Virus record (IMG/VR): IMGVR_UViG_2778261009_000008 | Location: 1-51,038 of that record | DNA length: 51,038 nt | Strand: one strand, 5' to 3' | From: a virus | Lineage: Duplodnaviria > Heunggongvirae > Uroviricota > Caudoviricetes | Shown: piece after piece, positions 1-51,038 of the stretch | Position numbering within the stretch: the first letter of the stretch is position 1 | Layout of the letters: every line of letters begins with the position of its first letter | Notes under the pieces: generated by a model | Database searches by the model: none | Told to the model about the DNA's origin: nothing | Seen by the model: the letters and a program-made list of their open reading frames with translations, nothing else | Translations under genes and position numbers: made by a program

Positions 1-1131
1 TCAAATGACCAGTTTTTTCCATTCCTTACCGCGTGCGTCGTTGTAAATATCGGTCATTTTTTGATTCGAATGGCCCAGCAAAATTTTGGTATCAATTCCC
101 TGTTCTCTGAACAATCGTTCTGATAAAGATCTCTGCTCATGGAAAGAGGGTGGGGTGCCATTAGCACGCCAGTTGTAATCCACAGAATCCCGGGCTTTTT
201 TAAATGCAACGGTTAACGTTGCTGGCTTAACCATCCCGCCGCGCTTAGCTGTCCCTTTAGCATGATGGTGGTGCAATAGCCACGGACTAAGAACGCAATC
301 GCGACAGGATGACACCACATCATCCAGGGTGAGATTTAATTTATCGCAACGCAGAGCCAGAGGGATGGCAATCCGGGTTCCTGTTTTTTGCTGTTCGACA
401 TGAAGATAACCATCCCTGATATCCGAAAATTTCATTTTGCAAATATCTGAAAGGCGCTGGCCTGTCATCAGTGCCAGCAGCATACCACGCTGTAAAAAGT
501 AACCATCCTTTTCCGCTGCATTATAAATCATCATCCACTCATCAAAGGTCAGTCGTTGCCGTGATATCCGTACCTGTGGTTTTTTTGCCGATTCTGCAGG
601 GTTAAAGCCTAGCGGGACATCGCCCGTTTGCTGGGCCTCCCGGAAAACATCGATCAGTACTTTCCTGAAAATTTGTCCCATTCTGTTATGTCCTTTTGCC
701 TTGTAATCTTCCAGCACCGATACCACATCTTTTACGGTTATGGCATCTAATGGTCTGGTACCAAAACGTTCATCAAATACTCTGAGAGGGGATGCTTTCT
801 GTTTCAGTGTGTTGAGTTTGATCTCTCCGTTTTCATATCTTTCCTGTTGAATTTTTCGGTAACTATTCAGAAAAGCAGAAACGGTTGATGGACTACCGGT
901 ATCACTAATAATTTTCTCCTGCAGACTGAGCATTTGTTCCATTTGTTGCCTGGCAAGACGGCTGTTCGCTTCTGCTGCAAGAGCTTCTGCCTGTTTCTGG
1001 TCAATACTGCCGAGTCCGTGATTTTTTCCTGTTATGGGATGCCTGTAACGCCAGTAAACTTTGTTATTTCTTTTGTCAAAATACGGAGATAATCCCGGAA
1101 CTTCAGTTTTATATTTTCGTGGGCGCGCCAT
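1..1131 (-). CDS. int: Phage tyrosine integrase (lambda Int family)
   Basis: 376 aa ORF ending at window edge; N-terminal arm-binding-like region and C-terminal catalytic domain (…HDARG…Y) typical of lambdoid integrases; followed by an xis-like gene. Confidence 0.9.
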   Translation of the reverse strand: MARPRKYKTEVPGLSPYFDKRNNKVYWRYRHPITGKNHGLGSIDQKQAEALAAEANSRLARQQMEQMLSLQEKIISDTGSPSTVSAFLNSYRKIQQERYENGEIKLNTLKQKASPLRVFDERFGTRPLDAITVKDVVSVLEDYKAKGHNRMGQIFRKVLIDVFREAQQTGDVPLGFNPAESAKKPQVRISRQRLTFDEWMMIYNAAEKDGYFLQRGMLLALMTGQRLSDICKMKFSDIRDGYLHVEQQKTGTRIAIPLALRCDKLNLTLDDVVSSCRDCVLSPWLLHHHHAKGTAKRGGMVKPATLTVAFKKARDSVDYNWRANGTPPSFHEQRSLSERLFREQGIDTKILLGHSNQKMTDIYNDARGKEWKKLVI

Positions 1132-1357
1132 CTTCCAGTATCCTCTTCAAAGCAGGGTGATCTGTGGCGATCACTTCCGGCTTGTTTACCATTCCGACAA
1201 AGCGAGCTCGAGGATCCACTCGCCAGTGTCTTCCAACTTTTTTGGGGAGAGGAAATATCATTCCGGCTTTAGCGTATTTACTTAACGTGCCCGGAGTCGG
1301 GACCGGGTCACTGAATTCCTCTTTTGCCCACTCAGTGAGAAGAATAAGTCTTGCCAT
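1109..1357 (-). CDS. xis: Excisionase (Xis-like DNA-binding protein)
   Basis: 82 aa ORF immediately upstream of and overlapping the int start; small basic winged-helix-like protein in the canonical xis position. Confidence 0.7.
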   Translation of the reverse strand: MARLILLTEWAKEEFSDPVPTPGTLSKYAKAGMIFPLPKKVGRHWRVDPRARFVGMVNKPEVIATDHPALKRILEDGAPTKI

Positions 1358-1421
1358 GAGAGTTGTTCGCTAATCATGGTCGCCGCCACTATAGCTTGCG
1401 GGCGACGACCGGGGTTGAACA

Positions 1422-3893
1422 TTAAAAATCAGCCTGACTCGGGATCAGTTTTTGCCAGATGGCTGAAACGTATTTTGCCTGGTAACGCGCATCGTGCAGC
1501 GCGTTATGGCGTTCACCTTCGAATGGAATAGTCGTTCTTGCGTCGAAATCCATCACCAGTCCCAGAGCAACCATCGTTCTTACATCGCGATCATTGGTGT
1601 AACGCCACGGGCAGGGGATCCCCTGCCGTTCATATGAACGGCGTAAAATCACGTTGTCGAAAGTTGCACCGTTACCCCAGACCTGAACAAAAAATTCACC
1701 GGAGTTTTCGTCGATAAATTCCCGGAATTGCAGCAGTGCATCATCCAACGGGATTTCATCGGTCAGAATGGCGGATTGTGCTTCGCGTGACTGTTTCAGC
1801 CACCACTTAATGGTGTCCCGATCGATGACCCCGCCTGCGGTTTCCAGATCGATAGTTTTGCTGAATTCTGGCCCCATCTCTCCGGTTGCCGGATCAAAAA
1901 ACTTACCGGCTATAGCGTTTATTGGCGCATCAGGATTTTTTCCCATTGTTTCAAGGTTAATCATCAGATGGTGCCACAACCTGCTGGTGGATGTGGTTTC
2001 ATGATGACCGTTCACTTTAATTAAGGGATTTGCTGTTTCGCCAGTTTTATTATCGCTGGCGTGATACTGATCGCTGACAGTGTTCTCCTTGTGCAGATGT
2101 TCAGTGCCTTCCATTTCCTCCGGATCATTTTCCTGAGCTTCAGCCTGATTCTCTTCATCGAATGTTTCCTGGTAGGTTGCGTTCCCCATCACCGCACCAC
2201 AGTCAGGACAGTTGCCGCCACCGGTCTGACCGCATGCGGTGCAAACTTTTTCCAGTTCCTGTTGCACTGCTGGTTCTGGTTGTTGTTCTTCTGGCCCGTT
2301 TTGTTGCGTATCCGGGCTGTTTTGTTCCGCTTCTGGCTCATTTTGTTTCACGTTGGGCTGATTCTGGTCCTCAGCGTCGCGACTCTGGATCCCTTTCACC
2401 CATTTCGGATCATCCGGGTCGCTAATCCCTTCAACAAATTCACCACGTGATGCAGCAAGCAATTTATCGGCGTCAGGCTGGCTGATATTGGCTGCCTGCA
2501 TCATTTTGTTTACTTCGTCAGCGGTAACTTTTACCGGCTCTGGTTGTTCGGAATCTTCAGTGCTATCCACATTTTGCGGTAAGCCCGTGTATGTGCCATT
2601 TTTTCGGGCAAAATATTCTTCTTTTGAGATTTCGGTACCGCCGGCAGCCAGCGCCCTGTCCAGACCAGAAAGTTTGTTTGCCCTGCCGTATTTTTCCCCG
2701 CCCTTATCGGTAAAGACGAAATAAAATGGTCCTTCACGCTCTACAGATGGTTCAGCTTCCACCAGGATTTCATTTTTTTGAGTATCGGATTCTGCCGTCT
2801 CCACTGGAGCAGTTTGTGCTGCTGGTGACTGGAGAGCATCAGCAGAGCTCTGGTCTGTTTCTTCATGTTCAAACACGCCCTTTGTCGTCAGGTATTCGCT
2901 GATATATTTGTTCAGTGCAACGGGATCTTTGTGAATATCGATCGGACGTTCGCGAACAAGGCCAAAAATAGTCTGATGGTCATAGGCAAGTGCTTCGGGC
3001 TGTTTGCGCATTGATGCTGAGATACGCTTCCAGTCTTCGCGATCCTTGTCGATAACCTCATTTGTCGCCCAGCGATGGATGGTACCGTCAATGTTTCCTG
3101 CATCCACATCACCGGGCCAGAGGGCGCAGGCCAGTTCATTGTCGAGTGTTTTCCATGTCTGTTTGTATTCGCGGCGAACGGCAACAGTGACAGCCCCGGT
3201 TTTTTCAGCAGCGTTTTCAGTGTTCTGTTGGTTTACTCTGGAACGGGCGATATCAACGACAGATATGTATTTCCCGGTTTCCTTGCGTTCACTTTCGCGA
3301 CGTTTTTTCCAGATGCGCATCTCTGCCTGAATTTCGGGCCATTTAGCAGCAGGTTTACATTTATGCTTAACCCACCCGATGGCATGCAGCTTAAGCTCCG
3401 GATACATGGCGTTAACTTCTGGCATCTTCATCAACGCTTCAACGATATGGCCGTCGAATGTTGCCATGTCTTCCTGCAACAATTCCTGAGCGCTAATCAC
3501 CATATCAACAGTGATGTTTTCACATGCGTCGAACTTAACCATGACGGCGTTCTGTACTTCAGGGGCCAGATTGTCAAAAGTGACGTTCATCGGTTCGGAT
3601 TCGGGTTCGACCGGGACAAAGGACGCAGACTCCTCATCCCAGCGGTTTTCCTGCATATATTCGGTATCCCAGGAATCGAGGGCAGGGCGGGGTATACCGG
3701 GTTTATCCTCGCAGACAATAAATTTATAAGCGCAGTCCTGAGCTGCCGGGAATTGCTCCAGAAATTGCCAGTGAAATTTTGCGCGTGCGCGACGCTCATC
3801 ACCGGCTTCAATGGCAGTGGCCACCGCAACAGCGCTATCTTCTTCTATGGCCTGTTCGTCAGGAATAGCAGCGCAAATAAAGATTTTATTCAT
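1422..3893 (-). CDS. Early-left exonuclease (exodeoxyribonuclease VIII-like; C-terminal DnaQ/DEDDh-type 3'-5' exonuclease domain)
   Basis: 823 aa ORF; C-terminal motifs (…[12 protein letters not shown]…, …[13 protein letters not shown]…) resemble DEDDh exonucleases; central CxxC…CxxC zinc-ribbon-like motif (CTACG…CPDCG) and an acidic/Q-rich low-complexity linker; position equals the recombination gene slot of lambdoid phages. Confidence 0.75.
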
Positions 3894-3988
3894 TGTGTTT
3901 TAACCTCATTACAGATTTCAGGGTGAACGAATCCCTGCCATTGCTGGCATTTTTAATCCGTTGGTATGGCGTTAATATGGCTGGCGGG

Positions 3989-4177
3989 TTATCCAGCCGG
4001 TGTTTCGTTATTCAGGTACAGCGATACTTTTTTTACCGGTAGGCATTCACCAGAAATTTTTTGCTCGTCTCTTGCCTGGAGGCAGGATTCTTTACTGGCA
4101 TAAATTCCGGTAATCACATTCTGTGATTCACCCGTTATAAGAAAAACCGTCATCACCAGTGCAAATGCTGAAGTCAT
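3989..4177 (-). CDS. Hypothetical small protein with N-terminal hydrophobic helix
   Basis: 62 aa ORF in the early-left region between exonuclease and repressor; N-terminal hydrophobic segment; no recognisable family. Confidence 0.3.
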   Translation of the reverse strand: MTSAFALVMTVFLITGESQNVITGIYASKESCLQARDEQKISGECLPVKKVSLYLNNETPAG

Positions 4178-4362
4178 TGACGTTCTCCGAAAATACCAAG
4201 TTTAATAAGGGCAATTCGGGAAAGAATGGAATTATCATTGAGCAGATAAGGCTCATATTTCCGCATATTAATGGCATCCTCAGTAAACGCTTTATTACTG
4301 AGCAGAACACCAATATCAAAACAACCTTCAGACGTATTAACGTTTGGTAATAACGTTTCCAT
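4174..4362 (-). CDS. Hypothetical small early-left protein
   Basis: 62 aa ORF abutting the previous one (kil/sieB-like position); composition AT-rich; weak support. Confidence 0.3.
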   Translation of the reverse strand: METLLPNVNTSEGCFDIGVLLSNKAFTEDAINMRKYEPYLLNDNSILSRIALIKLGIFGERQ

Positions 4363-4843
4363 TATCGCGTCCTCAACAATGAATTTTGTGATGCAGCGCC
4401 TGGTGCCTCCAGGTGACGTTAACCAGTTAACAATTAACGTCGGGTTAGTTGATGCTCGTTACGCCAGTAAAAGACCGCCTTACTGCTTTAACTGTTCCGC
4501 GTGCGCATAGCCGCATTCACAGCATCACAAAATTCACTTTAAAAAGGGCGGATATTCATTTCCGCCGAATCACCAGAAAAGTGATAACAGAGGTTGTTGT
4601 GGCTGGGGTGTCACTTAAGCGTATGGTCAACCTGACAACCCGGTGTCCTCAACGGGGGAAGGAATAACCCCGCCATACTTACCGCCGCGCCATTTCGCGG
4701 ATTGCCACAACCGGAAGCGCACGGTCGAAGAAATCTAACCTTATATGCAAAGGAATCTCGCCGTGCGCTTTCGTGTTATGCCCTGACTTTTCAGGGTAAA
4801 TTAACCTGTGGAAACCTGTTTTTACTGGCGCTAATCAGTTAGC

Positions 4844-4987
4844 GTTTCTGGCTAACCAGCGATGCGCGCCAGCTTCGGTTTTAAACGTTTTACTTTTGGT
4901 ATACGTCATCGCGGTAAACGTGCCGTCTTGGTTGGGGAATACTCCGCACACCAGAGATTCGTTGTTGCCAAGCTCGATAGTATCCAT
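4844..4987 (-). CDS. Hypothetical small protein (47 aa), first gene of the leftward early operon
   Basis: ORF below the 60-aa cutoff of the track, read by hand (MDTIELGNNESLVCGVFPNQDGTFTAMTYTKSKTFKTEAGAHRWLARNAN); lies downstream of candidate operator palindromes. Confidence 0.25.
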
Positions 4988-5172
4988 GTTGACCCCATTT
5001 ACCCTTAACGCCGGGTAGCGGAACTAAAAACCTGCTGCGCTGTTATACAAAGTGTTCCCGCCGTCATGTTCATACGCCTCGGGCTGGCTACTTAACCCCT
5101 GACCACTGCCGGGTAACTCGAGGTATTGCCCTGCATTCTGTGGGGCGGAGTGGGTTGGTATGAAAGGAAGTA

Positions 5173-5209
5173 TACCCACGGGTATCCAAAAAGTAAATAC
5201 CCATGGGTA
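5173..5209. promoter_or_regulatory. Pair of 12-bp palindromes (TACCCACGGGTA / TACCCATGGGTA), candidate left operator sites
   Basis: Two near-identical palindromes 25 bp apart, the second perfect, located just beyond the repressor gene 3' end and upstream of the leftward early genes. Confidence 0.35.
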
Positions 5210-5254
5210 ACTTTTTTTTCAGGCGTCTTAACTGGTGACTGGTTGTTTGGTGAG

Positions 5255-5716
5255 TTATGATGCGTTTTGTGCTTTCTTTTTACGGATTTCTTCGTAGATC
5301 ATATTGTAATACTGTTTTTTCTCTTCAAGAGTTTTTAATAAGTTATCCGCTTCACTTTCTGGCAGCTCGTCTAAGAGATCTAAAAAAATACGTTGTCGTG
5401 GCGTTAGAACCCTTGTTTCATAATTGGAGGCTGTGTTCGTTGATGATGAAACGATACCATCCATCCATCCTCGGGGTAACCCAAAGGACTCTTCGATAAT
5501 CTCCACCATATCATCAGCGATCCGTTTTTTTCCCTTTTTCCCCTCTGGGTACAACATTCTTGATACATAAGAAGGCTCGCGACCGATCTTTCTGGCTACG
5601 TTAACCGCTTTACCATCGCATTTCTCATCACGAATTTTGATGAGCTGCTGTCGTCTAAATTCATATTTGTCCATAGGTAAATAATAGATGTGATTACCGT
5701 AAGGTAAACAACCCAA
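5255..5716 (-). CDS. Prophage repressor (RacR-like)
   Basis: 153 aa ORF transcribed divergently from a Cro-like gene; resembles Rac-prophage-type repressors by recollection; predicted TTG start is doubtful, an internal Met (MDKYEF…) may be the real start. Confidence 0.7.
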   Translation of the reverse strand: MGCLPYGNHIYYLPMDKYEFRRQQLIKIRDEKCDGKAVNVARKIGREPSYVSRMLYPEGKKGKKRIADDMVEIIEESFGLPRGWMDGIVSSSTNTASNYETRVLTPRQRIFLDLLDELPESEADNLLKTLEEKKQYYNMIYEEIRKKKAQNAS

Positions 5717-5774
5717 AGGTATTGACTTTTGTTTACCTATAGGTATTCTTTGCTGTGTTTACTAAGGAGTAGCT
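5660..5774. promoter_or_regulatory. Divergent promoter/operator region of the immunity switch
   Basis: Intergenic region between the divergent repressor and Cro-like genes; inverted repeats ATAGGTAAA…TTTACCTAT and a TTGACT hexamer; SD AGGAG precedes the rightward gene. Confidence 0.45.
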
Positions 5775-6056
5775 ATGGAAGAATTAAGAATATTTCTCAA
5801 TTCTCTTTCGTCAGATGAACAGCGTATGTTTGCATGCGAGTGTGGTACCAGCATCGGTTATCTAAGAAAGGCATTGAGTAAAGGCCAAGTGTTAGGGGCA
5901 TCGTTATGTGTCCTTATTGAGCGAGCCAGTAATGGTGAAGTTACACGTCAGCAACTAAGGCCTTTTGATTGGATGAATATTTGGCCTGAGCTGGAAGATA
6001 CCAAAACGTTAACACAACCACTTTCTAGGAGCTTGATTCATGAAAATCAAGCATGA
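5775..6056 (+). CDS. Cro/YdaS-like HTH transcriptional regulator
   Basis: 93 aa ORF with good SD, divergent from the repressor; HTH-like segment (…GTSIGYLRKALSKGQ…). Confidence 0.7.
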   Translation: MEELRIFLNSLSSDEQRMFACECGTSIGYLRKALSKGQVLGASLCVLIERASNGEVTRQQLRPFDWMNIWPELEDTKTLTQPLSRSLIHENQA

Positions 6057-6465
6057 GCACATCCGCATGGCGATCAATGCCTGGGCCTATCCGGACGGTG
6101 AGAAAGTTCCTGCAGCTGAAATAGCCCGGACTTATTTCGAACTGGGGATGACATTCCCTGAACTGTACGACGACAGCCATCCGGAAGCCCTGGCCCGTAA
6201 TACACAGAAAATTTTCCGTTGGCTGGATAAAGACACCCCTGATGCTGTTGAAAAAATGCAGGCTCTGTTACCGGCGATCGAAAAGGCGATGCCGCCTTTG
6301 CTGGTGGCCCGTATGCGCAGCCACAGTTCTGAATATTACCGTGAGATCGTCGAACGGAGGGATCGGCTGGTGAAGGATGTCGATGATTTTGTTGCGTCAG
6401 CGGTTGTTTTGTATGACCAGATGAATCGCGGCGGCCCGGCAGGGAATGCTGTGGTGATGCACTAA
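6040..6465 (+). CDS. YdaT-like protein (CII-position regulator)
   Basis: 141 aa ORF starting MKIKHEHI…, overlapping the Cro-like stop; resembles YdaT-family proteins of Rac-like prophages. Confidence 0.65.
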   Translation: MKIKHEHIRMAINAWAYPDGEKVPAAEIARTYFELGMTFPELYDDSHPEALARNTQKIFRWLDKDTPDAVEKMQALLPAIEKAMPPLLVARMRSHSSEYYREIVERRDRLVKDVDDFVASAVVLYDQMNRGGPAGNAVVMH

Positions 6466-6487
6466 AAGCACGGTGTTCGGGGGGGTT

Positions 6488-7456
6488 ATGAGCAGCAAGC
6501 TTCATGGTCTTGTCTGGGAAGGGTGCGCCTTCACCGGCATGATCTTATCCAGGGTGGCGGTTATGGCCCGTCTTGCAGACTACAGCAATGACGAGGGCGT
6601 GTCATGGCCTGCCATTGAAACTATCCGGCGTCAGATCGGTGCAAGAAGTGAATCCACCGTTAAATCTGCTATTGCAGAACTGGCGAAAGAGGGCTGGCTG
6701 ACGAAGGAAGAGCGTAAGGTCGGTGGGCGTAACGTAAGCAATATCTATCGGCTTAATGTGGAAAAACTCGAAGCAGCTGCAACTGCGGCGCGTGAGGCAT
6801 ATAAACCGAAAAGAAAAATTAGCCCGGCAAAAAATGACCCGTTAACAGTTAACCCGTCAAATATTGCCCCCTCAACGGTTGACCCGTCAAATGTTGATGG
6901 ATCAACGGTTGATAAAAAACTGCGTATTAGGGGGGCGATGATTGACCCCGATCCGTCAGTATTAAAACCTGATCCGTCAGATAAAAGATCTTCTTGTCCG
7001 GACGTTTCACTGCCGGACGAAAAACGATCATCACCAGTTGAGCGATTTCTGGAGAAACACCCAGATGCGCATACCTGGAATGTACCGAAGCGACAGTGGG
7101 GTACCCGTGAGGATGTCGCCTGTGCGCAGTGGATTTGGGGACGGGTTGTGGCGTTGTATGAACAGGCCGCCAGTGATGATGGTGAGGTGTCACGCCCCAG
7201 AGAACCTAACTGGACGACCTGGGCGAATGATGTGCGCATGATGCGTATGCTGGATGGACGTAGTCACCGGCAGATTTGTGAAATGTTTGGGCGTGTCCAG
7301 CGGGATTCGTTCTGGGTAAAAAACATCATGAGTCCGGCAAAACTCAGGGAAAAATGGGATGAACTGGTTATCCGCCTGGGGCGTTCGCCCGCGCAGCGTT
7401 GCGTAAATCACATTTCTGAACCGGACACTGAAATACCGCCGGGATTCAGGGGGTGA
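6488..7456 (+). CDS. Replication initiation protein (lambda O-like)
   Basis: About 322 aa; N-terminal winged-helix-like domain, central repeat-encoding linker containing DNA iterons, C-terminal domain; followed by a DnaC-like gene. Confidence 0.75.
   Translation: MSSKLHGLVWEGCAFTGMILSRVAVMARLADYSNDEGVSWPAIETIRRQIGARSESTVKSAIAELAKEGWLTKEERKVGGRNVSNIYRLNVEKLEAAATAAREAYKPKRKISPAKNDPLTVNPSNIAPSTVDPSNVDGSTVDKKLRIRGAMIDPDPSVLKPDPSDKRSSCPDVSLPDEKRSSPVERFLEKHPDAHTWNVPKRQWGTREDVACAQWIWGRVVALYEQAASDDGEVSRPREPNWTTWANDVRMMRMLDGRSHRQICEMFGRVQRDSFWVKNIMSPAKLREKWDELVIRLGRSPAQRCVNHISEPDTEIPPGFRG
6836..6995. repeat. Iteron-like direct repeats inside the O-like gene followed by an A/T-rich tract (candidate replication origin)
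   Basis: CCCGTCAAAT(A/G)TTG x2, TCAACGGTTGA x2, CCCGTTAACAGTTAA, then GATAAAAAACTGCGTATTA and GATCCGTCAG x2; mirrors the lambda arrangement of ori within O. Confidence 0.5.
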
Positions 7457-7462
7457 TGTGGC

Positions 7463-8209
7463 ATGAAAAACATTGCGGCAGTTGGGGTTCTTGAATGTAT
7501 TCGCAGACTTGCACCACTGGGGGCGGTTCCACCGTACCGGACGGTGGAGGAGTGGCGGGAATGGCAACTTGCTGAAGGACGAAAACGCAGCGAGGAGATT
7601 AACCGCCAGAATCGCCAGTTGCGGGTGGAAAAAATCCTGAATCGTTCGGGCATCCAGCCTCTGCACAGCAAATGCTCGTTTGCAAATTATCAGGTGCAGA
7701 ACGACGGGCAAAAATACGCGCTGAGCTAGGCCAAATCCATAGCTGACGAACTGATGACCGGGTGCACGAATTTTGTGTTCAGCGGTAAAACCGGCACCGG
7801 GAAAAATCACCTTGCAGCGGCGATGGGCAACCGGCTGATGGTGAAGGGGCGCAGCGTGATTATCGTCACCGTGTCTGACGTCATGAGCGTGTTGCATGAC
7901 AGCTACGACAACGGCAAATCCGGGGAAAAATTTTTACAGGAGCTTTGCGGGGTTGATTTGCTGGTCCTGGATGAAATAGGCGTCCAGCGGGAGACGAAAA
8001 ACGAGCAGGTGGTATTGCACCAGATAATTGATCGCCGGACAGCATCACTGTGCAGTGTTGGGATGTTAACAAACCTGAATCATGCCGCAATGAGTACGCT
8101 TCTTGGTGAGAGGATTATGGACCGCATGACCATGAACGGTGGTCGATGGGTGACGTTTAACTGGGATAGCTGGCGTCCAAATGTCAGCAATATGAGGGTT
8201 GTGAAGTAA
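7463..8209 (+). pseudogene. DnaC-like helicase loader interrupted by an in-frame TAG (7727-7729)
   Basis: ORFs 7463-7729 and 7754-8209 are in the same frame and together align along the length of DnaC (…NRSGIQPLHSKCSFANYQ… then Walker A FSGKTGTGKNHLAAA, Walker B LLVLDEIG); the TAG sits where DnaC has a Lys codon. Confidence 0.65.
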
Positions 8210-8230
8210 TTTTGTCCGGAGGAAATTTTA

Positions 8231-8947
8231 ATGGAAACCGTATCTGACGCACTGAAAGCACTGAAAAAAGCCTCTTCACATGTGGTGGCTGCGCGCCTTG
8301 GAATCAGTCGTGAAGAGGCTGTCAACGAACTGTGGAAACTGAAACGCCGTGGTGAAGCGGATAACAGGGGGGCGATGTGGTGGCTGACTCAGGCTGGGGA
8401 AAGTGAATCTGTGATACAACCACCAAAAGTGACGGCGCAAATGCTGACAGAGGCGATTGAACAACATGGCCCACAAACGGCGGATGAGCTGGCATTGATG
8501 TTCGGAATTACCTCCCGCCGTGCGAATTCATCGCTGGCAATGGCAATCAGCAAAGGGCGTCTGATTCGCGTGAATCAGGGCGGTAAATTTCGTTACTGCA
8601 TGCCGGGCGATAATTTACCAGTAGAGCCGAAAGCCGCATCTGTAGCGGAAACGGATGGTAAAGCCCTTCCTCAGCCAGCAGGTGTTGCGTTACCAGTCCA
8701 GCAAACGACTACACAGGAAGATATTAAAACAGAAACTGTGGTGGACATTGTGCAGTCGTTGCCACTGTTCACCGAAACGCAAGCGGATGACCTGGTTTTA
8801 CCATCGCTGCATATGGCAAACCGCGAACTGCGTCGGGCGAAAAGTGATGTCCAGAAGTGGGAGCGAGTCTGTGCTGCGCTGCGGGAACTGAACAAACACA
8901 GGGATATTCTCCGGGATATTACCGCCACCAGAGAGCAGCAGCGGTGA
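8231..8947 (+). CDS. Hypothetical protein with N-terminal winged-helix-like domain
   Basis: 238 aa ORF with good SD (GGAGGAAATTTTAATG); no family recognised. Confidence 0.6.
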
Positions 8948-9261
8948 GTGGCTGGAAGAAGTGGCGTTGGGCTGAAATCCTGATACTCCGGCAGTGTGCG
9001 GGAACGATGAGAGTCGAAAGCATCGGTTATCTGATTGGCCGTAGTGAGTCAGCCGTCAGGACGAAAGCGCGGGAACTGGGGATCAGCATGATGTTACGGG
9101 GTGATTATCACCAGTCAGCCAAATTCTCACAGCGTGATATTGAGCTGGCGCGGCAACTGCATCAGCGTGGCGTACCCCGACGGGAAATTGCCGAAAAGTT
9201 TGGGATGAAGTTGGGCGCAGTGAATAACTACGTTTATTTCGACAGGAGGCTTCAGGAGTGA
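8944..9261 (+). CDS. Hypothetical small HTH protein
   Basis: GTG start overlapping the preceding stop (GTGA); about 105 aa with HTH-like segments; translationally coupled. Confidence 0.45.
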
Positions 9262-9554
9262 GGATTTATATCGCCGGTCCGATGACGGGATATGAAAATT
9301 TTAACCGCGAGGCATTTCACAAGGCGGCAGAGGCGCTGAAACGGGAAGGGCATACCGTTTTAAATCCGGCTGTGCTTCCGGACGGGCTGACTCAGCCACA
9401 CTACATGGATATTTGCATGGCAATGCTCCGTTGCGTGGATGCGGTTTACATACTGAAAGGCTGGCAGCAGTCGGCAGGTGCAAGGACTGAGCTGGCACTG
9501 ACGGAGAAACTGGGTCATGCGGTTATTTTTCAGGAGGTGGTCAGTGAATATTGA
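9258..9554 (+). CDS. Nucleoside 2-deoxyribosyltransferase-like protein (DUF4406-like)
   Basis: 98 aa; N-terminal IYIAGPMTG and downstream SAGARTELALTEKLG resemble the NDT-fold signature with a catalytic Glu. Confidence 0.6.
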   Translation: MRIYIAGPMTGYENFNREAFHKAAEALKREGHTVLNPAVLPDGLTQPHYMDICMAMLRCVDAVYILKGWQQSAGARTELALTEKLGHAVIFQEVVSEY

Positions 9555-9814
9555 CCCGGCGATAACGATTGATACGGCCCTGAATACCGGCCTGGCACTT
9601 CTTGGTTATTTCTACATCATGTTCTGCAGCGGACGATGGATGTCACTGTTGTTCATGAAAAAATGGAATAAACGCCGTAGGCAGGATCAACGCCAGCAGG
9701 CAATGGATGCATTTTTCGAAGCCTTCGGGATTGACGGTATGGAACCAGGAGATCCAGCTCGCGCAATCAGCAGAGGGGGCGTAGTAATCCTTGTATATCG
9801 GAGTGAAGAGAAAA

Positions 9815-10132
9815 ATGACGATCACAAAACAACGTGTAGAAGAAATCATATCCCGCATTGGAATGTATGGACATGGTGCAGGGTATACCGCAGACGAGGT
9901 TAATGATCTGGCTGTACTGGCGCTGAATTTATCAAATATCGCGAACCTGAAGCGATACGAGCTTGATATGGGTGGTTGCGACTCGTGCGGTCAGGATTGT
10001 GGCGCTGATATGACTGAAGATCCTGATGGTGATTATGTCCTGTTTGATGACGTGGTTAAGTTGTTTGAATTTGATACAACCACTCAAAAGTTAGAAATCC
10101 CGGCAAAGGAGGCAGCCAGTGAGCAAGATTGA
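9815..10132 (+). CDS. Hypothetical acidic protein
   Basis: ORF 9791-10132; most plausible start MTITKQR at 9815 after a purine-rich SD; C-terminal Cys cluster CDSCGQDCG. Confidence 0.45.
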   Translation: MTITKQRVEEIISRIGMYGHGAGYTADEVNDLAVLALNLSNIANLKRYELDMGGCDSCGQDCGADMTEDPDGDYVLFDDVVKLFEFDTTTQKLEIPAKEAASEQD

Positions 10133-10556
10133 CTATCAGGCACTGCGTGAGGTAGCACAAAACTATCAATCGACGCTGGCGTGGTATCAGGAAAAGCCAG
10201 ACAGTCCAAACGCTGAACAGGATTGTGATGCAGCTTTAGCGGCGTTTAAGCGTCACATCCGTCATCGGGAAGCGGATATTATCGCTGATTTGCTGGATGG
10301 ACTGGAAGAAGCAAAATCACAACTCAACGAGCAGCGTGAGTATTACGAAGGCGTTATCTCTGATGGGAGCAAGCGTATTGCTGAACTGGAAGCGCGGGAA
10401 GTTCAATTACCGACTCGCTACGACCTTCGATATGGACACCCGATAAATGCAGATGAGCGACAAGTCATGATACCTAAAGAAAATGGCAGTTGGCTTTACC
10501 TGATTGACCTAGAACACGCATTACGCGTCGCTGGCATTCGCATCAAAGGAGAGTGA
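10119..10556 (+). CDS. Hypothetical phage protein
   Basis: 145 aa ORF overlapping the previous stop; coiled-coil-like middle. Confidence 0.55.
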   Translation: MSKIDYQALREVAQNYQSTLAWYQEKPDSPNAEQDCDAALAAFKRHIRHREADIIADLLDGLEEAKSQLNEQREYYEGVISDGSKRIAELEAREVQLPTRYDLRYGHPINADERQVMIPKENGSWLYLIDLEHALRVAGIRIKGE

Positions 10557-10557
10557 T

Positions 10558-10857
10558 ATGGCGTTAACACACCACGAACTCTGTCAGATTGCGTACAAGT
10601 TCCTTAAGCGCAACGGGTTCAAGGTTTGCTTTCATGACCGCTTTGTTGCTGTAACCAGTACCGGAGAACAGCCAGATGCTATGGGATTCAGAAATTCAGC
10701 ATCATGCCTGATAGAGGCGAAGTGTTCTCGTGCTGACTTGTTGGCAGATAGAAAAAAGCGTTTCCGTAAAAATCCCTCATTTGGCATGGGCGACTGGCGA
10801 TTCTTTATTAGTGAGCCGGGAATTATTTCAGTTGAGGATTTACCTCCCGGCTGGTGA
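10558..10857 (+). CDS. Small PD-(D/E)xK / VRR-NUC-like nuclease-fold protein
   Basis: 99 aa; motif …QPDAMGF…(12)…CLIEAKC… matches a PD…E.K catalytic core; start 1 nt after the preceding stop. Confidence 0.5.
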   Translation: MALTHHELCQIAYKFLKRNGFKVCFHDRFVAVTSTGEQPDAMGFRNSASCLIEAKCSRADLLADRKKRFRKNPSFGMGDWRFFISEPGIISVEDLPPGW

Positions 10858-11144
10858 TTACTTCACGTTGTTAACGGAAGAGTACGGAAAGTACATGGAT
10901 GGCCCAGGGGTAATTGCTGTTGGGGTAATCCTGACGATAAGCCATTTACTGGAAATAAGCAGGTTGAATGCGATTACATGTTATCTGCATTAAGGCGCAT
11001 GGAGTTGAGAGGGCACCTTAATGAAATATATGACGGTGTAATTGTTAATAAGAAAGAAGGAAACGCGGCATGACCACTATTACCAAAGATTGACTGCTGA
11101 CAATCCAGCATTGGCGCGAAACATACGGACCGGGTAGCAACGTT

Positions 11145-11657
11145 GTGCTTCCAGCAGAAGAAGCGGAAGAGCTGGCACGGATTGCGCTGGCATCACTGGC
11201 AGCAGTATCGGATGAACGAGCAGCCTATGAATTATTTATGGAGAAGCGTTTCGGAGAATCTGTAGATCGCCGCAGAGCAAAAAATGGCGATAGAGAATAC
11301 ATGGCATGGGATATGGCGCTTGGCTGGATTATCTGGTGTCACCGCGCCGCCATGCTTCAGGCTGGAAACTTTCGGGAAAATAAGGGTTCGTCAACCAATA
11401 ATTTTCGGGAAATCTCGGAAACGTCAACCAACTATCCGGTAACTCCGGATGGTTGGATAAGCTGTAGTGAGCGAATGCCGGATGATGGTCAGCACGTAAT
11501 TATTTTATGTGATGGCGCATTCGTTCTTTATGCGCAATATCGAGACGGTGAGTTTTTTGATGTAGTCCGTAATGGTGATGAATTTTTCGAAACACAGAGC
11601 CGCAATGTAACCGGCTGGATGCCGCTACCAGAACCGCCGCAGGAGGTGCGCCAATGA
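11145..11657 (+). CDS. DUF551-domain phage protein
   Basis: 170 aa (GTG start); C-terminal …WISCSERMPDDGQHVIILCDG…VTGWMPLPEPP is the typical DUF551 signature. Confidence 0.65.
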   Translation: MLPAEEAEELARIALASLAAVSDERAAYELFMEKRFGESVDRRRAKNGDREYMAWDMALGWIIWCHRAAMLQAGNFRENKGSSTNNFREISETSTNYPVTPDGWISCSERMPDDGQHVIILCDGAFVLYAQYRDGEFFDVVRNGDEFFETQSRNVTGWMPLPEPPQEVRQ

Positions 11658-11737
11658 ACTGGCCTGAAGCATTTGCAATTACAGGCGTTGCTATGGTTAT
11701 CGCTTTTTTAATATATGTTATTTGTCGGTGGGGGTAA
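11654..11737 (+). CDS. Small hydrophobic peptide (27 aa)
   Basis: MNWPEAFAITGVAMVIAFLIYVICRWG with perfect SD AGGAGG 7 nt upstream; single predicted TM helix; below track cutoff. Confidence 0.45.
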   Translation: MNWPEAFAITGVAMVIAFLIYVICRWG

Positions 11738-11772
11738 AAACGTTCGCCGGGATTCACACCAAAGGAGGGAAT

Positions 11773-11877
11773 ATGTCGGATGATATCTCACTGGCAATGG
11801 AAGGCGCTCTGGCCGTTATTGTTGTTGTGGGTGTTTACTGCCTGGTCGTGCTTTTGATGGATCGTCTGGGGAGCTGA
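11773..11877 (+). CDS. Small hydrophobic peptide (34 aa)
   Basis: MSDDISLAMEGALAVIVVVGVYCLVVLLMDRLGS with SD AAAGGAGGG upstream; single TM helix. Confidence 0.45.
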   Translation: MSDDISLAMEGALAVIVVVGVYCLVVLLMDRLGS

Positions 11878-12043
11878 ATTCATTACGATATGGGAATTTC
11901 CATATCGGGTAAAAAGGGGGGAGTAAAACGAGAGTCAAGTAGATGTATCGGTCAAAAATTGAGCAGTAAAAGGGGCGATATTAATCGCCCTTGAGTTGTA
12001 TTAGTTATCATTTTGTTGCCTTGCCGGGAGTAAGTCGAGCTTG

Positions 12044-12688
12044 CTATTTAACTGTCCATGCCGGGCTGAAATCCACTTCCTGAAATAACTCAGTTAGCCC
12101 GCTAATTTGTTTAAGTCTCAGTACTTCATCCTGATCCATACCCAACTCAGTGCCAATGCGTTCATCTGCCCATCCCAAGCGTGAAAGATCTCTTACAATA
12201 TCAGACACTGAGTCTATCTGGTGTTTCCCCCTAGCCCGGTTATGTCGAATGGTTGCGGCAATGCGTGCGGCTTGCCCTTTTCTCTCTGGATTAATACAGG
12301 CTACAGGCAGCCAGCCCCTCAGACGTTTTCCTGTAACTGATTCTCTGCCCAATAACTGACGATGAAAACCATCCACCACCAGATAATGATTCTTCTCCTC
12401 TGACACCACCACCGGTTGTGTGAAACCATCTTTTTCCAGTGACTGCTTCAGCAGTTTCTTCTCACTTGGTGCCATGACATTGGGGTTATAATCGTTGGCT
12501 ACCACCTCATCCGCTTTCACCCACAGCACACAGTCTACAGGCTCCTGTGCAAAAGGACTGACTTCATGCAGTACCCCGCGCAGATGGTTAAGGGCTCGTA
12601 TGGACTCTTCTTCGGGCTGTTCCCGACTGAAGTACTGACGAATCATGTTGCTTAGTACATCCATCTCAGGCGTCACAGAATCCCCCAT
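12044..12688 (-). CDS. ParB-like nuclease domain protein (IbrB-like)
   Basis: 214 aa; ParB/Srx-fold motifs (…YLVVDGFHRQ…, …IRHNRARG…); overlaps the upstream PAPS-reductase-like gene. Confidence 0.8.
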   Translation of the reverse strand: MGDSVTPEMDVLSNMIRQYFSREQPEEESIRALNHLRGVLHEVSPFAQEPVDCVLWVKADEVVANDYNPNVMAPSEKKLLKQSLEKDGFTQPVVVSEEKNHYLVVDGFHRQLLGRESVTGKRLRGWLPVACINPERKGQAARIAATIRHNRARGKHQIDSVSDIVRDLSRLGWADERIGTELGMDQDEVLRLKQISGLTELFQEVDFSPAWTVK

Positions 12689-13899
12689 TCTTTCCTCCTT
12701 TCCTTCATTCGTTGCAGATAACGCTCATAGTGCCGGGGTTTGTTCGGACTGAAGGAGAGGGTCCGGCACCAGAAGTCATTCTTTATGAGCGTCTTACAGA
12801 TACGTCGCCAGGACGGGATATCCCGGCTCCCCAGGTCATTCTCCTGTTCATCCGGGATATCATCCGGGAAGCCCCGCGTCTGATACCAGCGCAGGTAGAC
12901 TGCAATTTTGTTACGGTAATGTTCTGCTGTTCTTTCTGGCATAACATCCAGCATGAACATTGCGTAGCTGCGCCAGGTATGATGAGCCGGTTTTGTGATT
13001 CGTTTACGCAGAGCAAAATAGGCACCGCTTTCATTGGCATAAAGAGCGCCACTGGCAGCCCCTGACACTCGCTCACACATCCTGGCCCAGGTTTCCGGCT
13101 CCAGAACATGGTAAAGCCACAGCCCCTTACGCTGTTCCGGGCCAAAGGGCTCACAAACACGCATGTTGCGTAACGACACTCCGGCACGGTACATTAGGTC
13201 GTACAGGGGATTGTAGATGGCGCGGGTTCTTGAGTTATACGTCCATATATCATTTGTTTTCCAGTCATACAATGGATACATGGTGTAGTAAAAACCATCG
13301 GGTGAAGCGGTGGTCCAGGGTTTATCATCTGCATATCTCAGTTTGCGCTGAGACACCAGTCCCATAAAGCGATTGAGCGATTCATCAGCACGAACACCAG
13401 TTAGTATTCCCACTCCACATCGGTTACCGGCAAACCAGGAAGAAAATGCCGGAACAAATTCTTCAAACGTCATGGCATACCGATAAAATGGGAAATACGA
13501 CATATCTGTAATAGCGTCATCTGGTGGCTGACGAACCCATTCTACACCTGGCTCCCAACATATCCATTCTGGCTGAAACTGAGAGACGCCATTTACCGTA
13601 GTCAGAGGAAGCGCTACCCAGTAAAAATTGTCTGTCACATGCCGGTACATTTCCCTCATCTTTTGGATATGATTAATCGTGCACTGATATTGGGCTTCCC
13701 AGTCAATGAATAAAACCGAAAAACGACGTTTTTTTCTACTGGCGACTTCTGCCACAAGATGGAAAAGCACAGTAGAGTCTTTGCCACCAGAAAAAGACAA
13801 GCAGACCTCATTAAACGTTTCGAACAACCATTCAATGCGATGGATTGCTGCTGACAGAACATTTTCCCCTGTGCTGATTTTTGTTATGGTTCCTGACAT
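12673..13899 (-). CDS. PAPS-reductase-like PP-loop ATP pyrophosphatase (IbrA-like)
   Basis: 408 aa; PP-loop motif SFSGGKDS near the N-terminus; AT-rich promoter-like region upstream (13900-14050). Confidence 0.85.
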   Translation of the reverse strand: MSGTITKISTGENVLSAAIHRIEWLFETFNEVCLSFSGGKDSTVLFHLVAEVASRKKRRFSVLFIDWEAQYQCTINHIQKMREMYRHVTDNFYWVALPLTTVNGVSQFQPEWICWEPGVEWVRQPPDDAITDMSYFPFYRYAMTFEEFVPAFSSWFAGNRCGVGILTGVRADESLNRFMGLVSQRKLRYADDKPWTTASPDGFYYTMYPLYDWKTNDIWTYNSRTRAIYNPLYDLMYRAGVSLRNMRVCEPFGPEQRKGLWLYHVLEPETWARMCERVSGAASGALYANESGAYFALRKRITKPAHHTWRSYAMFMLDVMPERTAEHYRNKIAVYLRWYQTRGFPDDIPDEQENDLGSRDIPSWRRICKTLIKNDFWCRTLSFSPNKPRHYERYLQRMKERRKEWGIL

Positions 13900-14053
13900 A
13901 CAATCTTCTAATGATAAAACGGTAAAACCTATACTTATTAAGTAATATTATGTAACAATCATTTTGCATGAATGCAATATGTGATGGTCTTATACACTTT
14001 TTATCGCATTCTGGTTAAAATCATCCAGCCAGCCTGAACAACTGGCACCTGCT

Positions 14054-14344
14054 GTGTCACCGGAGAACCCGATGGCGCAACATATAAAATCCCACAATTC
14101 TGAAGCCGTCCCGGCCATTAAGCGGGGGCGGCATTCGCACGTATTTAAAACCCACTGGTACCAGCATCCTCCATGCACTGAAGAACAGGCCGAATGGCTG
14201 ATTCAGTGTTACCGCAGGCGCGGATACGAGGTTAAGAAAGCCCTCAGCCTCAATTATCGTCACTGGATAATCTCTGTCAGGCTCCCTTATTCCGAACGTC
14301 CACCGCGTCCGTCCCGCACATTCCAGCAACGTATCTGGAGGTAA
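14054..14344 (+). CDS. Hypothetical small basic protein
   Basis: 96 aa ORF (alternative start MAQHIK at 14072) immediately upstream of the DUF968 gene. Confidence 0.45.
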   Translation: MSPENPMAQHIKSHNSEAVPAIKRGRHSHVFKTHWYQHPPCTEEQAEWLIQCYRRRGYEVKKALSLNYRHWIISVRLPYSERPPRPSRTFQQRIWR

Positions 14345-14345
14345 C

Positions 14346-15395
14346 GTGCGGGTATTACTTCGACCTGTTCTGGTGCCGGAACTTGGCCTGGTGGTCCTTA
14401 AGCCCGGACGCGAATCACTGCCTGTTTTTCATTGCGGCAGGGTGCTGGTGGAGCCGGAACCGAAAAGCATGCGTGCTCTGCCGTCCGGGTTTGTACCTGC
14501 CGTTCGCCAGCCGCTGGCGGAAGATAAATCATTACTGCCATTTTTCAGCGATGAGCGGGTGATCCGTGCTGCGGGTGGCGCTGGTGTACTGTCTGACTGG
14601 TTATTACGTCACGTGAAATCCTGCCAGTGGCCACACGGCGATTATCATCACAGCGAAACCGTCATTCACCGTTACAGTACCGGCGCGATGGTGTTGTGCT
14701 GGCACTGCGACAACCACCTGCGGGAGCAGACATCTGATTCACTGGAGCTACTTGCTCAACAGAATCTGGCCGCCTGGATGATTGACGTCATCCGTCACGT
14801 AATGAATGGCGCACAGGAGCGTGAATTATCGCTGGCTGAATTATCCTGGTGGGCGGTCTGCAATCAGGTGGCTGATGCGCTTCCGGAATCTGTATTGCGT
14901 CGTTCGCTGGGATTACCGGTGGAAAAAATTCGCTCCGTATACAGTGAGAGCGACATCATACCGGGAGAGCAGACCGCCACCAGCATCCTGAAGCAGCGGA
15001 CAAAAAACATAGCGCCACCGCTTCACGCCCACCAGCCACAAACCACGCCACAGGAAAAGACGGTAGTAAGCATCGCCGTTGATCCGGAGTCCCCGGAATC
15101 TTTCATGAAACGGCCTAAACGTCGTCGCTGGGTTAATGAAAAGTTCACGCGCTGGGTTAAGACGCAGCCGTGTGCATGCTGTGGAAAGCCAACTGATGAT
15201 CCGCATCACTTGATTGGCCATGGGCAGGGCGGTATGGGGACAAAATCCCACGATATTTTCACACTACCGTTGTGCCGGGAGCACCACAACGAACTTCATG
15301 CTGACCCGCTGGAGTTTGAGAAAAAGTACGGGTCCCAGGTTGAGTTAATTTTTCATTTTCTTGATCACGCCTTTGCGACTGGCGTGCTCGGGTAA
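14346..15395 (+). CDS. DUF968-domain protein (YdfU-like)
   Basis: 349 aa; Cys/His-rich C-terminus (…CACCGKPTDDPHH…CREHHNELH…); standard position upstream of rusA. Confidence 0.8.
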   Translation: MRVLLRPVLVPELGLVVLKPGRESLPVFHCGRVLVEPEPKSMRALPSGFVPAVRQPLAEDKSLLPFFSDERVIRAAGGAGVLSDWLLRHVKSCQWPHGDYHHSETVIHRYSTGAMVLCWHCDNHLREQTSDSLELLAQQNLAAWMIDVIRHVMNGAQERELSLAELSWWAVCNQVADALPESVLRRSLGLPVEKIRSVYSESDIIPGEQTATSILKQRTKNIAPPLHAHQPQTTPQEKTVVSIAVDPESPESFMKRPKRRRWVNEKFTRWVKTQPCACCGKPTDDPHHLIGHGQGGMGTKSHDIFTLPLCREHHNELHADPLEFEKKYGSQVELIFHFLDHAFATGVLG

Positions 15396-15407
15396 AAGAG
15401 GTGACTG

Positions 15408-15767
15408 ATGCTCATAGATTTGGTTTTACCTTACCCGCCAACGGTGAACACCTACTGGCGTCGTCGTGGCAGCACATATTTTATCTCGGAGGAGGGAAAG
15501 CGCTATCGCCGTGCTGTGGCGCTTATTGTTAACCAGCAGCGGCTGAAATTAAGCCTGTCCGGAAGGCTGGTAATCAGGATTATTGCAGAGCCACCGGATA
15601 AGCGCCGCCGTGACCTGGACAATATTCTGAAAGCGCCGCTGGATGCGCTTACGCATGCGGGGTTGTTAATGGACGATGAGCAGTTTGATGAAATCAATAT
15701 TGTGCGTGGCCTGCCTGTTCCTGGCGGGCGGCTGGGGATAAAAATCACAGAACTGGAGTGCGCATGA
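15408..15767 (+). CDS. rusA: Holliday junction resolvase RusA
   Basis: 119 aa; aligns with E. coli RusA including the catalytic block RRRDLDN…DAL…G…DD. Confidence 0.85.
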   Translation: MLIDLVLPYPPTVNTYWRRRGSTYFISEEGKRYRRAVALIVNQQRLKLSLSGRLVIRIIAEPPDKRRRDLDNILKAPLDALTHAGLLMDDEQFDEINIVRGLPVPGGRLGIKITELECA

Positions 15768-16447
15768 ATAACCAGTATTTACAGTTTGTTCGTGAGCAAC
15801 TCATGATTGCCACTGCGGATCTCAGTGGGGCGACAAAAGGCCAGCTGGAAGCCTGGCAGGAGAATGCCCTGTTCGATACAGGGCGTTACAGACGCAAAAA
15901 AATTCGTTATCGCGATGAGGTAACCGGAAAAATGATCACGCGGGATAATCCACCGATCCCGGGTAAACAATCACTGGCGAAAGGCTCATCAATTGCGCTG
16001 GTCAGTCCGGTTGAGTTTGCAACATCATCGTGGCGGCGTGCCGTTCTGGAACTGGAAGAACATCAGAAGGCGTGGTTACTGTGGTGCTACAGTGGAAATG
16101 TTTGCTGGGAAGATCAGGTCACTATAACACAATGGGTATGGGGTGAGTTTAAAGCTCAGGCTGGTACCAGAAAAATTGCAGGGAAAACGCTGGATCGTCT
16201 GAAGAAACTGATTTGGCTGGCGGCACAGGATGTGAAGAGTGAGCTGGCAGGGCGTGAGACCTATGAACATCAGGAGTTAGCGGTGTTCATAGGAGTTGCT
16301 AAATCTACATGGACAAAAACACACAGGCCTCACTGGTTGGCTATGCGGGGTAGTGCAGAGATGCTGGACAGGGATGCTCTTATTTCAGTAATGCGGGTAC
16401 GTTCACGGCAAAAGTCGCTTAATTTAGAACCATATCTTGCAAAATAG
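15758..16447 (+). CDS. Q-like late antiterminator (putative)
   Basis: 229 aa ORF directly after rusA, followed by a TATAAT hexamer and two intrinsic terminators; assignment rests on position, not on recognised similarity. Confidence 0.5.
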   Translation: MRMNNQYLQFVREQLMIATADLSGATKGQLEAWQENALFDTGRYRRKKIRYRDEVTGKMITRDNPPIPGKQSLAKGSSIALVSPVEFATSSWRRAVLELEEHQKAWLLWCYSGNVCWEDQVTITQWVWGEFKAQAGTRKIAGKTLDRLKKLIWLAAQDVKSELAGRETYEHQELAVFIGVAKSTWTKTHRPHWLAMRGSAEMLDRDALISVMRVRSRQKSLNLEPYLAK

Positions 16448-16516
16448 AACTGAAGAGCATATATTCCGTGTAAATCTGATATTTTGCAGATTTTGTACGC
16501 GATGGCAAAGTAAGCA

Positions 16517-16543
16517 AACCCCGCCGCCGAGCGGGTTTTTTGT
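16517..16543 (+). terminator. Intrinsic terminator downstream of the Q-like gene
   Basis: GC-rich hairpin CCCGC-CGCCGA-GCGGG followed by TTTTTTG. Confidence 0.6.
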
Positions 16544-16562
16544 TGGCTTAACAGGTTATAAT
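16530..16562 (+). promoter_or_regulatory. Candidate late promoter (pR'-like) with consensus -10 TATAAT
   Basis: Perfect TATAAT at 16556-16561 with a weak -35 (TTGTTG) about 17 bp upstream; the upstream edge overlaps the T-run of the preceding terminator. Confidence 0.35.
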
Positions 16563-16743
16563 GTACAGTGCGAAACTGCCTGTTCAGCAGAATCATAGAG
16601 TGTTGACTGATACTGTCGCTGTACCCTGATGGGACTTGTGAGACTTCCGAACTGGAAGCCAGGAGTAGCAATAAGGTGATGACAAGCCTGCTGCCCTGTG
16701 TAAAAGGCACCTTAATGGTGCCTTTGTCGTTTTTATCAAAAGA

Positions 16744-16768
16744 TCCCCGCCACTGGCGGGTTTTTTAT
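16744..16768 (+). terminator. Intrinsic terminator (tR'-like)
   Basis: Hairpin CCCGCC-ACTG-GCGGG followed by TTTTTTA, about 190 nt downstream of the TATAAT. Confidence 0.6.
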
Positions 16769-16889
16769 GCCCGAAAAACGGCACAGGACGTTAAACGCGC
16801 TGGTGCTCGTGAATAGCGACCTTTCATCTTGCTGGCTTTTTCGACAAGAGTTATTGGTGTGTCACGTTAACCGGAAAAGGGAAAAAGAC

Positions 16890-17087
16890 ATGCTGAAACA
16901 GCAGGATATGACAGAAACCGCCAGAGTGGTGTTTAATGAATTAAGCGTCACCGAACCGGCGACAGTCGGGGAGATTGCGCAGAATACTTACCTTTCACGC
17001 GAACGCTGCCAGTTAATACTGACCCAGCTGGTTATGGCGGGGCTGGCAGACTATCAGTTCGGTTGTTACAGACGCCTTCAGTCCTGA
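16890..17087 (+). CDS. Small winged-helix-like DNA-binding protein
   Basis: Shorter start MLKQQDMTE chosen because the longer ORF (16767) would begin inside the terminator; 65 aa with HTH-like segment (…PATVGEIAQNTYLSRERCQLILTQLV…). Confidence 0.45.
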   Translation: MLKQQDMTETARVVFNELSVTEPATVGEIAQNTYLSRERCQLILTQLVMAGLADYQFGCYRRLQS

Positions 17088-17100
17088 AGGCTTTTTTATT
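17074..17100 (+). terminator. Intrinsic terminator
   Basis: Inverted repeat GCCTTCAG/CTGAAGGC followed by TTTTTTATTT. Confidence 0.5.
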
Positions 17101-17237
17101 TGTGGTAAATGGGCGGCTGGTGGGTGTTAGGGGCACTCACCAGCCATCTGCTCATGCGTCAGGATCACAAGCAAACCTCAGGCCCACTGCTTTGCGCAAA
17201 AGCAGAATGAGCCTATCAGAGACAGGCTTAATGATCC

Positions 17238-18296
17238 ATGCTTAATACTGTAAAAATATCCAGTTGTGAGTTAATCAACGCTGACTGCCTGGAATTTATC
17301 CGGTCGTTACCCGAAAATTCTGTTGATCTGATAGTCACGGACCCGCCGTACTTTAAAGTGAAGCCTGAGGGCTGGGATAACCAGTGGAAGGGCGACGATG
17401 ATTACCTGAAGTGGCTGGACCAGTGTCTTGCGCAGTTCTGGCGGGTGCTGAAACCTGCCGGAAGTCTTTACCTGTTCTGTGGCCATCGCCTGGCATCTGA
17501 TATCGAAATCATGATGCGTGAACACTTCAGTGTGCTGAACCATATTATCTGGGCAAAGCCGTCCGGACGCTGGAACGGGTGCAACAAGGAAAGCCTGAGG
17601 GCGTATTTCCCCGCCACAGAGCGCATTCTGTTCGCGGAACATTATCAGGGGCCGTATCGCCCGAAAGATGCCGGGTATGAGGCGAAGGGCAGGGCACTGA
17701 AACAGCATGTGATGGCCCCGCTGATTTCTTACTTTCGTGATGCGCGTGCTGCCCTGGGGATAACGGCAAAACAGATAGTGGATGCCACAGGAAAGAAAAA
17801 CATGGTGTCGCACTGGTTCAGTGCCAGCCAGTGGCAGTTACCGGACGAAAGCGATTATCTGAAATTACAGGCGCTGTTTGCCCGGGTGGCAGAAGAGAAG
17901 CATCAGCGCGGAGAACTGGAAAAGCCACATCACCAACTGGTCAGCACATACAGTGAACTGAACCGGCAGTATACGGAACTGCAGAGTGAATATAAGCATC
18001 TGCGGCGGTATTTCGGTGTGACGGTGCGGGTGCCGTACACCGATGTGTGGACGCATAAACCGGTGCAGTACTATCCCGGGAAACATCCGTGCGAAAAACC
18101 GGCAGAAATGCTGCAGCAGATAATCAGTGCGAGCAGTCGTCCGGGTGACCTAGTTGCAGATTTCTTCATGGGGTCGGGTTCGACAGTCAAAGCAGCGATG
18201 GTGTTGGGGCGTCGTGCTACAGGCGTTGAGCTGGAGACTGAACGTTTTGAGCAGACGGTCAGGGAAGTTCAGGATTTAGCCAGCCAGAACGGATGA
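17238..18296 (+). CDS. DNA methyltransferase (N6-adenine/N4-cytosine class, DPPY motif), orphan
   Basis: 352 aa; catalytic motif IVTDPPYF; no adjacent restriction endonuclease gene visible. Confidence 0.85.
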   Translation: MLNTVKISSCELINADCLEFIRSLPENSVDLIVTDPPYFKVKPEGWDNQWKGDDDYLKWLDQCLAQFWRVLKPAGSLYLFCGHRLASDIEIMMREHFSVLNHIIWAKPSGRWNGCNKESLRAYFPATERILFAEHYQGPYRPKDAGYEAKGRALKQHVMAPLISYFRDARAALGITAKQIVDATGKKNMVSHWFSASQWQLPDESDYLKLQALFARVAEEKHQRGELEKPHHQLVSTYSELNRQYTELQSEYKHLRRYFGVTVRVPYTDVWTHKPVQYYPGKHPCEKPAEMLQQIISASSRPGDLVADFFMGSGSTVKAAMVLGRRATGVELETERFEQTVREVQDLASQNG

Positions 18297-18336
18297 TATT
18301 GCAGGATTAGTTACGTACCGTTATTATCCTGCGCCC

Positions 18337-18412
18337 GGCCCTTTAGCTCAGTGGTGAGAGCGAGCGACTCATAATCGCCAGGTCGCTGGTTCAAATCCAG
18401 CAAGGGCCACCA
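18337..18412 (+). tRNA. tRNA with anticodon CAT (Met, or Ile2 if lysidine-modified)
   Basis: Hand-folded cloverleaf: acceptor GGCCCTT/AAGGGCC, D-arm GCTC…GAGC, anticodon loop CTCATAA, T-arm GCTGG-TTCAAAT-CCAGC, encoded CCA. Confidence 0.85.
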
Positions 18413-18421
18413 TATCACATA

Positions 18422-18498
18422 CCGCCATTAGCTCATCGGGATAGAGCGCCAGCCTTCGGAGCTGGCTGCGCGGGGTTCGAGTCCTCGATGGCGGTCCA
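18422..18498 (+). tRNA. tRNA-Arg (anticodon TCG)
   Basis: Hand-folded cloverleaf: acceptor CCGCCAT/ATGGCGG, anticodon stem CCAGC/GCTGG with loop CTTCGGA (U33, G37), T-loop TTCGAGT, encoded CCA. Confidence 0.8.
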
Positions 18499-18776
18499 TT
18501 ATCTGCATCATGCGTTGTTAGCTCTGATGAGTGAATCATTGTCTTTTGAGCAACAGGCTATCATATAAGATAGTCTCAGATTTCCTTGTTTATTCTCGCC
18601 GGATGCTTCGTAGATATTTGCAGGCATCTGTATGCAGGGGTATTATTGCGGCATATATCATCCGGAAAAATAAAAACTACATGCTGATCCGGAGATGATA
18701 GTTACAAGTCCTCCCGGATCCCGCATATTTACTATATTTTATAGATAATTGTTCTTGTTAATATGGAGATGGATAA

Positions 18777-19205
18777 ATGTATTGCCGTGCTGTACCGGTT
18801 CTTGTTTTGATATTAGCCAGTCTGACAACTGGCTGCACAAAAGATGTATCGACAAATAATTATGATGCTTCGCTGCATCACTCAGATAAATTAATAAAGT
18901 CGCAAAATTTGAGCTTATCGGAACGTACCCCTGATGCCAGTGAAGAAATCCGGCAGTATGCCATTCAGGTCAGGGAAGCCATAGAAGAACAGTTAAAGGA
19001 TGCGGGTAAGTATTCAGGAAAAGAGTGTTCACTGAGAATGTATATGGCCCCGAATGGTCTTCTGCTACAGGTTAAAAGAGAAAGCGGTGATCCCGATTTA
19101 TGTCGTGAAGCGATGAATGCAGTAAAGAATGCTGATATACCATCACCACCGTCTTCAGGAGTATATAAAGCATTTAGAAATGGCGTGCTGGATTTTAAAC
19201 TCTGA
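18777..19205 (+). CDS. Lipoprotein with TolA C-terminal domain (domain III)-like fold
   Basis: 142 aa; signal peptide plus lipobox-like LTTGC; C-terminal about 90 aa align with E. coli TolA domain III (…YSGKECSLRMYMAPNGLLLQVKRESGDPDLCREAMNAVKNADIPSPPSSGVYKAFRNGVLDFK…). Confidence 0.7.
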   Translation: MYCRAVPVLVLILASLTTGCTKDVSTNNYDASLHHSDKLIKSQNLSLSERTPDASEEIRQYAIQVREAIEEQLKDAGKYSGKECSLRMYMAPNGLLLQVKRESGDPDLCREAMNAVKNADIPSPPSSGVYKAFRNGVLDFKL

Positions 19206-19261
19206 CTGGGGGAGAAGATTTTCTCCTGTCCAGATGATTTTGGGGTGCTGGAAAGATATTG

Positions 19262-20640
19262 TGCTGTGAAGTGTTAAATTCCTCACAATTCAGTAAGTTG
19301 ACAGTTGCCTGTCAGACTGGGCATTTGTTAAAAAAATTTCGCATGGTGAATCCCCCTGTGCGGAGGGGCGACTGGTGAACGGTATGATCTCTTTGATGAT
19401 CGTAAGCGAGAATACGCGGGTTTAGTGTCACCGGGCTGAACTCACCGGGAGGCACCCGGCACCATGCTCATGGTGATACAGAAATGCGGCTTCAGCCCCT
19501 CTCTGGAGGGGCTTTCTTATGGACAAAAAAGCCCGCGCTGGGAGACGCGGGCGGCAAGGAATAAACAATAAAACGTGAAGTAATATTTCAGCTGGCGAAT
19601 AATACCCCATAGTAATCACTCTGCGCAACTGCGCGGCCTTTTTCGAATTGCGGGCTGTAGTCTCCCTTCTGCCGGGTGGCCTGGTTGCAGATTTCTTCAT
19701 GGGGTAGGGTTCGGCAGTTAAAGCAGCGATGGCGCTGGGGCGTCGTGCTATAGGCGTTGAGCTGGATACCGGGCGTTTTGAACAGACTGCGCAGGCAATC
19801 AGGGATATATTTATCGGTAGCTGTTTGCAGAAGTAATCTCCCAAAATTCCATTTTTGGAATGCAGTGGTTGTTGCTGTAGTGTGGGCAAGTTCTGGAACT
19901 GGCTTCGTCCATTGCAGATGATTGTTAGCTGGATATCAGTTACCTCATGGAAATGTTAAATGACTCACAGTTCGGTTGATGGACTATTGTCTGATTGATG
20001 GAAGTCTTGTAAAAACGAGCCAGCATAGTGAATCCCCCTGTGCGGAGGGGCGTCTGACATGGTCTCCATAGCGATGGTCACAATACGCAGATTCAGTAGT
20101 CAGGCTGAATCTACCGGGAGGCACCCGGCACTATGCTGCTTATGGTGTATACACAGCGATCGGCCCCTCTCCTGAGGGGCTTTTTTTGTGCGGGAAAAGG
20201 CTGTGTTGTGAAATGTTAAATTCCTCACAATTCATGAGGTTGATGATTGTCTGATTGATGAGGAGTTTGTTAAAAAAAGCGGGCATGGTGAATCCCCCTG
20301 TGCGGAGGGGTGATATCGTATCATTTCCTGTGTGGTCGACTGATATCACGGACATTTGTTCACCGGGAGGCACCCGGCACCATGTAGTATACAGAGATTA
20401 GGCATACATCCAGGCTCCTCATTGCAGGAGCCTTTTTACATGCAAAAAAAACCGCTCCAGGGAAGAGCGGTTGGCAAGGAATAAATAACAAAACGTGAAG
20501 TAATTTATTCAGCGCCCTAATAATACCTTACAGTAATCACATTGCGCAACTGTATGTAAGGGCGTATTTCTTTTTTGCGGGCTGTTTTGTGTGACTTTTG
20601 TGTTTCCGGAGGTCAGCCCGTGCCTTCTCTGACTCAGAAC
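19262..20640. repeat. Triplicated non-coding module (conserved blocks A-B-C plus hairpin, three tandem paralogous copies)
   Basis: Block A (GAAATGTTAAATTCCTCACAATTCA) at about 19270/19949/20210; block B (GTGAATCCCCCTGTGCGGAGGGG) at 19347/20028/20287; block C (CACCGGGAGGCACCCGGCACCATG) at 19443/20112/20361; each followed by a GC hairpin (T-run clear only in copy 2); an about 80-bp block D at 19554 and 20473. Confidence 0.6.
19681..19835 (+). pseudogene. Duplicated 3' fragment of the DNA methyltransferase gene
   Basis: About 125 bp near-identical to 18156-18290 (the C-terminal 47 codons of the 17238-18296 gene) with a TCG to TAG change; no start or upstream gene body. Confidence 0.7.
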
Positions 20641-20662
20641 ATTATTCCGGCCGGGAGGATTC

Positions 20663-22651
20663 ATGGCATTTAAACACTACGATGTGGTCAGGGCGGCATC
20701 GCCGTCAGACCTTGCTGAACGACTGACACAAAAACTGAAGGAGGGGTGGCAGCCATTTGGCAGCCCTGTCGCCATCACGCCTTATACCCTGATGCAGGCT
20801 ATTGCGGCGGAAGGTGATGTCACCACGCCGGTGCTGGTTAAACCATCGGGTGACGGGGAGACGGCTATCAGCAAGACCGGTGAGCCTGAATATTATTATG
20901 TTGTCGCGCTGGCGGGTCAGTCAAATGGTATGTCTTTTGGAGAGGGAGTACCGTTACCTGATTCTTATGATCGCCCTGATCCGAGAATTAAGCAGCTTGC
21001 CCGTCGACGTACCGTTACGCCGCGAGGCGTTCCCTGCACCTATAACGATGTTATTCCGGCAGATCATTGTCTTCATGATGTGATGGATATGAGTGAAAAA
21101 AATCACCCCCGGGCAGACCTCAATAAAGGTCAGTATGGTTGTGTGGGTCAGGGACTGCATATTGCCAAAAAACTGTTACCGTTTATACCGGCGAATGCGG
21201 GCATTCTTCTGGTTCCATGCTGTCGTGGAGGCTCGGGAGTGACTACAGGTAATGAGGGAACATTTAACGCCTCTTCCGGGGCAAGCCCTGATTCTGCATT
21301 GTGGGGAGCTGATAAGCCGCTGTACCAGGATCTGTTAAGTCGCACGAAAGTCGCGCTGGCTAAAAATCCCGGAAATATCCTGCTGGCGGTAATCTGGATG
21401 CAGGGGGAGAGTGATCTGGCTTCAGGAAGCCAGAGTCATAATGCTCTTTTTACTGGCATGGTACAGAAATTCCGTGCTGACATCGCTGATATGTCAGGGC
21501 AGTGCGTGGGGGGCTCGGCACTGAGCGTTCCGTGGGTTTGTGGCGATACGACGCATTACTGGAAAGAAAAATATGCTGCGTCTTATGAAACTGTATACGG
21601 TGGATATAAAAATAAGGCAGCGCAGAATATTCACTTTGTCCCTTTCATGGTTGATGGAAGCGGGGTAAATGTGCAGACCAATAATCCGGCAGAAGATCCT
21701 GATATTGAAGGTATTGGCTACTCCGGTTCGAAGTGGCGAGACAGTTCTGTCAGCTGGACGTCAGGTGACAGGGCAAGCCATTTCGGTTCATGGGCGCGGC
21801 GTGGAATTATTTCAGATCGTCTTGCAACCGCAATTCTGACCCACGCAGGCAAATACCCGGCGTTTATCACCGGGCGGTCAGAAACGGTAGTTGCAGGAGA
21901 TGAACGGGAAAACGTTACATCCGGAGATTTCCCGTCACCTGTGGAGGATGCTGCGTTATCACAGGATGCACCTCAGAGAAGAACGGTTGTTGAGTATAAT
22001 TCAGCTGTTGAGAAAGACAGCCTCGGTGGTAACTGGGCAGCCCAGCACTGGAATGCCCGGGACGGTGTCGCCGAGTTTGTTAATGATGAAAGCAGACAGG
22101 TGCTGAAGATTAAGCAGCATGAGGGCAAACAGGGACCGTGGATGCTGTCAGCAGGAGTATCAGCTGAAGATGCCCGTGCTCTGTATGAAAATGGCGGTGA
22201 AATAAAACTTGAATTCAGGTTGCCGGATGGTACCCAGGTTGCAGATAACAAATACCTCTTTGGTGTTTACCTGCCAGTTTCCGGGTGGACTCAGGAAGGC
22301 AACAGCAGCAATATGATGGCCTCCTTTTTCACTCAGACAAAAGCCAGTAACCTGGATGTCATGTATCACGGTAAAACACAGCCTAATACAAAAATTGAGT
22401 CATTCGGTGCGGTTAATAACAACTGGCACACGCTTGTCTTTAAATATAAAGGAGGCGGCAATCACCAGGTTATTCCGGTACTTGACGGAGAAGAGAAAAC
22501 AGGTTTTGCACTGAAAGAAGGTCCGGTCACTTCTGCCTTTACGGTGGATAACATCACAGTGACAGGTATCAGCGCAAATCAGGGAAAATCTTATCCTGTC
22601 ATGTTCCGCAGTATCATGGTAAGCATTAACCAGGCAACCTCTTCATCATAA
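20663..22651 (+). CDS. Sialate O-acetylesterase, NanS-p-like (DUF1737 + SGNH esterase)
   Basis: 662 aa; N-terminus MAFKHYDVVRAAS… and esterase block YYVVALAGQSNGM; matches the prophage nanS-p gene that follows stxAB in Stx phages. Confidence 0.8.
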   Translation: MAFKHYDVVRAASPSDLAERLTQKLKEGWQPFGSPVAITPYTLMQAIAAEGDVTTPVLVKPSGDGETAISKTGEPEYYYVVALAGQSNGMSFGEGVPLPDSYDRPDPRIKQLARRRTVTPRGVPCTYNDVIPADHCLHDVMDMSEKNHPRADLNKGQYGCVGQGLHIAKKLLPFIPANAGILLVPCCRGGSGVTTGNEGTFNASSGASPDSALWGADKPLYQDLLSRTKVALAKNPGNILLAVIWMQGESDLASGSQSHNALFTGMVQKFRADIADMSGQCVGGSALSVPWVCGDTTHYWKEKYAASYETVYGGYKNKAAQNIHFVPFMVDGSGVNVQTNNPAEDPDIEGIGYSGSKWRDSSVSWTSGDRASHFGSWARRGIISDRLATAILTHAGKYPAFITGRSETVVAGDERENVTSGDFPSPVEDAALSQDAPQRRTVVEYNSAVEKDSLGGNWAAQHWNARDGVAEFVNDESRQVLKIKQHEGKQGPWMLSAGVSAEDARALYENGGEIKLEFRLPDGTQVADNKYLFGVYLPVSGWTQEGNSSNMMASFFTQTKASNLDVMYHGKTQPNTKIESFGAVNNNWHTLVFKYKGGGNHQVIPVLDGEEKTGFALKEGPVTSAFTVDNITVTGISANQGKSYPVMFRSIMVSINQATSSS

Positions 22652-22798
22652 AACAAAAAAAACGCCAGCGCAGAGGAGAACGGGAGGATAAGTTTGACGC
22701 TGGCGGAGGAGTATCCTCATGGAGAACGATATGTAACACATATCGCCTTTCTTTTATTGAAAAGTCATCGCCATTGTCAACCATAACGGTAAGAAACT

Positions 22799-22981
22799 AT
22801 GACATTTGTTCATCAACTGATGCTGTACTTCTGTACGGTGGTATGCGTGCTGTATCTTCTTTCGGGTGGGTACAGAGTCGTGCGCGATTTCTGGCGCAGG
22901 CAGATTGATAAAAGGGCCGCTGAGAAAATCAGCGCCAGTCAGTCAGCCGGAAGCAAACCCGAAGATCCGCTCATTCCGTAG
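22799..22981 (+). CDS. Hypothetical small membrane protein
   Basis: 60 aa ORF with one hydrophobic helix (LMLYFCTVVCVLYLL) between the esterase and lysis genes. Confidence 0.35.
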   Translation: MTFVHQLMLYFCTVVCVLYLLSGGYRVVRDFWRRQIDKRAAEKISASQSAGSKPEDPLIP

Positions 22982-23018
22982 TCACTTTCTTGACAACACC
23001 TTTCAACGAGAAAATCCT

Positions 23019-23288
23019 ATGTCAGAAATAAAATCGCTGGTCACTGCTGAGGCAGTGAAGGAAGTCCTGCGCTCTGAAGAAGTCCTGAGCGCACTGAAAC
23101 AAAAACTCCGCCAGAATCTTGAGGCGCGTCTTGATGCAGAAGTGGATGCCATTCTGGATGAACTGCTGGGCGCACCGACTGTTCCGGAGCCGGAAGGCAT
23201 TGCGGATGACAGTGCTGTTTCAGATGGCGTCGGGTCTCAGCCTGACGGTAGTGAAGAGCCTCAGCCTGACGGCGAAATGATGATGTAA
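23019..23288 (+). CDS. Hypothetical acidic protein
   Basis: About 89 aa starting MSEIKSLVTAEAV…; acidic C-terminus; start chosen at the internal Met of the longer track ORF. Confidence 0.45.
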   Translation: MSEIKSLVTAEAVKEVLRSEEVLSALKQKLRQNLEARLDAEVDAILDELLGAPTVPEPEGIADDSAVSDGVGSQPDGSEEPQPDGEMMM

Positions 23289-23362
23289 CCATGCGCAGGG
23301 GTGTCGGTGTGAGCTGATGCCCCACTTGTTGTTGTGAGCTTCCGGATTGCGGGAGACGGGGT

Positions 23363-23578
23363 ATGTACCAGATGGAAAAAATCACAACAGGTGTGTCATA
23401 CACCACGTCAGCGGTGGGAACGGGCTACTGGATCCTGCAGTTGCTGGACAGGGTTTCCCCGTCTCAGTGGGCGGCAATAGGCGTGCTGGGGAGTCTGCTG
23501 TTTGGGCTGCTGACATATCTGACGAACCTGTATTTCAAAATTAAAGAAGACCGGCGTAAGGCGGCGCGGGGAGAGTAA
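23363..23578 (+). CDS. Holin (lambdoid S / EssD-like, class II)
   Basis: 71 aa with two TM segments and a charged C-terminus (…[13 protein letters not shown]), immediately upstream of the lysozyme gene. Confidence 0.85.
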
Positions 23579-23582
23579 GCTG

Positions 23583-24116
23583 ATGAGCAGGAAACTCCGC
23601 TATGGTTTATCGGCTGCCGTTCTGGCGCTGATTGGTGCAGGGGCGTCTGCGCCTAAAATCCTCGACCAGTTTCTGGATGAAAAAGAAGGCAACCACACCA
23701 CGGCATACCGTGATGGCGCGGGTATCTGGACCATCTGCCGTGGAGCCACCCGGGTGGATGGTAAGCCTGTTATTCCTGGCATGAAGTTGACGAAGGAAAA
23801 ATGCGACCAGGTTAACGCCATTGAACGTGATAAGGCGCTGGCATGGGTGGAGAAAAACATCAAAGTGCCACTGACCGAACCCCAGAAAGCGGGTATTGCG
23901 TCATTCTGCCCGTATAACATTGGCCCAGGTAAGTGTTTCCCGTCGACGTTTTATAAACGAATTAATGCAGGCGATCGCAGGGGAGCGTGTGAGGCGATTC
24001 GCTGGTGGATTAAGGACGGTGGCAGAGACTGCCGTATTCGCTCAAATAATTGCTATGGTCAGATATCCCGTCGTGACCAGGAGAGCGCGCTGGCGTGCTG
24101 GGGAATCGACAGATAA
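23583..24116 (+). CDS. Endolysin (phage lysozyme, GH24, signal-anchor type)
   Basis: 177 aa; N-terminal hydrophobic SAR-like segment and lysozyme catalytic region (…EGNHTTAYRDGAGIWTICRG…). Confidence 0.85.
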   Translation: MSRKLRYGLSAAVLALIGAGASAPKILDQFLDEKEGNHTTAYRDGAGIWTICRGATRVDGKPVIPGMKLTKEKCDQVNAIERDKALAWVEKNIKVPLTEPQKAGIASFCPYNIGPGKCFPSTFYKRINAGDRRGACEAIRWWIKDGGRDCRIRSNNCYGQISRRDQESALACWGIDR

Positions 24117-24207
24117 GCAGAATATTTTGCTGAAAAATGACGTTGACCAACGCGGACGGATAACACGAAATCCTGCGAACTGGCAAAACCTAAGTGAATA
24201 AAAGTAA

Positions 24208-24246
24208 AAACCCCGTTTGTTGGCAGCAAGCGGGGTTTTGTGTTTC
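24208..24246 (+). terminator. Candidate intrinsic terminator after the endolysin gene
   Basis: Hairpin CCCCG…CGGGG followed by TTTTGTGTTT; long loop, moderate support. Confidence 0.35.
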
Positions 24247-24305
24247 CTGACTCCGGAAAAGTCAAAGGAGAAAGTGTGTTTAATTTTAGCAAACTGATTC
24301 GGGAG

Positions 24306-24404
24306 ATTCGAGTGATGGCTGAAAAATTATCCACCTGGAAGTTCATCCTTATCTGGCTGGTGTTTGTGATTATGGCCTCCGGTTATTTCATCGGTCAGAT
24401 ACGC
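24306..24404 (+). CDS. Small hydrophobic peptide (32 aa) between R and Rz
   Basis: [32 protein letters not shown]; a single TM helix; below track cutoff; weak RBS. Confidence 0.3.
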
Positions 24405-24414
24405 TGGTGGTGAA

Positions 24415-24909
24415 ATGAACCGCGTTCTGTGTGTGGTCATTATTGCCTTGCTGGTGGCCTGTGGTGCGCTTAGTCTGGGGCTGAATCATTACCGTGATAA
24501 CGCCATCACCTACAAAGCGCAGCGCGATAAAAAAGCCAGAGAGCTGGAGCTGGCAAACGCAACCATTACTGACATGCAGCAGCGCCAGCGTGATGTTGCT
24601 GCGCTTGATGCCAGATACTCAAGGGAATTAGCCGATGCGAGAGCTGAAAATGAAACTCTGCGTGCTGATGTTGCCGCTGGTCGTAAGCGCCTGCGGCTCA
24701 ACGCCACCTGCCCCGGTACCGTGCGTGAAGCCACCGGCACCTCCGGCGTGGATAATGCAACCGGCCCCCGACTGGCAGACACCGCTGAACGGGATTATTT
24801 CAACCTCAGAGAACGGTTGATGACAATGCAGAAGCAGCTGGAAGGGGCGCAGGAATATATACGCACTCAGTGCACTAAGCTGGCTTTTTATTATCCGGAG
24901 GATACATGA
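24415..24909 (+). CDS. Rz: Spanin inner-membrane subunit Rz
   Basis: 164 aa; strong alignment with lambda Rz (…[16 protein letters not shown]…[14 protein letters not shown]…[23 protein letters not shown]…). Confidence 0.85.
24635..24820 (+). CDS. Rz1: Spanin outer-membrane lipoprotein Rz1 (embedded in Rz, +1 frame)
   Basis: 61 aa; aligns with lambda Rz1 (…[11 protein letters not shown]…[27 protein letters not shown]…); lipobox VSAC. Confidence 0.8.
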
Positions 24910-25130
24910 AGAAATTACGGGTAACCGTAGAACCTTTTCAGGGAACAATTCCGTTCCGTATTTTGCAGCGTGGTCGTGTTCTTGTTGAAGGTTCGTTCAG
25001 TGGTAAATGTACGCAATTACACTCCCGGACCTTTCAGGTGAATGCCACGAATGAAGAGCTAACCGTTGAGTGTACGATGAATGCCGCTAAATGCCGCATG
25101 GTATCCGCTGCATTACAGCCAGTGTGTTGA
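24906..25130 (+). CDS. Hypothetical small protein
   Basis: 74 aa ORF overlapping the Rz stop (ATGA); Cys-containing; no family recognised. Confidence 0.4.
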
Positions 25131-25460
25131 GCGACCTTATTATCCATGGCGCGGTATTGTCGCCGTATTCCCGTATTAACAGAGACCGCAGCCCGACAGG
25201 GAGACTCCTCTGCGCGAGTGTGCGGGGATAATCAAAAACGATACACACCGGGGTTTACCGCGTTAACGGAGCGCGGCGTTGTCCCCTCATGGTCGCTGGT
25301 CCGGTGCGATGGTGGAAGAAACCGGACGATGTGTTACCTCGCATGACCTGTTATGTCATGTGTCTGATTTGTGATTTAAGTCGGATAATTGTCGTTGCCA
25401 TTAAGCAGAGGATTGATGGCCGACAGGGTGGCATTGTTAGAATAAGACTTATTCTTATCT

Positions 25461-25802
25461 GTGCCGGGAATGAAAATGAAAAGAAATCTTCCGTTAATTA
25501 TTTTGTTGTCTTCTCTGGTTATGGGCTGTACGCAACATAAAACAGATATGCCCCGACAGTTGGTTAAGGCATTACCACAATATCCGGCCTATGCAGCGGC
25601 AAATTATATAAAGGGACGGGTTGATGTGAAGTTTGATATTGGTGCTGATGGTACTGTCACCCGAATTGAGTTTATCCGTTCAGAGCCGCACCATCTGTTT
25701 GATGAGCAGGTTGTAAAGGCGATGGCAAAATGGCGATTTGAGAAGGACAGGCCGCGTAAAGGCGTGAAGAAATCGTTTATCTTTAGTCCTTCTGCACCCT
25801 GA
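25461..25802 (+). CDS. Lipoprotein with TonB C-terminal domain-like fold
   Basis: 113 aa; signal peptide with lipobox-like LVMGC; …LPQYPAYAAANYIKGRVDVKFDIGADGTVTRIEFIRSEPHHLFDEQVVKAMAKWRFE… fits the TonB_C signature. Confidence 0.7.
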   Translation: MPGMKMKRNLPLIILLSSLVMGCTQHKTDMPRQLVKALPQYPAYAAANYIKGRVDVKFDIGADGTVTRIEFIRSEPHHLFDEQVVKAMAKWRFEKDRPRKGVKKSFIFSPSAP

Positions 25803-25933
25803 TTATTTCATCAGAAATTAATTATCACTCTGTTGTTATTCTGTACATCCCGGCAGGGTAAGTCTTGTTCCGTCGGATATGAAGATGAAATATTGTTGGA
25901 GGACAGTGGGTACCTGCTCCTGTAACCGAACGT

Positions 25934-26134
25934 TCATTTCTCGTTATTTGTCATGCTGGCCGGGCGCAGGTGCGTTGCATCTGTTGCCAGCCTTCTCCGG
26001 CAGGCTTCAATAACCCACGCTGAAAAGTTACCGGACCCTTTATGCTCAAGGGCGATGTTGATCTGTTCAATCATGTGATTGGGGAAACGGATATTGCGGG
26101 TTGTGGTTCTGCGGGTCCGGTTTTTCGATGACAT
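25934..26134 (-). CDS. Ribbon-helix-helix (CopG/Arc-like) DNA-binding protein
   Basis: About 66 aa from internal start MSSKNRTRRTT…; RHH-like N-terminal region (…IRFPNHMIEQINIALEHKGSGNFSAWVIEA…); divergent from the HNH gene. Confidence 0.55.
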   Translation of the reverse strand: MSSKNRTRRTTTRNIRFPNHMIEQINIALEHKGSGNFSAWVIEACRRRLATDATHLRPASMTNNEK

Positions 26135-26175
26135 ATTTATTTCCTTTACTGATTGCCATATGACGGGGATTTTAC

Positions 26176-26541
26176 ATGGCTGAGCTTCGTACACTCCAGA
26201 GCAGAATCAAAACACTGAATACCCGACGGGTGAATATTCTGAAGGGGGAACAGCGTCGTGTCAGTGGCAGTGCACGTGTTTCCCTCAAGCGTCATATCTG
26301 GCTCAGGGACGCCGGGCAGTGCTGTATCTGTGGTCGTGTGGTTGACCTCTGTGACAGTGAACTCGATCACCGAATTGCACTTCAGTTCGGTGGTGGTAAT
26401 GAGGAGACGAATCTCTGGACGCTCTGTACCGAATGCCATCGACAAAAGTCTGCTCGTGAAGCGGCGGGTGGTATGCCGGACCCGACGTTGCCGGAGGTGT
26501 CCGGAGGTAGTGGCACAGCGGACGACATCATCGGACTGTAA
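26176..26541 (+). CDS. HNH endonuclease (terminase-associated)
   Basis: 121 aa; HNH motif …CCICGRVVDLCDSELDHRIALQFGGGNEETNLWTLCTECHRQK…; lies just upstream of the terminase genes. Confidence 0.8.
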   Translation: MAELRTLQSRIKTLNTRRVNILKGEQRRVSGSARVSLKRHIWLRDAGQCCICGRVVDLCDSELDHRIALQFGGGNEETNLWTLCTECHRQKSAREAAGGMPDPTLPEVSGGSGTADDIIGL

Positions 26542-26631
26542 CCCGACCGGGGGGGTATCATTCGGCGTAAAAAACGATCGCTCCGGACACCGCGCCCCCT
26601 CTCACGCAGAGAAAAAATTCCCGTTTCAGGG

Positions 26632-26760
26632 CAGTTAACATGTTAACTGGCTGCCCGGGCATTTTTGCGGTTTTTATCTTTATTATTCAGTTTGTTGTGC
26701 GGAAAAAATGTTAACTGGCTTTTTCAGCAAATGTTAACCAGGCAGCAGTTAACATTTGCG
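26632..26760. repeat. ATGTTAAC repeat cluster (candidate cos/terminase-binding region)
   Basis: Perfect 14-bp palindrome GTTAACATGTTAAC (26635-26648) plus AATGTTAACTGG, AATGTTAACCAGG and CAGTTAACATTTG within 130 bp between the HNH and terminase small-subunit genes. Confidence 0.45.
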
Positions 26761-26829
26761 GCATGAGACGCCGGGAAAAATGGGCTGAACCATACCCGGC
26801 TGAGTGCGTTCTGGACCCGGGAGGAGGCT

Positions 26830-27393
26830 GTGCTGACAACGCAAAAACGAAAATTTGCGCTGGCGCTCATGTCCGGGAAAAACAAAACAGCGTCAGCCAT
26901 TGCCGCCGGTTATTCGGCGAAGACCGCCAGGGTTAAAGGCTCGCAGCTGGCAAAAGATCCGGAGGTGCTTGCGTTTATAGCCCGTAAACAATGCGAGACG
27001 GTGGAGGTGGATGAGGTTCCTGTTTACCGGCAGAAAAAATCAGAGCAGGAGGATAAAACCCGTCGCCGTGAGGCGGCTGCAATACCACAGCCGGACGAAA
27101 ACAATCCGGAGATGCCACCGTCCGCGGTGATGTCTCCTGGTATTGAATATATGGAGGATGGTCTTCCCGATCCGGTGAAAGCCATGGGGCGGATCCTGGT
27201 GGAAAACCTCTGCATTGATCCGAAACTGGCACTGGATGCGGCCTGGCGTCTGGCGCAGTTCACGCACCATAAAAAAGGGGATACCGGGAAAAAATCGGCA
27301 AAAGGTGATGCCGCGAAAAAAGCGGCTAACCGTTTTGCGGTGCCACCGCCACCCCGACTGGTGGTGAATAACGATAATGAGGGCAACGGATGA
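26830..27393 (+). CDS. Terminase small subunit
   Basis: 187 aa (GTG start after SD GAGGAGG); N-terminal HTH-like segment (…KNKTASAIAAGYSAKTARVKGSQL…); directly upstream of and overlapping the large subunit. Confidence 0.8.
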   Translation: MLTTQKRKFALALMSGKNKTASAIAAGYSAKTARVKGSQLAKDPEVLAFIARKQCETVEVDEVPVYRQKKSEQEDKTRRREAAAIPQPDENNPEMPPSAVMSPGIEYMEDGLPDPVKAMGRILVENLCIDPKLALDAAWRLAQFTHHKKGDTGKKSAKGDAAKKAANRFAVPPPPRLVVNNDNEGNG

Positions 27394-36839: not shown

Positions 36840-39800
36840 ATGGCGACGTTACGTGAACTGATTATCAAAATTTCGGCAAATTCGCAGTCATTCCAGTCGG
36901 AGATCCAGCGGGCGTCCCGTATGGGCAGTGAATATTACCGGACCCTGCAGAATGGCGGACGTCAGGCTGCTGCGGCAGCCAGGGAGCAGCGCCGGGTTCT
37001 GGCTGAGCTGAACAGCCAGTTGACGGAAATCCGCGCTTCAGCTGCCGGAACGGCGGGGGCATTTGCAGGTGCCTTTGCCACCGGACACCTGATTTCTCTG
37101 GCCGATGAATGGAGTTCCGTGAATGCCCGACTGAAACAGGCGTCGCAGTCATCCGATGAATTTTCGTCATCACAGAAAGTGCTGATGGATATCAGCCAGC
37201 GTACGGGCACGGCATTTTCAGATAATGCGGCCCTGTTTGCCCGCTCGGCAGCCTCAATGCGTGAATATGGCTACAGTGCCGGTGATGTACTGAAGGTGAC
37301 GGAGGCCATTTCCACGGGACTGAAAATCTCCGGTGCCAGTACGGCAGAGGCGGGCTCGGTGATCACCCAGTTCAGCCAGGCGCTGGCACAGGGTGTGTTA
37401 CGCGGTGAGGAATTTAATTCGGTCAATGAAAGCGGAGACCGGATCGTACGTGCACTGGCTGCGGGTATGGGCGTGGCCCGTAAAGACCTTAAGGCGATGG
37501 CGGACGACGGAAAACTGACGGCGGATAAAGTCGTTCCTGCGTTAATCAGCCAGCTGGGGGTATTGCGTGATGAATATGCCGCCATGCCGGAAACGGTCTC
37601 TGACGGGATCACGAAGGTGGAAAACGCCTTTATGGCCTGGGTGGGCGGCGCGAATGAGGCCAGCGGAGCGACGAAAATGCTCTCCGGGGCGCTGAACGGT
37701 GTGGCCGGAAATATTGATACCGTGGCAACAGCTGCGGGTGTGCTGGTTGCTGTCGGGGTGGCCCGGTACTTTGGTAATCTGGCTTCCGGAGCGATGTCTG
37801 CCACGGCAGGACTTGTGACCGCTGCACGTAATGAAGTGGCACTGGCTGAGGCCCAGTTAAGGGGAACGCAGATTGCCACTGCGCGGGCAAGGGCAGCCGT
37901 GTACCGGGCTCAGCAGGCTGTGGCGGCAGCCCGCGGGACTGAGATGCAGATTGCCGCAGAGGCCCGTCTGGCGGTCACACAGGAACGCCTGAACAGAAAT
38001 ATTGCTGCCAGAACCGCCGCCCAGAATGCGCTGAACAGTACAACGGCGGTGGGCTCACGTCTGATGAGCGGTGCGCTGGGACTGGTTGGAGGCGTACCCG
38101 GACTGGTGATGCTGGGAGCTGCCGCATGGTACACGCTGTACCAGAATCAGGAACAGGCCAGGGAGTCTGCGCGCCAGTATGCACTGACGATAGATGAAAT
38201 CGCGCATAAAACGCCATCAATGTCTCTGCCTGAAGCCTCAGATAACGAAGGGCGAACACGGGAGGCGCTGACAGAGCAGAACCGGCTGATTGATGAGCAG
38301 GCCAGCCGGGTGAAATCCCTGCAGGAAAAAATCGCCGGGTATCAGTATGTGCTGGCTAATCCGGGCTGGACGACCGGTAACGGCTTCATGATAAACCATC
38401 TGACATCGGTGAAAACTGTAACGGAAGAGCTTGCTCAGGCAACAGAGCAGTTTGCTGTTGAGCAGTCCCGCCTGGCACAGATGCAGGAAAAAGCGCAGTC
38501 CATTCAGGATGTGCTTGCCGGACTGGAAGAGCGCCGTGTTGTGTTAATTCGTCAGCAGGCAGCAGAGCAGAATAAAGCGTATCAGTCACTGCTGGTCATG
38601 AACGGTCAGCATACGGAATTCAACCGCCTGCTGGGGCTGGGTAATGAACTGCTGCAACAGCGTCAGGGACTGGCGAGTGTACCGCTGCGACTGCCACAGG
38701 CCACTCTGGATGATAAACAGCAGAGCGCCCTGAATAACACAGAGCGTCAACTGGCCCTGTCCCGGCTGAAAGGGGAAGAAAAAGAGCGTGCCCGGCTGGG
38801 GTATGCAGCGGATGACCTTGGTCTGGTGGGGGATATGTATCAGGAGGCGAGGCAGCGTTACATCCGTAATTCGATGGAAGCCTGGCGCAATAATGAGGCG
38901 AATAAACCCAAATCCCGGGGCGGAAAATCAGAGACGGAAAAAGCGGAAGACAGTTTTTCCCGTCTGCTGAAGCAGCAGAAGGAACAACTGGGACTGGCAG
39001 GGAAGAATACAGAACTGGCGAAGCTGAAGTACCAGACCTCGCAGGGCGAGCTGAAAACCCTGACGGAGATGCAGAAGCAGGAGCTGCTGCGCAATGCTGC
39101 CCTGATTGACCAGAAGAAAATCCGGGAGCAGTTACGGGCCCGGGAGGAGACCCTGAAAAATGATAATGTGGCTGCGCGTGCATCAAATGAAGCCGAACTG
39201 CTGGGATACGGGCAGGGAGAACGAGCCAGGGAACGCATGCGGGAGTTGCAGCAGATCCGCGACAGCTTCCGCCAGAAGGATGCGGACCTTCAGTCTCAGT
39301 ATCAGACCGGGGATATCAGTGAGGATTTTTACAGACAGGCACGGGCACAGAACGCGCAGTATCTGAGCGAACGCCTTAAGGACCAGGCAGCCTTTTATGC
39401 CGAATCGGATGCGCAGCGTGCTGACTGGCAGAAAGGGCTGCAGGAAGGGTTAAGTAACTGGGTGGACAGCGCATCAGATTACGCTTCACAGGCAGCACAG
39501 CTTGCGACAGACGGTATCTCAGGGATGGTGAATAACATCACGGAGATGCTGAACGGAAATAAAGTGGAATGGCGCAGCTGGGCTGCATCAATCCTGCAGG
39601 AAATATCAAAAGTTCTTATGAATGCGGCCATTGTCAACGGCATTAAGATGGCGGCAAACAGTATGTCCGGTGCAGGAGGATTTTTCGGCAGTATAGGTAA
39701 CTGGCTGGGTGGCGCGGTGGCCAATGCAAAAGGCGGCGTGTATACCTCGGCAAACCTGAGTGCGTACAGCAACAGTATTGTGGACACGCCCACGTACTTT

Positions 39801-40082
39801 GCCTTTGCAAAAGGGGCAGGGCTGATGGGGGAGGCCGGACCTGAAGCCATCATGCCCCTGACCCGGGCAGCGGATGGTTCACTCGGCGTGCGTGCGGTGG
39901 GCCGCATGAACGGCAGTGCGGGTCTGGTGTATTCCCCGGTGTACCACATCGTCATTCAGAATGACGGCGCTAACGGGCAGATAGGGCCGGAAGCGGCGGG
40001 CACCCTTGTGCAACTGATTGACCAGCGGGTACAGGCGGTGATGTTATCCATGCGTCGTGACGGAGGAATGCTGAGTGGATGA
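36840..40082 (+). CDS. Tail tape measure protein (lambda H-like)
   Basis: 1080 aa, Ala/Gln-rich coiled-coil protein with hydrophobic segments, directly after G/GT. Confidence 0.9.
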   Translation: MATLRELIIKISANSQSFQSEIQRASRMGSEYYRTLQNGGRQAAAAAREQRRVLAELNSQLTEIRASAAGTAGAFAGAFATGHLISLADEWSSVNARLKQASQSSDEFSSSQKVLMDISQRTGTAFSDNAALFARSAASMREYGYSAGDVLKVTEAISTGLKISGASTAEAGSVITQFSQALAQGVLRGEEFNSVNESGDRIVRALAAGMGVARKDLKAMADDGKLTADKVVPALISQLGVLRDEYAAMPETVSDGITKVENAFMAWVGGANEASGATKMLSGALNGVAGNIDTVATAAGVLVAVGVARYFGNLASGAMSATAGLVTAARNEVALAEAQLRGTQIATARARAAVYRAQQAVAAARGTEMQIAAEARLAVTQERLNRNIAARTAAQNALNSTTAVGSRLMSGALGLVGGVPGLVMLGAAAWYTLYQNQEQARESARQYALTIDEIAHKTPSMSLPEASDNEGRTREALTEQNRLIDEQASRVKSLQEKIAGYQYVLANPGWTTGNGFMINHLTSVKTVTEELAQATEQFAVEQSRLAQMQEKAQSIQDVLAGLEERRVVLIRQQAAEQNKAYQSLLVMNGQHTEFNRLLGLGNELLQQRQGLASVPLRLPQATLDDKQQSALNNTERQLALSRLKGEEKERARLGYAADDLGLVGDMYQEARQRYIRNSMEAWRNNEANKPKSRGGKSETEKAEDSFSRLLKQQKEQLGLAGKNTELAKLKYQTSQGELKTLTEMQKQELLRNAALIDQKKIREQLRAREETLKNDNVAARASNEAELLGYGQGERARERMRELQQIRDSFRQKDADLQSQYQTGDISEDFYRQARAQNAQYLSERLKDQAAFYAESDAQRADWQKGLQEGLSNWVDSASDYASQAAQLATDGISGMVNNITEMLNGNKVEWRSWAASILQEISKVLMNAAIVNGIKMAANSMSGAGGFFGSIGNWLGGAVANAKGGVYTSANLSAYSNSIVDTPTYFAFAKGAGLMGEAGPEAIMPLTRAADGSLGVRAVGRMNGSAGLVYSPVYHIVIQNDGANGQIGPEAAGTLVQLIDQRVQAVMLSMRRDGGMLSG

Positions 40083-40416
40083 GATTAAGACCCTTCACTG
40101 GTGTCCCCGGGAAGGGATGCAGGTGACGGAGAAACCGTCGGTGATGACGGTGAAGTTTGGCGACGGTTATCAGCAACGTCGTCCGGCAGGACTGAATGCG
40201 CAACTGAAGACCTTTCAGGTGGTTTTTCGGGTGACAACGGATGCTGAGCGGGAGGCACTGTCCGCGTTTCTGTCATGGCATGGTGGTTACCGGGCTTTTT
40301 TGTGGAAGCCCCCGAAACATAACCGGACGGTCAGGGTGGTGTGCCGGGAGTGGAGTGTTACGGATAACGCCCGGTACAGTGATTTCAGTTGCACGATAGA
40401 GCAGGTGGTGAACTGA
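40075..40416 (+). CDS. M: Minor tail protein M
   Basis: 113 aa; aligns with lambda gpM (…FGDGYQQRRPAGLNAQLKTFQV…GGYRAFLWKPP…EQVVN). Confidence 0.85.
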   Translation: MDEIKTLHWCPREGMQVTEKPSVMTVKFGDGYQQRRPAGLNAQLKTFQVVFRVTTDAEREALSAFLSWHGGYRAFLWKPPKHNRTVRVVCREWSVTDNARYSDFSCTIEQVVN

Positions 40417-41114
40417 TGCAGGATATTCACGAAGAAAGCTTGAACGAGTCGGTTAAGTCAGAGCAGTCACCGCGGGTGGTGCTCTGGGAAATCGACCTGA
40501 CGGTGCAGGGCGGTGAGCGGTATTTTTTCTGCAATGAGCTGAATGAAAAAGGGGAGCCGGTGACCTGGCAGGGGCGTGAATATCAGGCGTACCCGATTGA
40601 GGGCAGCGGCTTTGAGATGAACGGAAAGGGCAGCAGTGCCCGCCCGTCGCTGACGGTGTCCAATCTTTTCAGCCTTGTCACCGGGATGGCGGAGGATTTG
40701 CAGAGCCTGGTGGGTGCCACGGTGGTCCGCCGCCGGGTGTATGCGCGTTTTCTTGATGCGGTGAACTTTGTGGCGGGGAATCCGGAGGCAGACCCGGAGC
40801 AGGAGCTGACGGACCGGTGGGTGGTGGAGCAGTTATCAGCGCTGACGGCCATGACGGCCTCGTTTGTGCTGGCGACACCGACGGAGACGGACGGTGCGCT
40901 GTTTCCCGGTCGCATCATGCTGGCGAACACCTGTATGTGGGATTACCGGGGCGATGAATGCGGGTATAACGGTCCGGCAGTGGCGGATGAGTTCGACAAC
41001 CCCACCACGGATATCCGGAAGGACAGATGCAGTAAATGCATGCGCGGGTGTGAGATGCGCGGCATGGTGGCTAATTTCGGCGGTTTCCTTTCCATTAATA
41101 AACTTTCGCAGTAA
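40416..41114 (+). CDS. L: Minor tail protein L
   Basis: Start MQDIHEE overlapping the M stop; strong alignment with lambda gpL (…VVLWEIDLT…GERYFFCNE.NEKGEPVTWQGR.YQ…GGFLSINKLSQ). Confidence 0.85.
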   Translation: MQDIHEESLNESVKSEQSPRVVLWEIDLTVQGGERYFFCNELNEKGEPVTWQGREYQAYPIEGSGFEMNGKGSSARPSLTVSNLFSLVTGMAEDLQSLVGATVVRRRVYARFLDAVNFVAGNPEADPEQELTDRWVVEQLSALTAMTASFVLATPTETDGALFPGRIMLANTCMWDYRGDECGYNGPAVADEFDNPTTDIRKDRCSKCMRGCEMRGMVANFGGFLSINKLSQ

Positions 41115-41124
41115 ATCCCGTTTT

Positions 41125-41868
41125 ATGACACAGACTGAATCAGCGATTCTGGCGCATGCCCGGCGGTGTGCGCCAGCGGAGTCGTGCGGCTTCGTGATAA
41201 GCACCCCGGAGGGCGAACGGTACCAGCCCTGCGTGAATATCTCCGCAGAGCCGGAGGCGTATTTTCGTATTGCACCGGAAGACTGGCTGCAGGCACAGAT
41301 GCAGGGGGAGATTGTGGCGCTGGTCCACAGTCATCCCGGTGGACTGCCCTGGCTGAGCGAGGCGGACCGGCGGCTGCAGATAAAGAGTGCCCTGCCCTGG
41401 TGGCTGGTCTGCCGGGGTGACATTCACCGGTTCCGCTGTGTGCCGCACCTGACCGGACGGCGCTTTGAACACGGTGTGACGGACTGTTACACCCTGTTCC
41501 GGGATGCTTACCATCTGGCGGGGATAACGCTGCCGGATTTTGTGCGTGAGGATGACTGGTGGCGCAACGGTCAGAACCTGTACCTGGACAACCTGGCGGA
41601 AAACGGCTTTTACCGGGTGTCTCCGTCCCGTGCACAGGCAGGCGATATTCTGCTGTGCTGCTTTGGCGCATCGGTGCCGAATCATGCCGCCATTTACTGT
41701 GGCAACGGTGAACTGCTTCACCATATACCTGAACAACTGAGTAAACGGGAGAGGTATTCAGAGAAATGGCAACGACGAACGCATTCTGTCTGGCGTCACC
41801 GCCACTGGTCCGCATCTGCCTTCACGGGGATTTACAACGATTTGGTCGCCGCATCAGCCTGTATGTGA
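41125..41868 (+). CDS. K: Tail assembly protein K (JAB/MPN + NlpC/P60 domains)
   Basis: About 247 aa from MTQTESAILAHARRCAP…; motif HSHPGG (JAB) and Cys/His peptidase block. Confidence 0.85.
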   Translation: MTQTESAILAHARRCAPAESCGFVISTPEGERYQPCVNISAEPEAYFRIAPEDWLQAQMQGEIVALVHSHPGGLPWLSEADRRLQIKSALPWWLVCRGDIHRFRCVPHLTGRRFEHGVTDCYTLFRDAYHLAGITLPDFVREDDWWRNGQNLYLDNLAENGFYRVSPSRAQAGDILLCCFGASVPNHAAIYCGNGELLHHIPEQLSKRERYSEKWQRRTHSVWRHRHWSASAFTGIYNDLVAASACM

Positions 41869-42446
41869 ACACGGCAGCGGAGGCCATCCGTGCCCTGTCG
41901 CTGCAGGTGCCGGGATTCCGCTGTCAGATGAACGAAGGCTGGTATCAGATACGTATTGCCGGTGAGGATACCGCGCCGGAGGCGGTGTATGCCCGTCTTC
42001 ATGAGCCACTGAGCGGGAGGGCCGTGATTCATATTGTACCGCGGCTGGCAGGGGCCGGGGGAAATGGTGTTTTTCAGGTTGTGCTGGGGGTTGCAGCGAT
42101 TGTCGGGTCATTTTTCACTGGTGGTGCAACACTGGCGGCATGGGGCGCAGCCCTGAGTGCCGGAGGGCTGACTGCCACCACGATGCTGTTCTCACTGGGG
42201 GCCAGCATGATTCTGGGTGGTGTGGCCCAGATGCTGGCCCCGAAGGCAAAGACGCCGGAATACAAAAGTACGGATAACGGTAAACAGAACACGTATTTTT
42301 CGTCACTGGACAACATGATTGCTCAGGGTAACCCGATGCCGGTGCCTTACGGTGAAATGCTGGTTGGTTCACGACGGATATCCCAGGACATCAGCACCCG
42401 TGATGAGGGCGGTGACGGGAAAGTGGTGGTTATCGGGCGGGGATGA
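41766..42446 (+). CDS. I: Tail assembly protein I
   Basis: 226 aa; overlaps the K 3' end as in lambda; C-terminal hydrophobic Gly/Ala-rich segment. Confidence 0.8.
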   Translation: MATTNAFCLASPPLVRICLHGDLQRFGRRISLYVNTAAEAIRALSLQVPGFRCQMNEGWYQIRIAGEDTAPEAVYARLHEPLSGRAVIHIVPRLAGAGGNGVFQVVLGVAAIVGSFFTGGATLAAWGAALSAGGLTATTMLFSLGASMILGGVAQMLAPKAKTPEYKSTDNGKQNTYFSSLDNMIAQGNPMPVPYGEMLVGSRRISQDISTRDEGGDGKVVVIGRG

Positions 42447-42613
42447 AAATAAAAAAATCCCGCAGAGTTAGCGGAGCTGCGGGAGAGAACGATGAAGATT
42501 AACTTTATGGAGTTATTTTTCAGGCATCAAAAAAGTAACGCAGCGTCATTATTGCGGCTACAGGCAATTGCCGGAAATGTGAAGAGTTTCAGAAATTTTA
42601 TTCCGTCATGACA

Positions 42614-42643
42614 CAGGCACCCTCCGGGGTGCCTGTTGTTTTT
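42614..42643 (+). terminator. Strong hairpin plus T-run in the I-J intergenic insert
   Basis: CAGGCACCC-TCCG-GGGTGCCTG followed by TTGTTTTT, about 45 bp upstream of the J start. Confidence 0.5.
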
Positions 42644-42686
42644 GGGCATAAACAGATTCAGACATCAGACAGGAGAGGGGGACAGT

Positions 42687-45600
42687 GTGGGTAAAGGGGG
42701 CGGCAAGGGGCACACACCGCGTGAGGCGAAGGACAATCTCAAATCAACGCAGATGATGAGCGTGATTGATGCCATTGGTGAGGGACCGGTGGAAGGTCCG
42801 GTGAAGGGACTGCAGAGTATTCTGGTGAACAAAACCCCGCTGACGGACACGGACGGTAATCCTGTGATACACGGTGTGACCGCCGTCTGGCGTGCCGGGG
42901 AGCAGGAGCAGACACCGCCGGAAGGCTTTGAGTCCTCCGGGGCGGAAACCGCACTGGGCGTGGAGGTGACGAAGGCAAAGCCGGTGACGCGCACCATCAC
43001 GTCAGCGAACATTGACCGTCTGCGGGTCACCTTCGGGGTGCAGTCACTGGTGGAGACCACCTCAAAGGGTGACCGTAACCCCTCTTCTGTCCGCCTGCTG
43101 ATTCAGCTTGAGCGTAACGGTAACTGGGTGACGGAGAAGGATATCACCATTAACGGCAAGACTACCTCGCAGTACCTGACGTCGGTGATTCTGAATAATC
43201 TCCCTGAGCGCCCCTTTAACATCCGGATGGTCAGGGAGACGGCGGACAGCACCACGGACCAGCTGCAGAACAGAACGCTGTGGTCGTCATACACCGAAAT
43301 CATCGATGTGAAACAGTGCTACCCGAACACGGCGATTGTGGGGCTGCTGGTGGATGCGGAGCAGTTTGGTGGCCAGCAGCTGACGGTGAACTACCATATC
43401 CGTGGTCGCATCATCCAGGTGCCGTCAAACTATGACCCGGAAAAACGCACCTACAGCGGTATCTGGGACGGGAGTCTGAAACCGGCATACAGCAATAACC
43501 CGGCCTGGTGCCTGTGGGACATGCTGACCCACCCGCGCTACGGGATGGGAAAACGCCTGGGGGCCGCGGATGTGGACAAGTGGGCACTGTATGCCATCGG
43601 GCAGTACTGCGACCAGACGGTCCCGGATGGTTTCGGAGGCACAGAGCCGCGGATGACCTTTAATGCGTACCTGTCACAGCAGCGTAAGGTGTGGGATGTC
43701 CTGGGGGATTTCTGCTCGGCGATGCGCTGTATGCCGGTATGGAACGGCCAGACGCTGACGTTCGTTCAGGACCGCCCGTCGGATGTGGTGTGGCCGTACA
43801 CCAACAGCGATGTGGTGGTGGATGATAACGGCGTGGGGTTCCGCTACAGCTTCAGTGCCCTGAAGGACCGGCACACGGCGGTGGAGGTGAATTACACTGA
43901 CCCGCAGAACGGCTGGCAGACTTCCACGGAACTGGTGGAAGACCCGGACGCCATCCTGCGCTACGGACGCAATCTGCTGAAGATGGATGCGTTTGGCTGT
44001 ACCAGCCGCGGTCAGGCCCACCGTGCCGGACTGTGGGTGATAAAGACCGAACTGCTGGAAACGCAGACGGTGGATTTCACGCTCGGGTCACAGGGGCTGC
44101 GGCACACACCCGGTGACATCATTGAAATCTGTGATAACGACTACGCCGGGACCCTGACCGGCGGACGCATCCTGTCCATGGATGCCGCCAGTCGCACCCT
44201 GACGCTGGACCGTGAGGTGACCCTGCCGGAGACAGGTACATCGACGGTGAACCTGATTAACGGCAGCGGTAAGCCGGTGCGCGTGGACATCACTGCACAC
44301 CCCGCCCCTGACCGGATACAGGTCAGCGTCCTGCCGGATGGCATGGAGACATACGGTGTGTGGGGACTCTCCCTGCCGTCACTGCGTCGTCGCCTGTTCC
44401 GCTGTGTTTCCATCCGGGAAAACACGGACGGCACTTTTGCCATCACGGCAGTGCAGCACATACCGGAAAAAGAAGCCATCGTGGATAACGGGGCCCGCTT
44501 TGAGCCGCTGTCCGGTTCACTGAACAGCGTCATCCCGCCGGCAGTGCAGCACCTCACGGTGGAGGTGAGTGCCTCAGACGGCCAGTATCTGGCGCTGGCG
44601 AAATGGGACACGCCGCGGGTGGTGAAGGGCGTGCGCTTCAGTCTGCGCCTGACCAGTGGCAGTGGTGAAAACAGCCGCCTGGTGACCACCGCCATCACTG
44701 CCGACACGGAGCACCGTTTCAGTGGCCTGCCTCTGGGGGAATACACCCTGACGGTCAGGGCGATAAACAGCTACGGCCAGCAGGGCGAACCTGCCACCAC
44801 CACGTTCCGGATTAACGCCCCGGCAGCACCGGACAGCATTGAGCTGACGCCGGGGTATTATCAGATAACAGCAGTACCGGTGCTGGCGGTGTATGACCCG
44901 ACGGTACAGTATGAATTCTGGTTCTCAGAAAAACGCATCACGGACACGGCACAGGTGGAAATCTCTGCCCGTTATCTGGGGACAGGCAGCCAGTGGAGTG
45001 TCTCCGGCCCGCACATTAAGCCGGGGAGGGATTTCTGGTTTTATGTGCGCAGCGTCAACCTGGTGGGGAAATCTGCGTTTGTGGAAGCCAGTGGCCGGGC
45101 GAGCAATGATGCGGAAGGGTATCTGGACTTTTTCAGAGGAGAAATCGGGAAGACACATCTGGCACAGGGGATGTGGGAGCTGATTGATAACAGCCAGCTT
45201 GACGATGAGATGGCGGAGATGAAGACCACCATCACCGAAACCCGCAATGAAATCACGCAGACGGTCAGTAAAACTCTGGAAGACCAGAGTGCCACCATAC
45301 AGCAGATACAGCGGGTGCAGACAGACACAAATAACGACCTGGCTGCGCTGTACATGCTGAAGGTGCAGAAAACAAAAAACGGCATTCCGTATGTTGCCGG
45401 TATAGGTGCGGGGATTGAGGATGCTGATGGCCAGCCCCTGAGCAATATACTGCTGCAGGCGGACCGTATCGCGATGATTAACCCGGAGAACGGCAACACC
45501 ACGCCGCTGTTTGTGGCGCAGGGGAATCAGCTGTTCATGAACGATGTGTTCCTGAAGCGGTTGTTTGCAGTGAGCATCACCTCGTCCGGCAATCCCCCGA

Positions 45601-46154
45601 CGTTCTCCCTGACGCCGGAGGGCAGGCTGACGGCCCGCAATGCGGACATCAGCGGACATATCAGTGCGAACTCGGGCACGCTCAATAATGTCGTGATAGC
45701 GGAGAACTGTACGATAAATGGCACGCTGAAAGCGGAGAACATTATTGGTGATCTTGTGAAATGTGCAGGGGTGGCTTTTCCGGTGGATGGTAGTTACCTT
45801 GCGAACGGTACACGAACGCTGACGGTGTATGACGATCACAGCTTTGACCGGCAGATTATAATCCCGCCGATAATCTATGTCGGGTCAAAACAGGAATCCC
45901 GCACCAGTAATGACATCTGGACAGAGTGCTTCCTGCATGTTGATCAGAACGGACGCCGGATTTATTCAGGCAGGTCAGTGACAGATCCGGGAATTTTCAG
46001 CGGGATCATCGATATGCCAGCCGGTCATGGTCATATCACCCTGAGTTTTACCGTAAGTTCACGACGTCAGAACGGGAGTTTTGGCAGTTCACGTATCAGT
46101 AACCTTCAGGCGATAGTGGTGAAGAAAAACAGCGCGGGGATCAGTATCCGCTGA
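42687..46154 (+). CDS. J: Tail tip / host specificity protein J
   Basis: About 1155 aa from GTG after SD AGGAGAGGGGG; N-terminus (M)[21 protein letters not shown]… parallels lambda J, with similarity along the length. Confidence 0.9.
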
Positions 46155-46352
46155 ACATCGCGCCCCGGGATTGCCGGAAGGAGACAAAAACCGTACAGTA
46201 TGCGCGGGTGCCTTTGGCTGATGGCCGGAGGGAACACCTGAAGGCCGGATGTGAAAAGGCCCCGGGCAAACATTCATGTTTAACCCGAGGCCTGACCATT
46301 CATCCTAAGCAAGTGAAAGGTTAGCGCCTCTCCGTAAAAGGAGCAAGCGTTT

Positions 46353-46493
46353 ATGTCGCAAAAACCGTTAAAAACCACCGTGATTTGTATCACGGTAGTG
46401 CTCATTATCTGGATCACCCACAGTTCACTGTGCGAGTTCCGGTTCCGGATAGCGGGCGCGGAGATTGCGGCGTTCTTACAGTGTAAGCAGTAA
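46353..46493 (+). CDS. Hok/Gef-family type I toxin (putative)
   Basis: 46 aa ORF (MSQKPLKTTVICITVVLIIWITHSSLCEFRFRIAGAEIAAFLQCKQ): one TM helix then the Hok signature SLCE…EIAAFL; SD GGAG upstream; below track cutoff. Confidence 0.55.
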   Translation: MSQKPLKTTVICITVVLIIWITHSSLCEFRFRIAGAEIAAFLQCKQ

Positions 46494-46635
46494 GAAACCG
46501 TGGCGGGGGAGAATATCCCCCGCCGACCGGTTGCTGAGGGTGGTCAGCCGGATGGCACCGTTTTAACACCAACAAACCACAAATATTACCGCAGGCCGGG
46601 AAACCGGTACTGCGGTTTTTTTATGGGGGAAATCC

Positions 46636-48363
46636 ATGACAGTCAGAATATCGGGTGTGCTGAAGGATGGTACGGGAAAAGCGGTACCGGGATGCACGAT
46701 AGAGCTGAAAGCGCGCCGCACAACGGAGACGGTGATTGTCACCACGGTGGCGTATGGTCAGCCGGGGGAAACCGGCAGTTACAGTATGGATGTTGAGCCG
46801 GGGTTGTACCGGGTGACGCTGAACACGGAAGGGTACGCGCCGTCATATGTGGGTGACATTCTGGTGAAGGCGGATTCTGCACCGGGAACGCTGAATAAAT
46901 TTCTGATGGACCTGGAGGACGCACAGTATTACCCGAAAGCCCTTGCAGAGCTGGAAGCGGTGGCAGCGGAAATCCTGAAACGTGCAGAAGCGTCAGCGGC
47001 CAGTGCGGAGGAGGCAAAAAAACGGGCAGAGAATGCGCGGGGACCGAAGGGGGATAAGGGGGACACCGGGCCGCAGGGTATTCCCGGGCCAAAAGGCGAT
47101 ACCGGCGAGCGGGGGCCAAAGGGTGAGCGTGGTGAGACAGGACCACAGGGGCTTCAGGGTGTGAAAGGTGAACGGGGAGAGAAGGGCGAAAAAGGCGAGC
47201 CGGGAGGGCCGGATGCGACGACGGCACAGAAGGGAATTGTGCAGTTAAGCAGCACAACGGACAGTGATGATGAAACGAAGGCAGCCACCCCGAAAGCGGT
47301 GAAAGCGGCAATGGACAAAGCGGACGGATGCCTGGAGAAAGCGAAAAACGGTGACGATATCCCGGATAAGGTGAAGTTTCTGAACACCGTGGGAGCAGCC
47401 AGAGTATACGGGCGGGACATTCATACGGGGGCCGGTGAATGGACCACGAGTGAGTTTGTCGCCTGGCTGAAAGAAAAAGGGGCATTTGACCAGCCTTACT
47501 GGATGATGAAGGCATCACTGCCTGCGGTAATGAATAAAGTCATCACGGATGTCGGACCGGGAAAACTCAATCTGGGTGGCTGCGCCATTGAGGTGATGGG
47601 GACGTATAACGCAGCCATAGTCCGGGTCACCATTGGCGAATACGGTGCAACGGGGTTTATTAATGGCACGGTCTGTACCTGTACGGTTTACGGCGACACA
47701 CAGTATTTCCACTGGCGGGTGGATTACAGCACAAAAAACAAACCGGATACGGTCAGCCAGCGGGATGCCAGCACGACGCAGAAAGGTGTGGTGCAGTTAA
47801 GCAGTGATACTGGCAGTAATGACGAAACAAAGGCAGCCACGCCGAAGGCCGTGAAGGCGGCAATGGATGTGGCAAATGAAGCGAAAACAAAGGCAGAAGA
47901 GGCTGCAGCAGGAGGTGGTGTTCCCGGTCCGAAAGGAGAGAAAGGTGACCCCGGAGCACAGGGTCCGAAAGGTGAAACGGGAGCAACAGGCCCCGCTGGT
48001 CCGCGGGGAGCGCAGGGACCGAAAGGGGAGAAAGGAGACCCCGGTCCCAGAGGTGAGCGTGGAGAAACCGGGCCGATGGGGCCGCCCGGGGCATCAGACG
48101 GGAAGAGCCGGGTTGTGGGTATCAGGCTGGGTAATAAACAGACTTATGCGCCGCAAACAGACAGCACTACATGGGCAGTGGATTTGGATATTGGTGCGAT
48201 GATTACGGGGATTGGCGGTTACAACGACGGAAACAAAACCCTTATTGACAGGGTATCTTACAGGCCGCTTCAGGTGACATTTGATGGTTCTCAGTGGCGT
48301 ACAGTCAGCGTGGGTGAGTATGTGTCGTCAGGAGCTTCGGGGTTTGAGTATTTTCCATTATAA
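46636..48363 (+). CDS. stf: Side tail fibre protein (Stf-like) with collagen-like Gly-X-Y repeats
   Basis: 575 aa; N-terminus [15 protein letters not shown]… parallels lambda Stf; two fibre-repeat motifs (QKG.VQLSS…[15 protein letters not shown]) and two Gly-X-Y tracts. Confidence 0.85.
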
Positions 48364-48404
48364 AGCGCATAATCTTTCAGACATGTAACCGGGAGGACTT
48401 ACAG

Positions 48405-51038: not shown

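Follow-up and report, generated by a model that had tools for sequence, protein, structure and literature searches.

Genes and features of the locus

The region under study is the moron site of a lambdoid Escherichia coli prophage; the site has the Q-dependent late promoter on one side and nanS-p and the lysis genes on the other. Within the window, by which we mean the whole 51,038-nt stretch of DNA that was analyzed, the gene order is Q, the candidate late promoter PR′, a DNA methylase gene, two tRNA genes, an ORF with a TolA C-terminal domain, the array considered here, a nanS-p-type esterase gene, and the holin and lysozyme genes (Table 1). This esterase gene corresponds to the conserved phage ORF that forms the downstream boundary of sRNA dyads (Tree et al. 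2014, figure legend). The 1.4-kb interval between the TolA-C ORF and the esterase gene appears to hold five sRNA genes, three on the plus strand and two convergent with them on the minus strand, together with the remnant of a methylase gene. None of the five is annotated in the RefSeq record of an identical genome. An earlier reading made from the sequence only had described the interval as a triplicated module; the three units stand, but the two minus-strand repeats and the methyltransferase remnant had not been distinguished from them.

Comparison with the Sakai prophages Sp5 and Sp15 indicates that the TolA-C ORF holds the place that stxAB occupies in Stx phages. The proposal that the array lies where Stx phages insert stxAB is borne out by the same prophages, in which the related element follows directly 3′ of stx2B (Sp5) and stx1B (Sp15). 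An STnc100 element is found at this place in each of Sakai Sp4, Sp5, Sp9, Sp10, Sp11, Sp15, and Sp17. A BLAST comparison of the spacer between Q and the methylase gene with the Sakai StxS region gave no similarity.

Table 1. Positions of genes, predicted elements, and structural parts at the locus (window coordinates)
Feature	Position	Strand	Evidence or remark
Q antiterminator gene	15764-16447	+	Pfam PF06323, 2.5e-89; RefSeq
Candidate late promoter PR′, TTGCAA-N17-TATATT	16437-16465	+	Consensus scan
Terminators after PR′	16520-16535, 16746-16760	+
tRNA-Ile(CAU)	18337-18412	+	ARAGORN (calls CAU tRNA Met); RefSeq
tRNA-Arg(UCG)	18422-18498	+	ARAGORN; RefSeq
TolA C-terminal-domain ORF, 142 aa	18777-19205	+	Pfam PF06519, 3.4e-22; RefSeq
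Unit 1, STnc100-family sRNA gene	19268-19524	+	RF02076 match 19312-19524, 172.3 bits
Unit 1 block A	19268-19292	+
Unit 1 promoter-like TTGCCT-N18-TAAAAA	19305-19334	+
Unit 1 predicted short-form start	G19341	+	Inferred from mapped PasD2 5′ end
Unit 1 closing helix	19341-19348 with 19460-19467	+
Unit 1 hairpin B; variable core; hairpin C	19353-19368; 19369-19443; 19445-19459	+
Unit 1 candidate pseudoknot	19372-19434	+	X CTGGTGA 19372-19378 with X′ TCACCGG 19428-19434
Unit 1 hairpin S1	19418-19425 with 19436-19443	+	X′ sits in S1 loop
Unit 1 linker; terminator	19468-19493; 19494-19513 and T-run	+	Terminator scan
Antisense gene 1 (EcOnc08/21/42 family)	19525-19631	-	Convergent with unit 1
Antisense gene 1 promoter-like TTGCGC-N18-TATTAT	19599-19628 (plus-strand coordinates)	-
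Antisense gene 1 seed-like CCUUGCC; terminator stem	19553-19559; 19531-19552 and U-run	-
DNA methyltransferase 3′ remnant (pseudogene), between units 1 and 2	19672-19836	+	RefSeq, identical genome (locus 6473-6637)
Unit 2, STnc100-family sRNA gene	19950-20189	+	Rfam match 19994-20189, 120.8 bits
Unit 2 block A	19950-19974	+	4 mismatches
Unit 2 promoter-like TTGTCT-N17-TAAAAA	19987-20015	+
Unit 2 predicted start	G20023	+
Unit 2 closing helix	20023-20030 with 20129-20136	+
Unit 2 hairpin B; core; hairpin C	20035-20050; 20051-20112; 20114-20128	+
Unit 2 X; X′	20052-20058; 20099-20105	+
Unit 2 terminator	20162-20181 and TTTTTTT	+	Terminator scan
Unit 3, STnc100-family sRNA gene	20210-20443	+	Rfam match 20254-20443, 139.0 bits
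Unit 3 block A	20210-20234	+	Exact
Unit 3 promoter-like TTGTCT-N18-TAAAAA	20247-20276	+
Unit 3 predicted start	G20283	+
Unit 3 closing helix	20283-20290 with 20378-20385	+
Unit 3 hairpin B; core; hairpin C	20295-20310; 20311-20361; 20363-20377	+
Unit 3 X with X′	20311-20318 with 20341-20348	+	Plain hairpin; S1 absent
Unit 3 EcOnc27-like linker; terminator	20386-20411; 20412-20433	+	Terminator scan
Antisense gene 2 (EcOnc08/21/42 family)	20444-20552	-	Convergent with unit 3
Antisense gene 2 promoter-like site	20520-20549	-
Antisense gene 2 CCUUGCC; terminator stem	20473-20479; 20450-20472 and U-run	-
nanS-p-type sialate O-acetylesterase (DUF1737, SASA, DUF6645)	20663-22651	+	Pfam; RefSeq

Three tandem members of the STnc100 family

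Block B (GTGAATCCCCCTGTGCGGAGGGG) occurs as three exact copies in the whole window, at 19346, 20028, and 20288; dinucleotide-shuffled windows held no match, and none is expected by chance. Block C has exact copies at 19443 and 20361 and a copy with two mismatches at 20112. Block A is exact at 20210 and has one mismatch at 19268 and, from the alignment, four at 19950. Blocks B and C are present exactly three times in the window, in agreement with the three paralogous units proposed earlier, and a repeat search returned a 112-nt family of three copies with 66–80% identity and spacings of 682 and 260 nt. The gene-sized units are shorter than the 200–350 bp first suggested, at ∼160–240 nt.

The Rfam scan that had been recommended for these units gives full-length matches to RF02076 (STnc100) for all three, each spanning model positions 1–206 and scoring above the gathering score of 47 bits. 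On the strength of these matches, the units are tandem copies of an already described prophage sRNA family of the EcOnc27/sRNA103 type that is related to PasD. RF02076 takes in EcOnc27/sRNA103 of EHEC O157:H7, EcOnc05, EcOnc28, and probably EcOnc06. The idea of tandem structured sRNA genes holds up well, as the units are full-length, high-scoring STnc100 members with orthologues that are discrete, Hfq-bound RNAs. EcOnc27 was detected by northern blotting (∼235/247 nt) and by Hfq-CRAC, its 247-nt form being destabilized without Hfq, and northern bands were also reported for EcOnc05 and EcOnc08/21 (PMC4104026 Table S2). PasD1 and PasD2 were detected by northern blotting, RNA-seq, and RIL-seq (PMC8550237), and in EDL933 transcriptome reads came from 11 of 11 STnc100 copies, with STnc100_4 confirmed by northern blotting (PMC5331693).

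The three non-coding units are real but largely ordinary: they add members to a known family, at the place where that family usually occurs. The analysis adds a PasD-type promoter-like element before each unit, a candidate pseudoknot, the reassortment of modules, and the recurrence of arrays. Elsewhere, arrays of two to five units were found at 19 of 119 viral loci and in at least 101 of 5,426 E. coli genomes; the array described here is carried by nine genomes. Identity between the three units is 92–100% in the scaffold, 48–64% in the core, and 46–73% in the linker; because cores and linkers differ among the copies, different targets are expected. The nearest Sakai copy to unit 1 is the one 3′ of stx1B (83% identity over 260 nt), and the linker of unit 3 is a near match to the reverse complement of the EcOnc27 northern probe. 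The sequence-only reading had not picked up that the family was already described, that blocks B and C pair to close the fold, or that two convergent antisense sRNA genes are present.

That the blocks are instead pieces of some known gene, for instance the 3′ ends of tRNAs or the remnants of an att site or toxin gene, has in our view a negligible probability. There is a superficial likeness between block B (..GTGAATCCCCC TGTGCGG A..) and a T-arm with its acceptor 3′ strand, and phage tRNA genes lie ∼850 bp upstream. ARAGORN, however, places tRNAs at 18337–18498 only and none in the interval, and a permissive Rfam scan of 19100–20800 (E ≤ 1) returned no tRNA (RF00005) match, on which grounds a tRNA or att-remnant origin of block B was rejected. 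Moreover, the alignment to the STnc100 model takes in the whole of the blocks, and the homologues 3′ of stx lie outside the toxin ORFs.

A conserved scaffold and a candidate pseudoknot

The start of block B (GCAUGGUG) pairs with the end of block C (CACCAUGC), closing a multi-branch fold that contains hairpins B and C. The closing helix is formed by GCATGGTG and CACCATGC in units 1 and 3 and by GCATAGTG and CACTATGC in unit 2, which shows a compensatory G-C to A-U change relative to the other two. The minimum free energy fold of unit 2 gives the family architecture (z = −2.49), and the fold of unit 3 has z = −2.21.

Covariation, also suggested earlier as a check, was analyzed in 41 diverse homologues, the three units included, and speaks for the RNA structure. 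In this set 92.7% of cells pair, compared with 40–52% when the 3′ partner is slid. Both sides have changed in 19 of 34 pairs, and the observed values were reached by none of 500 shuffles; within the closing helix, compensatory change is seen in six of eight pairs. The STnc100 consensus structure (closing helix, hairpins B and C, S1, and terminator) is kept by compensatory change, with S1 missing from unit 3. Hairpins B and C never vary, even in their stems.

A further candidate element is X:X′, a covarying loop-to-strand pairing that would form a pseudoknot not present in the Rfam structure line. Because the register of X:X′ shifts by 1–5 nt between core classes in the MAFFT alignment, a register-free permutation of own-class against cross-class partners was used. 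Over 15 core classes, the helix score gave 1/20,000 and the duplex energy 28/20,000 in this permutation. X:X′ covaries in most family members and may tie the variable core to the scaffold.

Promoter-like elements, terminators, and coding potential

All three units carry TTGYCT-N17/18-TAAAAA at the same distance from the start as the promoter of PasD2, whose mapped 5′ end is the G of GCATGGTG, 7–8 nt past TTGACT-N18-TAAAAA. The −35 and −10 elements of the proposed plus-strand promoters each match at four of six positions only, and a consensus promoter scan flagged none of these promoters. RNAs of 157–181 nt are predicted from the PasD-type start. Because the EcOnc27 band is longer than this, a second, upstream transcription start near block A is likely; the weak −10-like hexamers of block A (TAAATT, CACAAT) were not flagged by the consensus scan. 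At the other end, the T-run had been thought clear only in copy 2, but all three units end in a terminator-like hairpin and a T-run. The region holds 12 terminator-like sites, compared with 2.3 ± 1.6 expected.

These terminators raise the possibility, which we rate as unlikely, that the units act mainly in cis on the late transcript, as terminators or insulators or as stability or processing elements that silence nanS-p and the lysis genes in the lysogen, and that the RNAs are by-products, much as the PR′-tR′ short RNA was once taken to be. Three plus-strand intrinsic terminators do stand in series between PR′ and the lysis genes, and their place inside the Q-antiterminated unit is kept in every prophage examined. 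The reason for the dyad arrangement has also been called unclear (PMC7873438). A terminator, however, needs no invariant hairpins B and C, no covarying closing helix, and no internal pairing. Each unit also has its own promoter-like element at the mapped PasD start position, and orthologues have been found bound to Hfq and in chimeras with numerous mRNAs. Cis and trans roles of the units would be compatible with each other.

Small proteins could in principle be encoded, with either the ATG of GCATGGTG (MVNPPVRRG...) or the one that follows block C as the start codon, but we give this reading very little credence. The upstream ATG opens frames of 11–68 aa in 30 of the 41 homologues, and some EDL933 STnc100 copies have ribosomal coverage values of 1.5–3.2 (PMC5331693). 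Outside the stretch fixed by invariant block B, however, these frames show no conservation of length or sequence, and the start codon is missing in the other 11 homologues, including unit 2 (ATA). The frames after block C run to 35 aa, 28 aa, and an immediate stop (1 aa), exactly as first noted, and the pattern of substitution is one of compensation within RNA pairs, not of synonymous change. With no conserved frame among the 41 homologues, the original argument against coding holds, and small-protein coding was rejected.

Convergent genes on the minus strand

Two minus-strand modules, 19525–19631 and 20445–20552, are 78–80% identical to each other (82% mean column identity between antisense genes 1 and 2). 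Antisense gene 1 is 94% identical over 134 nt to Sakai Sp4 ∼1179937–1180070, the coordinates of EcOnc08/EcOnc21, where Hfq binding has been mapped, and 93% identical to the Sp15 region 3′ of stx1B; antisense gene 2 is 80 and 79% identical to the Sp4 and Sp15 copies. These similarities suggest that both modules are sRNA genes of the EcOnc08/21/42 family, arranged as in the convergent dyads of Tree et al. (2014). Unit 2 has no antisense partner.

The plus-strand motif GGCAAGG reads on the minus strand as CCUUGCC directly upstream of both terminators. The EPEC homologue (E2348C_1409.E2348C_1408.IGR) is a RIL-seq sRNA candidate with the target motif GGCA(A/G)GG, and its complement, CCUUGCC, is kept in both antisense genes. 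Reported transcripts of the EcOnc08/21/42 type measure ∼271 nt in Sakai (PMC4104026 Table S2) and 182 nt in EPEC. The genes described here would allow a short form of ∼68 nt or a long form of ∼190 nt. A longer form of antisense gene 2 could start from ∼20634, given a promoter-like site at 20669–20641 that overlaps the start of nanS-p.

Other identities for these modules were considered and set aside. Rfam gave no match to AgvB/AsxR (RF02702/RF02703) at the gathering score or at E ≤ 1; the same search does find AgvB/AsxR in the Sakai loci. A weak OmrA-B match at 19524–19612 (21.8 bits, E = 0.3; gathering score, 40 bits) was treated as chance. HnrS (EcOnc10–12) was rejected, as it maps ∼5 kb off in Sp10. 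The 3′ complement of mazF also appears to be missing from the minus-strand modules.

Probable assembly by recombination

The methyltransferase remnant between units 1 and 2 is 85% identical to the 3′-terminal part of ECs_1780, the methylase gene of Sakai Sp9, and probably marks a recombination join of two moron-site cassettes. Across loci, all four combinations of leader, core, and tail classes are found (four-gamete violations), which indicates that modules reassort across the conserved blocks, and array size ranges from one to five.

All three observations would also fit the view that the blocks are DNA homology patches, mere crossover points between lambdoid prophages, and that the repeats are scars whose RNA has no function. 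We find this highly improbable, however, as four helices are maintained by compensatory base changes, promoters and terminators are kept in every copy whereas neutral scars would decay, and the orthologous RNAs are abundant and Hfq-bound. The earlier mention of recombination scars is therefore partly apt as history, given the remnant and the reassortment, but the RNA reading stands, as the helices have been kept by compensatory change.

Proposed function and significance

The explanation that we favor, with considerable confidence, is that the locus is a moron-site cluster of three STnc100-family and two convergent EcOnc08/21/42-family sRNA genes that act in trans and were assembled by recombination. 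It draws on family membership, covarying structure, genomic context, homology to detected RNAs, and module reassortment; we infer the expression of these copies, their transcript ends, Hfq dependence, seed location, targets, and read-through. Each RNA would consist of a constant scaffold, a variable core, a variable single-stranded linker, and an intrinsic terminator. In the lysogen, each sRNA gene would be transcribed from its own σ70 promoter and end at its own terminator, yielding Hfq-associated RNAs of ∼160–240 nt that could base-pair with host and island mRNAs and so regulate them in trans, by way of the linker, the core, or both. The presumed seed location is extrapolated from PasD, itself below the STnc100 gathering threshold. 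During lytic growth, Q-modified polymerase would read through all of the array terminators to the esterase and lysis genes. The array itself was probably built by inter-prophage recombination, with the invariant blocks as crossover points.

Block A carries the PasD target motif CUCACAA, and copies from different prophages might regulate each other through it. A wider and rather speculative idea, which we hold to be less probable than not by some distance, is that the STnc100/PasD scaffold is a modular display platform. Invariant hairpins would serve as partner recognition sites, a pseudoknot would lock the hypervariable core, a swappable tail would bear the seed, and prophages recombining at the invariant blocks would build arrays of up to five differently armed copies as custom multi-sRNA islands.

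Prophage sRNAs of this kind adjoin Shiga toxin genes in pathogenic E. coli, and a machine-learning study placed EcOnc27 SNPs among its best predictors of haemolytic uraemic syndrome (PMC12711010). For STnc100 proper, effects of overexpression on fimZ and espA are the only reports, and no direct target has been validated in the literature (PMC7873438). The presence in one prophage of three differently armed copies and two antisense partners, the recurrence of arrays, and the absence of these genes from the RefSeq record bear on strain differences in virulence regulation and on annotation. The candidate pseudoknot, invariant hairpins, and reassorting modules offer handles for mutagenesis and for finding the part of the RNA that selects targets.

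Comparison with known systems

The three units share with STnc100/EcOnc27 the closing helix, hairpins B and C, the terminator, and a site between moron cargo and nanS-p. Unlike in Sakai, where each prophage examined has one STnc100 copy, three stand in tandem in one prophage here, and the ORF upstream is TolA-C rather than the stx genes of stx-linked copies. Relative to STnc100 loci, the cores and linkers bring together, in new ways, module classes that are found at other loci.

PasD1 and PasD2 of EPEC E2348/69 (EcOnc13 type) resemble the units in scaffold logic, promoter spacing, a 5′ end at GCAUGGUG, X:X′ pairing (AAUGAUC/GAUCAUU in PasD), and a site upstream of a SASA esterase gene. PasD2, however, reaches only 41 bits with the STnc100 model, which is short of the gathering score, and blocks B and C are altered in PasD; the PasD seed UGUGAG (as TGTGAG) is absent from the plus strand of 19262–20640. 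Common ancestry of STnc100 and PasD has been proposed by Zhu et al. (2026), who report PasD copies as distal, not tandem as in the array here; the unit sequences were not found in the supplement of that paper.

As in the dyads of Tree et al. (2014), a minus-strand sRNA gene lies tail-to-tail with a sense STnc100-type gene, and the antisense genes are 80–94% identical to the Sp4/Sp15 copies with CCUUGCC kept. The published dyads occur once per prophage, whereas this locus has two dyads and one solo sense gene. AgvB/AsxR-type genes occupy the same antisense slot, abutting the STnc100 element directly after its terminator in Sp5, Sp9, Sp10, and Sp17, and are built along similar lines, with a short variable 5′ stretch followed by TTGCC, a GC hairpin, and a U-run, but the antisense genes described here belong to the EcOnc08/21/42 lineage. 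Finally, the array is like OmrA/OmrB and PrrF1/PrrF2 in that adjacent paralogous sRNA genes have one conserved and one divergent part. Those pairs are core-genome duplications with shared seeds, whereas the copies here look to have been built by inter-prophage recombination and differ in their presumed targeting parts.

Results

A whole-window Rfam scan gave three full-length matches to RF02076 (STnc100; gathering score, 47), which bear out the sequence-only reading of a tandem family of structured sRNAs; its underlying observation of three units with shared blocks was also right. Block B (GTGAATCCCCCTGTGCGGAGGGG) has three exact matches in the 51-kb window (19346, 20028, and 20288, all plus strand) and none in dinucleotide shuffles of it. 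Block C is exact at 19443 and 20361 and has two mismatches at 20112, block A is exact at 20210 with one mismatch at 19268 and four at 19950, and a repeat search found a 112-nt family in three copies (66–80% identity; spacings of 682 and 260 nt). Reading frames opened after block C lack conservation, as had been described: they run for 35 aa, for 28 aa, and straight into a stop codon. Readings of the units as genes for small proteins or as tRNA remnants are weaker. The T-run, thought to be clear in copy 2 only, follows a GC hairpin at the end of all three units, and the region has 12 terminator-like sites compared with 2.3 ± 1.6 expected. A purely cis-acting terminator or insulator role is a weaker reading than that of sRNA genes.

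Features of the array and its surroundings
Feature	Position	Strand	Basis or remark
Q antiterminator gene	15764–16447	+	annotation, Pfam; small ORF next
Candidate PR′ late promoter, TTGCAA-N17-TATATT	16437–16465	+	overlaps Q end
Strong terminators after candidate PR′	16520–16535, 16746–16760	+	
DNA methylase	17238–18296		annotation, Pfam
tRNA-Ile(CAU), tRNA-Arg(UCG)			between methylase and TolA-C ORF
TolA C-terminal-domain (TolA-C) ORF, 142 aa	18777–19205	+	PF06519, 3.4e-22; weak TonB_2 too
Unit 1, RF02076 match	19312–19524	+	172 bits
Unit 1, hairpins B / C	19353–19368 / 19445–19459	+	equivalents in units 2 and 3
Antisense module 1	19525–19631	−	after unit 1; repeat of module 2
Methylase gene 3′ remnant	19672–19836		between antisense gene 1 and unit 2
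Unit 2, RF02076 match	19994–20189	+	121 bits
Unit 3, RF02076 match	20254–20443	+	139 bits
Antisense module 2	20445–20552	−	after unit 3; repeat of module 1
nanS-p-type SASA esterase	20663–22651	+	annotation, Pfam; after array
DUF1378, DUF826, holin, lysozyme			annotation, Pfam; downstream of nanS-p

The RF02076 structure explains the blocks: block B begins with GCAUGGUG, which pairs with the CACCAUGC that ends block C and so closes a multi-branch fold of hairpin B (CCCCU/GUGCGG/AGGGG), the variable core, and hairpin C (CCGGG/AGGCA/CCCGG), after which come a linker and the terminator. Unit 2 shows a compensatory change in this helix within the window (GCAUAGUG with CACUAUGC), and the family architecture is recovered in the MFE folds of units 2 and 3 (z-scores of −2.2 to −2.6). 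Among 41 non-redundant homologues, pairing cells reach 92.7% compared with 40–52% for slid partners, and 19 of 34 pairs have changes on both sides, values reached by 0 of 500 shuffles; neutral recombination scars are a weaker explanation of the units. Hairpins B and C are invariant across these 41 diverse homologues, stems included, and do not covary at all, suggesting sequence-specific recognition by some partner rather than a purely structural role.

A candidate covarying pseudoknot involves positions that are unpaired in the Rfam structure line. X, the 6–7 nt that immediately follow hairpin B on its 3′ side, is complementary to X′, the loop sequence of S1, the last hairpin of the core, and the two co-vary across core classes (CUGGUGA/UCACCGG, CUGGUGU/ACACCAG, AUCAGC/GCUGAU, CCAGUC/GACUGG, ACUGGC/GCCAGU, CCAGUU/AACUGG, and AAUGAC/GUCAUU); in unit 3, UGAUAUC/GAUAUCA gives a plain hairpin. 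When own partners were compared with cross-class partners (one representative for each of 15 core classes), 1 of 20,000 permutations reached the own-partner value for helix score and 28 of 20,000 for duplex energy. PasD2 shares the pairing (AAUGAUC/GAUCAUU). A 2026 preprint proposing that PasD and STnc100 share ancestry, with PasD copies distal rather than tandem, makes no mention of a pseudoknot. A second copy of the X′ heptamer TCACCGG lies at the 5′ edge of block C in unit 1 (window 19442–19448), so X in the CUGGUG class might pair with either the S1 loop or the block C flank, perhaps allowing a structural switch.

Identity among the three units is 92–100% in the scaffold, 48–64% in the core, and 46–73% in the linker. 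When 175 units were sorted into leader, core, and tail classes, every pairing of modules failed the four-gamete test, a sequence pattern indicating that the modules reassort and that the invariant blocks are the junctions. Three units in direct tandem also occur in other E. coli prophages, and two lie downstream of stx1cB in an Stx1c phage. At least two units are present in 19 of 119 IMG/VR loci found via block B, with five in 4 contigs. These four (L016–L019; e.g. L018, 5017–7874), the largest arrays seen, have one solo STnc100-type unit, followed ∼2 kb farther downstream by four direct tandem units that repeat every ∼260 bp. A junction joining block C of one unit to block B of the following one was present in at least 101 of 5,426 complete E. 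coli genomes; nine have the exact three-unit arrangement.

The 1.5 kb at 19200–20700 is 100% identical to the E. coli JNEC-KY203 chromosome. For the array, RefSeq annotation of the identical genome (NZ_AP045179.1) lists only a methylase pseudogene remnant and no ncRNA feature at the five sRNA genes. The array lies at the "moron" site, where Stx phages have stxAB, as the sequence-only reading had placed it: in Sakai prophages Sp5 and Sp15, an STnc100 element directly follows stx2B and stx1B, respectively. The TolA-C ORF occupies the stxAB slot, and we speculate that a phage-borne TolA-III domain could serve as a decoy for phages or colicins whose entry depends on TolA. A StxS-like short PR′ RNA may be made after Q, judging from promoter and terminator motifs; BLAST gives no similarity between the Q-to-methylase spacer and the Sakai StxS region.

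The minus-strand modules convergent with units 1 and 3 have a conserved TTGCGC-N18-TATTAT, an invariant CCUUGCC, and a GC hairpin with U-run. Modules 1 and 2 are 94% and 80% identical, respectively, to Sakai Sp4 at the EcOnc08/EcOnc21 coordinates, and they also match EcOnc42, downstream of stx1B. AgvB and AsxR were ruled out, as Rfam gives no match here though it returns them at the Sakai loci. In EPEC, the homologue is E2348C_1409.E2348C_1408.IGR, a 182-nt RIL-seq candidate with partners including cfa and tir and the target motif GGCA(A/G)GG (PMC8550237), to which CCUUGCC is complementary. A minus-strand promoter-like ATGCCA-N17-AATAAT (window 20641–20669) overlaps the nanS-p start codon (20663); RNA from this site would be ∼190 nt, close to the 182 nt of the EPEC homologue, would end at the antisense gene 2 terminator, and would be antisense to the nanS-p 5′ UTR.

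Because the methylase remnant separates antisense gene 1 from unit 2, the locus can be read as a concatenation of three cassettes of the moron-site type: methylase, tRNAs, TolA-C ORF, unit 1, and antisense gene 1; methylase remnant and unit 2; and unit 3, antisense gene 2, and nanS-p.

Discussion

The best-supported reading is that the units are lysogen sRNA genes that run from their own promoter to their own terminator and act in trans. The mapped 5′ end of PasD2 is the G of GCATGGTG, 7–8 nt downstream of TTGACT-N18-TAAAAA (PMC8550237). Before the same G, units 1–3 have TTGCCT or TTGTCT, N17/18, TAAAAA, and N6/7, and divergent family members have a canonical TTGACG-N17-TATATT. The predicted RNAs of units 1, 2, and 3 are 181, 167, and 157 nt. 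EHEC STnc100, EcOnc27 (sRNA103), binds Hfq and gives longer northern bands of ∼235/247 nt (PMC4104026), suggesting an additional start near block A.

Every unit has CUCACA(A/G) in its block A (window 19282–19288, 19964–19970, and 20224–20230); in RIL-seq, this is the motif targeted by the PasD seed UGUGAG (PMC8550237 supplement). Should block A be part of the transcript, as in a long EcOnc27-like isoform, PasD-type sRNAs encoded by other prophages could base-pair with the RNAs of this array. In addition, CACAAU in block A is similar to CACAACA, the GcvB-target consensus that AgvB carries.

The family membership, structure, context, and homology of these units are established here, and their expression, transcript ends, Hfq binding, seeds, and targets, like read-through, are inferred. 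An Hfq-associated sRNA would be made from each gene in the lysogen, with specificity set by the variable linker (the site of the PasD seed), the core, or both, and the three copies would be non-redundant, because linker and core both differ among them. During lytic growth, Q-modified polymerase would read through the sRNA terminators.

Among known relatives, all 11 STnc100 copies of EDL933 have transcriptome reads, one being northern-confirmed (PMC5331693), and EPEC PasD1 and PasD2 are ∼172-nt, Hfq-dependent RIL-seq hubs (PMC8550237). STnc100 has been detected in STEC outer-membrane vesicles (PMC12370729), and EcOnc27 SNPs are among the HUS predictors of a machine-learning study (PMC12711010). 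EcOnc27 forms a convergent "dyad" with AsxR, and dyads of this kind are present in at least eight Sakai prophages, an arrangement whose reason is stated to be unclear (PMC4104026; PMC7873438).

Overall, the array combines a known sRNA family, a known position, and a known type of convergent partner. The three-plus-two arrangement, the recurrence of arrays, the candidate pseudoknot, and modular reassortment are new but limited additions. Sakai prophages carry one unit each, whereas three are present here.

Follow-up and report, generated by a model that had tools for sequence, protein, structure and literature searches.

The short methyltransferase-like fragment in the late-gene regulatory region of this lambdoid E. 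coli prophage is very probably a non-functional recombination scar, made of the 165 nt at the 3' end of MTase_B, a second methyltransferase allele, that were left in place after two related prophages had been joined at non-matching points. The fragment lies in a window of 51,038 nt (the whole stretch of DNA that was analysed), downstream of an intact resident methyltransferase gene, MTase_A, and of a TolA-like gene sitting in the slot used for argO-stx2AB in Stx2 phages (Table 1). Window positions 18525-19282 stand in place of positions 2322-3761 of the Stx2d phage locus used for comparison (L005), and the conserved right-hand anchor of the slot is the nanS-p-type gene, which is annotated as 'SASA family carbohydrate esterase'. 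Over 16400-20700 the window does not differ from the chromosome of E. coli JNEC-KY203 (locus L001, 100% identity), and in this identical RefSeq locus MTase_A is labelled 'DNA-methyltransferase'. The resident protein matches PF01555 (N6_N4_Mtase, Pfam; E=1.1e-42, residues 29-340) and displays a DPPY motif close to its N-terminus (...VTDPPYF...) and an FxGxG motif close to its C-terminus. Of the two phage tRNAs, the one with the CAT anticodon is assigned to Met by ARAGORN and to Ile by PGAP. A 153-aa minus-strand ORF running across the fragment (19428-19889) was dismissed as spurious; it is antisense to STnc100 copy 1 and its terminator, and is without annotation in the identical RefSeq locus.

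Table 1. Features of the prophage late region around the truncated methyltransferase gene (window coordinates).
Feature	Position	Strand	Evidence or remark
RusA-like gene and antiterminator Q gene	15408-16447		
Resident DNA methyltransferase gene MTase_A, intact, 352 aa	17238-18296	+	ORF; Pfam PF01555 N6_N4_Mtase
MTase_A codons 302-340, segment homologous to the fragment	18141-18256	+	116 nt, 88.8%, E=3.3e-39
Two phage tRNA genes	18337-18498	+	CAT anticodon; Arg-TCG
TolA C-terminal-domain lipoprotein-like gene, 142 aa	18777-19205	+	Pfam PF06519 TolA, E=3.4e-22
STnc100 sRNA copy 1 with terminator, left parent	19312-19524	+	Rfam RF02076, 172.3 bits, E=5.6e-40
Terminator-like hairpin of STnc100 copy 1	19494-19513	+	
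Post-STnc100 spacer, A-type (left) parent	19525-19673	+	Homology to Stx2 phages stops at 19673
Terminator-like hairpin within the A-type spacer	19621-19636	+	
Left junction, A-type spacer / MTase_B nt 904-905	19672-19673	+	2-bp 'CC' microhomology
Truncated MTase_B pseudogene, last 54 codons + stop	19672-19836	+	nt 904-1068 of the 1,068-nt parent
Amber TAG inside the FxGxG (F-M-G-S-G) AdoMet-binding motif	19705-19707	+	TCG (Ser) in intact alleles
25 nt 3' of the MTase_B stop, parental flank	19837-19861	+	In the parent, AraC-type gene starts ~38 nt further
Right junction 19861/19862, 1,289-bp deletion	19860-19862	+	'AT' microhomology; vs L012 5290-6578
STnc100 copy 2, right (B-type) parent	19994-20189	+	Rfam, 120.8 bits
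STnc100 copy 3, right (B-type) parent	20254-20443	+	Rfam, 139 bits
nanS-p-type SASA carbohydrate esterase gene	20663-22651	+	Pfam DUF1737 + SASA + DUF6645

In a BLAST comparison within the window, positions 19672-19787 aligned with 18141-18256 over 116 nt without gaps (103 identities and 13 mismatches, 88.8%, E=3.3e-39), and no further match of 19672-19869 better than E~1 was found in the 51-kb window. The homology to the 3' end of a methyltransferase gene, which the original prediction had placed at 19681-19835, is real, lies on the plus strand and extends over 19672-19836. Likewise, the reported change from TCG to TAG is present, the TAG at 19705-19707 being aligned with a TCG (Ser) codon of the resident gene, and neither a start codon nor a gene body was found 5' of the fragment, where the spacer that follows an STnc100 sRNA is located instead. 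The identity and the extent had, however, been overestimated: 'near-identical' is too strong a term for 88.8%, and in place of the last 47 codons the DNA match spans only 39 (resident codons 302-340). Read in the frame of the gene, the fragment encodes PGGLVADFFMG*GSAVKAAMALGRRAIGVELDTGRFEQTAQAIRDIFIGSCLQK, while MTase_A ends in PGDLVADFFMGSGSTVKAAMVLGRRATGVELETERFEQTVREVQDLASQNG. No relationship at the DNA level was seen between MTase_A and the final 15 codons of the fragment (18/51 nt identical) or the 31 nt behind the stop codon of the fragment (13/31).

These unmatched parts have their counterpart in MTase_B, whose protein tail is ...DTGRFEQTAQEIRDVFSGSGLQK as opposed to ...ETERFEQTVREVQDLASQNG in the resident MTase_A. 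A DNA search with positions 1-420 of a draft contig (L006) led to the intact gene in the complete genome of strain SMBL (NZ_CP061914), where it encodes 355 aa and is followed 63 nt later by an AraC-type gene. All 165 nt of the fragment taken together are 91.5% identical to this intact MTase_B, and window positions 19672-19869 are 90.9% identical to positions 5100-5297 of the SMBL locus (L012). When the two alleles are compared as possible parents, the 116-nt core agrees with MTase_B at 107 positions (92.2%) and with the resident gene at 103 (88.8%), the 51-nt coding tail at 46 and 18 positions, respectively, and the 31 nt after the stop at 27 and 13; moreover, the diagnostic block GATACCGGGCGTTTTGAACAGAC within the fragment is B-type. 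Since the identities of core, tail and flank all favour MTase_B, the fragment is assigned by alignment to the 3' end of this different allele and is not a copy of the upstream MTase_A. The boundary between the MTase_A and MTase_B modules also falls within the 3' end of the gene, as the resident gene and the SMBL locus part after 18256.

Full-length MTase_B is also present in two IMG/VR contigs at 99.4-99.9% identity, one of which (L014) carries the AraC gene directly after it, while the other (L015) ends just past MTase_B. A protein search with 43 residues of the fragment returned 18 matches, all of them short (36-93 aa), most labelled 'partial', and ending in the same ...DTGRFEQTAQEIRDVFSGSGLQK. 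The notion that no intact parent exists was nevertheless rejected, as these short matches reflect draft contigs that break inside a longer gene, which SMBL has whole; the draft contigs in fact begin inside the longer MTase_B and continue into a 241-aa AraC-type HTH gene, STnc100 copies and nanS-p. An exact 25-mer from the tail is found in 11 IMG/VR contigs. The same 25-mer gave 0 matches in the GTDB species-representative genomes, and hence no evidence of MTase_B beyond E. coli-type sequences; likewise, no record of the INPHARED phage collection extends over the tail of the fragment, so that the sequenced phage isolates are without MTase_B.

Both junctions and both parental arrangements are directly visible in the sequences. 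In a three-way comparison of the Stx2d phage locus, the window and the SMBL locus, A-type homology continues up to 19673 and B-type homology starts at 19672, the dinucleotide 'CC' being the sole overlap. The spacer that follows STnc100 copy 1 has counterparts at 98% identity in Stx2 phages and in about 1,000 E. coli genomes, but the likeness ends at 19673; in the Stx2 phages the counterpart follows STnc100 downstream of stx2B and runs on into the nanS-p upstream region. At the right junction two B-type segments abut at 19861/19862, with positions 5290-6578 of the SMBL locus missing and only 'AT' shared at the breakpoints, and the missing 1,289-bp piece holds the entire gene of the AraC-type regulator. 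Beyond this point the B-type locus and the window stay colinear (95.8% identity) as far as nanS-p, a stretch that takes in STnc100 copies 2 and 3, the region of which is colinear with L012 and L007 at 95.7-95.8%; L007 also has an STnc100 copy with the same score, 120.8 bits, as copy 2 of the window. The triplicated module that had been noticed on either side of the fragment does correspond to three STnc100 copies (Rfam RF02076). A local triplication was, however, discarded, given that colinearity with the A-type parent extends over copy 1, and copies 2 and 3 lie in the part colinear with the B-type parent; the number of three results from the hybrid join, to which the left parent contributed one copy and the right parent two.

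As to the order of events and the mechanism, we infer a history with two parents. One parent would have had the order Q - MTase_B - AraC-type regulator - two STnc100 copies - spacer - nanS-p, an arrangement that still exists intact. The other would have been Stx-phage-like, with the order Q - MTase_A - tRNAs - cargo - STnc100 - spacer - nanS-p, in which the cargo was in this case a TolA-like lipoprotein gene instead of stx. A single illegitimate crossover at two non-allelic points that share the CC microhomology, one where the A-type spacer ends and the other at MTase_B nt 904, may have joined the left arm of the Stx-phage-like parent to the right arm of the other and left the 3' end of MTase_B stranded behind a complete MTase_A. 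The stranded piece would later have acquired its derived changes (Gly or Val for Asp, an amber for Ser, Ala for Thr) and, in the sub-lineage of the window, a second event, the 1,289-bp deletion with AT microhomology, would have removed the AraC gene. The arrangement with an intact MTase_B could itself derive from the hybrid if the resident gene and the fragment had undergone homologous recombination, but even then the tail must stem from some intact gene. Of the two origins originally proposed, duplication or illegitimate recombination, the latter is borne out by junctions resolved to the base and by the recovery of both parents, whereas duplication of the upstream gene is not; the suggested comparison with related prophages located both parental arrangements in public genomes.

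The combination of TolA-like gene, spacer and fragment was found in 88 of 5,426 complete E. coli genomes (about 1.6%). Among the carriers are JNEC-KY203 and S19-651, of the window type, and 2014C-4587, of the type that keeps the AraC gene; there are also prophages, such as that of JNEC-KY176, which have the TolA cassette and lack the fragment. Nine of these 88 carriers share the AraC deletion of the window at 99.6-100% identity, and both junctions are also present in the IMG/VR contig L017; in the remaining 79 the fragment lies 63 nt upstream of the AraC-type gene, exactly as the 3' end of the intact gene does. The truncated copies begin at MTase_B nt 904 in nine IMG/VR contigs, in four RefSeq loci (L002-L004 and L013) and in the draft contig L025, and this holds for 39/39 truncated copies among the matches listed in the DNA search. 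To the left of every truncated copy examined lies the same cassette of tRNAs, TolA-like gene, STnc100 and spacer. Strain N51 carries the fragment in a prophage without any resident methyltransferase gene. In all, both parents are identifiable, homology switches within a few bases and one junction is found in all carriers examined, as for an illegitimate junction, and the common start point and cassette of all truncated copies examined point to one founding event.

A TCG codon is found at the position of the amber in all intact alleles examined, of both types (L005, L006, L007, L012 and the resident genes of the window and of L002), whereas all truncated copies examined (L001-L004, L013 and nine IMG/VR contigs) have TAG, with the exception of L025. 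The amber is thus derived, since it is missing from all intact alleles and present in the truncated copies other than L025. At fragment codon 3 an Asp has been replaced by Gly or Val, and at codon 15 a Thr by Ala; neither of these two further replacements occurs in an intact allele of either type. The exception, L025, shares the junction and lacks the amber, its core is identical to a resident-type allele, and it represents either the state before the amber arose or a repair by gene conversion from the resident gene, so that the timing of the amber is not certain. Suppression of the amber by the phage tRNAs was also considered and rejected, as their anticodons, CAT and TCG, are unable to read UAG.

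With the amber read as Ser, the fragment covers only positions 181-219 of the 221 of the PF01555 profile (E=4.9e-10), compared with positions 1-219 in both the resident MTase_A and MTase_B. The catalytic DPPY (motif IV) is absent, given that the fragment begins at codon 302, past that region, and the AdoMet motif (motif I) is broken by the stop (F-M-G-*-G). Relative to a functional beta-class N6/N4 DNA methyltransferase (PF01555), the fragment therefore lacks the full domain, DPPY, an intact FxGxG and a start codon. The GTG that starts a 67-aa ORF (P0009) in L025 is CGG in the window. A consensus scan found no promoter-like site on the plus strand of 19200-20700 and none for the AraC gene in positions 4900-5500 of the SMBL locus, while two terminator-like hairpins on the plus strand (19494-19513 and 19621-19636) lie upstream of the fragment. 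Apart from the amber the frame of the fragment is otherwise open, and it persists in 88 complete genomes. In comparison with the intact MTase_B the fragment displays 8 non-synonymous and 5 synonymous codon differences, and two intact alleles differ over the core by 3 non-synonymous and 9 synonymous changes; these counts, which go in the direction of a relaxed constraint on the fragment, are too small for a formal test. Based on the lack of a start codon, a catalytic motif and a promoter, we infer that the fragment is most likely functionless, and its truncation relative to intact homologues (SMBL, L014 and L015), together with a derived disabling mutation, is that of a pseudogene.

It might be argued that the fragment arose within this prophage by a tandem or dispersed duplication of the resident gene's 3' end and diverged afterwards. 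A match of 116 nt at 88.8%, which shares the strand of the resident gene and lies just 1.4 kb downstream of it, would agree with such a local duplication, and three codons of the fragment (TTC at codon 8, GCA at codon 18 and GCT at codon 26) do follow the resident allele and not MTase_B. Nevertheless, the core as a whole is nearer to MTase_B and its diagnostic block is B-type, identity to the resident gene falls to chance level in the final 51 coding nt and in the 31 nt past the stop, and the N51 prophage has the fragment where there is no resident methyltransferase gene to be copied. The tail and 3' flank, which are not most similar to the resident gene but belong to MTase_B (87-90% identity), contradict the heading of the original prediction, according to which part of the upstream gene had been duplicated, and a duplication in place is consequently very improbable. 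Even less weight can be given to an assembly artefact, in which reads from two prophages with similar methyltransferase genes would have been mis-joined. Drafts do break in a gene repeated among co-resident prophages, and contigs L006-L011 all start inside it; the left junction is, however, found in 88 complete genomes and nine IMG/VR contigs, and both junctions recur at 99.6-100% in nine complete genomes, which differ in strain name and accession series, as well as in L017. This recurrence excludes the artefact that had been named as a possible refutation, and its probability is negligible.

A different question is whether the fragment has been retained for a role, be it as a source of cis signals (in the intermediate arrangement, for example, a promoter or a leader for the AraC-type gene that lies downstream), as a small protein (the 35-aa ORF at 19729-19836, a 'hypothetical protein' in strain N51) or as homology for swapping the cargo cassette with the resident gene. 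The persistence of an identical junction in 88 complete genomes could be read in this way, as could the 79 genomes that keep the fragment 63 nt upstream of the AraC-type gene in the manner of the intact 3' end, the PGAP call of the 35-aa ORF in N51, and the core of L025, which by its identity to a resident-type allele is compatible with gene conversion between the copies. Hitch-hiking in one successful prophage lineage explains the persistence equally, though, and the consensus scan gave no promoter-like site in the region of the SMBL locus or on the plus strand near the fragment. Furthermore, the AraC gene is deleted in the window, hence any role linked to it is gone, and non-synonymous changes outnumber synonymous ones, with four of the former in the last 15 codons. 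A retained role thus appears highly unlikely. No more credit is given to the specific idea that the 116-bp homology acts as a recombination handle, allowing loop-out or swap of the cassette or gene conversion with the resident copy, at which the core of L025 hints. If this were true, loss of the tRNA / TolA-like / STnc100 cassette would regenerate a methyltransferase gene with a B-type tail immediately before the next module, as in SMBL, and the scar would be a working part of the turnover of cargo cassettes in the stx slot of lambdoid prophages.

Taken as a non-functional scar, the fragment is of low importance on its own, being a routine pseudogene of a kind expected in mosaic lambdoid prophages. 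Its junctions are nonetheless useful as a lineage marker: the join between the spacer and MTase_B nt 904 and the deletion junction at 19861/19862 define one prophage lineage, in which a TolA-like gene occupies the Shiga-toxin slot and which accounts for about 1.6% of complete E. coli genomes. The pseudogene status itself is already known from RefSeq, where, in the identical locus L001, PGAP places a pseudogene over the fragment (for example AC0JZ7_RS13720 of NZ_AP045179.1), described as 'DNA methyltransferase; internal stop; incomplete; partial in the middle of a contig; missing N-terminus'. That annotation is silent on the allele from which the fragment originated and on how it was formed, and the present analysis adds this allele of origin and the base-level history only.

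The repeated module of the window belongs to the STnc100/PasD family of prophage sRNAs (RF02076, 121-172 bits), a likeness which concerns the neighbours of the fragment and not the fragment. The related PasA/PasD sRNAs have been linked to esterase genes in Stx-type phages, and STnc100 matches are frequent in the PasA/PasD flanks of such phages (Zhu, Shabalina and Storz, bioRxiv 10.64898/2026.05.13.724894); the text of that preprint makes no mention of methyltransferase, methylase or nanS. The slot in Stx-converting phages has the order Q - methylase - tRNAs - stx2AB - STnc100 - nanS-p. With the Stx2d phage Stx2_112808 (LC567830) the left arm of the window is colinear at 93-95% over a stretch that begins upstream of the methylase and takes in the second tRNA, and colinearity resumes just before STnc100 and runs to the end of the spacer. 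In contrast to the Stx phages, the window has a gene for a TolA-like lipoprotein and not argO-stx2AB, and its spacer enters the MTase_B remnant and not the nanS-p upstream region.

In lambdoid phages, truncated genes at the seams between modules are a textbook outcome of illegitimate recombination. In the classical model of Hendrix and colleagues, co-linear lambdoid genomes reportedly undergo illegitimate recombination, with selection as the subsequent step. The locus described here resembles such mosaic junctions in that the join between two related late regions falls at non-homologous points that share no more than a 2 bp microhomology, a truncated gene is found at the seam, and the flanking modules have been exchanged as blocks; no essential difference from lambdoid mosaics was noted. 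Here, both parental arrangements and an intermediate that still bears the AraC gene survive in public genomes, so that reconstruction at base level is possible, and the junctions reveal, base by base, how cargo modules and STnc100 copies have been reshuffled in the Shiga-toxin slot.

The two methyltransferase alleles, MTase_A (the resident gene) and MTase_B (intact in strain SMBL, locus L012), are approximately 94% identical as far as resident position 18256, while their last 12-15 codons are unrelated (window 18257-18296 versus L012 5216-5264). The point at which the alleles naturally part into separate modules thus falls within the coding region, and the modules found beyond it also differ, the resident allele being followed by tRNAs whereas MTase_B is followed by an AraC gene.

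Truncated MTase_B copies are also carried by variant loci. A related prophage of E. coli N51 (NZ_CM165887, 1919-4318) retains the fragment, and in this prophage the resident methyltransferase gene is absent between Q and the tRNAs; here PGAP annotates WP_021293244.1, a hypothetical protein of 35 aa (MALGRR...), from an ORF internal to the fragment. Another truncated copy, with the same junction and without the amber codon, is located at 1425-1589 of a draft contig (GCA_000647455.1, AQGP01000109; L025), where it is called as a 67-aa ORF starting at a GTG within the spacer. Because its 116-nt core is identical to a resident-type MTase allele, its tail is B-type and the amber is absent, this copy suggests either gene conversion between fragment and resident gene or an ancestor preceding the amber mutation.

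Upstream of the fragment, the argO-stx2A-stx2B slot of Stx2 phages is occupied by a TolA-like gene, with window 18525-19282 standing in place of 2322-3761 of the Stx2d phage locus L005. Complete E. coli genomes that encode this TolA-domain protein, named 'tolA' by PGAP, number at least 88, and one may speculate that such a phage-borne mimic of TolA domain III could hinder Tol-dependent entry of colicin or filamentous phage. The left seam of this cargo swap is marked by the argO remnant, of which the initial 13 nt match the Stx2d phage tRNA-Arg exactly, with scattered similarity as far as the end of the anticodon arm; no T-arm is left, and neither ARAGORN nor Rfam returned a tRNA call for the remnant. 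The CAT-anticodon tRNA presumably corresponds to the lysidine-modified tRNA of ileZ type that Stx-like phages carry.

Features of the slot and its surroundings
Feature	Location	Strand	Evidence
tRNA, CAT anticodon	window 18337-18412	+	ARAGORN: Met; PGAP: Ile (identical RefSeq locus)
Decayed third tRNA gene, corresponding to Stx-phage argO	window 18511-18560	+	similarity to Stx2d phage tRNA-Arg
TolA C-terminal-domain lipoprotein-like protein, 142 aa	window 18777-19205	+	Pfam PF06519, E=3e-22
STnc100 sRNA genes, three copies	window 19312-19524, 19994-20189, 20254-20443	+	
AraC-type regulator, 241 aa	L012 5328-6053		Pfam HTH_18/HTH_AraC

In related prophages, STnc100 genes lie in tandem upstream of nanS-p, and the number of copies in the array varies: two copies after the AraC gene in draft contig L007, four in the RefSeq loci L002 (3793-6744) and L004, and four, one of them weak, in draft contig L006 (3054-4025), where an IS element adjoins the array. 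Tandem arrays of this kind are not discussed by Zhu, Shabalina and Storz (bioRxiv 10.64898/2026.05.13.724894), who report the EHEC sRNA Esr41 close to PasD/STnc100-type loci. A weak Rfam match to Esr41 lies just downstream of nanS-p (window 22654-22749, minus strand); it scores 29 bits (E=0.025), below the gathering score of 102, and is probably not significant.

A 1,289-bp deletion with its junction at window 19861/19862 removed the prophage AraC-type regulator from the window lineage. Among the related complete genomes, 88 in number, the gene survives in 79. Prophage AraC-like regulators of the Psr/PatE type are known from EHEC, and the lost protein may belong with them.

Follow-up and report, generated by a model that had tools for sequence, protein, structure and literature searches.

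The DNA analysed here, referred to as the window, is a stretch of 51,038 nucleotides (positions 1 to 51,038 of IMG/VR virus record IMGVR_UViG_2778261009_000008) that carries a small gene for a lipoprotein with a TonB C-terminal domain (TonB_C). The gene is part of a lambdoid prophage of E. coli and has the following neighbours:

23363–23578: holin, upstream
23583–24116: endolysin, upstream
24415–24909: Rz, upstream (phrog_13, E=3e-76)
24635–24820: Rz1, embedded in Rz (phrog_3198, E=2e-31)
25466–25469, plus strand: Shine-Dalgarno-like GGGA, 6 nt before the ATG at 25476 (read directly)
25476–25802, plus strand: TonB_C lipoprotein coding sequence, 108 residues, stop codon at 25800–25802 (from the list of open reading frames)
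26176–26541: HNH, downstream
26830–27393: TerS, downstream
27390–29051: TerL, downstream

The first-pass annotation had placed a 113-residue open reading frame at 25461–25802 on the plus strand, and this frame, starting from GTG, is indeed present in the list. From the in-frame ATG at 25476 the product has 108 residues, and the mature protein is identical either way. The ATG is the likely start codon, since it is used both in RefSeq (WP_000828070/WP_000828069, 'TonB family protein') and in the annotation of phage 21, is preceded by a Shine-Dalgarno-like sequence at a distance of 6 nt, and matches the relatives, all of which begin with MK. At the position equivalent to the GGGA of the window, the phage 21 annotation gives AGGA as the ribosome-binding site. 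As an annotation, the TonB_C lipoprotein is not new: databases already label it 'TonB family protein', the source names across seven family clusters are all of this generic kind, and the phage 21 record names its homologue 'TonB C-terminal domain protein'. A literature search brought up no study on the function of TonB_C proteins from phages or of the lipoprotein type.

Upstream, the lysis cassette is complete with holin, endolysin, Rz and Rz1, and the lipoprotein gene follows 567 bp past Rz. The slot between lysis and packaging genes had been likened to the one occupied by bor. This comparison holds, as the TonB_C homologues of phage 21 and CFT073 directly adjoin bor/iss; the window contains no bor gene of its own. 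The same slot between lysis and terminase genes is reused in phage 21, CFT073 and prophages of Salmonella, Serratia-type and Klebsiella, and the lysis proteins of the prophages that share it belong to partly different families. The GC content of the region is 0.42–0.45 compared to 0.50–0.58 in the flanks. Both the position and a distribution independent of the neighbouring genes are those of a moron, and its own promoter is putative, in the form of a recurring extended -10 element (see below). A terminator-like hairpin with a T-rich tail (25340–25372, plus strand, upstream of the gene), detected in a consensus scan, could tentatively be the moron's left boundary. As a conserved terminator, the hairpin at 25340–25362 was rejected, given its lack of conservation in phage 21. 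The consensus scan gave no terminator downstream of the gene. The predicted RNA fold of positions 25330–25480 is uninformative despite its stability (z = -3.25).

The gene shares the orientation of the late operon and may therefore be expressed mainly late in lytic growth. A late lysis accessory, i.e. an outer-membrane lipoprotein that disrupts the envelope or binds peptidoglycan at lysis, would agree with the best PHROG match (phrog_1267, labelled 'Rz-like spanin', E=1e-41) and with the location after the lysis cassette in late-operon orientation in every prophage examined. We nevertheless regard such a role as very improbable: a complete embedded Rz/Rz1 pair is already present in the window and is likewise annotated in phage 21, the globular TonB_C domain does not resemble an o-spanin, which is short and rich in proline, no lysis genes are near the chromosomal copies, and Fur boxes as well as a separate promoter element are a poor fit to a purely late gene. 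Two of these points, the window's own Rz/Rz1 pair and the remote chromosomal homologues, led to rejection of the spanin identity itself, and the PHROG label probably reflects the position of the gene.

Lipoprotein signal and TonB C-terminal domain

The coding sequence comprises two recognizable parts:

25476–25529, plus strand: lipoprotein signal peptide MKRNLPLIILLSSLVMGC with lipobox V-M-G-C18 (read directly)
25551–25787, plus strand: TonB C-terminal domain, residues 26–104, equivalent to residues 153–231 of E. coli TonB (ungapped phmmer alignments)

The signal consists of K2-R3, a hydrophobic core and the lipobox, followed by Thr19 at position +2. Among 23 diverse relatives, all retain the lipobox cysteine and none carries Asp at +2, and the signal is conserved among relatives down to 33–45% identity. 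In E. coli, Asp at +2 is the inner-membrane retention signal for lipoproteins. Based on this established rule, the Thr at +2 predicts sorting of the TonB_C lipoprotein to the outer membrane.

The TonB_C-like signature proposed in the first-pass annotation is confirmed by profile searches, with scores far above the cutoffs for both Pfam PF03544 (TonB_C; E=8.3e-15, 55.4 bits, cutoff 24.6) and TIGR01352 (54.9 bits, cutoff 27.1). Residues 26–104 align without gaps to TonB 153–231 in 1U07, 2GSK and 2GRX (phmmer, E about 1e-16), with 39% identity to E. coli TonB over this alignment. Alignments to 2GSK_B, 2GRX_C and 8RD6 are also ungapped, and 1IHR, 1QXX and 1U07 are among the PDB matches. The aligned residues cover essentially the portion that is named as the TonB C-terminal domain in the BtuB complex, i.e. 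residues 153–233 (PMC5413942). An AF2 model built from 13 close sequences reproduces the order of helices and strands of the TonB domain at low confidence (pLDDT 61), and the top 14 PDB matches of this model in Foldseek are all TonB C-terminal domains; model and Foldseek search served as a consistency check only.

The domain retains the YP motif, the conserved aromatic residues and strand beta-3, which pairs with Ton boxes and corresponds to VKKSFIFS in the window protein. In TonB numbering, P153, P161, Y163-P164, G174, V176, F180 (F/Y), D181, G186, P198, F202, W213, E216, K219-P220 and, in beta-3, F230 are common to the lipoprotein family and true TonBs. Other positions that are invariant in the true TonBs used for comparison are replaced throughout the family (R166 by Tyr, N200 by His, R204 by Asp or Glu), R171 is variable, and a column comparison with TonB C-terminal domains showed that the conserved TonB tail 234–239 is absent. 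Owing to these replacements and the missing tail, the binding specificity of the lipoprotein family may differ from that of TonB.

Only seven residues separate Cys18 from the domain start at P26, a proline-rich spacer is absent, and the window protein contains no Glu-Pro or Lys-Pro repeats. Instead of the N-terminal inner-membrane anchor that couples TonB to ExbB/ExbD, the N-terminus is a lipobox signal that is predicted to be cleavable. Scores against the TonB energy-transducer equivalogs (NCBIfam PRK10819 equivalogs) reach just 49–72 bits and thus remain below the cutoffs of 265–448. Since inner-membrane anchor, proline-rich rod and ExbD-binding region are all missing, the window protein, as judged from its sequence, cannot be an energy transducer and would be able to bind but unable to pull. 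The earlier description as a free copy of TonB's periplasmic domain is therefore apt, in the sense of a C-terminal domain in moron position that lacks the energy-coupling parts.

Conceivably, such a domain might target TonB itself rather than Ton boxes, which would give the same phenotype, i.e. loss of TonB-dependent import, with far fewer copies. The aromatic residues Y163, F180, F202, W213, Y215 (as Phe) and F230 of the TonB domain are retained in the lipoprotein, and these residues have been reported to mediate contacts between C-terminal domains in vivo. Moreover, short fragments of the domain crystallise as dimers, and iron-starved cells contain far less TonB than TonB-dependent transporters. 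However, the functional relevance of the dimers is debated, and the family-specific changes at surface Arg positions could equally disfavour pairing, so that we consider TonB an unlikely target.

Putative promoter element and Fur-box-like sites

Two overlapping elements were noted directly upstream of the gene:

25435–25443, plus strand: extended -10-like element TGTTAGAAT, 41 nt before the start codon (read directly)
25441–25459, no strand assigned, scored on the minus strand: putative Fur-box-like 19-mer, 13 of 19 positions matching GATAATGATAATCATTATC

In nine of the 16 loci examined, the window included, the pattern TGnTAnnnT lies 35–41 nt before the start, a distance at which it stands in Salmonella, Klebsiella-phage and Raoultella/Klebsiella homologues. 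The element could serve as the promoter of the TonB_C lipoprotein gene, with a transcript start predicted near 25450. A simple sigma-70 scan of the gene strand did not find a -35/-10 pair. Across genera, the promoter regions could not be convincingly aligned with MAFFT, and motif positions were compared locus by locus instead.

In the window itself, the Fur-like site is weak. Its score of 13/19 was equalled by 17 of 500 dinucleotide shuffles, and the 19-mer overlaps a perfect 8-1-8 palindrome AGAATAAGaCTTATTCT at 25439–25455. The site lies at -35, which matches the relative position of the strong Fur boxes of the Salmonella-prophage and Raoultella homologues (-34). All variant-1 viral contigs, which vary little among themselves, keep it. 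In the phage 21 type, the commonest E. coli variant, the site is absent (10/19) and half-deleted. A role of the palindrome as a universally conserved operator was accordingly rejected, as phage 21 and CFT073 have a deletion of its right half, and it is retained here only as a weak candidate Fur-like site.

The picture among relatives is different. Predicted Fur boxes with at least 14 of 19 matches were found in 15 of 23 loci, four of which hold the perfect 7-1-7 consensus TGATAATnATTATCA; the box of the Salmonella homologue reads TGATAATTATTATCA. For 14 of these 15 loci, the score was reached by at most two of 500 shuffles, and for the remaining one (L091, 14/19) by 11 of 500. The boxes overlap the recurring extended -10 element or sit just downstream of it. 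By sequence comparison, the strong boxes in relatives from other genera and in chromosomes thus tie the family to the iron/TonB regulon, and they lend indirect support to the idea of a decoy as well as to that of an iron-uptake modulator.

Prevalence, relatives and the TolA-like companion

Of 5426 complete E. coli genomes, 1616 carry the TonB_C lipoprotein gene, and 1612 of these copies are intact, with at least 80% of the gene covered. It is frequent in pathogenic lineages, including Shiga toxin-producing E. coli (STEC) and uropathogenic E. coli (UPEC) CFT073, and is found in Stx phages. The phage 21 copy is 71% identical to the window protein; between the two genes, dN/dS amounts to 0.12 with synonymous sites near saturation, a ratio according to which the gene is under purifying selection. 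A profile search of viral contigs with a broad alignment returned near-identical copies only, and the informative loci came from a narrower alignment and from queries with single proteins. Further homologues occur in prophages of Salmonella, Klebsiella and Serratia and as chromosomal orphan genes, namely between lacI and a DUF1440 gene in Raoultella/Klebsiella and between a gene for a CxxCxxCC-domain protein and dsbB-nhaB in Serratia grimesii. No obvious conserved partner gene or transporter adjoins the loci examined. New here are the prevalence in E. coli, the purifying selection, the slot shared across genera, the chromosomal orphans, and the Fur boxes together with the extended -10 element.

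Several truncated or frameshifted copies exist among the relatives, and some database names describe the protein as 'TonB fragment' or 'partial tonB-like', as would be expected for a drifting, functionless remnant of a host tonB acquired by a phage. The chance that the window gene is such a remnant is close to negligible. The low dN/dS, the acquisition and deep conservation of a lipoprotein signal, the near-complete coverage of the gene in E. coli genomes and the conserved regulatory elements all speak against it, and the selection and conservation data refute it.

In a different role, the protein, induced through Fur, would assist or adjust the acquisition of iron, and the prophage would carry its gene for fitness or virulence in host niches where iron is poor. 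It could, for instance, keep hold of exposed Ton boxes, influence how transporters compete for TonB, or tether the domain to a different partner in the envelope. Strong Fur boxes, which are characteristic of iron-uptake genes, the stand-alone chromosomal copies among housekeeping genes in Raoultella/Klebsiella and S. grimesii, and the frequency in pathogenic lineages point in this direction, and the family-wide replacement of TonB-invariant Arg residues hints at a diverged partner. Yet, there is no known mechanism by which a force-less TonB tip would promote transport, a conserved partner gene or transporter is not evident next to the loci examined, and the reported precedent for free periplasmic TonB domains is inhibition (Howard et al. 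2001). Altogether, an accessory function in iron acquisition appears unlikely.

The prophage carries a second lipoprotein of this design, as the first-pass annotation had stated for a TolA-III-like protein:

18777–19205, plus strand: lipoprotein with a TolA C-terminal domain, 142 residues (lipobox LTTGC; Pfam TolA, E=3.4e-22; RefSeq 'TolA')

Its gene sits in the stx slot, downstream of tRNAs, and no Fur box was found upstream of it (best score 12/19). As to the suggestion that both lipoproteins form a two-component exclusion strategy, both genes do occur in this prophage, but the pairing is not obligatory: the TolA-like gene was found in 897 of the 5426 E. coli genomes compared to 1616 for the TonB-like gene, and in strain 89-3156, whose TonB-like gene is 100% identical, the stx slot of the prophage is occupied by stx2c with no TolA-like gene there. 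The TolA-like gene is hence an independent module, separate from the TonB_C lipoprotein unit.

Proposed function and comparison with known systems

Taken together, we tentatively propose that the locus is an iron-linked lysogenic-conversion gene, the product of which would occupy Ton boxes at the outer membrane and antagonise TonB-dependent entry, a reading that is plausible but may well prove wrong. In this scenario, a lysogenic-conversion 'moron' of a lambdoid prophage would encode a TonB_C lipoprotein, the roughly seven-residue tether of which would hold a stand-alone TonB domain just beneath the outer-membrane transporters. Occupation of Ton boxes is proposed since the apparently binding-only protein retains the core of the domain together with beta-3, the edge strand that Ton boxes would extend in parallel. 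Most likely, the lipoprotein would then occupy the Ton boxes of TonB-dependent transporters and/or of incoming group-B colicins. Competition with the scarce real TonB may in turn make it harder for colicins, microcins and phages (T1 and phi80, for example) to enter by TonB-dependent routes, at the cost of some loss of siderophore and vitamin B12 uptake. In the wider family, the gene's own putative promoter is overlapped or directly followed by a predicted Fur operator; iron starvation derepresses the receptors that make the cell vulnerable, and the operator would switch on the decoy gene simultaneously. The window copy keeps the putative promoter element, with only a weakened Fur-like site.

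For the Kd of TonB itself, about 10–40 uM is taken as the reference. Binding of Ton boxes occurs by beta-augmentation with a Kd of about 9 uM, and a Ton-box peptide in the medium blocks TonB action (PMC5413942). Periplasmic TonB fragments are reported to inhibit transport by FecA and FhuA (Howard et al. 2001, J Bacteriol 183:5885; PMC99666). Against a decoy, the induction of an iron-uptake inhibitor under iron starvation looks costly, and the orphan copies in the chromosomes of Raoultella, Klebsiella and Serratia are hard to explain by a pure anti-phage or anti-colicin role. PADLOC returned no matching defence family for the TonB_C lipoprotein.

Iron, vitamin B12, group-B colicins, many microcins, siderophore-antibiotic conjugates and phages such as T1 and phi80 all enter through TonB-dependent transporters. 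A natural, mobile and possibly iron-regulated protein that only binds the partners of TonB could alter all TonB-dependent entry together. If entry is blocked, this would represent a new, broad, prophage-conferred resistance to colicins, microcins and phages that could confound phage therapy as well as 'Trojan-horse' siderophore antibiotics, and would offer a natural template for TonB inhibitors. If iron uptake is aided instead, the protein would be a new accessory component of a system that has been studied for 50 years. Shiga toxin gene stx1 is iron-regulated, and the comparative Fur boxes suggest a Fur-linked prophage gene family beyond it.

On a more speculative note, lambdoid prophages of Enterobacterales may harbor an unrecognised class of 'import-motor mimics', copies of the partner-binding tip of TonB and, in certain phages, of TolA that are tethered to the outer membrane. 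At the inner face of this membrane, they would capture Ton or Tol boxes, whether of receptors or of colicins, microcins and phage proteins on their way in, and Fur control of the TonB mimic would raise the protection just when the receptors are derepressed by iron starvation. We consider this generalization doubtful at present. If true, about 30% of E. coli genomes would carry a broad-spectrum, class-level exclusion, and its built-in trade-off with iron uptake could be relevant to STEC, UPEC and Salmonella when the gut is inflamed.

Among known systems, the closest is E. coli TonB (P02929), the C-terminal domain of which (residues 153–233; PDB 1U07, 1XX3, 2GSK, 2GRX) belongs to the same fold family, with 39% identity and no gaps, and shares with the lipoprotein the YP motif, the aromatic core, the K-P turn and the beta-3 edge strand. 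In contrast to TonB, the lipoprotein lacks the transmembrane anchor, the Pro-rich spacer, the ExbD-contact region and the 234–239 tail, has R166, R171, N200 and R204 replaced, and is predicted to be lipid-anchored to the opposite membrane. The TolA-III lipoprotein follows the same design, with a lipobox signal preceding the partner-binding C-terminal domain of the other envelope-spanning transducer, and is likewise widespread in E. coli prophages and uncharacterised. It differs in domain family, its slot at the stx position, the lack of a Fur-like box and its independent distribution. The engineered periplasmic TonB fragments of Howard, Herrmann, Stratilo and Braun (2001) resemble the window protein as a periplasmic domain uncoupled from ExbB/ExbD and, with their reported inhibition of transport, serve as the direct experimental precedent for dominant-negative action. 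These reportedly were soluble, overproduced laboratory constructs with the host's own sequence, whereas the window protein is natural, diverged, prophage-borne and, by prediction, lipid-anchored.

A possible functional parallel is offered by Cor (phi80/N15), Llp (T5) and Bor/Iss (lambda, phage 21), small phage or prophage outer-membrane lipoproteins from siphophage accessory slots that protect the lysogen or infected cell. Fur control is not known for Cor, Llp or Bor, and there is no sequence relation to the window protein, for which Pfam and PHROG gave TonB_C-type matches only. Cor and Llp inactivate FhuA, which is itself a TonB-dependent transporter. Yet, while these two proteins target one receptor, a protein that binds Ton boxes would affect the transporter class as a whole.

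A TonB tip behind a lipoprotein signal

The gene at 25476–25802 (+) appears to encode a conserved, often Fur-linked, predicted outer-membrane TonB-tip lipoprotein that sits at the prophage lysis–packaging junction in at least four genera. The open reading frame singled out in the first-pass annotation (25461–25802, plus strand) is present in the ORF list, and the TonB_C signature claimed for it was recovered by profile search: Pfam TonB_C matches with E=8.3e-15 and 55.4 bits (cutoff 24.6), well beyond chance, and TIGR01352 (tonB_Cterm) with 54.9 bits (cutoff 27.1). The start codon is probably ATG 25476, giving 108 amino acids, since RefSeq (WP_000828070/69) and the curated phage 21 record begin there, GGGA lies 6 nt upstream, and MK opens all relatives. 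The mature protein is identical whichever start (25461 or 25476) is used. Its N-terminus is a lipoprotein signal with K2-R3, a hydrophobic core and the lipobox V-M-G-C18, followed by Thr at +2.

Residues 26–104 align without gaps with E. coli TonB 153–231 (1U07, 1XX3, 2GSK, 2GRX; E ~1e-16, 39% identity) and with the Salmonella TonB structure 8RD6 (E ~1e-16). This part of E. coli TonB is essentially the C-terminal domain (residues 153–233) present in the 1:1 complex with the BtuB Ton box (PMC5413942). An AF2 model based on 13 close sequences is of low confidence (pLDDT 61) and has the helix and strand order expected for a TonB C-terminal domain; its top 14 Foldseek matches in the PDB are, without exception, TonB C-terminal domains. 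Against equivalog models of full-length TonB the protein reaches 49–72 bits, far under the cutoffs of 265–448, and between the lipidated Cys and the start of the domain lie only 7 residues.

The gene is known as an annotation: RefSeq lists a 'TonB family protein', the phage 21 record (2022) names its homologue (71% identity) 'TonB C-terminal domain protein', and other phage records use 'TonB fragment' or 'partial tonB-like membrane protein'. A full-text literature search found no functional study, and the gene appears unstudied as a biological entity. PADLOC returned no matching defence family.

Prophage setting and spread of the family

The window is a lambdoid E. coli prophage with a backbone typical of Stx phages; positions 15000–35000 are 98.6% identical to the prophage of strain JNEC-KY177.

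Neighbours of the TonB_C lipoprotein gene in the window
23363–23578, holin
23583–24116, endolysin
24415–24909, Rz i-spanin
24635–24820, Rz1 o-spanin, embedded in Rz
24906–25130 (+), 74-aa gene fragment
25934–26194 (−), YlcI/YnfO-family gene
26176–26541, HNH endonuclease
26830–27393, small terminase
27390–29051, large terminase

The gene had been proposed to occupy the slot that holds bor in lambda. This is right as to position, for in phage 21 and the CFT073 prophage bor/iss directly adjoins the homologue, between the spanins and the cos or terminase genes. There, however, bor accompanies the TonB_C gene and is not replaced by it; the window has no bor. PHROGs assigns the protein to phrog_1267 (E=1e-41), a lysis-category family that bears the label 'Rz-like spanin'. 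We reject this label because the window holds a complete Rz/Rz1 pair, the domain is globular and homologues occur far from lysis genes. It is very probably a positional mis-annotation, and one that will spread into phage genome annotations. A lysis accessory, as the location beside the spanins might suggest, is a very improbable role.

The 74-aa ORF overlaps the end of Rz, matches only positions 100–172 of a 291-position PHROG of unknown function, and has an equivalent in JNEC-KY177 that carries a pseudogene flag and an internal stop codon. The ORF is probably what is left of a gene and marks a recombination scar bordering the lysis module. Some 190 bp 5' of the TonB_C gene (~25148–25335) are ~85–90% identical to the segment between bor and the TonB_C gene in phage 21, part of which is annotated as the 45-aa hypothetical protein CPT_21_72, and the mobile module seems to include this stretch. 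Related prophages carry full-length ompC-like porin genes, within the tail gene cluster in strain 89-3156 (L001 35442–36605) and between Q and holin in CFT073 (L130 1354–2436), which add to the envelope-remodelling accessory genes carried by these phage backbones. The JNEC-KY177 prophage (L002) is annotated with a minus-strand IbrB-like/PAPS-reductase (IbrA-like) gene pair (12045–13900), a Hok/Gef toxin gene (46341–46481) that J and the tail fibre gene flank, and a YadA-C-terminal-domain protein at its end (49428 onward).

In a gene-only search, 1616 of 5426 complete E. coli genomes contained the gene, at least 80% of which was covered in 1612. The window type (at least 95% nucleotide identity) accounts for ~414 genomes and the phage 21 type (~73%) for ~1200, including the UPEC strains CFT073 and F11. 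Comparison of the two types gives a dN/dS of 0.12, synonymous sites being nearly saturated, so the protein is under purifying selection. A dead fragment, as some of the phage record names would have it, is hardly credible.

An exhaustive HMMER search returned thousands of true TonBs and a set of 100–135-aa proteins aligned from residue 1, all inspected members of which have a lipobox. All 23 diverse members compared keep the lipobox Cys, and Asp at +2 is absent throughout (0/23), so that the E. coli sorting rule predicts an outer membrane location. Prophage homologues in Salmonella, Serratia-type and Klebsiella use the same slot as the window gene; others are chromosomal orphans.

Homologues outside E. 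coli
Salmonella prophage (L131), order holin, endolysin, Rz, TonB_C gene
Serratia-type prophage (L145), order endolysin, Rz, TonB_C gene, large terminase
Klebsiella phage ST13-OXA48phi12.4, TonB_C gene 3' of annotated holin and lysozyme genes
Raoultella/Klebsiella, L085 6001–6330, chromosomal orphan between lacZ-lacI and a DUF1440/YagU-like gene, non-prophage
Serratia grimesii, L092 5995–6318, chromosomal orphan between a CxxCxxCC-domain gene and dsbB-nhaB, non-prophage
Erwinia, Pantoea, Pseudescherichia, Gibbsiella and one Catenovulum, other chromosomal orphans

A DUF1440 gene also lies ~3 kb upstream of the TonB_C gene in Klebsiella phage ST13-OXA48phi12.4, which makes a recurrent association of the two possible.

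Fur boxes and a candidate promoter element

The 120 nt 5' of each family member were scored against the 19-bp Fur consensus at 23 loci, with 500 dinucleotide shuffles. Fifteen loci reach at least 14/19; the locus's own score is attained by at most 2 of the 500 shuffles for 14 of them and by 11 for L091 (14/19). As background, none of 391 260-nt windows of the 51-kb sequence reaches 15, and five reach 14. The perfect 7-1-7 consensus TGATAATnATTATCA occurs at four loci: two Salmonella prophages (L131 and L139, both 4966–4984), Raoultella lignicola and a Klebsiella (L089, L090). These boxes, TGATAATTATTATCA or TGATAATCATTATCA, lie a few bases 3' of an extended −10 and directly 5' of the lipoprotein gene, and by sequence the four genes appear to be obvious candidates for prophage accessory genes under Fur control.

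In the Salmonella/Klebsiella/Raoultella group, the box overlaps the extended −10 TGnTAnnnT, located 35–41 nt upstream of the start codon, or falls a few bases 3' of it. No such element was found at the Serratia, Erwinia typographi (L094) and L123 loci despite strong boxes. In the window it reads TGTTAGAAT (25435–25443) and is overlapped by a perfect 8-1-8 palindrome (25439–25455), which as a Fur box (25441–25459) scores just 13/19, reached by 17 of 500 shuffles. The palindrome is kept in all window-type viral contigs, which vary little among themselves; in the phage 21 type half of it is gone and the score is 10/19. A simple promoter scan called no full −35/−10 pair in the window. In our reading, Fur control with an own promoter would be typical of the family, which matches the behaviour of a lysogenic-conversion gene, while the copy in the window may respond weakly to Fur or be expressed constitutively. 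As it shares the orientation of the late operon, late read-through expression is likely too.

Possible action at Ton boxes and the TolA-like companion

True TonBs and the lipoprotein family have in common P153, P161, Y163-P164, A167, G174, V176, D181, V182, G186, P198, F202, A209, W213, E216, K219-P220 and F230 (TonB numbering) as well as aromatic residues at positions 180 (F in TonB) and 215 (Y), so that the core and the β3 edge strand are kept. Family-wide changes affect positions invariant in the TonBs compared (R166 to Tyr, R171 variable, A196 to Ser, N200 to His, M201 to Leu, R204 to Asp/Glu), and the conserved TonB tail 234–239 is absent. In the 2GRX structure, R166 is reported to touch the FhuA plug. 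Given these changes, the binding preference may differ from that of TonB.

The protein thus joins a TonB tip to a lipid anchor, without energy-coupling parts. Ton boxes bind the TonB C-terminal domain via parallel β-strand augmentation with micromolar affinity, free Ton-box peptide blocks TonB action, and colicins and phages hijack the transporters (PMC5413942). In the proposed mechanism the domain, tethered beneath the outer membrane, would occupy the Ton boxes of ligand-loaded transporters or, alternatively, of emerging colicin translocation domains, and so compete with genuine TonB, which is scarce. Under Fur control, levels of the lipoprotein would increase at the very time when FepA, Cir, FhuA and related receptors are derepressed and exposure of the cell to group-B colicins, microcins and TonB-dependent phages is greatest. 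Periplasmic TonB fragments reportedly inhibit FhuA and FecA transport, a result ascribed to Howard et al. in 2001. Such antagonism of TonB-dependent entry is our tentative choice, with chances somewhat short of even; against it speak that iron uptake would apparently suffer, that orphan copies exist in chromosomes and that Arg residues are replaced. That the protein instead helps or tunes iron acquisition, with which Fur boxes would also be compatible, is unlikely, and titration of TonB itself by the lipoprotein is slightly more so. The earlier decoy or modulator interpretation is partly supported. Ton-box occupancy by the product of a single small gene is a hypothesis that can be tested cleanly and bears on susceptibility to colicins, phages and siderophore drugs.

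A second lipoprotein gene of the prophage lies downstream of phage tRNAs, at the stx site of related phages.

TolA-like gene and adjacent tRNA genes
18337–18412 (+), tRNA, Met (CAT) by ARAGORN
18422–18498 (+), tRNA, Arg (TCG) by ARAGORN
18777–19205 (+), 142-aa lipoprotein, lipobox LTTGC, TolA C-terminal domain (Pfam E=3.4e-22)

In related genomes RefSeq gives the first tRNA as tRNA-Ile, the reading expected of a CAT anticodon with lysidine modification, and it mislabels the lipoprotein as full 'cell envelope integrity protein TolA'; a Stx2c relative has three tRNAs at the equivalent site. As for the proposed two-component strategy against Tol- and Ton-dependent invaders, both lipoproteins are present in this prophage and alike in design. 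The genes nevertheless behave as independent modules, because TolA-like homologues occur in 897 of the 5426 genomes versus 1616 for the TonB_C gene, an identical TonB_C gene resides in a Stx2c phage lacking the TolA-like gene, and no Fur-like box was found upstream of the latter. The parallel between these two uncharacterised proteins is striking all the same. Compared with TonB, the lipoprotein is the tip only, devoid of membrane anchor and proline-rich rod, and it belongs with the prophage accessory lipoproteins and the TonB_C domain proteins.

Follow-up and report, generated by a model that had tools for sequence, protein, structure and literature searches.

Introduction

The cosB subsite of phage lambda consists of a series of sites, R3-I1-R2-R1, for the small terminase subunit gpNu1, and HK97 is, to our knowledge, the only cos system of the HNH type that has been characterized structurally. 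Lambda cos is described in PMC4669245 in terms of the subsites cosQ, cosN and cosB, and in HK97 the small terminase (TerS) binds positions +15 to +29 of the left end, a stretch that includes an A-tract (PMC11331095). In SPP1, TerS touches the DNA at multiple points that flank the cut (PMC9611059). Among chromosomal islands, SaPIbov5 carries the cos site of its helper (PMC5052747). For phage Lys8385Vzw, induced virions analysed with PhageTerm gave 3′ cohesive ends, with the cos sequence CGCCCCCCCT at the end of the record (PMC7946995).

The window analysed here, i.e. the whole 51,038-nucleotide stretch of IMG/VR record IMGVR_UViG_2778261009_000008, is a BP-4795/Marienburgvirus-type lambdoid prophage. 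Its HNH/terS region is 93–98% identical to that of BP-4795, phage 2851, the Stx2a_WGPS phages and many Stx1a/Stx2c prophages, and a 306-bp intergenic query is found at 3023 places in 1288 of 5426 complete Escherichia coli genomes, often in several copies each. Most Stx1a/Stx2c phages and some Stx2a phages of this head type carry the cos region, and the gene order HNH-cos-terS-terL recurs in 94 phage records and in relatives from about 15 genera.

The likeness to lambda cosB is one of layout. An array of about 120–150 bp lies between cosN and terS, a few tens of base pairs inside the left end; one word recurs in it in direct and inverted orientation, and an A/T-rich spacer that may be bent follows the proximal site. 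The distance from the nick to the start of terS is ∼200–230 bp in both systems (lambda nu1 at 191, window terS at +230). The window TerS, however, has a Terminase_2/SF6-type helix-turn-helix (HTH) domain where gpNu1 has a winged helix, the expected overhang is 10 nt and 3′ whereas that of lambda is 12 nt and 5′, and an HNH protein is part of the window machine. Also in contrast to lambda cosB, the search here gave no convincing IHF site, and the proximal palindrome of the array derives from a terS start codon. The array would work like cosB and is not homologous to it. With HK97 the locus shares the order HNH gene-cos-terS-terL, an expected 10-nt 3′ overhang, TerL homology and a conserved A-tract inside the left end (PMC11331095), but gp1 of HK97 reads a single 15-bp site by means of an Arg clamp and its channel, with terS at +50, whereas the window has five words over 120 bp and a TerS of the HTH type. 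The modelled TerS DNA-binding domain has the fold of SPP1/SF6 G1P (TM 0.81–0.84), although those phages are headful (pac) packagers of Bacillus, whereas the window family has fixed cohesive ends (PMC7946995). The locus is thus a cos of the HNH/HK97-like 3′-overhang class combined with an SF6-type TerS and a lambda-like multi-site array. Comparison with relatives and satellites makes it likely that the ATGTTAAC cluster forms a cosB-like part of cos whose words are bound by TerS.

Results

Packaging genes and the small terminase

The features of the region are listed below in window numbering; positions with a plus sign count from the expected left chromosome end at 26601.

25934–26194, minus strand: DUF3950 gene, ribbon-helix-helix (RHH)-like product; adjoins the HNH gene
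26176–26541, plus strand: HNH endonuclease gene (PF01844, E 4.6e-7), packaging accessory nuclease; ends 50 bp before the cleavage site
26549–26555, plus strand: G-run, G7 here and 6–13 G in relatives; conserved island upstream of cosN
26585–26600, plus strand: cosN, GGACAC + CGCGCCCCCT; the 10-mer corresponds to the published 10-nt 3′ cohesive end
26601–26627, plus strand: +1 to +27 block CTCACGCAGAGAAAAAATTCCCGTTTC with A-tract; kept in both TerS classes and in satellites
26632–26649, no strand: site pair A/B, 18-bp palindrome CAGTTAACATGTTAACTG; GTTAAC hexamers at +34 and +42
26650–26704, no strand: A/B-to-C spacer, 55 bp, 58% A+T; conserved in length, not in sequence
26706–26715, plus strand: site C, AAATGTTAAC; its hexamer lies at +110, and the site does not vary among phage-type variants or satellites
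26729–26738, plus strand: site D, AAATGTTAAC, hexamer at +133
26748–26757, minus strand: site E, AAATGTTAAC, hexamer at +148; 12-nt inverted repeat with site D
26758–26829, plus strand: terS leader, lineage-specific, with a new ribosome-binding site GGAGGAGG at 26820–27; not shared with satellites
26830–27393, plus strand: terS, 187 aa, GTG start, starts at +230; Pfam Terminase_2 (PF03592)
27390–29051, plus strand: terL, 553 aa; PF03354 and PF20441; homologue of HK97 gp2

Terminase_2 is the sole Pfam family matched by the window TerS (residues 2–57, E 2e-8), so a gpNu1-type assignment finds no support in Pfam; PDB profile matches were obtained as well. In the AlphaFold model residues 1–55 form four helices at pLDDT > 90, and Foldseek returns as best matches 4zc3 and 2cmp, the DNA-binding domain of the SF6 small terminase (TM 0.84/0.81, rmsd 1.6–2.4 Å). 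Residues 1–55 are accordingly modelled with confidence as an HTH DNA-binding domain of the SF6/SPP1 G1P type, and the model continues after residue 55 with a disordered linker and then C-terminal helices. A BLASTP comparison of HK97 gp1 with the window TerS gave no similarity, and TerL aligned to HK97 gp2 with 23% identity over 489 aa (E 2e-11). Of the components of an HNH/HK97-like module, the locus has the HNH gene directly upstream of cos/terS/terL and a gp2-type TerL, and its TerS is not of the gp1 type; the association of an HK97-like TerL and an HNH protein with another TerS family makes this a hybrid module.

The expected cleavage site and left end

The TerS of Lys8385Vzw is 94.7% identical to that of the window. 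Its GenBank record ends in ...GGACACCGCCCCCCCT and starts with CTCACGCAGAG (at greater length, CTCACGCAGAGAAAAAATT), begins 229 bp before terS, and its end and start align exactly to window positions 26600/26601. The window counterpart of the published 10-mer is CGCGCCCCCT at 26591–26600, which differs by one substitution from CGCCCCCCCT; both versions are common among family members, and the GGACAC-cosN block is invariant across 42 unique E. coli-type sequences except for G/C at position 4. By alignment to this relative with mapped ends, the virion left end of the window prophage would be 26601. The ends of Lys8385Vzw thereby place the repeats at +34 to +153. With the cut on one side and terS (+230) on the other, they occupy the position of a cosB. 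The sequence-only reading had proposed, as one of two possibilities, that the repeat interval is the cos/terminase-recognition region of an HNH-dependent cohesive-end phage; the Lys8385Vzw ends and the comparative evidence bear out the assignment to cos, but the cut site itself falls outside that interval, ∼33 bp upstream, and the repeats appear to be the accessory, cosB-like part and not the cut. The 10-nt end has already been published, whereas the repeat array and satellites sharing this cos were not found described: literature searches returned no paper for the palindrome GTTAACATGTTAAC, none on the array or on satellites sharing it, and only unrelated papers for the 10-mer CGCGCCCCCT.

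Two further elements of the region are conserved. The G-run is kept in E. coli phages, satellites and other genera while its flanks diverge, and the +1 to +27 block has one mismatch to the satellites, no polymorphism among the phage-type variants and is conserved across genera. The full cos region would extend from about 26549 to 26757, and site E appears to be its right boundary, where the similarity between phage and satellites (see below) stops.

In the ‘PPompW’ prophages (L167; LC567818/22/24/28 etc.), the IS110-family element ISEc20 is inserted within the cos G-run. The HNH and DUF3950 genes are missing upstream of cos in these prophages, and for that reason they can probably not cut their own cos. 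An 11-nt perfect inverted repeat, GGTGTCCGGAG/CTCCGGACACC (26496–26506 and 26581–26591), brackets the HNH stop codon and the G-run of the window with its right arm abutting cosN; it was rejected as a conserved pairing, as the right arm varies (CTTTGG) in relatives with no compensating change. The SfI/SfV cos site (TGCCCGCCCC) was likewise set aside and belongs to a different module.

The repeat array

Exact matches to ATGTTAAC on the two strands lie at 26634–26641 (−), 26640–26647 (+), 26708–26715 (+), 26731–26738 (+) and 26748–26755 (−), i.e. five of the six copies in the 51-kb window are packed into 122 bp, the sixth (position 8063) being unrelated to the cluster. The total of six compares with an expectation of 1.21 ± 1.23 from 100 dinucleotide-preserving shuffles of the window, none of which reached six. 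The first two copies overlap to form the perfect 14-bp palindrome GTTAACATGTTAAC, which extends to a perfect 18-bp palindrome, and the last two make up a perfect inverted repeat of 12 nt, GCAAATGTTAAC/GTTAACATTTGC, whose arms stand 9 nt apart; the extended repeat word reads A(A/C)ATGTTAAC. The cluster had previously been described as four copies of the core in direct and inverted orientation, including a perfect 14-bp palindrome, in a gap of about 290 bp between the HNH and terS genes. The cluster is real, the palindrome is present, both orientations occur (three plus-strand and two minus-strand matches) and the gap measures 288 bp with the flanking genes as named; only the number of copies changes, to five, if the palindrome halves are counted apart.

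T-tracts start at 26662, 26671, 26679 and 26691 in the A/B-to-C spacer, about 9–12 bp from one another, and may possibly give the DNA an intrinsic bend. Matches to the IHF consensus in the cos region are all of the two-mismatch kind, for which 6.6 per kb are expected by chance. The hexamer GTTAAC on its own is over-represented across the whole window (22 against 8 expected). Iteron-like direct repeats GTTAACCCGTCAAAT / GTTGACCCGTCAAAT are present at 6841–6880 within a 327-aa ORF (6473–7456), look like a lambdoid replication origin in an O-like gene and make up part of the general GTTAAC excess of the window; a close GTTAAC pair, GTTAACCAGTTAAC then AATTAACG, lies at 4418–4431 in a short ORF region (4271–4510). 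As cos words the pairs at 4418/4426 and 6841/6848 were rejected, as they are without the ATG/AA flank and stand in other contexts.

Satellites with the array but no terS

An island of E. coli 042 (L087/L088; L088 9313–18700, NZ_CP042934.2 about 939.3–948.7 kb) occupies 9.5 kb between cspD/yljB and clpS and encodes an integrase, an HTH regulator, YlcI/YnfO, an Icd-like protein, DUF4222, a RepA helicase, a ClpP-protease/capsid fusion and a 93-aa ORF; terS, terL and HNH are all absent from its gene content. At its end the island has a cos region with about 80% identity to window positions 26585–26757, including all five repeats. IMG/VR contig L148 holds a second TerS-less satellite element, whose cos region is likewise about 80% identical to that of the window, and the 042-type variant of cos occurs in about 50–60 complete E. 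coli genomes. Between phage and satellites the stretch from GGACACC through cosN to +27 is identical except for one base, and the four repeat islands are identical. In the comparison of satellite with window, 0 of 38 positions mismatch within the 8-bp cores, against 31–33 of 91 (34–36%) outside them (Fisher P = 1–3e-6), and among 40 unique phage-type variants none of the 38 core columns is polymorphic as opposed to 17 of 91 outside (P = 0.0016). Since the cores were defined from the window repeats and not from conservation, this test is not circular.

The geometry of the array is retained along with its words. The hexamers of the 042 island lie at +34, +42, +110, +134 and +149, each within 1 bp of those in the window, and the distance from site B to site C is 68 bp in both phage and satellite despite the divergence of the spacer sequence. 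The similarity ends right after the last repeat, and neither terS nor any island gene follows; as the satellites keep the array with no terS or other gene downstream, coding, translational and promoter roles cannot explain its conservation. On this comparative evidence the array behaves as belonging to the packaging signal by which a satellite without TerS has to present itself, in cis, to its helper, and the words appear to be required in cis and conserved independently of the neighbouring genes. BLASTP found no similarity between the 042 capsid fusion and the window major capsid protein, nor between 042 YlcI/YnfO and the window DUF3950.

Control of terS expression by the repeats, as a promoter/operator or as a translational leader element, would be in keeping with the ancestral site, which overlaps the terS start codon, and with a weak σ70-like match on the minus strand that draws on two of the copies. 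That match (9/12) is, however, the sole promoter-like match in the cluster and lies on the wrong (minus) strand, 72 bp separate the end of the array from the ribosome-binding site, in a leader that the satellites do not share, and the satellites keep the array without terS or a gene of their own downstream, which together leave this role highly improbable. A terminator scan found none, and an Rfam scan of 26300–27000 gave nothing meaningful (best match E 0.85).

The second proposal of the sequence-only reading was that the repeats are operators of the adjacent RHH protein, here DUF3950. In that role the protein would regulate terS/late genes or cos usage. Short words in direct and inverted repetition are the usual targets of RHH proteins such as omega, MetJ and Arc, a habit that the array fits, and the DUF3950 gene precedes HNH in almost every five-copy phage locus while being absent from the one-copy relatives; this co-occurrence is, however, confounded by shared ancestry (one lineage) and cannot alone decide. 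In lambda, an unannotated DUF3950/RHH ORF (MSTKNRTRRTTTRNIRFPNQMIEQINIALEQKGSGNFSAWVIEACRRRL...) lies at 48148–48303 on the minus strand (L209, NC_001416), about 200 bp from the right end, so that lambdoid phages whose terminases differ considerably have this gene immediately before cos. The lambda ORF is 88.5% identical over residues 21–72 and has the identical TTTRNIRFPN strand, predicted to read DNA, yet ATGTTAAC is found zero times in the 48.5 kb of lambda. DUF3950 varies down to 65% identity while the cores are invariant, the satellites keep five cores but encode no similar protein, and the palindrome and the Pantoea-type repeats described below occur in elements that have no DUF3950. The sites also lie > 430 bp from the RHH start codon, with the complete HNH gene in between, and the promoter-like site of the RHH gene at 26236–26264 has no copy in its vicinity. 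With the protein present where the motif is absent (lambda) and the motif present where the protein is absent (satellites), the operator proposal is disfavoured and in our judgement very unlikely.

Co-variation of the repeat word with TerS

A second group of TerS proteins (P0064, P0054, P0107 and P0120) is 45–48% identical to that of the window and reads KG(W/C)QL in the third helix where the window has KGSQL, with PTE at the start of the second helix. Three of the four are encoded in satellite-like islands that have their own TerS and a capsid-protein homologue, without TerL or HNH, and the fourth in a Hafnia phage with HNH and TerL. PICI-like islands with their own Terminase_2 TerS of the KG(W/C)QL kind and a capsid-protein homologue were seen at L213 1446–9944 and on L214, L215/L216 and L219/L220. 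At the KG(W/C)QL loci the G-run, GGACACC, a cosN-like 10-mer and the A-tract are kept, whereas the word AAAGTTACAC takes the place of AAATGTTAAC, directly upstream of terS. In L213 this word lies at +33 and +45; in L215 (TerS P0054) it lies at +33, +123, +179 and +192, an incomplete copy (GTAAC) stands in inverted orientation at +133, and terS begins at +229. L215 would thus represent the architecture of the window written with another word, as an independent array. In Hafnia and Salmonella elements a single AAAAGTTACAC is present at about +30, and some 27 bp separate it from the start of terS.

Over all loci compared, the 73 unique KGSQL sequences have GTTAAC-type words at +15 to +70 and the four unique KG(W/C)QL sequences have GTTACAC, without exception. 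This co-variation is essentially one evolutionary switch between two TerS clades, and is not to be counted as many independent events. The parts that TerL and HNH would read stay constant and the part that TerS would read changes with TerS, a pattern that recognition by TerS predicts and that would be hard to reconcile with a host factor.

These observations bear on whether the repeats could instead be cis-acting accessory sites of cos that are bound by a protein other than TerS, be it HNH, TerL or an architectural protein of the host (IHF/Fis/H-NS-like) giving the cos region its shape. The conserved footprint and geometry point to a cis function and do not name a protein, the palindrome itself is a two-mismatch match to the IHF consensus, and lambda cosB uses IHF, going by the reference list of PMC9611059. 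IHF-like matches are nevertheless at the chance level, a host factor would not need a different word in the same host, and the word changes with the class of TerS while cosN and its flanks, the expected targets of TerL and HNH, stay the same. The satellites with the other word are, moreover, those that bring only their own TerS and neither TerL nor HNH, and we therefore regard a binder other than TerS as unlikely.

Binding by TerS would also allow a simple, swappable specificity code in this very widespread enterobacterial packaging module, with the window array as one of its states; we put this forward tentatively and with rather less confidence than the cosB-like role itself. A single position of the helix by which TerS recognizes DNA would match the word (GTTAAC for KGSQL, GTTACAC for KG(W/C)QL) at a fixed +33/34 from a shared cosN, and two satellite families would exploit the code, one by copying the helper array and the other by bringing its own TerS and a re-worded array and thereby hijacking TerL, HNH and capsids of Shiga-toxin-converting phages. 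The islands resemble in this respect SaPIbov5, with its helper cos and capsid homologue Ccm, and the TerS-encoding SaPIs, in that they have either the helper cos (042 and L148) or their own TerS and a capsid homologue (L213–L216 and L219/220) (PMC5052747, PMC8569155). As in SaPIs, the cos or the TerS/capsid genes adjoin replication and integration genes; unlike SaPIs, the E. coli/Salmonella elements would be aimed at a packaging module of the Stx-phage type.

Proposed origin of the array

TerS homologues from about 15 other enterobacterial genera are 33–49% identical to that of the window, and the HNH-terS gap of these relatives is only about 100 bp and strongly conserved, reading G-run ... 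GGACACCGCGCCCCCT CTCACGCACAGAAAAAATTCCCCTCTGGAGGGTGTAAAC ATGTTAAC AGCGCAGAAG. Their ATGTTAAC is the terS start codon followed by Leu-Thr, and GTAAAC, GTTAAC or ATTAAC precedes it to give a near-palindrome. At the position of the palindrome the relatives have GGAGGG-TGTAAAC-ATGTTAAC-AGCGCAGAAG, i.e. the ribosome-binding site and the terS start; the window palindrome aligns to this start, with the ribosome-binding site decayed to TCAGGG. In this alignment the window palindrome clearly appears as a relic of an ancestral terS start (ATG TTA AC). The array would then have originated from a single ancestral site, the proximal palindrome, overlapping the terS start codon; about 190 bp with three more copies would have been added in the E. 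coli lineage, and terS would have gained a leader and a ribosome-binding site that are both new, together with the start GTG CTG AC, an order of events that is read from the present-day sequences.

This derivation raises the possibility that the repeats are neutral relics of a duplicated terS 5′ end (ATG TTA AC) with no present function, as the proximal copy is clearly such a start with a decayed ribosome-binding site and the extra copies look like re-used pieces of the same word. Neutral decay is, however, difficult to square with 0 of 38 core changes against about 35% around them and no polymorphic core in 40 variants, with the conserved spacing, or with the independent array of a different word in L215, and the 24-codon ORF from the relic ATG is not conserved. 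The relic ATG (26640) was followed for a conserved 24-codon reading frame, which was not found; the satellite version stops after four codons. We therefore give a functionless array very little credence and retain the cosB-like role.

In most relatives the single site overlaps the terS start, and there coding or translation could explain its conservation; that most relatives manage with a single site also indicates that multiplicity is not essential to the family. In a Pantoea-type lineage (L023/L123/L126), in which terS starts with ATGCTGAC, two or three separate GTTAACCC repeats lie between cosN and terS, and over the family a GTTAAC-type word near +30 to +45 is retained whether or not coding needs it. 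The site, which stands apart from the start of terS in the Hafnia and Salmonella elements too, would thus be tied to cosN and not to that start codon. Words of this kind are placed differently in Morganella morganii (L025): the end of the HNH gene, upstream of the G-run and hence on the other side of cosN, contains GTTAAC, GTTAAT twice and ATGTTAAC once, with only one ATTAAC on the terS side.

Discussion

From the satellite copies, the conserved geometry and the change of word with the class of TerS, we infer TerS rather than another factor as the binder of the repeats. A scheme of packaging initiation may be put together on this basis. TerL and the HNH protein would nick at CGCGCCCCCT (26591–26600) to leave 10-nt 3′ overhangs, with the packaged chromosome starting at 26601. 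The upstream G-run/GGACACC and the +1 to +27 A-tract block would be candidate contacts for TerL/HNH, or a sequence-independent contact of TerS as in HK97; by that analogy the A-tract block could even be the main TerS site. TerS, as one oligomer or more, would occupy the pair at +34/+42 and the trio at +110/+133/+148 with several of its N-terminal HTH domains, and the 55-bp spacer probably lets the DNA bend so that both groups of sites contact the same assembly. Such an arrangement would be comparable to R3-I1-R2-R1 in lambda cosB and to the several contacts of SPP1 TerS (PMC9611059). TerS docked in this manner would anchor the terminase beside cosN for the initial cut and for the handover of the left end to the prohead. 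Of this scheme, the data show the anatomy of the locus, the ends in a close relative, the selective conservation of the cores, their geometry, the co-variation of word and TerS and the fold of the TerS N-domain; the binding of TerS, the bending of the DNA and the stoichiometry are what we infer.

The choice of DNA for packaging in these phages had previously been described only as a 10-nt end. The definition of cos given here, with its probable TerS sites, would explain which chromosomal islands can ride on Stx phages, and the full region would be a minimal cassette for transduction or cosmid-like tools. The TerS/word variants are a natural pair with which the reading of repeated sites by a small terminase of the HTH type could be tested, a question still called unresolved in the field (PMC9611059). 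If the specificity code is true, it would provide a testable handle both on the reading of DNA by TerS and on the elements that interfere with the spread of Stx phages.

What the first reader, a model, noticed from the sequence alone, without database searches (positions are those of the whole stretch)
42447..42686. Intergenic insert between tail genes I and J with a possible 39-aa ORF and a strong terminator-like hairpin
In lambda, I and J are nearly contiguous. Here about 240 bp separate them, containing a hairpin after the I stop (TCCCGCAG…CTGCGGGA), a possible small ORF (42483-42602, MKINFMELFFRHQKSNAASLLRLQAIAGNVKSFRNFIPS) and a 9-bp GC-rich hairpin with T-run only about 45 bp upstream of the J start. 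A terminator inside the tail operon is unexpected and may mark an inserted element or a small RNA.
Basis: seen in the sequence. Interest (0 to 1): 0.4.

Follow-up and report, generated by a model that had tools for sequence, protein, structure and literature searches.

The report
Known prophage small RNA between tail genes
The 240-base gap between tail genes I and J holds a copy of a published Hfq-dependent small RNA (EcOnc22-24 in EHEC, PasB in EPEC) read from the strand opposite the tail genes, so the proposed 39-aa gene is not real and the finding is largely explained by known biology.

Summary
I stops at 42446, J starts at GTG 42687, and the 240-bp spacer has two strong hairpins. The ORF is really at 42492-42611.

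The left hairpin plus its A-run is a rho-independent terminator on the minus strand. It ends a ~90-nt sRNA (about 42541 to 42452) that is 89/91 identical to EcOnc22/23/24 of E. coli O157 Sakai. Those RNAs are Hfq-crosslinked, give a ~85-nt Northern band and are unstable without Hfq. The sRNA is also homologous to PasB of EPEC E2348/69. Both published probes and the published coordinates place these RNAs in the I-J spacer, antisense to the tail genes.

The 39-aa ORF is not conserved. Its start is ACG in 23 of 72 variants, and lengths run from 15 to 54 aa.

The right hairpin is a plus-strand terminator-like structure kept by compensatory changes. Lambda and Gifsy-2 have an analogous hairpin in their short I-J spacers, so it is ordinary there. 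By textbook knowledge, Q-modified polymerase should read through it.

Extras: a conserved CRP-like box upstream of the sRNA promoter, and tandem arrays of up to three sRNA cassettes in some relatives. The sRNA's function is still unknown.

The parts
41766..42446 (+). Tail assembly gene I (226 aa), stop TGA 42444-42446
   Evidence: ORF list. Annotated as I in VT1-Sakai at 95% DNA identity.
42452..42541 (-). Predicted EcOnc22/PasB-family sRNA, about 90 nt: 5'-GCGUUACUUUUUUGAUGCC...CUGCGGGAUUUUUU-3'. The ends are predicted to within about 5 nt, not measured in this strain.
   Evidence: 89/91 identical to Sakai EcOnc22/23/24. The first 23 nt of the published Northern probe equal the window plus strand at 42481-42503, and the rest follows with gaps in the printed text. 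The Sakai Hfq-CRAC peak maps to 42475-42535 on the minus strand after a +128 nt version shift. The PasB 3' end lies 6 nt from the I stop in E2348/69.
42447..42484 (-). Rho-independent terminator of the sRNA: stem UCCCGCAG (42484-42477) / CUGCGGGA (42465-42458), 11-nt loop, then U7AUUU (42457-42447)
   Evidence: Terminator scan on the minus strand and MFE fold. The stem is almost invariant and the loop varies from 0 to about 16 nt across the variants listed (20 of them aligned). One relative carries the compensatory CCCACAG/CUGUGGG.
42492..42502 (-). Conserved single-stranded island UUAAUCUUCAU just upstream of the terminator.
   Evidence: Conservation across variants. Seed proposal in bioRxiv 10.64898/2026.05.13.724894.
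42509..42514 (-). Second conserved island, AACUCC, inside an otherwise variable sRNA body
   Evidence: Alignments.
42529..42534 (-). Internal U6 tract near the 5' end of the sRNA; possible Hfq contact (inferred)
   Evidence: Conserved U-run. It lies inside the mapped Hfq-CRAC peak.
42548..42575 (-). Core promoter of the sRNA: -10 AATAAT (42553-42548), 16-nt spacer, weak -35 equivalent TCCGGC (42575-42570)
   Evidence: The homologous hexamers are TTCACA-16-TATAAT (11/12) in E2348/69 and TTTGCA-16-TATAAT in Stx2_14744. The -10 is TATAAT in 39, AATAAT in 17 and TATCAT in 13 of 72 variants. The window version falls below the scan threshold, but it is identical to the Sakai Sp15 copy, and the probe for the Sakai copies gives a Northern band.
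42578..42593 (.). Conserved box TGTGA-N6-TCAGA, a CRP-like site with one mismatch, centred about -44.5 from the predicted start. Regulator unknown.
   Evidence: Pattern search (not significant by itself at 4 versus 1.9 expected). The box is invariant apart from its two central bases in the BLAST-collected relatives. It is repeated once per cassette in tandem arrays.
42613..42646 (+). Plus-strand terminator-like hairpin: 10-bp stem 42613-42636, then UGUUUUUGGG
   Evidence: Scan and fold, z -4.0. 98.9% of cells paired; C-G to U-A compensatory change in 4 variants; 14 variable U.G wobble cells against 2 C.A cells, which fits selection on the plus-strand RNA.
42672..42689 (+). J ribosome-binding site GGAGAGGGGG and GTG start codon (42687)
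   Evidence: Sequence. VT1-Sakai annotation.
42492..42611 (+).
   Evidence: Not conserved. No Pfam or PHROG hit.

Best explanation
The I-J spacer has two separate parts.

(1) An sRNA cassette on the strand antisense to the tail operon. It consists of a conserved upstream box, a sigma-70 promoter (-10 AATAAT), a ~90-nt RNA (about 42541 to 42452) and a rho-independent terminator made from the hairpin next to the I stop codon. This RNA is a near-identical copy of EcOnc22/23/24 of E. coli O157 Sakai and a homologue of PasB of EPEC E2348/69.

Shown for those homologues by others: they bind Hfq, need Hfq for stability, run at about 83-85 nt, and PasB forms Hfq-mediated chimeras with many mRNAs.

Inferred for this copy: it is made in the lysogen from its own promoter and acts in trans as an Hfq-dependent base-pairing RNA, through the conserved unpaired islands upstream of its terminator. 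Its terminator stops antisense transcription from running into gene I.

(2) A plus-strand terminator-like hairpin about 50 nt before J. This is an ordinary feature of the lambdoid I-J junction. Inferred: Q-modified polymerase reads through it during lytic growth, while unmodified transcription in the lysogen is stopped there or the upstream mRNA is protected.

The 39-aa ORF is a by-product of the sRNA sequence on the other strand.
For: - Published probes. The first 23 nt of the EcOnc22/23/24 Northern probe (GGGAGAGAACGATGAAGATTAAC) equal the tail-sense strand at window 42481-42503 and occur in the Sakai Sp15, Sp14 and Sp11 I-J spacers, so the RNA is antisense. The PasB probe AATCCCGCAGTGATCGCGGAGCT is likewise the tail-sense strand of the left hairpin.
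- Published coordinates. PasB is at NC_011601 1466343-1466261 (minus strand). I ends at 1466255 and J starts at 1466496, both on the plus strand. The EcOnc22/23/24 Hfq peaks fall in the three Sakai I-J spacers on the strand opposite the tail genes. After a +128 nt version shift calibrated on AgvB1, the EcOnc22 peak is window 42475-42535.
- Published properties. About 85 nt and destabilised in a hfq deletion. 83 nt, Hfq-dependent, 37 RIL-seq interactions including ler, perB, bfpB, bfpI, ftsZ and hflX.
- Sequence identity. 89/91 to EcOnc22-24.
- Anatomy. Minus-strand terminator. The homologous promoter scores 11/12 in E2348/69. The -10 hexamer is conserved in 72 variants.
- Conservation pattern. 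Conserved islands sit in a variable body. A purely cis-antisense RNA would not need this.
- Distribution. 147 phage records and 1806 of 5426 complete E. coli genomes carry the spacer.
- Plus-strand hairpin. Compensatory and wobble changes favour the plus-strand RNA. Analogous hairpins occur in lambda and Gifsy-2.
Against: - No expression data exist for this particular strain.
- The window's core promoter is weak (TCCGGC / AATAAT) and fails the consensus scan. The Sakai Sp15 copy has the identical promoter, and the probe for the three Sakai copies gives a band.
- The predicted start is 15 nt upstream of the RNA-seq-derived PasB 5' end in E2348/69. The true 5' end, or any processing, is therefore unsettled.
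- No target or phenotype is known for EcOnc22-24 or PasB.
- My duplex tests against three RIL-seq partners were not significant, so the seed is unproven.
- The sRNA terminator stem is almost invariant, so it gives little covariation support.
- Rfam 15 has no family for it.
- Read-through of the plus-strand hairpin by Q-modified polymerase is textbook inference and was not tested here.
Confidence: 0.85

Rival explanations
1. The sRNA's main job is in cis. Being perfectly complementary to the late transcript just after the I stop codon, it pairs with tail-operon mRNA of its own phage, or imperfectly with that of related co-resident or superinfecting phages. This would trigger cleavage or alter I/J expression.
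For: The RNA is by construction antisense to the I-J junction of the late mRNA. The position right after the I stop is fixed in all relatives.
Against: Conserved sequence islands within a variable body are not needed for cis pairing. PasB gives Hfq chimeras with many unlinked mRNAs. None of the RIL-seq rows retrieved for PasB names the I-J sense transcript as a partner, though only a few rows were seen. The two roles are not exclusive.
Confidence: 0.15
2. The right-hand hairpin ends a second, plus-strand small RNA, or acts as a regulated attenuator that sets J expression. It would then not be a passive junction hairpin.
For: It is a strong plus-strand terminator with compensatory changes that favour the plus-strand RNA. 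It is conserved even where the loop differs.
Against: No plus-strand promoter was found upstream of it. No Hfq peak on the tail-sense strand is listed in the Sakai I-J spacers. No RIL-seq coordinates fall in 1466400-1466499 of E2348/69 in the held tables. The same kind of hairpin exists in lambda and Gifsy-2, whose spacers leave no room for an RNA gene.
Confidence: 0.1
3. The spacer encodes the 39-aa protein on the plus strand, as a classical protein-coding moron ended by the right-hand terminator.
For: An ATG ORF exists at 42492-42611 and is followed by a terminator. Two phage records annotate short 'hypothetical proteins' in the spacer.
Against: The start codon is ACG in 23 of 72 variants and the anchor is lost in 11 more. 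ORF lengths are 15-54 aa with unrelated C-termini. No Shine-Dalgarno sequence or promoter is evident. No Pfam or PHROG family matches.
Confidence: 0.03
4. A type I toxin-antitoxin pair: a small toxic peptide on one strand and an antisense RNA on the other.
For: Small ORFs lie on both strands (39 aa plus, 40 aa minus) overlapped by an antisense RNA.
Against: Neither peptide is hydrophobic or membrane-like. The plus-strand ORF is not conserved; conservation of the 40-aa minus-strand ORF was not tested. There are no family hits. The RNA behaves as an Hfq-dependent trans-acting sRNA.
Confidence: 0.02

Closest known systems
EcOnc22 / EcOnc23 / EcOnc24 of E. coli O157:H7 Sakai prophages Sp15, Sp14, Sp11 (Tree et al. 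2014, Mol Cell, PMC4104026)
   Same: Same locus (I-J spacer), same strand (antisense to the tail genes), 89/91 identical sequence, an identical promoter region in Sp15 and the same terminator.
   Different: Two base substitutions (positions 3 and 38 of the RNA). Expression in this strain is untested. J is intact here but split in VT1-Sakai.
PasB of EPEC E2348/69 prophage PP6 (Pearl Mizrahi et al. 2021, Sci Adv, PMC8550237; Zhu, Shabalina and Storz 2026, bioRxiv 10.64898/2026.05.13.724894)
   Same: Same position and orientation. The terminator stem, the 5' GCGUUA, the U-tract, the AACUCC island, the AUCUUCAU island and the upstream box are all shared.
   Different: Only about 71% identical over the RNA. 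The E2348/69 promoter is near-consensus (TTCACA-16-TATAAT) while the window's is weak. The J-proximal part of the spacer differs.
Morons of lambdoid phages (Juhala et al. 2000, J Mol Biol; cited from own knowledge and from the reference list of PMC4104026)
   Same: A self-contained transcription unit, with its own promoter and terminator, sits between two late genes that are much closer together in related phages (60 bp in lambda, 71 bp in Gifsy-2).
   Different: The cargo is an sRNA, not a protein gene, and it points against the late operon. No closely related phage with an empty site was found: all I/J relatives at 88% identity or more have a 233-345 bp spacer.
Other prophage-encoded Hfq sRNAs of EHEC/EPEC: AgvB, AsxR, StxS, HnrS (EcOnc10-12), PasA/C/D, STnc100
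   Same: Short, terminator-ended, Hfq-dependent, multicopy through multiple prophages, and carried in late regions.
   Different: Different sequences and loci: those lie near PR', the lysis genes or stx. The cmscan of 41500-43500 gave no Rfam match inside the spacer. The function of this one is unknown, whereas AgvB and AsxR are sponges and HnrS represses hha.

Membership tests
EcOnc22-24 / PasB sRNA family | Encoded in the spacer between tail genes I and J, on the strand antisense to them, with its 3' end a few nt from the I stop | tested here: met
   Window geometry. Same geometry in Sakai Sp15/Sp14/Sp11 and in E2348/69 PP6.
EcOnc22-24 / PasB sRNA family | Sequence homology to the published RNAs and their probes | tested here: met
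   89/91 identical to EcOnc22-24 and about 71% to PasB. The first 23 nt of the probe match exactly.
EcOnc22-24 / PasB sRNA family | 3' rho-independent terminator with a U-tract | tested here: met
EcOnc22-24 / PasB sRNA family | Own sigma-70 promoter | tested here: inconclusive
   The window hexamers TCCGGC/AATAAT fail the scan. The homologous positions score 11/12 and 10/12 in relatives. The Sakai Sp15 copy has the same weak promoter, and the shared probe gives a Northern band in Sakai.
EcOnc22-24 / PasB sRNA family | Hfq binding, Hfq-dependent stability, about 83-85 nt transcript | not testable with these tools
   Shown experimentally for the homologues only.
Any Rfam 15 family | Covariance-model match | tested here: not met
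   No hit inside the spacer at E <= 1. No Rfam family matches this sRNA.
Moron (lambdoid phage accessory transcription unit) | Independent promoter + cargo + terminator between genes that are adjacent in related phages | tested here: met
   Cassette anatomy. Lambda and relatives have 57-60 bp spacers and Gifsy-2 has 71 bp, all without the cassette. Caveat: the cargo is an RNA, and no near-identical empty site was found.
Intrinsic terminator (plus-strand hairpin 42613-42646) | G+C-rich stem-loop followed by a U-tract | tested here: met
   The structure is maintained by compensatory change. Termination activity is not testable here.
CRP-dependent promoter | TGTGA-N6-TCACA site at a canonical distance (-41.5 or -61.5) from the start | tested here: inconclusive
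   One-mismatch site at 42578-42593. Four such sites occur in the window against 1.9 expected. The centre is about -44.5 from the predicted start, or -59.5 from the annotated PasB 5' end. Strong conservation is the only real support.
Type I toxin-antitoxin | Conserved small hydrophobic toxin ORF overlapped by an antisense RNA | tested here: not met
   The plus-strand ORF is not conserved. There are no family hits.

The most novel reading that the evidence does not exclude
The I-J junction of EHEC/EPEC lambdoid phages may be a dedicated slot for interchangeable antisense sRNA cassettes. Each cassette carries the same upstream regulatory box, possibly CRP-responsive, which would tie sRNA output to carbon status.

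The cassettes can be stacked in tandem arrays of two or three with different bodies, as observed in IMG/VR contigs. Besides their trans targets, they might pair with the I-J region of late mRNA of their own or related phages. That could silence leaky tail-gene expression or interfere with superinfecting relatives.
Probability: 0.12. Interest if true: 0.55.

Novelty: already known. Interest (0 to 1): 0.25.

Why it matters
It removes a false lead. There is no new small protein and no unexplained terminator in the tail operon. An unannotated stretch found in about a third of complete E. coli genomes is assigned to an experimentally detected but functionally uncharacterised sRNA.

Three modest additions could help work on that sRNA:
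- EcOnc22-24 (EHEC) and PasB (EPEC) are the same family at the same locus. The PasB papers I read do not say this.
- The cassette has a strongly conserved upstream box and, in most variants, a near-consensus promoter. The predicted start lies about 15 nt upstream of the annotated PasB 5' end.
- The cassette is modular and sometimes tandemly stacked.

None of this changes current understanding of phage biology.

Tried and rejected
- Rfam scan of the region at E <= 1: only two chance-level hits, both outside the spacer.
- AgvB/AsxR-type anti-sRNAs: rejected, because they lie near PR'.
- HnrS (EcOnc10-12): a different sRNA in different prophages.
- Taking the EcOnc22 coordinates at face value put the Hfq peak on the right-hand hairpin. 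This was traced to the NC_002695.1 to .2 shift of about 128 nt, calibrated on AgvB1.
- Whole-collection scan of species-representative genomes with the box pattern: mostly chance hits. The only real ones were E. albertii and three tiny contigs that look like E. coli contamination.
- CRP-site statistics: not significant on their own.
- Seed inference by duplex energy against three RIL-seq partner fragments (E2348C_2648, ler, ftsZ): long duplexes were meaningless. The 14-nt window tests gave 7-48% of shuffles as good, so no conclusion.
- Search for other 'ATGAAGATTAA' sites in the window: nothing notable.
- Supplement of Sy et al. 2020 for mapped 5'/3' ends: not held.
- Covariation in the sRNA terminator: the stem is almost invariant, hence uninformative.

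Full report
**Observation**

Gene I (226 aa) ends at 42446. J begins at GTG 42687, by homology to lambda J and by the VT1-Sakai annotation. The spacer is therefore 42447-42686, 240 bp.

Both hairpins are real:
- TCCCGCAG (42458-42465) / CTGCGGGA (42477-42484), with an 11-nt loop.
- A 10-bp stem with 7 G-C pairs at 42613-42636, followed by TGTTTTTGGG.

The quoted 39-aa ORF exists but lies at 42492-42611, not 42483-42602.

The left hairpin is preceded by A7 on the plus strand, so on the minus strand it reads stem + U7AUUU. That is a rho-independent terminator for the opposite strand.

**Distribution**

The spacer is not peculiar to this window.
- It is 98% identical in VT1-Sakai (Sp15), CP-1639 and Stx2a_WGPS6, and 74-86% identical in about 140 other Stx and lambdoid phage records.
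- A 501-bp query spanning it matches 1806 of 5426 complete E. coli genomes, with up to 13 places per genome. PGAP annotates nothing between 'tail assembly protein' and 'gpJ'.
- Among species-representative genomes, only E. albertii and three tiny, probably contaminant, contigs carry it. This agrees with the Escherichia/Shigella restriction reported for PasB.

**Identity**

Two independent published data sets place an Hfq-dependent sRNA exactly here, on the strand antisense to the tail genes.

(a) Tree et al. 2014, Table S2, lists EcOnc22 (Sp15), EcOnc23 (Sp14) and EcOnc24 (Sp11). They are Hfq-CRAC peaks on the Sakai plus strand, with a Northern band of about 85 nt that is destabilised in a hfq deletion.
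- In Sakai these three prophages have I and J on the minus strand, and the three peaks fall in their I-J spacers.
- The first 23 nt of the Northern probe (GGGAGAGAACGATGAAGATTAAC) equal the tail-sense strand at window 42481-42503 and occur in all three Sakai spacers. The RNA is therefore on the window's minus strand.
- The published coordinates refer to NC_002695.1, while the copy I could read is version .2, which is 128 nt longer by my recollection of the older record's length. Calibration on AgvB1 needs a shift of that size. With it, the EcOnc22 Hfq peak maps to window 42475-42535 on the minus strand and contains the probe site.

(b) Pearl Mizrahi et al. 2021, Table S6, gives PasB of EPEC E2348/69 as 1466343 to 1466261 on the minus strand, 83 nt, with probe AATCCCGCAGTGATCGCGGAGCT.
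- In that genome I ends at 1466255 and J starts at 1466496, both on the plus strand.
- The probe is the tail-sense strand of the left hairpin.

The window RNA is 89/91 identical to EcOnc22-24 and about 71% identical to PasB. A cmscan of 41500-43500 against Rfam 15 gave no hit in the spacer. In the text I could read, the PasB papers do not mention EcOnc22-24.

**Anatomy of the cassette (minus strand)**

- *Promoter.* In E2348/69 the scan finds TTCACA-16-TATAAT (11/12), and in Stx2_14744 TTTGCA-16-TATAAT. The homologous window hexamers are TCCGGC and AATAAT (42575-42570 and 42553-42548). They fall below the scan threshold but are identical to the Sakai Sp15 copy, and the probe for the Sakai copies gives a band. 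Over 72 unique variants from IMG/VR and GenBank, the -10 is TATAAT in 39, AATAAT in 17 and TATCAT in 13.
- *Predicted RNA.* The predicted start is near 42541, giving about 90 nt: GCGUUAC-U6-...-AACUCC-...-UUAAUCUUCAU-...-terminator. The MFE is -20.9 kcal/mol with z -3.6.
- *5' end.* The predicted start is 15 nt upstream of the RNA-seq-based PasB 5' end. The Sakai Hfq peak includes the U6 tract, which favours the longer form.
- *Structure.* Only the terminator is structurally conserved. Its stem is almost invariant while the loop varies from 0 to about 16 nt. One relative has the compensatory pair CCCACAG/CUGUGGG.
- *Conservation.* The body is variable except for two islands.
- *Upstream box.* A box TGTGA-N6-TCAGA (42578-42593) is invariant, apart from its two central bases, in the BLAST-collected relatives. 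It resembles a CRP site, but it is not statistically remarkable and its spacing is non-canonical. PasB is higher in LB at 27 C than in DMEM. That fits catabolite control, but this is inference only.

**The ORF**

Of 72 variants, 23 have ACG in place of ATG and 11 have lost the anchor sequence. The rest give ORFs of 15-54 aa with unrelated C-termini, and only MKIN is shared. Neither this ORF nor the 40-aa minus-strand ORF matches Pfam or PHROGs. It is not a gene.

**The right-hand hairpin**

- It folds strongly on the plus strand (-26 kcal/mol, z -4.0).
- Across 14 distinct versions, 98.9% of cells pair. One pair switches C-G to U-A in four versions. There are 14 variable U.G wobble cells against only two C.A cells. 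This asymmetry fits selection on the plus-strand RNA.
- Lambda (60-bp spacer) and Gifsy-2 (71 bp) have no sRNA cassette, but each has a terminator-like hairpin at the same place: CCGCC-loop-GGCGGUUUUGU(C/U)AUUUAUGGAGC.
- In a spread sample of phages, all close I/J relatives (88% identity or more) have 233-345 bp spacers, and the lambda-like group has 57-60 bp.

So the hairpin before J is an ordinary junction feature, and the sRNA cassette sits between the I stop and that hairpin. That Q-modified polymerase ignores such terminators is established lambda biology (own knowledge); I did not test it.

**Function**

For the homologues, Hfq binding and Hfq-dependent stability are shown. PasB forms RIL-seq chimeras with bfpB, bfpI, ler, perB, ftsZ, galE, glk, gshA, hflX and a PP9 gene. 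No target has been validated and no phenotype reported.

My attempt to locate the seed by duplex energies against three partner fragments was inconclusive. The most likely mode is a lysogen-expressed, trans-acting Hfq sRNA. A cis-antisense effect on the I-J late mRNA is not excluded.

**Verdict**

The finding is real. It is explained by an already described, though functionally uncharacterised, prophage sRNA plus an ordinary junction hairpin. Interest is low to moderate.

Noticed in passing
L100 4413-5110 (IMGVR_UViG_2698536657_000013); L060 9815-10240; also L114, L134, L075: In about 3% of related loci the I-J spacer holds tandem arrays of two or three sRNA-like cassettes, each with its own copy of the conserved box. 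One array includes a second cassette type (terminator CUCCCGUUAAUAUCC...GCGGGAG, body ...CUCCUUAAGGUGACUAUUCG) that has no Rfam hit.
   Followed up: partly
literature: PMC4104026 Table S2/S3C versus PMC8550237 Table S6: EcOnc22/23/24 (EHEC Sakai) and PasB (EPEC E2348/69) are the same sRNA family at the same I-J locus. The PasB entry carries no EcOnc note, and the 2026 PasB preprint does not contain the word EcOnc.
   Followed up: yes
L016 744-793 (E2348/69 1466343-1466392): The near-consensus promoter TTCACA-16-TATAAT predicts a PasB start about 15 nt upstream of the annotated 83-nt RNA 5' end. PasB may therefore be about 98 nt as a primary transcript, or be processed.
   Followed up: partly
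window 19312-19524, 19994-20189, 20254-20443 (+): Three tandem copies of the prophage sRNA STnc100 (Rfam RF02076, 121-172 bits). Each is preceded about 40 nt upstream by the repeated motif TGTTAAAT(TC/GA)CTCACA (19272, 19954, 20214).
   Followed up: no
window 18337-18409 and 18422-18495 (+): Two tRNA genes. They were not examined further.
   Followed up: no
L105 (IMGVR_UViG_2534681940_000025), about 460-650: A foreign segment carrying an ORF (MTKNTRFSPEVRQRAV...), probably an insertion-sequence transposase, sits directly downstream of the conserved box. It cuts the sRNA cassette off from its promoter region.
   Followed up: no
L028 (Parendozoicomonas haliclonae, 460-bp contig), L035 (Streptomyces flavalbus, 3.4-kb contig), L020 (Asaia platycodi, 546-bp contig): Tiny contigs in non-enterobacterial assemblies match this E. 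coli prophage I-J region at 80-99.7% identity. They are most likely assembly contamination.
   Followed up: partly
L013 398-739 (PPompW_699) and 18 of the 72 module variants: In one lineage the J-proximal half of the spacer is replaced by unrelated sequence, giving a 342-bp spacer. The replacement brings its own hairpin (AAACCCCGGUAUC...GAUACCGGGGUUU) flanked by A- and U-rich runs. A hairpin before J is therefore kept even when the sequence is swapped.
   Followed up: partly
window 46636-48363 (+): A 575-aa ORF with two blocks of collagen-like Gly-X-Y repeats lies downstream of J. It may be a side tail fibre, but this was not checked.
   Followed up: no
L009 595 (phage 2851 vhsJ) and window 42636: Some records start J upstream, inside the terminator hairpin. 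In the window the first in-frame start after a stop is TTG 42636. The extension is not conserved and is probably an annotation artefact.
   Followed up: partly

Follow-up and report, generated by a model that had tools for sequence, protein, structure and literature searches.

A probable hok/sok-type cassette without a mok leader frame in the J-tail fibre gap of a prophage

The toxin gene and its setting

The window, i.e., the whole stretch of 51,038 nucleotides that was analyzed (IMG/VR record IMGVR_UViG_2778261009_000008), carries a small toxin gene of the Hok family between two tail genes. The upstream neighbor is J (42636-46154), with six GpJ Pfam domains, and the downstream neighbor is the tail fibre gene (46636-48363), in which phage_tail_N, collagen and fibre repeats are recognized. 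The domain content of both neighbors confirms the placement between J and the side tail fibre gene given in a first-pass annotation of this DNA. The annotation had also recognized the slot as the one used for lom, and indeed a related prophage holds an Ail/Lom gene in exactly the same J-stf gap. In E. coli SCU-104, an Ail/Lom gene separates gpJ from a tail fibre gene that shares ~90% identity with the window's over its 5' end, and homology to the window sets in again ~10 nt ahead of the fibre ATG. The lom gene of lambda occupies the same slot, but its product, an outer-membrane beta-barrel, is unrelated. In Stx phages both are present, lom first and then the hok cassette. The cassette is a self-contained "moron" in a gap that is filled by lom in lambda and some relatives.

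The module comprises ~455 bp (46171-46622, + strand). A span of 46155-46500 had been assigned to it before; the locus was right, but the extent was too short. As both fbi and the terminator are found beyond 46500, the functional unit reaches ~46622. The following features are distinguished:

46171..46199, + strand: predicted hok promoter, with -35 TTGCCG (46171-46176), a 17-nt spacer and -10 TACAGT (46194-46199)
46206..46226, + strand: predicted 5' end of the hok mRNA and tac element GGGUGCCUUUGGCUGAUGGCC, from homology to hok mRNA 5' ends and pairing with fbi
46255..46263, + strand: ucb-like box AAAGGCCCC, alternative partner of tac, paired with GAGGCC (46287-92) in the full-length fold
46287..46292, + strand: GAGGCC, positional homologue of the R1 mok Shine-Dalgarno (SD) sequence, with no start codon downstream
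46293..46317, + strand: hypervariable patch, forming the arms and loop of the predicted antisense-target stem-loop and complementary to the Sok-like 5' tail
46310 to ~46252, - strand: predicted Sok-like antisense RNA of ~59 nt, with an 18-nt 5' tail, a terminator hairpin (46292-46258) and a UUUUC tail
46318..46346, - strand: predicted Sok-like promoter, its -10 TAACCT and -35 TTGCTC being the reverse complements of 46318-46323 and 46341-46346, 17 nt apart
46326..46343, + strand: dcb-like box GCCUC (46326-46330), anti-SD CUCC (46330-46333) and hok SD GGAG (46340-46343)
46353..46493, + strand: coding sequence of the hok-family toxin, ATG start, 46 aa, Hok cluster 79 of the 2025/26 catalogue
46502..46524, + strand: GC-rich 3' hairpin GGCGGGGGA-GAAUA-UCCCCCGCC, also detected by the scanner as an inverted repeat
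46542..46559, + strand: fbi element GGUCAGCCGGAUGGCACC, partner of tac (46206..46226) in the minimum free energy (MFE) structure
46588..46622, + strand: intrinsic terminator of the hok mRNA, with its stem at 46588-46616 and U7 to 46622

The open reading frame at 46353..46493 translates to MSQKPLKTTVICITVVLIIWITHSSLCEFRFRIAGAEIAAFLQCKQ. A longer form of the toxin is excluded by the in-frame TAA at 46335-46337. The peptide has one strongly hydrophobic stretch (residues 8-22, Kyte-Doolittle 15-residue mean up to 2.5), and the motifs SLCE and EIAAFL occupy residues 25-28 and 37-42, in keeping with the earlier description of a 46-aa Hok-family frame with one transmembrane helix and an SLCE/EIAAFL signature. 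Moreover, residues C27, E28, E37, A39 and F41 align with R1 Hok and HokC. A search with the Pfam profile HOK_GEF (PF01848), which the annotation had proposed, gave 43.5 bits (gathering score 22; E 2.4e-11) and covered profile positions 8-42 of 42. The toxin also matched PHROG 251 "MokW-like host killing" (E 1.8e-21). It did not reach the cut-offs of the NCBIfam HokA equivalog NF007290 (38.2 vs 89 bits) and of the NCBIfam Hok-family subfamily NF007279 (37.2 vs 73 bits). Judged by these profile scores, the toxin belongs to a divergent Hok subfamily and not to HokA. Neither a second hok locus nor a hokW-type copy turned up when the DNA of the window and its six-frame translation were searched with profiles.

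The family is well represented in existing resources. RefSeq WP_000078852.1, a "Hok/Gef family protein," is identical to the toxin and is also encoded between gpJ and a tail fibre gene. This entry, PHROG 251 and Hok clusters 79 and 72 (Escalera-Maurer et al., bioRxiv 10.1101/2025.08.07.668861) represent the same family at 98-100% identity, and PHROG 251 is classed as a phage moron. All three cover the coding sequence only; the authors of the catalogue state that Mok, Sok and the mRNA ends are outside their analysis (bioRxiv 10.1101/2025.08.07.668861). The same study included 79_1563, which is identical to the window's toxin at 45 of 46 residues, in a panel for toxicity upon induced expression. 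The representatives 79_1563, 72_1589 and 72_1621 are reported to be toxic when induced, and the only non-toxic homologues were 19_179, 60_1482 and 69_1540, so that 79_1563 is not among them. Frameshifted copies of the gene occur now and then (L078, L082).

Folding of the messenger and the predicted antisense RNA

The predicted hok promoter agrees with the consensus at 8/12 positions. It was therefore not listed by the promoter scanner, which has a threshold of 9/12. Neither the hok promoter nor the antisense promoter was detected by the scanner, both being weak consensus matches. Relatives whose upstream DNA is unrelated mostly have a T-A-x-x-x-T hexamer (TAGAAT, TAAATT, TAGATT) equally far from the conserved 5' end of the mRNA, and in one locus (L009) a weaker TACCAA occupies the -10 position. 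Similarity among differing genomic contexts starts at the hok -35. The tac region aligns with the mRNA 5' ends of R1 and hokC, and its GGGTGCC is nearly invariant (18/18 aligned sequences; two single-base variants among 56 unique modules).

The hok mRNA is predicted to span ~46206-46622, with a leader of 148 nt (~46206-46352). The leader shows nucleotide homology to other hok leaders, as aligned with R1, K-12 hokC and phage 75/02. It matches Rfam RF01794, which models the hok-mRNA strand, over the full model length (1-157) with E 1.9e-11; the score of 57 bits misses the gathering score of 59 by 2 bits. The full-length mRNA including the leader is far more stable than shuffled sequence (z = -7.3). 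The fold, the Rfam match and the compensatory changes described below bear out the long structured leader expected at 46160-46350. Fold-back elements, for which the annotation had suggested looking, are present as well: tac and fbi, at the two ends of the messenger, pair in both the MFE structure and the RNAalifold consensus.

The consensus helices were examined in 18 loci. Partners were paired in 97.6% of the cells, compared to 36-42% when they were slid, and both-side changes were found at ten pairs, compared to two in the slid controls. The covariation values were matched by 0/500 shuffles. Both-side changes affect 4/4 pairs of the outer tac-fbi helix (columns 22-25 with 373-376) and 5/9 pairs of the 3' hairpin. 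The fbi core GGCACC is kept in 17/18 loci, the remaining one (L084) having GGCCCC. Two further helices are kept in the 18 loci, one flanking the SD (46322-27 with 46347-52) and one joining the start-codon region and the EIAAF codons. The hok SD is paired to CUCC, with P(unpaired) ~0 in both the full-length and the truncated RNA.

The truncated hok mRNA of R1 ends in a terminal hairpin (PMC9841398). By analogy, the hairpin at 46502..46524 likely protects the 3' end of a processed mRNA. The terminator (-21.6 kcal/mol, z = -4.1) lies 14 nt ahead of the tail fibre ATG at 46636, and relatives in other contexts have a comparable hairpin and U-tract after fbi. The computed structure of the hok mRNA combines the hallmarks of its kind, namely tac-fbi end pairing, a sequestered hok ribosome binding site (RBS), a stable 3' hairpin and a terminator of its own.

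A cis-encoded antisense RNA had been expected from the nature of the toxin. Conserved hexamers, a strand-asymmetric hairpin and a hypervariable patch give this expectation strong but indirect support, and we infer that a Sok-like antisense RNA is encoded opposite the leader. The search for its promoter, likewise suggested earlier, yielded a candidate -35/-10 pair that is conserved among variants. The -10 is TAACCT in all variants but two, which have TATCCT, the -10 of R1 sok as derived by eye. The -35 reads TTGnnn (TTGACT in Stx phages) or TTTACT and lies 17-18 nt from the -10. The -10 directly adjoins the dcb box GCCUC, as it does in K-12 sokC and also in R1, whose sok-promoter mutation falls in dcb (PMC9841398).

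The predicted start is at ~46310/46311, and the predicted geometry equals that of the annotated K-12 sokC (59 nt), which was used as a ruler. A folding energy of -25.7 kcal/mol was computed for the predicted RNA, and z = -4.3 for an antisense stretch of slightly greater length. In 22/22 variants, the antisense hairpin folds more stably as minus-strand than as plus-strand RNA (mean -22.3 vs -13.4 kcal/mol), since C.A mismatches on the plus strand become G.U pairs on the minus strand. Another antisense promoter (-35 TTTACG, -10 CACTTG), taken from a first MAFFT alignment with R1 and hokC, was rejected: its -35 falls within the loop of the SD hairpin, a variable segment that reads TGAGTG, TTATCG and others in relatives, and its antisense RNA would not be complementary to the target loop.

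The putative antisense target coincides with the most variable part of the module. Among 22 relatives that are >90% identical, nucleotide diversity is 0.248 in the patch and 0.028 in the rest of the module, a difference of about nine-fold. The target loop CCUAAGCAA (46304-46312) contains the YUNR motif CUAA. Per-sequence folds predict the target hairpin in most variants, and an arm-swap permutation test gave p ~0.036, which is of modest significance. These two approaches were used because length variation made the MAFFT alignment of this hairpin unusable for pair counting. Where a genome holds several copies, their antisense patches differ in 6/8 genome groups and are identical in 2/8; a rule that co-resident copies always have different patches is thus not established.

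Altogether, the locus is very probably an intact type I toxin-antitoxin cassette of the hok/sok kind with antisense control. The paradigm of type I systems is hok/sok (parB) of plasmid R1. The window's cassette shares with it a Hok peptide with one transmembrane helix and the SLCE...E.AAF motif (33% identity) and colinear nucleotide homology from the mRNA 5' end to fbi. Also shared are the tac-fbi pairing, the ucb, GAGG and dcb boxes, the terminal 3' hairpin and the terminator, as well as an antisense -10 next to dcb and an antisense RNA in which a terminator hairpin follows a short 5' tail, both predicted here. The two differ in location, the one being plasmid-borne and the other placed in a prophage tail operon. 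The window's peptide is also shorter (46 aa, ending in QCKQ, vs 52 aa in R1), and so is its dcb-to-SD distance, as a result of which the antisense -35 overlaps the hok SD. The hokC (gef)/mokC/sokC locus of E. coli K-12 likewise has a homologous leader, antisense hairpin and promoter geometry, and hokC scores 118 bits on RF01794, compared to 57 bits for the window.

The missing mok frame and a model of control

This hok/sok-type cassette is already annotated and catalogued, and it is ordinary except for its missing mok leader frame. R1 has a mok frame and K-12 an annotated mokC frame overlapping hokC, whereas the window contains no mok-type ORF (ATG, GTG or TTG start) that enters the hok start region. 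The absence of the canonical frame had gone unnoticed in the first-pass annotation. A conserved mok leader ORF is absent from 56/56 variants, and relatives have only sporadic, non-homologous ORFs. The open frame ahead of a conserved UAG measures 2 to 39 codons and often has no start codon. An ATG at 46276 in the window (MFNPRPDHSS) was considered as a mok start and rejected, as it is not kept in relatives. The GAGGCC that takes the place of the mok SD is kept in all relatives save one (L080), but no conserved ATG, GTG or TTG follows it among them. In the absence of a mok frame, the canonical activation step cannot apply, and control must act at hok's own RBS and not via translational coupling.

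The ucb and dcb boxes are present and conserved in the 56 unique modules. The exceptional relative has GAGACC in place of GAGGCC and compensates for it in both partners, with ucb GGUCCC and dcb GUCUC; this coupled triple change is found in a single lineage. In the 3'-truncated RNA, a conformer with enforced tac-ucb pairing (and GAGGCC-dcb pairing) is only 1.5 kcal/mol above the MFE. It exposes the target hairpin with an open loop and loosens the hok RBS, and masking of the Sok-paired region closes the RBS again. When the 3'-truncated mRNA was folded without constraints, the RBS did not open as expected, and the hok SD stayed closed. The switch is therefore reported as a model, the opening being seen with enforced tac-ucb pairing only.

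According to this model, a weak promoter would supply the lysogen with a stable, translationally closed full-length hok mRNA. Slow trimming of the 3' end would remove fbi, whereupon tac could pair with ucb and GAGGCC would be freed for dcb. The GAGGCC-dcb pairing would then build the target hairpin and loosen the hok RBS. The short, unstable Sok-like RNA (~59 nt) would contact the loop of this hairpin with its 5' tail and then pair with GAGGCC and ucb, handing dcb and the anti-SD back to the hok RBS; cleavage by RNase III would probably follow. Once the supply of antisense RNA ends, the stable mRNA pool would be translated and Hok would damage the inner membrane. The supply might be stopped by loss of the prophage, by the shut-off of host transcription by an infecting phage, or by convergent Q-antiterminated late transcription that runs through J into the cassette. 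As the cassette lies in the late tail operon and faces such transcription, induction could silence the antisense promoter by transcriptional interference.

Distribution and possible roles

The subfamily is found in ~28% of complete E. coli genomes (1530/5426), with up to 7 copies each, and its carriers are mostly Stx-type and other lambdoid prophages. The cassette occurs after J, after lom and after P2-type gpD, and these several contexts indicate that it is mobile between genomic contexts. A search for an "empty site," i.e., the same J end and fibre start with no cassette, found none; among 100 genomes with one match covering at least 80% of the junction query, every match listed had the ~470-bp spacing. 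A scan of genome contigs gave few subfamily members. Two of them were in implausible hosts, a Planococcaceae MAG and Vagococcus, and are probably contamination.

A prophage-borne hok/sok-type locus of E. coli lambdoid phages has been studied before, namely hokW-sokW of the Stx2 phages Sp5/933W. The published experiments cover its toxicity, its antisense antitoxin and a role in phage release upon induction (Takada et al. 2021; PMC8621323). HokW differs from the window's toxin: it is a HokD/C-like protein of 51 aa (MKQQKAM...DYESEK). In Sp5/933W-type phages, the relative of the window's gene is the L0129/H0145 ORF, which directly follows lom (~78% nucleotide and 65% peptide identity). Among prophage hok loci, hokW-sokW alone has, to our knowledge, been studied experimentally.

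No single biological role of the cassette, be it addiction, defense or help in lysis, is considered probable here; the likelihood of each stays somewhat short of even. With the hok/sok identity accepted, it is tentatively proposed that the cassette acts mainly as a lysis helper, in which Hok would speed membrane damage and phage release on induction after loss of the antisense RNA, perhaps through collision with late transcription. In Sp5 treated with mitomycin C, sokW RNA vanishes and HokW appears in a RecA-dependent manner, and deletion of hokW-sokW halves phage release (PMC8621323). The analogy is weakened by the fact that hokW is assigned to another Hok cluster and has a different position, being placed in 933W at ~58.7 kb on the other strand and not at ~45.5 kb. 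In favor of this role, the cassette is embedded in the late tail operon and shares its strand with J and stf, its antisense promoter would face oncoming late transcription, and members of the subfamily repeatedly lie at or within tail-gene clusters. Nevertheless, a promoter and a terminator of its own suggest that the cassette is also expressed in the lysogen. The self-contained promoter, terminator and antisense architecture fits constitutive expression in the lysogen, a point in favor of a role mainly in addiction or defense, as the first-pass annotation had suggested. The cassette would then kill cells that lost the prophage (post-segregational killing) or cells whose transcription is shut off by a lytic phage (abortive infection). 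Post-segregational killing by R1 hok/sok is established, as summarized in PMC9841398, T4 exclusion by the same system is cited in PMC8621323, and hok genes are ~four-fold enriched in prophages. This role is nonetheless held to be rather doubtful. A single-copy integrated prophage is seldom lost, the preprint reports that hok is not enriched near defense systems, and, according to background cited there, the chromosomal hok loci tried so far, the K-12 loci included, did not give post-segregational killing (bioRxiv 10.1101/2025.08.07.668861).

It is quite improbable that the cassette is a silenced or decaying relic whose ORF is intact but untranslatable without mok and whose RNA features are conserved through recent common descent. 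The absent mok frame, the hok SD closed in unconstrained folds and the frameshifted copies would agree with decay, and chromosomal hok loci of K-12 are considered inactive according to the same preprint (bioRxiv 10.1101/2025.08.07.668861). Against this, the ORF is intact in 55/56 unique module sequences, whose peptides are 52-100% identical across several genera, and the median pairwise dN/dS is 0.27. Furthermore, helices are maintained by compensatory changes, the strand-specific hairpin is retained in all 22 variants, and the cassette has spread among unrelated prophage types. All these observations are signs of selection and not of drift.

A wider proposal joins the lysis helper to the model of control. 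The hok subfamily formed by clusters 72 and 79, with its QCKQ C-terminus, may be a mok-independent hok/sok variant, in which GAGGCC would remain solely as an anti-anti-SD that opens the hok RBS after 3' processing; the antisense RNA would repress by capturing it, with no leader ORF to block. Induction could silence the antisense promoter and make the cassette a timed lysis helper, and the patch would give co-resident copies separate specificities. As a whole, this proposal is speculative and rather unlikely to hold in every part.

The gene itself adds nothing new, as it is annotated in RefSeq, classed as a moron in PHROGs and included with toxicity data in the recent Hok catalogue. A narrower point could matter, namely that a subfamily carried by many E. 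coli genomes seems to do without mok coupling, the defining step of the textbook model. If the cassette does modulate lysis timing or prophage retention in Shiga-toxin-producing strains, this would bear on the release of toxin and phage. Mechanistic studies would then also have a version of the hok folding switch that is simpler, with two parts.

Toxin gene and genomic setting

The window is a lambdoid prophage, in which a terminase and a tape-measure protein are also encoded.

Features of the prophage and of the hok region
1-1131, lambda-type integrase
19312-19524, 19994-20189 and 20254-20443, copies of sRNA family STnc100 (RF02076)
42636-46154, + strand, J protein with six GpJ domains
46171-46199, + strand, predicted hok promoter (TTGCCG, 17 nt, TACAGT)
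46353-46493, + strand, hok ORF
46346-46318, - strand, predicted antisense promoter (TTGCTC, 17 nt, TAACCT)
46310 to about 46252, - strand, predicted Sok-like RNA (59 nt; short 5' tail and terminator hairpin)
46588-46622, + strand, intrinsic terminator (-21.6 kcal/mol, z = -4.1)
46636-48363, + strand, tail fibre with phage_tail_N domain and collagen repeats

The first-pass annotation reported a 46-aa Hok/Gef ORF between J and the side tail fibre gene, which was confirmed. The ORF starts with ATG and encodes MSQKPLKTTVICITVVLIIWITHSSLCEFRFRIAGAEIAAFLQCKQ; a longer form is excluded by an in-frame TAA (46335-46337). One strongly hydrophobic stretch (residues 8-22) precedes the motifs SLCE (residues 25-28) and EIAAFL (residues 37-42), and the peptide passed the proposed Pfam HOK_GEF search with 43.5 bits (E 2.4e-11; gathering score 22). 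PHROG 251 'MokW-like host killing', category moron, was matched as well (E 1.8e-21). Since the peptide scored far under the thresholds curated in NCBIfam for its HokA and Hok-family models, its sequence places it in a divergent branch of the Hok family.

Of 56 unique module sequences, 55 keep an intact ORF; the median pairwise dN/dS is 0.27, an approximate value, as RNA-structure constraints within the CDS may distort dS. Two relatives, L078 and L082, carry frameshifted ORFs (MSQNR* and ...AGRGDCGVLTV), showing that the toxin gene decays occasionally. Homologue 79_1563 (plasmid LRP163), which differs from the window peptide at the last residue only, was included in a toxicity panel of 45 homologues, of which 42 proved toxic; 79_1563 is not one of the three that did not. 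The panel also contained 72_1589 and 72_1621, variants from Stx phages (bioRxiv 10.1101/2025.08.07.668861). Hok genes are enriched about four-fold in prophages (bioRxiv 10.1101/2025.08.07.668861).

A stretch 100% identical to that of the window lies beside potB in the E. coli GE3 chromosome, where the PGAP annotation gives gpJ, 'Hok/Gef family protein' WP_000078852.1 and the tail fibre in this order. The same junction occurs in 119 complete E. coli genomes, and some subfamily member in 1530 of 5426, with up to seven copies each. The description of the locus as the lom slot of lambda is correct, because in E. coli SCU-104 an Ail/Lom gene fills the J-stf gap in place of hok; similarity to the window restarts about 10 nt upstream of the fibre start codon.

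Copies in Stx phages (933W L0129, VT2-Sakai H0145, 'MokW-like' of phage 75/02) are about 78% identical and directly follow lom, and other subfamily members follow gpD, closing P2-like tail clusters. As hok directly follows a P2-type gpD or baseplate gene in three loci from genome and viral collections (L008, L080, L085; neighbours integrase or DNA methylase), the cassette is common to lambdoid and P2-like prophages. Its presence in these several contexts, after J, lom or P2-like gpD, indicates that it moves between prophage types as one unit. Subfamily members in contigs labelled Planococcaceae MAG and Vagococcus sp. (L006 and L007) closely resemble Salmonella copies, which makes contamination of the two assemblies with enterobacterial DNA the likeliest explanation. 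Two distinct hok loci occur in Stx phages. One is hokW-sokW, which has been studied (about 58.7 kb in 933W); the other, as yet unstudied, is a copy of the window's subfamily immediately 3' of lom (about 45.5 kb in 933W; hok at 3186-3326 of the phage 75/02 locus). Annotations name the post-lom copy 'MokW-like', although it encodes a Hok homologue and lacks mok.

Elsewhere in the window, two tRNA genes (18337-18495) precede the STnc100 copies, which lie just upstream of a NanS-p-like DUF1737-SASA esterase ORF (20663-22651); this is the late-region position of stx in Stx phages. The tail fibre and DUF4376 genes are followed, at the end of the prophage, by a 331-aa ORF (49483-50478) with a C-terminal YadA-like membrane anchor, which may encode a trimeric autotransporter of the Eib kind.

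Module limits and mRNA fold

In an alignment of 21 loci from different genomic contexts, similarity sets in abruptly at the -35 hexamer and the conserved CGCGGGTGCC, and stops after GGCACC and the terminator. Judged from these boundaries, the module spans about 46171-46622. The interval originally reported (46155-46500) thus contains the gene and its leader but falls short of the complete unit. The predicted hok promoter matches the consensus weakly and was absent from the list of a consensus scanner. Nevertheless, most relatives whose upstream DNA is unrelated have a T-A-x-x-x-T hexamer at a constant distance from the conserved 5' end of the mRNA; locus L009 has a weaker TACCAA there. The strong terminator ends 14 nt upstream of the fibre ATG, so fibre expression must depend on antiterminated late transcription through the cassette.

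The whole locus is colinear with R1-type hok/sok and K-12 hokC/sokC. Rfam RF01794 matched 46206-46364 over its full length (57 bits, E 1.9e-11), under its gathering score of 59. In K-12, its match (602-754 of the compared locus) falls on the strand of hokC and stops at the start codon of that gene. Though named 'sok antitoxin', it models the hok-mRNA strand; hence its matches mark the leader and not the antisense gene.

The long structured leader implied by the first-pass annotation was supported. The predicted mRNA of 418-420 nt folds at -189 kcal/mol (z = -7.3 against shuffles), and 46542-46559 is the pairing partner of its 5' end (46207-46226), as in the tac-fbi closure of R1 (summarised in PMC9841398). 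Over 18 non-identical loci, 97.6% of cells were paired in the consensus structure, compared with 36-42% with slid partners, and ten pairs were changed on both sides, compared with two; none of 500 shuffles reached these values. As the structure was predicted from the same alignment, the percentage paired is inflated; the double-change count is not affected. Double changes cluster at two sites: all 4 pairs of the outer tac-fbi helix, and 5 of the 9 pairs of a GC-rich hairpin at 46502-46524. This hairpin resembles the terminal hairpin by which the processed mRNA of R1 is protected. In the predicted fold, CUCC (46330-46333) pairs with the Shine-Dalgarno sequence of hok (46340-46343; P(unpaired) about 0), and the start-codon region with the EIAAF codons.

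Predicted antisense RNA and a possible switch without mok

We infer a Sok-like antisense RNA on the minus strand from promoter hexamers, a strand-biased hairpin, a Sok-type design and a patch of diversity. The sok-like promoter that had been anticipated would be the TTGCTC/TAACCT pair. The -10 is TAACCT in all variants but two, which have TATCCT, the -10 derived for R1 sok. The -35 varies as TTGnnn (TTGACT in Stx phages) or TTTACT, with 17-18 nt spacing. As in K-12 sokC and in R1, the -10 directly adjoins the dcb box GCCUC; the sok-promoter mutation of R1 is located in dcb (PMC9841398). An alternative promoter from the first alignment was dropped because its -35 sits in a variable loop.

Every one of 22 variants folds the 46258-46292 hairpin far more stably on the minus strand (mean -22.3 vs -13.4 kcal/mol). 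Positions that are C.A mismatches in the mRNA are G.U pairs in the antisense strand, where the hairpin is followed by a U-rich tail. The predicted RNA equals annotated sokC in length. In 22 relatives that share more than 90% identity with the window, 46293-46317 has a diversity of 0.248, compared with 0.028 elsewhere; this patch coincides exactly with the 5' tail of the predicted antisense RNA and its target. Most variants are predicted to form a stem-loop there whose arms change together (arm-swap test, p ~0.036, modest significance). Copies within one genome differ in the patch in six of eight genome groups and are identical in two. A second short hypervariable patch (46243-46262) is complementary to the predicted antisense 3' tail.

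Unlike textbook hok/sok, the window system has no mok: no ATG, GTG or TTG ORF runs into the hok start region, and in relatives only sporadic, non-homologous ORFs enter it. Among 56 unique variants, the frame ending at a conserved UAG is open for 2 to 39 codons and in many cases lacks a start codon. GAGGCC (46287-46292) preserves the mok Shine-Dalgarno box of R1, with no initiation codon after it. Mok and Sok were not analysed in the Hok catalogue (bioRxiv 10.1101/2025.08.07.668861), and a limited literature search found no published description of mok absence in this subfamily.

Folding models make a mok-free switch by refolding after 3' trimming possible. The unconstrained fold of the trimmed mRNA leaves the hok ribosome-binding site closed, and a tac-ucb conformer (ucb 46255-46263) lies only 1.5 kcal/mol above it. 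In this conformer, GAGGCC would pair with dcb (46326-46330), a target hairpin with the 9-nt loop CCUAAGCAA, containing a YUNR motif, would stand opposite the predicted antisense 5' end, and the helix closing the ribosome-binding site would open. P(unpaired) rises from 0.01 to 0.21 for the Shine-Dalgarno sequence and from 0.46 to 0.85 for the spacer; masking the antisense-paired region is predicted to close the site again. In L080, ucb (GGUCCC), GAGACC and dcb (GUCUC) have changed together, which suggests, in a single lineage, three-way covariation of the kind that an element switching between two partners would leave.

Candidate roles and significance

The observation was confirmed and its interpretation is supported. 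Addiction or post-segregational killing and abortive infection, both raised in the first-pass annotation, are candidate roles. Help with lysis and release on prophage induction, shown for hokW-sokW of Sp5 (PMC8621323), is a further candidate by analogy, but hokW-sokW belongs to a different Hok cluster and occupies another place in the phage; no copy of it was found in the window. The cassette lies within the late operon in the orientation of J and stf, and its predicted antisense promoter faces oncoming late transcription; this arrangement makes loss of the antisense RNA on induction plausible.

As the window hok gene is already annotated and catalogued, the finding is an ordinary one. Three features are of note for type I toxin-antitoxin regulation: mok is absent, the antisense hairpin is strand-specific and the target patch is hypervariable. 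They are modest variations on a well-known system.
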